Below are positions 1 to 18,695 of a DNA stretch of 18,695 nt, piece by piece (position 1 is the first letter of the stretch; each line of letters starts with the position of its first letter). The notes below the pieces were generated by a model that was not told the DNA's origin, did not search any database, and was given only the letters and a program-made list of their open reading frames with translations. Location of the stretch: positions 64,001 through 82,695 of the IMG/VR virus record IMGVR_UViG_3300033121_001335. One strand, 5' to 3'. Source of the stretch: a virus (lineage: Duplodnaviria; Heunggongvirae; Uroviricota; Caudoviricetes). The position numbers and the translations under genes were made by a program.

Positions 1-2
1 GT

Positions 3-257
3 TCATTGTGGGATAAAATGCCACAGGGAACTAAAAAGTGTAGAAGTTGTTCAGGCCCTATTTTTGGGGATTTTAAACCCATATATTTTGACCATTTGTT
101 GTTTAAGGATAAATATCCTCAATACAAAATGACAGAGGCTAATATATGGTTTTTATGCGGAGATTGTCATTATCAGGCCACATCAGGATTTTATAGAGAA
201 AATCATTTGGCAGAACGAGAAAAAGTATTAGCTTTGCATTTAAAAGGAGAATTATGA
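3..257 (+). CDS. HNH/Zn-finger nuclease-like small protein (NinG/HNH-like), probably 5'-truncated by the window edge
   Basis: CRSC near the N-terminus, then FDH-LLFKDKYP...N-IWFLCGDCH, i.e. the CxxC...H...N...CxxCH pattern of HNH proteins. The frame is open to position 3, so the start probably lies upstream; ATG at 18 is an alternative. Confidence 0.65.
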   Translation, partial: SLWDKMPQGTKKCRSCSGPIFGDFKPIYFDHLLFKDKYPQYKMTEANIWFLCGDCHYQATSGFYRENHLAEREKVLALHLKGEL

Positions 258-631
258 TAATAGCTTTGGATTTTGACGGGACATGTGTTTCACATGCATA
301 CCCCAAGGTGGGGGGTGATGTTCCTAATTGTATTAATGTACTTAAAAAACTGGTGGAATGTGGGCATAATTTAATTTTATACACCATGAGGTGTGATTCT
401 GAGTTAACAGATGCTGTAGAATGGTTTAATAAAAAAGATATTCCTCTATATGGAATTCAAAAAAATCCTACCCAAGACACTTGGACTAAATCACCTAAAT
501 GTTATGCAGAAATGTATATTGATGACGCAGCTTTGGGGTGTCCTTTGAGCTATCCCGGTGAGAATACAAGGCCATACGTTGATTGGTATAAAGTGGAGAT
601 AATTTTAAGGGCTAAAAATATAATAATATGA
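254..631 (+). CDS. HAD-superfamily hydrolase/phosphatase, capless (subfamily III-like)
   Basis: Motif I IIALDFDGT, motif II LILYTMR and motif IV MYIDD are present. ATGA overlap with the upstream stop (254-257). Confidence 0.85.
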   Translation: MIIALDFDGTCVSHAYPKVGGDVPNCINVLKKLVECGHNLILYTMRCDSELTDAVEWFNKKDIPLYGIQKNPTQDTWTKSPKCYAEMYIDDAALGCPLSYPGENTRPYVDWYKVEIILRAKNIII

Positions 632-879
632 GATATAAGGACATAGTACAGTTTTTAAGAAGAGAAAGTAAAAAACTCCCACCAGATGATTATATGGCTT
701 GGAGTAAATATAATGGTACAATAAAGAATAATGATGGATTTCCTTTAATTGGTGTATGGGAAGCTTTTCCTGTTAATCATGCACGCAGACTTAAAAGAAT
801 ATGGGCCAGAACAAAGAGCTTTGAAGCTCTTAATAACTATTTCTTATCATATAATTTAGAGCTTAGATATGTTTCATGA
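628..879 (+). CDS. hypothetical protein (83 aa)
   Basis: ATGA overlap with the HAD gene and 11-nt overlap with the next ORF; fits the tiling of the operon. No family recognised. Confidence 0.7.
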   Translation: MRYKDIVQFLRRESKKLPPDDYMAWSKYNGTIKNNDGFPLIGVWEAFPVNHARRLKRIWARTKSFEALNNYFLSYNLELRYVS

Positions 880-1273
880 TAATATACCTAAAGAGGTGGT
901 GGAGGCTATGGGTATTAGGATGTCTCGATTTGTTGGTAAAGCCCTTATGGATAGGTATCAAGACATAGTAGCTCGCTATCCTAAATGGTTTCCTTGGGAA
1001 ACTAAATATAGGAGTGTTCCTCAAGAAGTTCATGATGCTTATTGGAAGGAGAAATACCCTCCTCTTGACTTTAGTAAGCCGGGAAAGGGCCTTTGGGAGC
1101 AAATAAATAAAAAACCTAAAAAAACTAAAAAAACTCAGTCTTTAACAGAAATGCTAGAAGAATTGTCTAAGATTGAGGAAAAACGAAGAAAAAAAGAAAT
1201 AGCCCGGAAGAAAAAAGATAAAAAACTTTGGGATAAATATTATAAACCATATAAATTAGAATATCGTGAGTGA
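869..1273 (+). CDS. hypothetical protein, Lys/Glu-rich C-terminus (134 aa)
   Basis: Overlaps both neighbours in the operon. The basic, helical-looking C-terminus is KIEEKRRKKEIARKKKDKK. Confidence 0.75.
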   Translation: MFHDNIPKEVVEAMGIRMSRFVGKALMDRYQDIVARYPKWFPWETKYRSVPQEVHDAYWKEKYPPLDFSKPGKGLWEQINKKPKKTKKTQSLTEMLEELSKIEEKRRKKEIARKKKDKKLWDKYYKPYKLEYRE

Positions 1274-1913
1274 ATTAAATGAATTAGGACTTAAATTTGG
1301 TACAGATAAGGCGTCAAATTATCATGGATATTTGACCATATATGAAAAACTATTGGAACCTTTAAAATTAAAGGAGTTTAATCTTTTTGAAATAGGTTGG
1401 GGTGGATATACGTTTCCTGACCGAGGTGGCAATTCGGCTAGAATGTGGGCTGAATATTTCCCTAGTGCTAATATATTATGCTTAGAAAAATATAAAAAAG
1501 ACCCTATTCCTGAGGATAGTGGAATAGTGCTTTTTGAAGGGGAAGAAGACGATGAAAAAATAGTGTCTGGAATCATGACTATATATAACCCGTTAGTGGT
1601 GTTGAATGATGGAAGTCACAATAGCCAGAAATTGATAAAGAATTTTGAGATATGCTTTTCATTAATGCCTTCTGGTGGGATATACATTGGAGAGGATTTA
1701 CACACATCATATTGGGATAGTGAGGAGTATCAAGGAGATGATAGTGGTGATGGATGTGCTAAAACATCAATGAATTTCTTTAAAAAACTTACGGATGTTT
1801 TAAATTGGGAGCACATAGGAAGAAAGGAAAATTATGGTGGATTGGAAAAATATGAAAACCAAATAGAATATATACATTTTTATCCAAGACTAGTGATAAT
1901 TAAAAAGAAATAA
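1266..1913 (+). CDS. class I SAM-dependent methyltransferase, MycE/TylE/ElmM-like sugar O-methyltransferase type
   Basis: GTG start overlapping the upstream stop. Motifs KFGTDK..HGY..IYE, FEIGWGGY..P.RGG.S.RMWAEYFP.A, NDGSH and GGIYIGEDLHTSYW match my recollection of the metal-dependent sugar O-methyltransferase family. Confidence 0.8.
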   Translation: MSELNELGLKFGTDKASNYHGYLTIYEKLLEPLKLKEFNLFEIGWGGYTFPDRGGNSARMWAEYFPSANILCLEKYKKDPIPEDSGIVLFEGEEDDEKIVSGIMTIYNPLVVLNDGSHNSQKLIKNFEICFSLMPSGGIYIGEDLHTSYWDSEEYQGDDSGDGCAKTSMNFFKKLTDVLNWEHIGRKENYGGLEKYENQIEYIHFYPRLVIIKKK

Positions 1914-1914
1914 T

Positions 1915-2133
1915 ATGGCTAAAATAAAATTAATACAAGAATTTGACTTTTCTTTACAAAAATTAGTTTATAGAATAGTAGATGATGGGCAGGACAGACG
2001 TGTTTTTCAAACTATTCTTAGGAACCCCAAAGAATCTAAAGAAGAATATGATGCTAGGGCAGAAATGGAGTTTGACAGCCTTGATTATAAGCTGTTAACA
2101 ACTGTTAATGTAATTAAAACAAGGGAGGTGTAA
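1915..2133 (+). CDS. hypothetical protein (72 aa)
   Basis: TAA-T-ATG junction upstream and TAATG overlap downstream; fills the gap exactly. Confidence 0.7.
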   Translation: MAKIKLIQEFDFSLQKLVYRIVDDGQDRRVFQTILRNPKESKEEYDARAEMEFDSLDYKLLTTVNVIKTREV

Positions 2134-2687
2134 TGGCAGGAGAAACAGGTGTATGGAGCATTGAAGGGGCCTTAGAATATCATGATTTTAGCTATAAACT
2201 GGCTAAACATATTGGTGATATACTGTCAAAAGATGAGGTGGTGATAGATTTTGGATGTGGCAGAGCCACCCTATTAAGATATTTACACGACAGGGGATTT
2301 AAAAAATTATATGGGATAGAGGGAACAGATTTTCCAGCTTTTGAATATGGAAATATATCTGTTCAAGACTTAACACAACCCTTTACCAAAGACTCTATAG
2401 GTAATAGTGTGTGTTTAGAGGTTGGAGAGCATATACCCCAAGAATATACAGACCAATTTATTAAAAATATCACTCAAAATACTAACAAAAGACTTATTCT
2501 TAGCTGGGCAATACCCGGCCAAGCCGGAATTGGACATGTAAATTGTAAACATAATATATGGGTAATAAGTAGGTTGGAAACTATGGGCTTTAAATTAAAT
2601 GTAGAAGATACATTAGAAATAAGACAACATGTTGATAATCACACAGCATATTTTAGAGATACACTATTAATTTTTGATAAAATATGA
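2133..2687 (+). CDS. class I SAM-dependent methyltransferase (type common in glycan loci)
   Basis: Motif I VVIDFGCG, followed by CLEVGEHIP and ILSWAIPGQAGIGHVN. Coupled by TAATG and ATGA overlaps. Confidence 0.85.
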   Translation: MAGETGVWSIEGALEYHDFSYKLAKHIGDILSKDEVVIDFGCGRATLLRYLHDRGFKKLYGIEGTDFPAFEYGNISVQDLTQPFTKDSIGNSVCLEVGEHIPQEYTDQFIKNITQNTNKRLILSWAIPGQAGIGHVNCKHNIWVISRLETMGFKLNVEDTLEIRQHVDNHTAYFRDTLLIFDKI

Positions 2688-4279
2688 AGCAAATAACATA
2701 TGGCAAATGGGGTAAAATGGGCAGGTTGGGCAATCAAATGTTTGAATTGTCAGTCTTGTATTATATGGGAAAACGATGGAATAGGGAACCTATATTACCT
2801 AATGCTTGGAAATATCAGGAACACTTTAAACACCAAGTAAAGATGGGAGAAGCTGTTGACACTAAAAAGGATGTTTGTGAACCTTCTTACGAATTTAGTG
2901 GGTGGGAATATTGGGATAGGGCTGAGGGAGAAAGTGGGGATGTGATGAGTGTAAGTGGCTGGTTACAAAGTTCCAAGTATTTTAATAAGGATATAGCTAA
3001 GGAACTATTTGACTTTACAGAAGAATTTATAGAAAATACTAAAGCTAAGTCTAAAATTAATATGGGGGAATGTTTTACAAAGCCTGTAATAATGATAGGA
3101 TTTAGAGTGGGGAAAGACTATGTGGATAATGGTAATTATGAAATACTATCTCCTTTATATCAAATAAGTGCTTTATATAAATATTTCCCTGATTGGAAAC
3201 AAAACTACAATATATTGGTGTTTAGCGATGACTATCAATATGCTAAGCTAAATATGGATTGTTATGATAACATATATTTTGCCGAGGGATTTAGTGATAT
3301 AGAACAAATGTATTTAGGTACTCTTTGCACCCATTTTATCATACCTAATAGCACCTTTAGCTGGTGGCAAGCTTATTTGGGAGAAAAAGAGGATAGTATG
3401 GTGATAAGACCTTCTAAGTATTTTAAAGGCTACCTACAAACTATTAGTGATACTAAAGACCTATGGGAATCCCATTGGAAATCACACCATTATGAAGGAG
3501 AACTTTTGGATTTAAAAGATGTATGTTTCACTATTCCTGTAAAATATGACCACGAAGACAGAAAAGAGAACTTACAGCTTATTCTTAAATGGATAAATAG
3601 ACATTTTAAAACAAACATATGTATTGGAGAACAGGGGGGAGCAGAATTTAGTAAATTAAAGGGCTGGAATAGTTATATAGGATTCAATACAAAGGACTTT
3701 CATCGCACCAAATTTTTAAATGATATGGCAGAAAGTAGAAATGAACCTATTGTTATTAATTTTGATTGTGATAATGTATGTCCTATATTACAAATAATGA
3801 TAGGAATAGATATGATAAGAGAAGGAAAAGCTGATGGTGTCTATCCTTATGACGGTAGAGTGGCTAGAGTGGATAGAAAAGAGTGGTATGCTAATTTATA
3901 CAACACTGATGGAGATTGTGGAATATTTGGAGGAAAAATATTTAGAGGAACAAGGGCCATTGACCCTCTAAGTGTGGGACACATTATTATATGGAACAAA
4001 GAAAAGTTTTTTGAGGGGGGAGGAGAAAATGAATATTTTATTAGCTATGGCCCAGAAGATGTAGAAAGGTATGAGAGATTTGACAAACTTGGCTATAGGA
4101 TTAAGAGGGTTAAAGGAATTGTTTATCATATAGACCATTGGTGTGGGCCAGATAGTAGCGGGATGAATCCGAAATTTGGTAGGAATTATGATGAATTAGA
4201 ACGAATACGAAAAATGACCAAAGAACAATTGCGAAAAGAAGTTGATAATTGGGCACAAACAAAAAAAGGTAGCGACTAA
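2684..4279 (+). CDS. bifunctional glycosyltransferase: N-terminal GT11 (alpha-1,2-fucosyltransferase-like) fused to C-terminal GT-A (GT2/GT7C-like) domain
   Basis: N-half: GRLGNQMF, GWLQSSKYF, VFSDD, DIEQMYLGTLCTHFIIPNSTFSWWQAYL (GT11 pattern). C-half from about 3510: DVCFTIPV..D..DR.ENL, FHRTKFLN, INFDCD (DxD), GGGENEYFISYGPEDVERYERF.KLGY (GT7C-like). Confidence 0.85.
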   Translation: MKQITYGKWGKMGRLGNQMFELSVLYYMGKRWNREPILPNAWKYQEHFKHQVKMGEAVDTKKDVCEPSYEFSGWEYWDRAEGESGDVMSVSGWLQSSKYFNKDIAKELFDFTEEFIENTKAKSKINMGECFTKPVIMIGFRVGKDYVDNGNYEILSPLYQISALYKYFPDWKQNYNILVFSDDYQYAKLNMDCYDNIYFAEGFSDIEQMYLGTLCTHFIIPNSTFSWWQAYLGEKEDSMVIRPSKYFKGYLQTISDTKDLWESHWKSHHYEGELLDLKDVCFTIPVKYDHEDRKENLQLILKWINRHFKTNICIGEQGGAEFSKLKGWNSYIGFNTKDFHRTKFLNDMAESRNEPIVINFDCDNVCPILQIMIGIDMIREGKADGVYPYDGRVARVDRKEWYANLYNTDGDCGIFGGKIFRGTRAIDPLSVGHIIIWNKEKFFEGGGENEYFISYGPEDVERYERFDKLGYRIKRVKGIVYHIDHWCGPDSSGMNPKFGRNYDELERIRKMTKEQLRKEVDNWAQTKKGSD

Positions 4280-4289
4280 GCTACCTTTT
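4264..4289. terminator. bidirectional intrinsic terminator between convergent operons
   Basis: Perfect 10-bp inverted repeat AAAAGGTAGC (4264-4273), loop GACTAA, GCTACCTTTT (4280-4289). It is followed by 7 T on the - strand and 4 T on the + strand, and sits at the coding-strand switch. Confidence 0.8.
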
Positions 4290-4310
4290 AATTTAAATAT
4301 TATAAATTGT

Positions 4311-4778
4311 CTATTCTTCTTCCTTTTCTTTTTCTGATTTTTCGTACACCAATTTATCAATAATATTCCAATATACATTTCCTCCCACTACATCTCCTGT
4401 TGATTGGTCTACAAAATCTCTTTCTACAAAAACTGCGTGGTGTATTTCTACTTCCATCTCTTCAATTTCTTCAGCTTCTTTTTTAAACTGCTCTGTAAAT
4501 TCAGGTTTAATTTTTTTGGTGGGGATTGATTTTTCTGCAATTCCATCCAAAGCATTTTCTGGTGGGGTGGTTTCAGAATATTTTTCAAATAATTCTTTGA
4601 GATGTTCTACAGCTTGTTTATATTCTTCTTGAAGAGAATTCCCCAATTTCTTTAGCTGATATTTCACCTTTTGAGAGAGATTTTTTGTTAAAAGGGGGTC
4701 TTTAAATTCTTGATTACCAAATATTTCACTAATATATTGTGGTAAAAATTTAACTTGAAATTTTGTACTTGTTGTCAT
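4311..4778 (-). CDS. hypothetical acidic protein, loosely DUF1617-like helical phage protein
   Basis: ATG...TAG ORF ending 21 nt before the terminator. The pattern KVKYQLKKL...L.EE......KELFEKYS...F.KE.EEI.EMEVEI resembles small helical proteins found near phage tail genes; the family call is weak. Confidence 0.65.
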   Translation of the reverse strand: MTTSTKFQVKFLPQYISEIFGNQEFKDPLLTKNLSQKVKYQLKKLGNSLQEEYKQAVEHLKELFEKYSETTPPENALDGIAEKSIPTKKIKPEFTEQFKKEAEEIEEMEVEIHHAVFVERDFVDQSTGDVVGGNVYWNIIDKLVYEKSEKEKEEE

Positions 4779-4807
4779 TTATTGGTTTATTTAAGTTGTA
4801 AATATAG

Positions 4808-5092
4808 TTATTTAAGCTGTAATTGCCAAAAAATATTTCCAGATTTCATGGATTTCGAAAACTCCACATCTGATATTCCACAGGCTGTATTAATAATGTT
4901 AATTTGTGTTATAATTGAATTAACTATAGATATGGATGTGGACAGTCTAAAGGTGTAGCTTTTTGGATTTTTTGTTATTACAAAAATGGAATGTTTATCA
5001 ACATTTTCTATAATGCTTTGTATAAGGTCGAAATAATGAGCTTCATTGTCTGGAATGTGTTCTTTATCAAAGTTCTTATAGAGTATTTCCAT
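4808..5092 (-). CDS. hypothetical protein (94 aa, start revised to MEILYKNF)
   Basis: The track start (5152) overlaps the Dps-like gene by about 60 nt. ATG at 5092 follows the upstream TAA in the same TAA-T-ATG junction used three more times in this window. Confidence 0.7.
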   Translation of the reverse strand: MEILYKNFDKEHIPDNEAHYFDLIQSIIENVDKHSIFVITKNPKSYTFRLSTSISIVNSIITQINIINTACGISDVEFSKSMKSGNIFWQLQLK

Positions 5093-5093
5093 A

Positions 5094-5495
5094 TTAAGAA
5101 AGAGATAGGAGGTATTTAGTTTTTTGGGCTTCCCCGGATAGGCTTTGTGCAATATTTTCTATGTCTCCATATGAATTCTTGTGGGCCCAAGCCTGCAATT
5201 GTTTAGCAAATCTATCAACTTGTTCAACTAATTTAACTGGAGCCCCATTAGAATAGTCTGATAGTGGTGTTATTTTAAATGCTTTCACCCTTCTATTTTG
5301 ATAGCCCATGAGTTTTTCTACTATCTCATCTTTAAATTCCAGAAGCTTGTCATAAAAAGCTCCTAAGGCCTTATGTTCAGCATAGCCCCTCGTTTGCCAA
5401 TGCAGCAAATGAGCTTGGTCATAAAAAAATGATAATTGAGAAGCCACCGCCTCTAATGAAAGCGGTGCTGCTTCCGTTGCAAACAAGTTAGTCAT
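5094..5495 (-). CDS. Dps/ferritin-like four-helix protein (DUF5856-like)
   Basis: QAHLLHWQTRGYAEHKALGAFYDKLLEFKDEIVE matches the Dps pattern H..HW...G....H......Y.......D...E, including the His/His/Asp/Glu iron ligands. Confidence 0.8.
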   Translation of the reverse strand: MTNLFATEAAPLSLEAVASQLSFFYDQAHLLHWQTRGYAEHKALGAFYDKLLEFKDEIVEKLMGYQNRRVKAFKITPLSDYSNGAPVKLVEQVDRFAKQLQAWAHKNSYGDIENIAQSLSGEAQKTKYLLSLS

Positions 5496-5496
5496 A

Positions 5497-5910
5497 TTAA
5501 GTGGTTGCTAATGTATATGATAGTGTACCACCACATCCAAAGCTATCGCTAACTTCTGTCTTTAATTTTAACACCACATCAGACCCATCGGCTGAAAAAG
5601 AACCTAAATATGGAACATTAGCGTTTAGTTTAGACACTAAATCATCTATATCAGTGGTGGCTTCGTCAAACACCAATAACAGGGTTAGCACCTCTGCTGC
5701 ATCACATAACACTGTTAGTGTATATGCTGTATCTGTAGCATCGGCTACAGTGGCTGTTAGAGATGTATAGGGGAAGCAACATTCGTTAACATCTTCTGAT
5801 ACCCATCTACCTGTTCTTGGCATTTTTTGTCTTAAAACACTGCTGCCCGGAACTTTATTGCCCTGACCATCTAAACGGGTGTAAAGCCTGCTTCTGTTAT
5901 TACCTTGCAT
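5497..5910 (-). CDS. hypothetical protein, possibly virion structural/decoration protein
   Basis: TAA-T-ATG junctions on both sides. The N-terminal LY.RLDG.G..VPGS.VLR..MP..G.W....ECC motif is one I recall from small Bacteroidota phage proteins; the C-terminal half is Thr/Ala/Asp-rich and beta-like. The structural role is inference. Confidence 0.7.
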   Translation of the reverse strand: MQGNNRSRLYTRLDGQGNKVPGSSVLRQKMPRTGRWVSEDVNECCFPYTSLTATVADATDTAYTLTVLCDAAEVLTLLLVFDEATTDIDDLVSKLNANVPYLGSFSADGSDVVLKLKTEVSDSFGCGGTLSYTLATT

Positions 5911-5911
5911 A

Positions 5912-7015
5912 TTATTTTGTTTTTATTAAATTATTATATGTTTCTAAAACCTCTTGAGCATATCGTGAGGTGCAATATTTTTGAGAATTATCATCATTTA
6001 CCACCTTATAAACGTCCTCTATATGATTAAATACACTATCTTGGTATTTATTTTTCCAAAAACAAGGGACATTTATAATTACAGGTTTTCCATCTTCCCC
6101 TCTAATACTTTTTTTACTGTCGGTTATACGTATTGAACCATCAGATGTAATCCCCGCATTATGGAGAAGAAATTTATCATTTAAAGCCTCTATTTCATCT
6201 GTAGCCCAAGCAAAATTCATCCATTCTGGTGTTTGTGAAGGGAGTTTATACTTCCACAAATTCCATTGTATGGCCCACATATCAGCACAAAAACTTTGAA
6301 TTCCGTTATTTTCTCTGTCCACTCTCGTGGCTCCGGGGAAAAACTCTTGGTTTATAGTTTGAAAAAATATTCTGATTTTAAGGCAAAGGTCTATACATTC
6401 CGAGAAAAATTTTGGTGTCATATCCTTCAGGAGATATTGAGCACCCCCTGTATTCTCATTTTCTGCTCTTATATCATGAATTGTGAGTCCCGCAAATCTA
6501 GCTGCCCTATCTATTATATTGGCTTTTTTGTATTGTTCTTCTTTTTCTGGAATTACATCCTTAATTTTAGAAGAAAGGTAGGCCTCATTTAAATAAGTTT
6601 TGGTGTTTGATAGGTAATTAACATCATCATCAATGTAATGGGCTATAGGGGACTCAGAAATGAATATAACGTCACTATCAAGGTAGAAGACAGCTGATTT
6701 TTGAAGCTCCGGATAGTCCTTAAAATGCTTCTCAAGCGAACATAGACGATGTATAGGAACATAGTCATAATTCACCATTAAATCTGTCACTTTATTTTGG
6801 ACATCGGTGTAATAAAAGAATTTAGCCTCTGGATACCTAGTTTCCAGCTCTTTCCATTCTTTGAGAAACTCTCTTTGATAAGCTGGAAGAAATACTAAAA
6901 GCCTAAATTTATCTGTTAAATTATATTTAGACAGGTTAAAAAGCTGGGTTTCTGTTTCCCAAACAAACCTTTCTTTATTTTCAACACAGGATATTATAAC
7001 TAACTCTCTAGGCAT
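5912..7015 (-). CDS. GT-A fold glycosyltransferase-like protein, resembling HPAT/SERGT-type protein O-glycosyltransferases
   Basis: FYLDSDVIF (DxD), GGAQYLLK, FCADMWAIQW and LHNAG. The N-terminal F.WE.E..L..L segment precedes a R...L..H segment. GT-A is well supported; the subfamily is tentative. Confidence 0.7.
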   Translation of the reverse strand: MPRELVIISCVENKERFVWETETQLFNLSKYNLTDKFRLLVFLPAYQREFLKEWKELETRYPEAKFFYYTDVQNKVTDLMVNYDYVPIHRLCSLEKHFKDYPELQKSAVFYLDSDVIFISESPIAHYIDDDVNYLSNTKTYLNEAYLSSKIKDVIPEKEEQYKKANIIDRAARFAGLTIHDIRAENENTGGAQYLLKDMTPKFFSECIDLCLKIRIFFQTINQEFFPGATRVDRENNGIQSFCADMWAIQWNLWKYKLPSQTPEWMNFAWATDEIEALNDKFLLHNAGITSDGSIRITDSKKSIRGEDGKPVIINVPCFWKNKYQDSVFNHIEDVYKVVNDDNSQKYCTSRYAQEVLETYNNLIKTK

Positions 7016-7775
7016 TAGTTACATTTAAAGCTAAATTATAATATTTCTCTACAAAAGACTGGGGAGCACAAGAGAGAATTCCATCTCCATGATTATTTTC
7101 ATATTGACGGTGGGCTTCAAAATTGTCTATAGCATCTCCCAACCCTGAAATTTTATGTGTATTATGTCCCTTACTCCAATCATAAATAAGAGTGGGAATC
7201 CCATCTCTATCAACTAACACCTTATTCTCTCTATTTAGTGGTGTTTCCCATCCTTGGTTATAGGACGCAGCGGTTTTTAAATACCCTTTTTCTTTTAGAA
7301 ACTCAAAGTTTATAAAAAAACTCGGTTCCATCGTATTGTGTGATAATTCAGCCTTATTTTCTCCGTATAGATAATAGGAGTAATATGGTTTATAGGCTAA
7401 TTTTCCTTGTTCTACGGCTTTTCTATAGCCTCTCATTCCTTCAGAAGCGTGATTTGGAAGATATAAATCATCCGAGTCTGAATGTGATAACACTTCTGTA
7501 TCCTTATCAACAAATGTTAAAGCGTCTCTGAATATATCCCCTACATTTGTATATGGCTGCCCTGTCTGCAAATCTAGGTGGTTATTTACCAGTTTTATAT
7601 TCTTATTTTCTGACAAGAGAGGCATAATCTGCTCATAATCAAGGATTTGTGGCACATTGGAGTTATTATATAGTAATAATTCCACCTCTCCTGAATAATC
7701 CTGATTGACAAAGCACCTTATTACCCTTTCAACTTTTTGGTGTCTGCCATGAAACGCACATAAAAGAGTTAACAT
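7008..7775 (-). CDS. GT2-family (GT-A) glycosyltransferase (start revised to MLTLLCAF, 255 aa)
   Basis: LTLLCAFHGR....ERVIRCFVNQDY...ELLLYNN, VG..FRDAL and HSDSDDLYLPNH (DxDD) give the GT2 pattern. ATG at 7775 has an AAT-ATG context and lies 22 nt downstream of a TAnnTTTG box; the track start (7832) lies upstream of that box. Confidence 0.8.
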   Translation of the reverse strand: MLTLLCAFHGRHQKVERVIRCFVNQDYSGEVELLLYNNSNVPQILDYEQIMPLLSENKNIKLVNNHLDLQTGQPYTNVGDIFRDALTFVDKDTEVLSHSDSDDLYLPNHASEGMRGYRKAVEQGKLAYKPYYSYYLYGENKAELSHNTMEPSFFINFEFLKEKGYLKTAASYNQGWETPLNRENKVLVDRDGIPTLIYDWSKGHNTHKISGLGDAIDNFEAHRQYENNHGDGILSCAPQSFVEKYYNLALNVTNA

Positions 7776-7797
7776 ATTTAGTTTTTGGTTTAAAAAG

Positions 7798-7805
7798 CAA
7801 AGATA
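7798..7805 (-). promoter_or_regulatory. Bacteroidota sigma70-type -7 box TATCTTTG(C) upstream of the GT2/GT-A/Dps gene block
   Basis: Exact TAnnTTTG match in an intergenic gap, 22 nt before the revised GT2 start. No exact TTTG -33 element. Confidence 0.6.
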
Positions 7806-7822
7806 AGAAGCCCATCTGACAT

Positions 7823-7840
7823 AAAAAAGCATAAATGCTT
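7823..7840 (-). terminator. weak hairpin plus T-run downstream of the holin-like gene
   Basis: Minus strand AAGCA-TTTA-TGCTT-TTTT. The stem is only 5 bp and AT-rich. Confidence 0.3.
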
Positions 7841-7848
7841 ATTATAAT

Positions 7849-7860
7849 GCTATTAGAGCT
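7849..7860 (-). repeat. 12-mer AGCTCTAATAGC, copy 1 (identical copy at 12675-12686)
   Basis: + strand gctattagagct read directly at 7849-7860 and at 12675-12686. Confidence 0.85.
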
Positions 7861-8408
7861 TACATTATATTGTTTCTGATGTGGTTTATAGCAAGTTTTA
7901 TAGACATCACTTGGTCTAGATGTGCCGTCCATCCCTTTTCCCAAGCGGAACCTACAGAGGCGAAATATAAATTTTTTCTATCTTGGCCTAAGAAAAATAT
8001 TTCTGTATAATTTACCCCTTCGGCTAGATAAATATCTTTTAGGAGCTGTGGTTTCATATTTTTAGTTTCTAAAACCACTGATTTTTCTCTACAGATTTCA
8101 TCCAACATTCTAATATAGTCGGAATCAACCCTTAATTGTTGGTATTTCTCTTTTACACTTGGAAAGGGAGGACTATAATCCTCATGTAAAATAGAAACGT
8201 AAAGTGGTGTATTAGCTCTTATAAGTCCACCACCGTTATGTGCTTTAAAAATTAAAAATCTTTGTGCTTCTGTATCATCCAGCACCCTATGCATTTCATC
8301 ATAGATTTTCACCACTTTAGCTATTTGCTTAGATGGTCTGGATAAAATCCTATTAAAAAATTGTACAATCTCTTTTAATACACTAATACTGTCTGATAAT
8401 AATCCCAT
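7860..8408 (-). CDS. holin-like protein with GAF-type domain (T4 gpT/crAss-type holin-like), no clear transmembrane helix
   Basis: RFLIFKAHNGGG..., LYVSILHED, L.D.Y...G..Y..IF.L resemble the GAF-like soluble domain of large phage holins, and the gene lies after tail genes. An in-frame upstream extension hits TGA at 8481-8483 without a hydrophobic segment. Confidence 0.5.
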   Translation of the reverse strand: MGLLSDSISVLKEIVQFFNRILSRPSKQIAKVVKIYDEMHRVLDDTEAQRFLIFKAHNGGGLIRANTPLYVSILHEDYSPPFPSVKEKYQQLRVDSDYIRMLDEICREKSVVLETKNMKPQLLKDIYLAEGVNYTEIFFLGQDRKNLYFASVGSAWEKGWTAHLDQVMSIKLAINHIRNNIM

Positions 8409-8446
8409 TATTTCATTTTTATTTTGATAAGCATTGAGTTTTGTTT

Positions 8447-8625
8447 TTATAGGAATACAAGAATTTGGATTGTAGTATTGTCAAGCACAGAATCAGAATC
8501 ACTACCAGATTCAGATGTATTCACAATAATTGCATCGGCTGATTCTCTTCTCGACCCGTATGAGAACACTCCTGAAAAATATGACCCATGTTATTAATTA
8601 CTTCTTGTTGCTGTTCGGGTGTCAA
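8447..8625 (-). pseudogene. remnant of a paralog of the 8767-9174 tail-type protein, split over two frames
   Basis: Frame 8590-8447 reads HGSYFSGVFSYGSRRESADAIIVNTSESGSDSDSVLDNTTIQILVFL*, which resembles the C-terminus of 8767-9174 (QRASDNTIKVN...D...IEIRVYY) but is preceded by two TAA. Another frame reads LTPEQQQEVINNMGHIF from TTG 8625 and would join it if the T5 run at 8575-8579 were T6. Confidence 0.45.
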
Positions 8626-8747
8626 TGTTTTTTCTTTTTTATCGGGTTATTCCTTTTATCCCACCAGCATTGCAATTCGCCTTTTTTGATGCGGCAATCG
8701 CAATTAATGCACCTGCCGGGTTCGTTTAAGAGTTTGTGTTTGCTCAT
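8622..8747 (-). CDS. small Cys-rich basic protein (41 aa), missed by the ORF track
   Basis: ATG 8747 to TGA 8622 translates as MSKHKLLNEPGRCINCDCRIKKGELQCWWDKRNNPIKKKKH. It starts 19 nt after the upstream stop, on the coding strand. Confidence 0.5.
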   Translation of the reverse strand: MSKHKLLNEPGRCINCDCRIKKGELQCWWDKRNNPIKKKKH

Positions 8748-8766
8748 TTGTATAGCGGCGGTTTGG

Positions 8767-9174
8767 TTAATAATACACACGGATTTCTATTTGAACGGGA
8801 ACCCCGCTATAAGAAATATCTTTCAGATAAAACGCATCGGCCGGCTCATAGTAATAATTATTCACTTTAATTGTATTATCGCTTGCCCTTTGTATTTGTA
8901 CAAGTGCCGAATAGATACTTGGATTGGTTATACTGACGGTTGAAAAGCAAATAGTTTTATTATTAGTAAATGCACTACTAAGTGTAGCAGTATAATCTCC
9001 CACATCATCCCTTGTCCACACCACCGTACCGCCCAAAGTGTTCTGCAATACCGTAGCTACGGGTGCATCTGTTCCAGATTGTGTAAGCAAGGCTGTATAC
9101 ACTTTATATGGATATAAACAAGAGATTTGTCTTTTGAGTTTTTTTATTTCCTTTTCTATTTGCTGGTTTGTCAT
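8767..9174 (-). CDS. small tail/virion-associated beta-domain protein
   Basis: KVYTALLTQSGTDAPVATVLQNTLGGTVVW....G.Y..TL..AF...KT...IEIRVY is a domain I recognise as recurring at the C-termini of Bacteroidota phage tail proteins. It follows a short coiled N-terminus and lies directly downstream of the tail fibre. Confidence 0.7.
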   Translation of the reverse strand: MTNQQIEKEIKKLKRQISCLYPYKVYTALLTQSGTDAPVATVLQNTLGGTVVWTRDDVGDYTATLSSAFTNNKTICFSTVSITNPSIYSALVQIQRASDNTIKVNNYYYEPADAFYLKDISYSGVPVQIEIRVYY

Positions 9175-9241
9175 TTTATTATATTTTTAATTGTTGATTT
9201 CTTCCGCTATTTTTTTAGCTGATATTTATGATTGGTTGTCA

Positions 9242-12200
9242 TTAGTTCACACTTCTACTAACCTCTAACCATTTTTGTACACCACCAACTTCACACAACA
9301 TTAAGGTAAGTACATCGTCAGCGGACGCATCAAAATTTGCATCAGAAGCAAGCACTATTGTAATATCATCACCGCTACTTGCAACATCATTAGTCACTCT
9401 CAAATCATCCGAAAAAACAAGATGTATTACACTACCATTTTGCCAGCCAGTTTTAGTTATAAGGTCAATGGTGGTTGTTCCTGTTATTTCAAATGTATTT
9501 CCATCATATCCAAGTGCAATAGTAGCTGCACTTGCAACATCTGCTCCTTGTTTTTGTGATAATCTGTTTGAAAAATTAAAAGATGAGGAACTACCTGTTG
9601 CAGATATAGCAACAGCACCAGCACTACCCACTGTTGTAGAAAAATAATTACTTACATCATATCCAATTCGTAATTGTTCTGTAGTTGATATGCCATGAAT
9701 AAGTGCAGATGGACTACCTGTACCTACACCGAGATTGCCAGAATTTAATACAAAAGTTGATGAGTCTGTGAGTCTTCCATTAGTGGTTACATACGGTATT
9801 CTACCAGAAGTGAGTGCGATATCATTAAGGGTGAATTCTTTGGTGGCTGCTCCTGTCTGGATTACATTATACACCTTATCAGTTGTTCTCCATATCTGCC
9901 CTTCGGCTGGAGAAGATGGTGCCACTCCATCTCGTATTGTTATAGAGGCATTAGTTGTTGTGCCACCTCTAATGTTTAACCAAGCGTTCCAGCCACCATA
10001 GCCTAGTAAGCCCGGACCCATCTGTGATGTACTACCAAGTTTAGATGTACCAGATTCAACACCAAACACTCCATTTCCTGCTGCATCATACATCATTAAA
10101 TCATATCCACTACCAGAAACAGCTCTAAACACTAATCCATCTGCTGAATTACGATAAACTGAACCAGCACCAGCATCGCTAAAACTAATGGTTCCTGTTG
10201 GACGGAAAGCTCCATTATTCGTAGAAAGTATGTTTGTGGTTTTATTAAAGGTGAGTCCTGCATCTCCACCAAATGAGCCACTATCGTTAAATTGAATTTC
10301 AGTATCACTACCCCCCGGTGAGGTGCTACCACCAGCAGCTGTCCAAGTTGGAGCACTACCTGTTCCATTGCTAGTTAATACGTACCCAGCAGTTCCATAT
10401 CCCCCTCCAATAGAATATGCACCATTGCTATTTATAAGAAGTCTTTGGTTTCCTGCACCATCAGCCAGAATAATATGATTACTAAGACCAACTAAGGCAG
10501 TGCCGTCATTTCCACCAATGATAACATTACTACTTTCAGTGGTGAGCACCTGACCTGCTAAATAACCAATAAAAATATTAGAAGAGCTCGTAGTTATATT
10601 ATAACCAGCTTGTCTTCCTATACCAATGTTATCATCGCCACTTAATTTTGCTACACCTCCGAATCCTGCTCCGGAACCTAGTGCTGCCATTCCTAAGGCA
10701 ACATTATAATCACCAGTGATGATTGAAAAGCCACCACCATAGCCTATACCAATGTTATTAGTACCTGTTGTTAAAGAGAATAGGCTTCCATAACCTACAC
10801 CAGTGTTTCTTGTAGAACCTGTGGTTGCTTGCCACAATGAGTTTGCTCCAAAGGCACTATCATAATCTCCACCACCTCCAGTTAAAGCATTTGCACCTAT
10901 TGCGGTTTTTAACAAACCAGCAGTTAATAATTTAATAGAATTCCAACCAATTGCTGTATTATAAGTGCCAGTCGAATTAGTTAGTAAAGCATCCAGACCA
11001 AAAGCAGTGTTAGTGACGGCACCTCCACCACCTCTTCCTAGTGTTAATTCATAGACGAGTGCATCATCTCCAACTACATCAAGTTTCTTTCTAGGGGCAA
11101 TTGTATTAATTCCTACATTAACAGCATCTGCTCCAGTTCCACCAAGAACAAGACTGTTTGAAGCCCCAACTCTTGAGTTATATCCAATTGCTGTAGCATT
11201 TGTTAAGATTGTAGTGACCAGCACTGAACTATCTATACCAGCATTTGCACCTAAAAATGTTGAGTTTACATCTTCATAAACATATCTACCAGAATAGCCA
11301 GCATAGGTTCCTATAGCTGTATTATAATCACCAAATCTATTAAAAGCAAGTGATGCCACTCCAATAGCTGTATTATATTCTCCACTAATTAGAGAAACTG
11401 TTCCAGTAGCTCCAGAACCATCTCCAGTTATTGTAACAGTTACACCACTTGGCTCTATTGAATAACCAGAACCGGGATTTGTAATAGTGATGCTTACAAC
11501 TGACCCGGCAGATAACACTGCTGTTCCTGTTGCCAAAGTTGAAATGGTTCCGGGGGTATTTGCTTCAGGGGAAGAAAATGTCACTGTAGCTGTTGTATAC
11601 CCACTTCCACCATTTGTTATTGTAACTGACCCAACTCCACTTGTATTTCTTAATAGAGAAAAATAACCAATTCCTGTGTTTCCAATACCCTGTTTATTGC
11701 CACGAAGAGAGTTACTACCCACAGCAGTCATGTACTTACCATTTCTATTAACTTCTCCCGCAAAACACCCTATAGCTGTATTATGGCTACCAATAGTTTG
11801 ATAGAATAAACTAGATTGACCTACAGCTACATTCCTTGATTGATATGATTCTGTTGGGTCTCCACCAGTTTGATTTCTAAGAGACCAGTTACCTACGGCC
11901 ACATCCTCACCAGAAGAAGTTAAATTTTGAAGAGCAAAAGAACCAATAGCTACAAAATTACCAAGCCTGTTTGTCCAAGCTTCGGCAGCTTTATAACCAA
12001 AGGCAGTGGCCCCACCATTACTGGTTTCAGTGTAAGGCCATCCGGAATAACCAATAAACCCAGCTCTTTCGTTATTCACCTTTATTTGGAGGGCCTGACC
12101 ATCAGTGGTTCCTATAAAATTAGTGGATGCATCTGTGCCTGCATTACCATCTATCTTCCAGAATAATTGGTTTATATCACTCCAGATGGGTGGTGTGTTT

Positions 12201-12619
12201 ATTCCATTGCTTAGTAAAGCATAACCGGCTGTTCCAGCATCTCTACCCGGCATAAGTGCCCCATCAAATTCTATTGTACCATACCTTCCATCAAGGGATA
12301 TTTTATTTCCACCTCCAATATCATTAATATCTAAATGCCCCCCATAGGGAGAATTAACATTTAGGACAATTACATCTGCTGTGCCTGCTAACACCCTTAT
12401 TCCTAAAGTGGTTGTATTTCCTAATGTTGTTACTTGTTGCAGTGTTCCGACATTTCCACTCCCTATTACATTAGAAATATTTATTATAATTTCTTCTAAA
12501 TTATCATAGGTGTATGTATTTATAGGTGGCAAGTTTGGACCCCTATAAATAACACATTTAGAATTAATTTTAGACTTACATGCCCCGGAGGAACAAGAAA
12601 TAGGTTGACAGTTGGACAT
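9242..12619 (-). CDS. tail fibre / receptor-binding adhesin with about 20 YadA-head-like beta-roll repeats (N-T-A-I-G-x-x-A/S-L)
   Basis: Gly/Thr/Asn-rich 1125 aa with a Cys-rich N-terminus (C..C...SKCVIYRGPNL) and TLQQVT..GNTT. Two arrays of ~14-aa NxAxG repeats, and a C-terminal DVASAATI.L...F.ITGTTTI...W.EVSR domain. No S74 chaperone motif seen. Confidence 0.8.
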   Translation of the reverse strand: MSNCQPISCSSGACKSKINSKCVIYRGPNLPPINTYTYDNLEEIIINISNVIGSGNVGTLQQVTTLGNTTTLGIRVLAGTADVIVLNVNSPYGGHLDINDIGGGNKISLDGRYGTIEFDGALMPGRDAGTAGYALLSNGINTPPIWSDINQLFWKIDGNAGTDASTNFIGTTDGQALQIKVNNERAGFIGYSGWPYTETSNGGATAFGYKAAEAWTNRLGNFVAIGSFALQNLTSSGEDVAVGNWSLRNQTGGDPTESYQSRNVAVGQSSLFYQTIGSHNTAIGCFAGEVNRNGKYMTAVGSNSLRGNKQGIGNTGIGYFSLLRNTSGVGSVTITNGGSGYTTATVTFSSPEANTPGTISTLATGTAVLSAGSVVSITITNPGSGYSIEPSGVTVTITGDGSGATGTVSLISGEYNTAIGVASLAFNRFGDYNTAIGTYAGYSGRYVYEDVNSTFLGANAGIDSSVLVTTILTNATAIGYNSRVGASNSLVLGGTGADAVNVGINTIAPRKKLDVVGDDALVYELTLGRGGGGAVTNTAFGLDALLTNSTGTYNTAIGWNSIKLLTAGLLKTAIGANALTGGGGDYDSAFGANSLWQATTGSTRNTGVGYGSLFSLTTGTNNIGIGYGGGFSIITGDYNVALGMAALGSGAGFGGVAKLSGDDNIGIGRQAGYNITTSSSNIFIGYLAGQVLTTESSNVIIGGNDGTALVGLSNHIILADGAGNQRLLINSNGAYSIGGGYGTAGYVLTSNGTGSAPTWTAAGGSTSPGGSDTEIQFNDSGSFGGDAGLTFNKTTNILSTNNGAFRPTGTISFSDAGAGSVYRNSADGLVFRAVSGSGYDLMMYDAAGNGVFGVESGTSKLGSTSQMGPGLLGYGGWNAWLNIRGGTTTNASITIRDGVAPSSPAEGQIWRTTDKVYNVIQTGAATKEFTLNDIALTSGRIPYVTTNGRLTDSSTFVLNSGNLGVGTGSPSALIHGISTTEQLRIGYDVSNYFSTTVGSAGAVAISATGSSSSFNFSNRLSQKQGADVASAATIALGYDGNTFEITGTTTIDLITKTGWQNGSVIHLVFSDDLRVTNDVASSGDDITIVLASDANFDASADDVLTLMLCEVGGVQKWLEVSRSVN
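11380..11641. repeat. 7-bp direct repeat CTCCACT (11380-11386 and 11635-11641) flanking an 85-codon in-frame insert
   Basis: Both copies were read directly and are 255 nt apart. Deleting one copy plus the intervening DNA restores the repeat unit LLRNTSGEYNTAIG. Confidence 0.75.
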
Positions 12620-12623
12620 TATG

Positions 12624-12631
12624 CAAAAATA
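12624..12631 (-). promoter_or_regulatory. Bacteroidota -7 box TATTTTTG(CA) immediately upstream of the tail fibre start
   Basis: TAnnTTTG match 4 nt before ATG 12619, with TTTA 19 nt upstream as a near -33 match. A transcript from here would be almost leaderless. Confidence 0.5.
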
Positions 12632-12674
12632 ATGTAATAATTTTAATTAATAAAGATAAGAGATTGATTTTAAA

Positions 12675-12686
12675 GCTATTAGAGCT
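12675..12686 (-). repeat. 12-mer AGCTCTAATAGC, copy 2
   Basis: Identical to 7849-7860. It overlaps the TAG of the giant ORF and has the same 43-nt spacing to a TAnnTTTG box. Confidence 0.85.
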
Positions 12687-15600
12687 ATTGTCGTCTAGAC
12701 TCCGTTGATATAGAAATGCCGAGGTCTTTAGCTGTTTCAGCATCAATAAGAGGAACAAATGTCTTAAAGAATTGGTTTGCAATAGGAATCATAGAGAAAA
12801 AGTCCTTTGTAGGATGAGCATTTTCCGCCTGCTGCTCGTTCCCAAATATGATGGCATTTGCCTCCCTTCTAAAGGAATTAGTGAATTTTATACCATCTGT
12901 GAGGAGCCCAAGAGATGGCATCCAGCTTCCTGTTGTAATTTGCTGGAGAGAAAGAGGATTATAATAGAATGAGATTTCATCTGTAAGCTTATCAAGCATT
13001 CTCACCGACACCCTGTAGAAATTCTTGGTTTCATCATCATCTGGCACCCCAGCTCCTTTTAGAGCCATAAAACCAGATAGAAGAGTAAGCAGCACTCCTA
13101 TTTCTTTAGCCTGTTGAGTAATGGCTCTTCTGGTCATATCGTAGAACTCCTCAGGACTCATTTCTAGGTCATTTCCCGTCCTTTCTTTATACGTCTGGGC
13201 TGTACGTATATAATATTTTTCAAGGGCTGCAATGCCCTCAGAATTGCCTGCAACCATATCCCTTAGGGTTTTGATGCCCTGTGGTATGCCTTTAAACCAG
13301 TGACCATCTCCGTCAAATAGAATGTTCCATACCATTCTGGTTCTCCCCATCTCGTATTGGTTAGTGTCTACATTTTTCTGGAGGCCACCAAATCTATTTG
13401 TAGCTAGGGGCGGAATCCAGCGCTTGAACATCATTACGCTCTTTAGGAGGATATTTCTATCAGCATCTATTTTATTTTCTTCTGAAAGGTTGCCTGTAAT
13501 GGTGCGAATTTCGTTAAGAATCTTAAGTCTTAGTTTATTAGTGGTTTCAGAATCCCTATCTACCCCCTCTATTTCTAAGAGTCCCTTTTCGTTAAATTTA
13601 GCAAGTTTCATTACCCCCTTTTGATTTATGAGGGTTCTTACCCGCTCTTCATAGGTTTTTTCTAGTGATTTAGCAGTGTTATTCTTATATCTATCCCTAA
13701 ATTCAGGGCTATTTAAAACATATTCTCTGGCATTAATAAGCTGCCCATCTATAACTATGGTGTTATTAAGAATGGATAGTGATGTAGCCATTTGTACAAG
13801 AACATCTGTTTTTCTGATGGGGGACATAACTAGGTCAGAGAAGGAAAATCTCTGAATTTTGTCCAAAGACATTCTTTCAGCCTTAAGACGAGCCCTATTT
13901 TCTGTAAATGGGAGGAAATAATCCATAAGTCCCTTTTCTATATTGCCCTCTTTTCCCCATAGGTTTCCTATGATTTTCATCTCATTCTTAAGAAACTCTC
14001 TTCCTTTATATAGTTTACGGGAATTAATAAGCCCCTGAAGATTACCACCTATAAATGTAGTCATAGGAGTAAATACATTCAAACCAAACACTTTTAATCG
14101 GAAATACTGATTGGCTTTCTCAATCATTTTAGTGACCCCAGTAGAGAGATTGGAGTCTCCAGAATATTGTTGTTTATATAGAATGGCGTCCACAAAGCTA
14201 TCGTATAAAGCCACATTAGCTTTATTATCAACGTCTTTCTCTAGTTTTCCTGTACCCTTTTCTACTACAATCCTACCCTTGCTATCTAGGAGATAGGCTT
14301 TTTTACCAGCCTCAATATCTCTTACAGACTGAACAGCACCCTCTATATCAGACAAACTCTTATATTCATACATAGCTTCTATGTACATAGATATTGTCTC
14401 TCCTATATCTGTAGAAACATCAGATAGGTCATATCCCTCTAAATTACCATCTTTATCCCTTATTTCTTCTGCAAAATTCTTTGTGAAAAAGGCGGGAATT
14501 CTCTTTTCTATCTGTCCTGTATTAGGGTCCACTCTGGCATAGCTTATTTCTTCCTCTGGTGTGAGAGTGTATATGCTCTTGATGCTATCACCTATAGCTG
14601 ATAAGCCTGAATTCTTTATTCTATCAAGTGTAGAGGCTCTCAGCCAAGGTAGGAATCTGGTGGAGAATTTATAATTACCATCATGATAACCAACATCTTT
14701 GGCTTCCCTGTTTAGAGCTATGATAAAATTATATAAATCTAAGGCAGCTTTGTCTGCGCTCATAGCTTTATACTCATCTGTTTCCCATTTATCCTCATCC
14801 TTAATATAGAATTTAAGGTCTTCCCTTTTCCAACCGGGGGATGATGGCTTAGATATATCCATCCTTTGTTTATATTCGGCTTTCTTTCGGGTTTTCTCTA
14901 TATTATCCTGCTCCGGGTCTCCTATTACATATATACTATCATCCACCTGCTTATTGAATGACTCTATATCCTTATCCTTTGCTTCCTGCCATTTCTCTAA
15001 ATTAATATTCTCCTTAATCCAATCTACATCTGGTTGTTCTGAAGAAATAGCTTTTTTGAATTCGGTGTAGAACTCTGTTTTTATACGGTTCATAAGCTGG
15101 TTCATTGGCTTACCAAGCTTATTCTTGCCAGCTATAAGTATGAAAGCATCCTTTTTAGACAACCCTTTAGAGGAGGCTAATTGCTCAAATGGCTTAAGAA
15201 GGGCTTCAAACTCTTCTTGTTTTGATATAGCGTTCTTTTGCTTCTCAAAATTGGCCCTAGATGTAACAGTACGGAGGTATTGGAGGGCTACATTCTGCAT
15301 TCTAGAAAGGCTCTGTATTGAACGGTTTATCACTCCCTTGATAGGCTTTTCTGTTTTAAGGAGATTTATACCCTCTTTATTTGCATAATAGTGAGCTATA
15401 AACTGTCTGTATTCTGCTTCTATATCTTTACCAAGAACAGAACTATCTAGCGCTAGTCTCTCAAGACTTTTTAGAGTGTCTTCTTGCTTTTCTGTGAGAC
15501 CATCCTTTCCGTAAATATCTATAAATAAGGCGTAAGTAGATTGGTATTTATGGATGTTATCCACAACATTCTTAATTCTACCCCTATATTCTTCTAATTT

Positions 15601-18600
15601 AGTTTTATCAACATCTATATATTTCCCCCCATCTTTGAGTTGTGTATTAATATCTAGCATAAGTCTTTCAGCCCCTTTGAGAAAGAGTAGTCCTTGCTCG
15701 GCTAGTGGGCCAAACTCTTGCTTCACCTGAAGCTCTCTAATGGCTCCAGATATGGCGTTAAGCTGTTCTATCTTTAACACCTTATTTAAATCCTTCTGTT
15801 TATAAAGTGTTTGGTGTAGCTTTTCAAGGGCTTTTATATATTCATCCACCTTAATATTTCCAGATGATTGTTCATCAATAGCTACAGGAAGAAGATAGCG
15901 TTTTGTTTCTTGCTTAATATCCACCTCTGGAAATGTAATAGCAGAAAGCTCAACATCCCCTGTTTTCTTATCCACCCTACCCTTAAATATAATGGGCATA
16001 GCCTGAGCCACTATAACGGCTTTCTCTTTATCCGTATCTTTTAAATTATAGCTTTCTAAAATTCTTTTGTATTGAGATAGCTGTATTTTATAGTCTTGTT
16101 GGGAAAAGAATGGAATATCAGAGTATATGTCTGTATTTAGGAATTTGGTTTTCCAATCATATATCATGATTTGACCATTTGGTGTAATCCCAAATAAGTC
16201 AATGGTTCCTGCTACATCCCTGTTCTTTCTTTCATCATAAACAATAGTTTCTGTTCTAAAGAGGGTTCCTTCCGGGAATTGTGTCTGAAGAATTCCGGGT
16301 ATATATTCTCCCTCTTCCATATATCCTATAAGATATTGTGAAAGAGCTTTAAAAGCTGCCGGATGCATATTTGTTGGTATAGAAGATAGGTCTATTTCAT
16401 TAAATGGCTTTAAATAACCATCAGCATCTGTAGACGCATCTATTATATTCTCTGCATCAGCGTGGAACTGGGAACCAAATGAAGCTTTTTGTTTATAAGT
16501 GTTCTTTTGTATAGGTGTGGCATCTTCAAATCTGGCTAATACTTCTGGTCTTTTACTTTCTTTAACAAAATCCGTAACCCTTTTACTAACCTTTCCAACT
16601 TTACCATCCTTAGCTCTTTGATAAAAGTTAGTATCATCTTGTTCATCAAATTCAGCTTTTCCCGTAATCTTTTCCACTTGGAAATCTACAAGCTTTTTGT
16701 CAAATCTGCTGGAGATTTCTTTTTGAAGGGCCTTTTGTTCAGATGTTAATTGATAATAAGGACTACCAAGAGCTATAATTTGTCGTGCAAGCTCTTCATT
16801 TCCACCTAATTGTTTAAGAGCTATATCATATGGAGCTGTTTTTATTTTTGCCCAAACCTTAAACCCCTCTATATCTTGTTTAGAACCTAATATATGTATT
16901 TGTTCTGGTTCAAATACTACAGCTTGGTTATTATCTATAACTATTCCATCCCCATTAATGCTATTTTTAGCAATTAAATTTTCTGCTGTTTCATTGTTTA
17001 TTTCTACCCAGTTATCATTTACTCTTTCATAATATTTAATGTTAGATTTAGTACCATCTATACTTTCTATCATTAAATATGAACCATGATAAACCTTACC
17101 AGTTTTACTTTGTGCAGCATTAGTTTCTAAATTCCATAGTGTTTTTGCAAACTTTTCATTATTGGAAATAAGTTCTTGTAATTTATCATAAGATGTTTCA
17201 GGTTTAACTATATTAATTAAAGAAGGATTATCAAATTTATAACCTTGTTTACCAAAAAGTCCAGAATTTTTAAAGTAAAAATAAACACCTTTAAAATTCC
17301 CTATCCAATCTCTACTAAAAGATTGTTTAGTAAAATCTATATTACTACCATGATAAACAATATCTTTTATTTTACTATCAGGAAATATAGTATCTAAGTA
17401 TTGAGAGTACTGTTCTTGTGTACCTATATTGGCTAATTCTGGAGATTGTTCAAATACTTCGTTTACGCCTGTTTTTGTGCTTGTTGTAACGTCTTGATTA
17501 GTGGGGGCATGAAGCTGCTCATAAAAATATTTGACAACAGCCTGATAATCACCAGCTTTGAATGTATCAATTAGGGCATTTTTAAAATGTTGTTTACCAT
17601 CCTTAGCTGGCTTCTCTGTAAAATTATCTATAATTTTCTGTGCTAATATTTTAACAGGAGCTCCTTCTTTAGCTAAATCGTCAAAGCTTTCAACAGCCTC
17701 TTGGAATGGATTGAAGCCAGCTTTCTTATTAAGCACACCAAAGAAGGCTAGGATGCGCTCCCACCATGTTTTAGCTTGTTGTAATAATTCTGGGTGCTCT
17801 GTCTGTCCTTCTTCACTGTTTATATACATTTCTGATAGAAGCTTGCCTATAGCCTCTTTCTTAAGCTTTACAATATTAGGGCCGCCATCCGTATTCTGAT
17901 ATTTAGAATCAAGGCTATACAACTGTTTTACACTTGTGTATATGTTATATTTCCCTATTTTGTTCATCATTTCTTTGAACAATTCAGGATTGGTGAGCTC
18001 TATAATATCAACAGCAAAGTGCATGGTTTCTTCAGTAATGGCGACATCCTCTTTTCCTTCAGCTAACTGGATAAGGTTGTTCAGCATGCTGGCTGCTCCA
18101 TTAATACCACCCTCTGGTTGAAGAGTTTGTATTTCTACACCGAGTCTATGGAGCCATTCCTTCACCTTTTTAATTGTTTTAGGAGAAGCCTTGGATTGTG
18201 TTATTCCTTCTTTTTGGAGAAAGACAGATTGAAAAGCCTTATTAGTAATTGTTACTTCATACCAACCATTTCCGTATTCATCAGTAATGCGAGTAGGATT
18301 ATATCCTTGTTTTTTAAGAATATTGAAAATGGCGGTTTCATAAAAAGTACTAATAGCTGCAAATGCTGTTTTGTTAGTTTTAGCATTTTCTATTTCTCTT
18401 TCCAAAATAGCAATTTCATTCCTATTTGCTGCCAACTTATCCCCACTTATAACCCTGTAATCAGCGTTAGTTTTTGAATATTTTTCGGCATCTTCTTTGT
18501 TTTCATAGCTTGCTAGTCCTGCTCCTTGTTTATTAATAGTCCACCATTTACTTGCTAAACTTTTTAATCTATCTTCTTTTAGCTTGATGAATCCACTAAG

Positions 18601-18695
18601 GGTCTCTTGGCCTTCTATTTTATTAGCAGTGTCACCAACAGGAAACAACACCTTCTCATATCCTTTCTTAGCACTATCTTGTATAATAGATTTAA
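12685..18695 (-). CDS. giant polyvalent virion/ejection-type protein (>2000 aa, 5'-truncated) with zincin-like, ADP-ribosyltransferase-like and PD-(D/E)XK domains and a long helical C-terminus
   Basis: The frame stays open past the track's GTG 18651 to the window edge (KSIIQDSAKKGYEKVLFP). EETMH at 18019-18033. YHGS...GVYF...VVFEPEQI at 16852-17469. GSQFH...E...AGTIDL...IYDWKT...QLSQY at about 15880-16593. The C-terminal MFKRW..RFG...N...G.YE.GR resembles large crAss-like virion proteins. Confidence 0.8.
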   Translation of the reverse strand, partial: KSIIQDSAKKGYEKVLFPVGDTANKIEGQETLSGFIKLKEDRLKSLASKWWTINKQGAGLASYENKEDAEKYSKTNADYRVISGDKLAANRNEIAILEREIENAKTNKTAFAAISTFYETAIFNILKKQGYNPTRITDEYGNGWYEVTITNKAFQSVFLQKEGITQSKASPKTIKKVKEWLHRLGVEIQTLQPEGGINGAASMLNNLIQLAEGKEDVAITEETMHFAVDIIELTNPELFKEMMNKIGKYNIYTSVKQLYSLDSKYQNTDGGPNIVKLKKEAIGKLLSEMYINSEEGQTEHPELLQQAKTWWERILAFFGVLNKKAGFNPFQEAVESFDDLAKEGAPVKILAQKIIDNFTEKPAKDGKQHFKNALIDTFKAGDYQAVVKYFYEQLHAPTNQDVTTSTKTGVNEVFEQSPELANIGTQEQYSQYLDTIFPDSKIKDIVYHGSNIDFTKQSFSRDWIGNFKGVYFYFKNSGLFGKQGYKFDNPSLINIVKPETSYDKLQELISNNEKFAKTLWNLETNAAQSKTGKVYHGSYLMIESIDGTKSNIKYYERVNDNWVEINNETAENLIAKNSINGDGIVIDNNQAVVFEPEQIHILGSKQDIEGFKVWAKIKTAPYDIALKQLGGNEELARQIIALGSPYYQLTSEQKALQKEISSRFDKKLVDFQVEKITGKAEFDEQDDTNFYQRAKDGKVGKVSKRVTDFVKESKRPEVLARFEDATPIQKNTYKQKASFGSQFHADAENIIDASTDADGYLKPFNEIDLSSIPTNMHPAAFKALSQYLIGYMEEGEYIPGILQTQFPEGTLFRTETIVYDERKNRDVAGTIDLFGITPNGQIMIYDWKTKFLNTDIYSDIPFFSQQDYKIQLSQYKRILESYNLKDTDKEKAVIVAQAMPIIFKGRVDKKTGDVELSAITFPEVDIKQETKRYLLPVAIDEQSSGNIKVDEYIKALEKLHQTLYKQKDLNKVLKIEQLNAISGAIRELQVKQEFGPLAEQGLLFLKGAERLMLDINTQLKDGGKYIDVDKTKLEEYRGRIKNVVDNIHKYQSTYALFIDIYGKDGLTEKQEDTLKSLERLALDSSVLGKDIEAEYRQFIAHYYANKEGINLLKTEKPIKGVINRSIQSLSRMQNVALQYLRTVTSRANFEKQKNAISKQEEFEALLKPFEQLASSKGLSKKDAFILIAGKNKLGKPMNQLMNRIKTEFYTEFKKAISSEQPDVDWIKENINLEKWQEAKDKDIESFNKQVDDSIYVIGDPEQDNIEKTRKKAEYKQRMDISKPSSPGWKREDLKFYIKDEDKWETDEYKAMSADKAALDLYNFIIALNREAKDVGYHDGNYKFSTRFLPWLRASTLDRIKNSGLSAIGDSIKSIYTLTPEEEISYARVDPNTGQIEKRIPAFFTKNFAEEIRDKDGNLEGYDLSDVSTDIGETISMYIEAMYEYKSLSDIEGAVQSVRDIEAGKKAYLLDSKGRIVVEKGTGKLEKDVDNKANVALYDSFVDAILYKQQYSGDSNLSTGVTKMIEKANQYFRLKVFGLNVFTPMTTFIGGNLQGLINSRKLYKGREFLKNEMKIIGNLWGKEGNIEKGLMDYFLPFTENRARLKAERMSLDKIQRFSFSDLVMSPIRKTDVLVQMATSLSILNNTIVIDGQLINAREYVLNSPEFRDRYKNNTAKSLEKTYEERVRTLINQKGVMKLAKFNEKGLLEIEGVDRDSETTNKLRLKILNEIRTITGNLSEENKIDADRNILLKSVMMFKRWIPPLATNRFGGLQKNVDTNQYEMGRTRMVWNILFDGDGHWFKGIPQGIKTLRDMVAGNSEGIAALEKYYIRTAQTYKERTGNDLEMSPEEFYDMTRRAITQQAKEIGVLLTLLSGFMALKGAGVPDDDETKNFYRVSVRMLDKLTDEISFYYNPLSLQQITTGSWMPSLGLLTDGIKFTNSFRREANAIIFGNEQQAENAHPTKDFFSMIPIANQFFKTFVPLIDAETAKDLGISISTESRRQ

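Follow-up and report, generated by a model that had tools for sequence, protein, structure and literature searches.

To our knowledge, sugar-coating of phage particles has been proven experimentally in mycobacteriophages only. Mycobacteriophages Che8, Corndog and Myrna encode soluble glycosyltransferases (Freeman et al. 2023, as cited in passages of PMC12363180 and PMC12619734), as does the phage described here, and the same passages place Che8-type glycans on the main surface proteins, at their C-termini, and describe their attachment as a cytoplasmic process of the lytic cycle. Chlorovirus PBCV-1 encodes A064R, a capsid-glycan enzyme with two rhamnosyltransferase domains and a 2-O-methyltransferase, and also A111/114R (PMC7826918).

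The window, by which we mean the whole 18,695-nt stretch of DNA that was analysed, is the end of an 82.7-kb contig of an uncultured crAss-like phage. Where the late (fibre) operon converges with the replication operon lies an island of glycosyltransferase (GT) and methyltransferase (MT) genes. Because this cluster of sugar-adding and sugar-methylating enzymes occurs together with a conserved capsid-protein tail of about 19 Ser/Thr residues, the particle is, as judged from sequence, probably sugar-coated. The preliminary description of the window had listed four GT domains in three genes and two SAM methyltransferases, and Pfam, PHROG, PDB and structure searches recovered all six at the positions given here:

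254–631, plus strand: small HAD-type phosphatase of the BT0820 family (NCBIfam NF046079, E 2e-24, below cut-off; phrog_1238, E 6e-31)
1266–1913, plus strand: catalytic domain of a MycE/TylE-type metal-dependent sugar O-methyltransferase (P0005, 215 aa)
2133–2687, plus strand: class I SAM methyltransferase (P0004), overlapping the start of the GT11 gene by 4 bases
2684–4279, plus strand: two-domain glycosyltransferase (P0003, 531 aa), GT11 at residues 1–266 and a GT2/GT7C-like GT-A domain at residues about 276–525
4264–4289: stem-loop with A and T runs on both sides, at the convergent junction
4808–5152, minus strand: 114-aa ORF, a conserved follower of GT-A in the late operon
5094–5495, minus strand: DUF5856 protein (Pfam DUF5856, E 2e-14), which follows GT-A in the late operon
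5497–5910, minus strand: small Thr-rich protein directly downstream of GT-A, whose 47-aa N-terminal module is conserved and whose C-terminal part is variable and Thr-rich
5912–7015, minus strand: core GT-A glycosyltransferase (P0001, 367 aa, phrog_4417 family), recognized by AF2 fold, DSD motif and synteny
7008–7775, minus strand: GT2-like GT-A glycosyltransferase (P0002), recognized by ESM Atlas features and structure

Enzymes of the island and their conservation

P0001 belongs to a family without a Pfam entry: it had no match in Pfam (GT8 or other) or NCBIfam at E 0.01, and it matches phrog_4417 with E 3e-30. Its AF2 model (pLDDT 95.7) has a Rossmann-like GT-A fold, as in the DxD-dependent GT8-like retaining clan, and aligns with glycogenin, LgtC and UGGT over 230–250 residues, and VIA Z scores to these three and to GlyE are about 14–15. 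The DSD sequence (D113/D115), a DxD motif for metal and nucleotide-sugar, is invariant among 47 homologues, as are GGA 190–192, Y194, D245 and H285, and Q193 is nearly so. The best AFDB-SwissProt match is the peptidyl-Ser alpha-galactosyltransferase SGT1 (E 4e-10, TM 0.55), followed by Hyp O-arabinosyltransferases (HPATs); the top eight matches are all of the GT95/GT96 type (TM 0.52–0.56, E 4e-10 to 1e-7) and extend over the whole catalytic domain. The family was found in 429 IMG/VR stretches, and tblastn gave matches in 73 phage records, among which there was no Bacteroides or Flavobacterium phage record. P0001 is a candidate for the enzyme that acts on Ser/Thr tails of virion proteins.

P0002 probably starts at M20 of the ORF spanning 7008–7832. 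It has no Pfam match itself; a member of its family (L040:17852–18631) reaches Pfam GT2 with E 2e-10, the ESM Atlas assigns GT2 features at 0.98, and its structure matches GT2 clusters with TM 0.64–0.79. R11 and the D102/D103 of an SDSDD sequence are invariant in 35 members. Genes of this family either adjoin GT-A or lie on the opposite strand adjoining the MycE-like MT gene, and this position on one or the other side of the junction links the ends of the two operons in a single island. P0002 is a near-core partner of the core GT-A.

HxRRGD is the donor-binding motif of GT11, the alpha-1,2-fucosyltransferase family. In the fusion protein P0003, Pfam Glyco_transf_11 (PF01531) covers residues 13–246 (E 1e-15; 58.2 bits versus a cut-off of 23.9), and the donor motif reads FRVGKDY versus the family consensus IRRGDY; R141 and D145 are invariant, and another residue stands in place of the second Arg. 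The C-terminal GT-A domain matches Glyco_transf_7C (E 8e-5) and phrog_15655 (E 5e-43), and its DxD (D361/D363) and H482/H485 are invariant among 36 homologues. The fusion has 379 metagenome homologues, many of them joined to a SAM-MT domain, and adjacent or fused GT11–GT2 homologues with 24–30% identity are found in cyanomyoviruses. P0003 would be a lineage-variable enzyme of glycan extension.

The Pfam match of P0004 is weak (E 1e-3, below cut-off); its ESM Atlas scores are 0.98–0.99, and its structure reaches TM 0.96 to Methyltransf_23/11 clusters, some of them fused to GTs. In relatives of 698–765 aa, GT11–GT2C carries a homologous MT domain as a fusion (BLASTP E 1e-8 to P0271 residues 560–706), and P0004 is a probable glycan methyltransferase. 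P0005 matches MycE (PDB 3ssm, E 7e-24), TylE (8ia9, E 7e-18) and phrog_21658 (E 2.5e-24). It shares with MycE and TylE the catalytic domain and its EIGxGGY (SAM), DGSH and ED motifs, whose SAM, His-base and metal roles in MycE are reportedly known from the work of Akey and colleagues in 2011. The alignment begins at MycE residue 183, so that P0005 lacks the N-terminal auxiliary domain, that is, the first ~180 residues of MycE. MycE and TylE act on a macrolide sugar, whereas the substrate of P0005 is presumably a protein-linked sugar. Catalytic sites had been named in advance as a check: the DxD, SAM, DGSH and ED motifs are intact, and the GT11 donor motif of this copy is the one that is altered.

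The enzymes had been described as one ordered pathway, and comparison of the related loci does not bear out a conserved one. The conserved core consists of GT-A, present in 31 of 31 loci, and a GT2, whose family is present in 27 of 31. The GT11–GT2 fusion (5/31) and both methyltransferases are lineage-variable, the MycE-like enzyme being found in 14 of the 31 loci, where it usually adjoins the GT2; a GT6, an acetyltransferase and NDP-sugar enzymes (epimerase, C-methyltransferase) likewise differ between lineages. The families of the DUF5856 protein and the 114-aa ORF are present in 28/31 and 31/31 loci, respectively. The HAD-type phosphatase gene travels with the island in L007, L012, L013 and L090, and it could possibly provide a sugar-phosphate step, its belonging to the system being uncertain.

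The core GT-A gene lies at the late operon's end and points the same way as the fibre genes, whereas the plus-strand genes (both MT genes and GT11–GT2C) close the replication operon. The methyltransferases and the GT11 fusion, placed as they are, could serve another target. The stem-loop between the operons (one site versus 0.1 expected in shuffled sequence) is likely a two-way terminator closing both. Kyte-Doolittle analysis gave no credible membrane segment in any ORF of the window, and no hydrophobic 19-mer of the GTs and MTs exceeded 1.31, which agrees with their earlier description as enzymes with no obvious TM segment. The earlier observation that flippase and Gtr-type genes are absent also stood: family searches of the window returned no initiating phosphoglycosyltransferase, flippase, polymerase or Gtr-type gene, including no family match to a GtrA membrane flippase or a GtrC-type integral membrane GT of serotype conversion. 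The genes at 7860–8408 and 8767–9174, between the fibre gene and the GTs, and the ORF at 4311–4778 have no membrane segment, and the label "holin-like" is therefore unsupported.

Candidate acceptors on the virion

The main candidate acceptor is encoded elsewhere on the contig:

Contig 2616–3752, outside the window: auxiliary capsid protein (AuxCP, P0126), a gp36 homologue with a Ser/Thr tail

Foldseek matches P0126 to phicrAss001 gp36 (7qof_a, E 4e-12), which forms the outer capsid layer with nine copies per asymmetric unit (PMC10172136). P0126 ends in about 19 Ser/Thr residues followed by LIP, a tail that is kept in 115 of 120 homologues, and although the sequence around it drifts, its length and the LIP at its end are conserved. 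All five complete relatives that carry the GT have the tail. It is missing from crAss001 gp36 and from the AuxCP of Flavobacterium phage FPSV-S29, and these two crAss-like phages, in which no GT was detected, form a small contrast set. P0126, an abundant surface protein with a conserved Ser/Thr tail at its C-terminus, is a candidate acceptor of the Che8 type. Ser/Thr tracts can also be unmodified linkers.

The Thr-rich protein encoded at 5497–5910 is a candidate for a capsid-anchored fibre and glycan acceptor. It was found by tblastn in 78 of 82 related loci, and about 100 proteins have its 47-aa module. In these 82 loci, a multi-copy family in which poly-Thr/Pro tracts follow the conserved N-terminal module flanks GT-A; the cluster accounts for 73 of the 96 Ser/Thr-rich ORFs, and 47 begin the tract right after an ECC motif. 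The protein of this phage is the sole copy of its family in the contig, and it is Thr-rich with no poly-Thr tract. As a counterpoint to glycosylation, the strong acceptor candidate, P0126, is encoded about 67 kb from the GT on the contig, and the GT-adjacent protein is the one that lacks such a tract.

In each of the six cultured phages checked (iLp84, phiFL1A, phiCTP1, VPE25, PT94 and MA9V-3), a distant homologue of P0001 has poly-Thr-bearing proteins as neighbours in the virion module. Most of these tracts are C-terminal tails, and iLp84, phiFL1A and VPE25 have them on proteins annotated as capsid or major tail; in MA9V-3 they are internal. A phrog_4417 GT and Ser/Thr-only tracts on virion-module proteins thus occur in the same genome here, in 5/5 complete relatives and in 6/6 cultured phages, and the pairing recurs with unrelated capsid and tail proteins in Firmicutes siphophages, a Chryseobacterium phage and crAss-like phages.

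Proposed mechanism and competing readings

We propose, as somewhat more probable than not and on comparative and structural evidence, that Ser/Thr tails of the capsid are O-glycosylated in the cytoplasm and that the glycan is then extended and methylated. Late in infection, the core GT-A would move a sugar from a host nucleotide-sugar to Ser/Thr residues of exposed virion-protein tails, with the AuxCP tail as the main candidate acceptor and the Thr-rich product of the gene adjoining GT-A as the second. P0002 and the GT11–GT2 fusion would extend the glycan, and O-methyl groups would be added to its sugars by the MycE-like and the class I methyltransferase. Through the variable enzymes, each phage lineage would come to have a glycan of its own. 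We infer the acceptor, the sugars, the order of the steps and the biological role, which may be shielding or adhesion. Reliance on host NDP-sugars, suggested at the outset, is consistent with the finding of no epimerase or nucleotidyltransferase gene in the contig. Decoration of virion proteins, the core of the preliminary description, is now the best-supported reading, given the AuxCP tail, the poly-Thr neighbours and the six cultured phages. Its single conserved ordered pathway is not supported, and its hypothetical fucose-like cap would fall to a GT11 domain whose donor motif is altered in this copy.

The main rival is not DNA modification, as had been thought, but remodelling of host surface glycans, which we regard as unlikely. 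The soluble GTs and MTs, or some of them, would act at the cytoplasmic membrane face on undecaprenyl-linked precursors of O-antigen, capsule or general O-glycan, a host flippase and ligase would finish the product, and the receptor change would block superinfection or progeny loss on cell debris. Most O-antigen GTs have no membrane segments, and soluble phage GTs are therefore compatible with action on host lipid-linked glycans. The variable set of GT11, GT2, GT6, acetyltransferase, NDP-sugar epimerase and C-methyltransferase resembles an O-antigen locus, yet the window holds none of the initiating, flipping, polymerizing or Gtr-type genes named above and no membrane protein. Homologous GT11 and GT2 pairs of cyanomyoviruses have been taken as cell-surface modifiers (PMC12801897), and the position of the plus-strand genes at the replication operon end fits host remodelling too, which may be confined to these plus-strand genes; the core GT-A, by contrast, ends the late operon and tracks Ser/Thr-tailed virion proteins across unrelated phages, and the GT2 family switches between the two sides of the junction.

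One could also envision that the Ser/Thr tails are plain flexible spacers, that the GTs make a soluble or other glycoconjugate, and that co-occurrence reflects shared ancestry or a hitch-hiking module. All members of the crAss-like clade have both features, and the clade therefore offers little independent contrast. We nonetheless consider this quite improbable: the pairing recurs with unrelated virion proteins in the siphophage, Chryseobacterium phage and crAss-like groups, tail length and the terminal LIP are kept despite drifting flanks, and peptide O-glycosyltransferases are the enzymes closest in fold to the GT.

Hypermodification of DNA, in which GTs would glycosylate hydroxymethylated bases against restriction and MTs would modify the sugar or the base, is very improbable because no hydroxymethylase was found: although DNA is a frequent substrate of phage GTs (Pyle et al. 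2024, cited in a passage of PMC12619734) and the contig carries a 5'-nucleotidase-like gene, there was no match to ThyA-family hydroxymethylase, ThyX or TET/JBP (PF00303, PF02511, PF12851) in a contig that apparently covers the replication block in full, nor to the ThyA family (PF00303) in five complete relatives, the core GT lies in the late operon, and MycE-type enzymes methylate small-molecule sugars.

Comparison with described systems

T4-type glycosylation of DNA bases depends on a hydroxymethyl-pyrimidine pathway (ThyA-like hydroxymethylase or TET/JBP), for which this contig has no match. The closest structural matches to P0001 over its full length, plant and algal SGT1 (GT96) and the HPATs (GT95), put the first sugar on Ser or Hyp of repetitive cell-wall proteins; identity is only 9–10%, and they are membrane-anchored Golgi enzymes, whereas P0001 is soluble.

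Phages of Gram-positive bacteria carry the same phrog_4417 GT family (tblastn E 1e-11 to 1e-24, 24–27% identity), paired as here with Thr-only tracts on virion-module proteins, a pairing that is unannotated in public records. Those phages have one GT in or beside the head/tail gene block and short tails on the MCP or MTP, whereas this phage has its GT at the end of the fibre operon, the tail on an auxiliary capsid protein and, in addition, a GT2, a GT11–GT2 fusion and two MTs.

For the core GT, no sequence similarity to the enzymes of Che8 was detected, which counts against the proposed reading: in a comparison that covered P0001, its family profile (A1) gave hhalign probabilities of 0.1–0.2% against each of gp108, gp109 and gp110. 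The capsid and tail proteins of Che8 end in NKTGS and YSDGS and have no poly-Ser/Thr tails. The acceptor candidate in this crAss-like podophage is an auxiliary capsid protein, and the enzymes include two MTs and a GT11 domain.

In PBCV-1, virus-encoded cytoplasmic multi-domain GT–GT–MT enzymes build and methylate the glycan of a capsid protein (PMC7826918). Relatives of this phage encode GT11–GT2C–MT as one polypeptide with the same architecture as A064R. The likeness is one of architecture; in PBCV-1, a eukaryotic giant virus, the glycans of the major capsid protein are N-linked.

The phage and its glycan genes

The best-supported reading of the glycan genes is virion decoration, in which the core GT-A of the window (5912-7015) would place sugars on Ser/Thr tails of virion proteins, the other glycosyltransferases (GTs) would extend them and the methyltransferases (MTs) would methylate them; we consider this moderately probable. 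The window covers bases 64001-82695 of an IMG/VR virus contig (82.7 kb; completeness estimate 71%), which comes from a crAss-like phage. The major capsid protein of the contig matched Pfam Crass_capsid (E 2e-24), the portal and terminase matched crAss-type PHROGs, and by terminase the nearest isolates were Leptolyngbya phage Lbo-JY46 (33% identity), Cellulophaga phi17:2 and gut crAss phages. Relatives of the contig are 110-125 kb long, and a megablast search of phage records with the entire window as query gave no match. The contig is laid out as follows:

Contig 0.4-18.7 kb, minus strand: structural block
Contig 18.7-68.3 kb, plus strand: early/replication block
Contig 68.3-82.7 kb, minus strand: second block on this strand, with a giant protein and a fibre gene

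The structural block includes an N-acetylmuramoyl-L-alanine amidase gene (contig 1589-2140, minus strand; Pfam Amidase_3, E 7e-15), which by sequence is likely the endolysin. The giant ORF (window 12685-18693, minus strand; at least 2,002 residues) runs off the contig end and had no match in Pfam and PHROG searches; related loci hold giant proteins at 28-63% identity. The glycan gene set straddles the convergent junction of the replication and fibre operons:

1266-1913: MycE-like MT, aligned to the MycE catalytic domain (E 7e-24) and retaining the DGSH and ED motifs
2133-2687: class I SAM MT
2684-4279, plus strand: GT11 domain fused to a GT-A domain (Pfam GT11, E 1e-15; GT7C, E 8e-5; phrog_15655, E 5e-43)
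4264-4289: terminator-like stem-loop at the operon convergence
5912-7015, minus strand: core GT-A, of GT-A fold (predicted model pLDDT 95.7; Z ~15 to glycogenin, LgtC, UGGT and GlyE)
7008-7775, minus strand: GT2-like enzyme (ESM Atlas; one family member matches Pfam GT2, E 2e-10)

All of the enzyme domains claimed in the preliminary description proved to be real, as judged from Pfam/PHROG matches, predicted fold, ESM Atlas and motif conservation. In the fusion protein, D361/D363 (DxD) and H482/H485 are invariant among 36 homologues, and its GT11 motif reads FRVGKDY against the consensus IRRGDY; D113/D115 of the core GT-A and D102/D103 of the GT2-like enzyme (35 members) are also invariant. Pfam and NCBIfam searches of 5912-7015, 7008-7832, 7860-8408, 8767-9174 and 5497-5910 returned nothing, PDB sequence searches with the core GT-A, the GT2-like protein and P0003 (presumably the fusion) gave nothing meaningful, and the GT2-like protein had no tblastn match in phages. 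Across its entire length, the core GT-A best matched, in AlphaFold-SwissProt, peptidyl-serine alpha-galactosyltransferase (E 4e-10) and hydroxyproline O-arabinosyltransferases, enzymes that add the first sugar to repetitive cell-wall proteins. Its best PDB matches were glycogenin, LgtC, UGGT, Skp1 galactosyltransferase and GlyE, and its best BFVD matches were unnamed phage proteins and Orf49 of Lactobacillus phage LP65. Relatives of 698-765 residues combine GT11-GT2C with an MT domain homologous to 2133-2687 in one protein, and this fusion ties the MT of 2133-2687 to glycan synthesis. No NDP-sugar epimerase or nucleotidyltransferase was found in the contig, and the donors are therefore likely to be host nucleotide sugars.

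A hydrophobicity check detected no membrane segment in any of the enzymes. Lipid-linked intermediates can serve as substrates for soluble GTs, and it is possible that the phage remodels host glycans, above all through the plus-strand genes, as cyanophage homologues have been read in the literature (PMC12801897). T4-like cyanomyoviruses (S-SCSM1, P-TIM68, S-T4, S-SSM7) carry GT11 and GT2/GT7C adjacent or fused, at 24-30% identity to 2684-4279, which points to glycan-gene exchange between very different aquatic phage groups.

Gene order in related loci

Homologues of the GT-A number 206 in the protein collection, and the family occurs in 429 IMG/VR stretches. We clustered the ORFs of 82 loci; gene order was counted in those that are distinct and extend 8 kb or more downstream, 31 in all. 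Towards the end of their late operon come, in order, small proteins that vary, the GT-A (31/31), a further one to three small proteins, DUF5856 (28/31) and an ORF of ~95 residues (31/31). On the converging side, the replication operon runs through RecA, PhoH and small ORFs to the GT2 (27/31) and then to variable genes, among them the MycE-like MT (14/31), weak GT-A-like ORFs (17/31) and the GT11 family (5/31); GT6 and a hexapeptide acetyltransferase are further variable genes of related loci. The GT2 either adjoins the GT-A (in the window, L007, L016/L017 and L075) or lies across the junction beside the MT, and we therefore regard both operon ends as a single island, made up of a two-GT core and diversifying genes around it. 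The six-gene set, which had been described as one system, is conserved together only in the closest subclade (L012-L014; GT-A identity 57-60%); locus L007 has kept the GT genes, and neither MT has a match in it.

In most relatives, the late-operon end is filled by a second family with several copies per locus (148 ORFs, spread over 48 loci; three to five tandem copies; median 134 residues) (e.g., L036:12520-15574, L041:12505-15399 and L088:12319-15062); it had no Pfam match and is absent from the window. Homing endonuclease genes of the NUMOD3 and HNH/NUMOD4 types are inserted directly beside the GT-A in many relatives (e.g., L040:11016-11726 and L066:9399-10001). One distant relative encodes, two genes past its GT-A, a 670-residue fusion of an NDP-sugar epimerase/dehydratase with Methyltransf_13/14 of the C-methyltransferase type (L006:12416-14449), which suggests that some lineages make their own unusual sugar donors. 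Genes near the fibre gene had been labelled holin-like, a label that did not hold. ORF 4311-4778 (minus strand), with which the late operon of the closest subclade ends, encodes 155 acidic, hydrophilic, lysine/glutamate-rich residues with only a weak phrog holin match (E 4e-4) and no hydrophobic segment, and its identity as a holin was rejected.

Ser/Thr-rich tails of virion proteins

Among the real genes of the contig, just one has a strong Ser/Thr tract. It forms the C-terminus of a 378-residue protein encoded three genes past the capsid gene (contig 2616-3752, minus strand), a candidate glycan acceptor on the capsid. The tract reads ...NTTTTSTSTSSTSSTTSTTTLLP, with about 19 Ser/Thr followed by a terminal LIP. 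The predicted model of this protein matched chain a of the phicrAss001 capsid structure 7qof (E 4e-12), which was taken to be gp36 because its length of 333 residues and the gene position in the crAss001 record agree. By this model comparison, the protein is identified as a homologue of the crAss001 auxiliary capsid protein (AuxCP), which in crAss001 makes up the capsid wall's outer layer, in nine copies per asymmetric unit (PMC10172136); the public-record name of the homologue is just "hypothetical protein". The AuxCP family has more than 1,235 matches, and 115 of the 120 best homologues have kept the tail, with 17-20 Ser/Thr and L-I/V-P at its end. Each of five complete relatives (114-122 kb) whose GT-A is 34-38% identical also has the tail. 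The tail is absent from crAss001 gp36 and from the homologue in Flavobacterium phage FPSV-S29, and no Bacteroides or Flavobacterium phage is among the 73 phage records with tblastn matches to the GT. A complex prediction with the GT-A and the last 43 AuxCP residues scored 0.02, which gives no answer on binding either way. Alternatively, the tails might be plain linkers.

A second candidate acceptor is encoded immediately downstream of the GT-A. The product of 5497-5910 begins with a 47-residue module (consensus LKAFVRFDGSGRIVAGSLILRxxKPKVGxWxEIxAYECCN) common to ~100 proteins of related loci, and many of its paralogues bear tracts such as TTTTTTTVAPTTTTTTTT directly after the module. Among 96 Ser/Thr-rich ORFs (9 or more Ser/Thr within 12 residues), 73 fell in the module cluster, 47 with the tract starting no more than 10 residues from the ECC. 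The protein of this phage, its single copy of the module, is Thr-rich and has no poly-Thr tract. A second candidate paralogue, o8767, was rejected: the module HMM matches only 5497-5910 in the contig, and o8767 had joined the family's blast cluster through single linkage. The phicrAss001 head fibres dock into capsid hexon pockets through their first 38-58 residues (PMC10172136). The module-plus-tract arrangement resembles these fibres, and by this architecture the module may be a head-fibre anchor; the module HMM showed no significant similarity to the head-fibre proteins gp21 and gp29 (E 0.28, two sequences).

The 73 phage records mentioned (24-27% identity) are mostly of Enterococcus, Lactobacillus, Staphylococcus, Lactococcus and Clostridium phages, and we examined six cultured phages. 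In iLp84, the GT gene lies past the capsid gene, a small poly-Thr ORF precedes it, and the capsid and major tail proteins end in ...PTTTTTTTSK and ...ETTTTTTTSK, respectively. In phiFL1A, it directly follows the gene for the major tail protein, which, like gp45, the protein at the capsid position, terminates in a long poly-Thr tail. The GT is likewise paired with poly-Thr proteins in phiCTP1, VPE25, PT94 and Chryseobacterium MA9V-3. As a sequence pattern in distant phages, this pairing lends independent support to virion decoration.

A proposed glycan coat and known systems

The preliminary description had named DNA hypermodification as the main alternative, but DNA glycosylation is a weak one, given that ThyA-family, ThyX and TET/JBP genes were not found in the contig, nor ThyA-family genes in the five complete relatives. 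Virion decoration can be extended, more tentatively, to the proposal that a large clade of environmental crAss-like phages (more than 1,200 AuxCP homologues and more than 400 GT loci in public data) wears a dense, mucin-like glycan coat. The conserved two-GT core would build the glycans, and the hypervariable island (GT11, GT6 and methyl-, acetyl- and C-methyl-sugar enzymes) would diversify them, like a phage serotype locus. Some 500 or more AuxCP copies with about 19 Ser/Thr each, plus poly-Thr head fibres, would offer ~10,000 candidate O-glycosylation sites per capsid. The Pfam-less GT family might then mark virion glycosylation in Firmicutes, Bacteroidota and crAss-like phages.

If this is true, sugar-coated virions are common and not peculiar to actinobacteriophages, and the GT family together with the Ser/Thr-tail signature is a simple sequence rule for predicting them. 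Sugar-coated capsids in crAss-like and many Firmicutes phages would make it necessary to reconsider the surface chemistry of virions, how they adhere to mucus or polysaccharide, how host defences or immune systems recognize them and how they behave in phage therapy, and the variable methyl-sugar enzymes would be a source of new glyco-enzymes. The idea can be tested directly in cultured carriers of the GT family (Enterococcus VPE25 and phiFL1A, Lactobacillus iLp84, Clostridium phiCTP1 and Chryseobacterium MA9V-3).

To our knowledge, glycosylated phage particles have been shown experimentally only for mycobacteriophages, whose virion glycans reduce antibody recognition. By hhalign, the GT-A family has no similarity to gp108, gp109 and gp110 of Che8, a mycobacteriophage with glycosylated virions. 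Our literature search returned nothing relevant on virion glycosylation in crAss-like phages, a group for which it has no prior description, or on poly-threonine virion tails. The GT11-GT2C-MT fusions of the phage relatives mirror the domain layout of A064R, a chlorovirus GT-GT-MT protein whose cytoplasmic activity lengthens the capsid glycan and 2-O-methylates it (PMC7826918). The system, known here from its genes, may be likened to the virion glycosylation of mycobacteriophages and chloroviruses, from which it would differ in its unrelated, unannotated GT family (the GT-A as compared with Che8), in its mucin-like Ser/Thr tails and in its phage group, the crAss-like phages.
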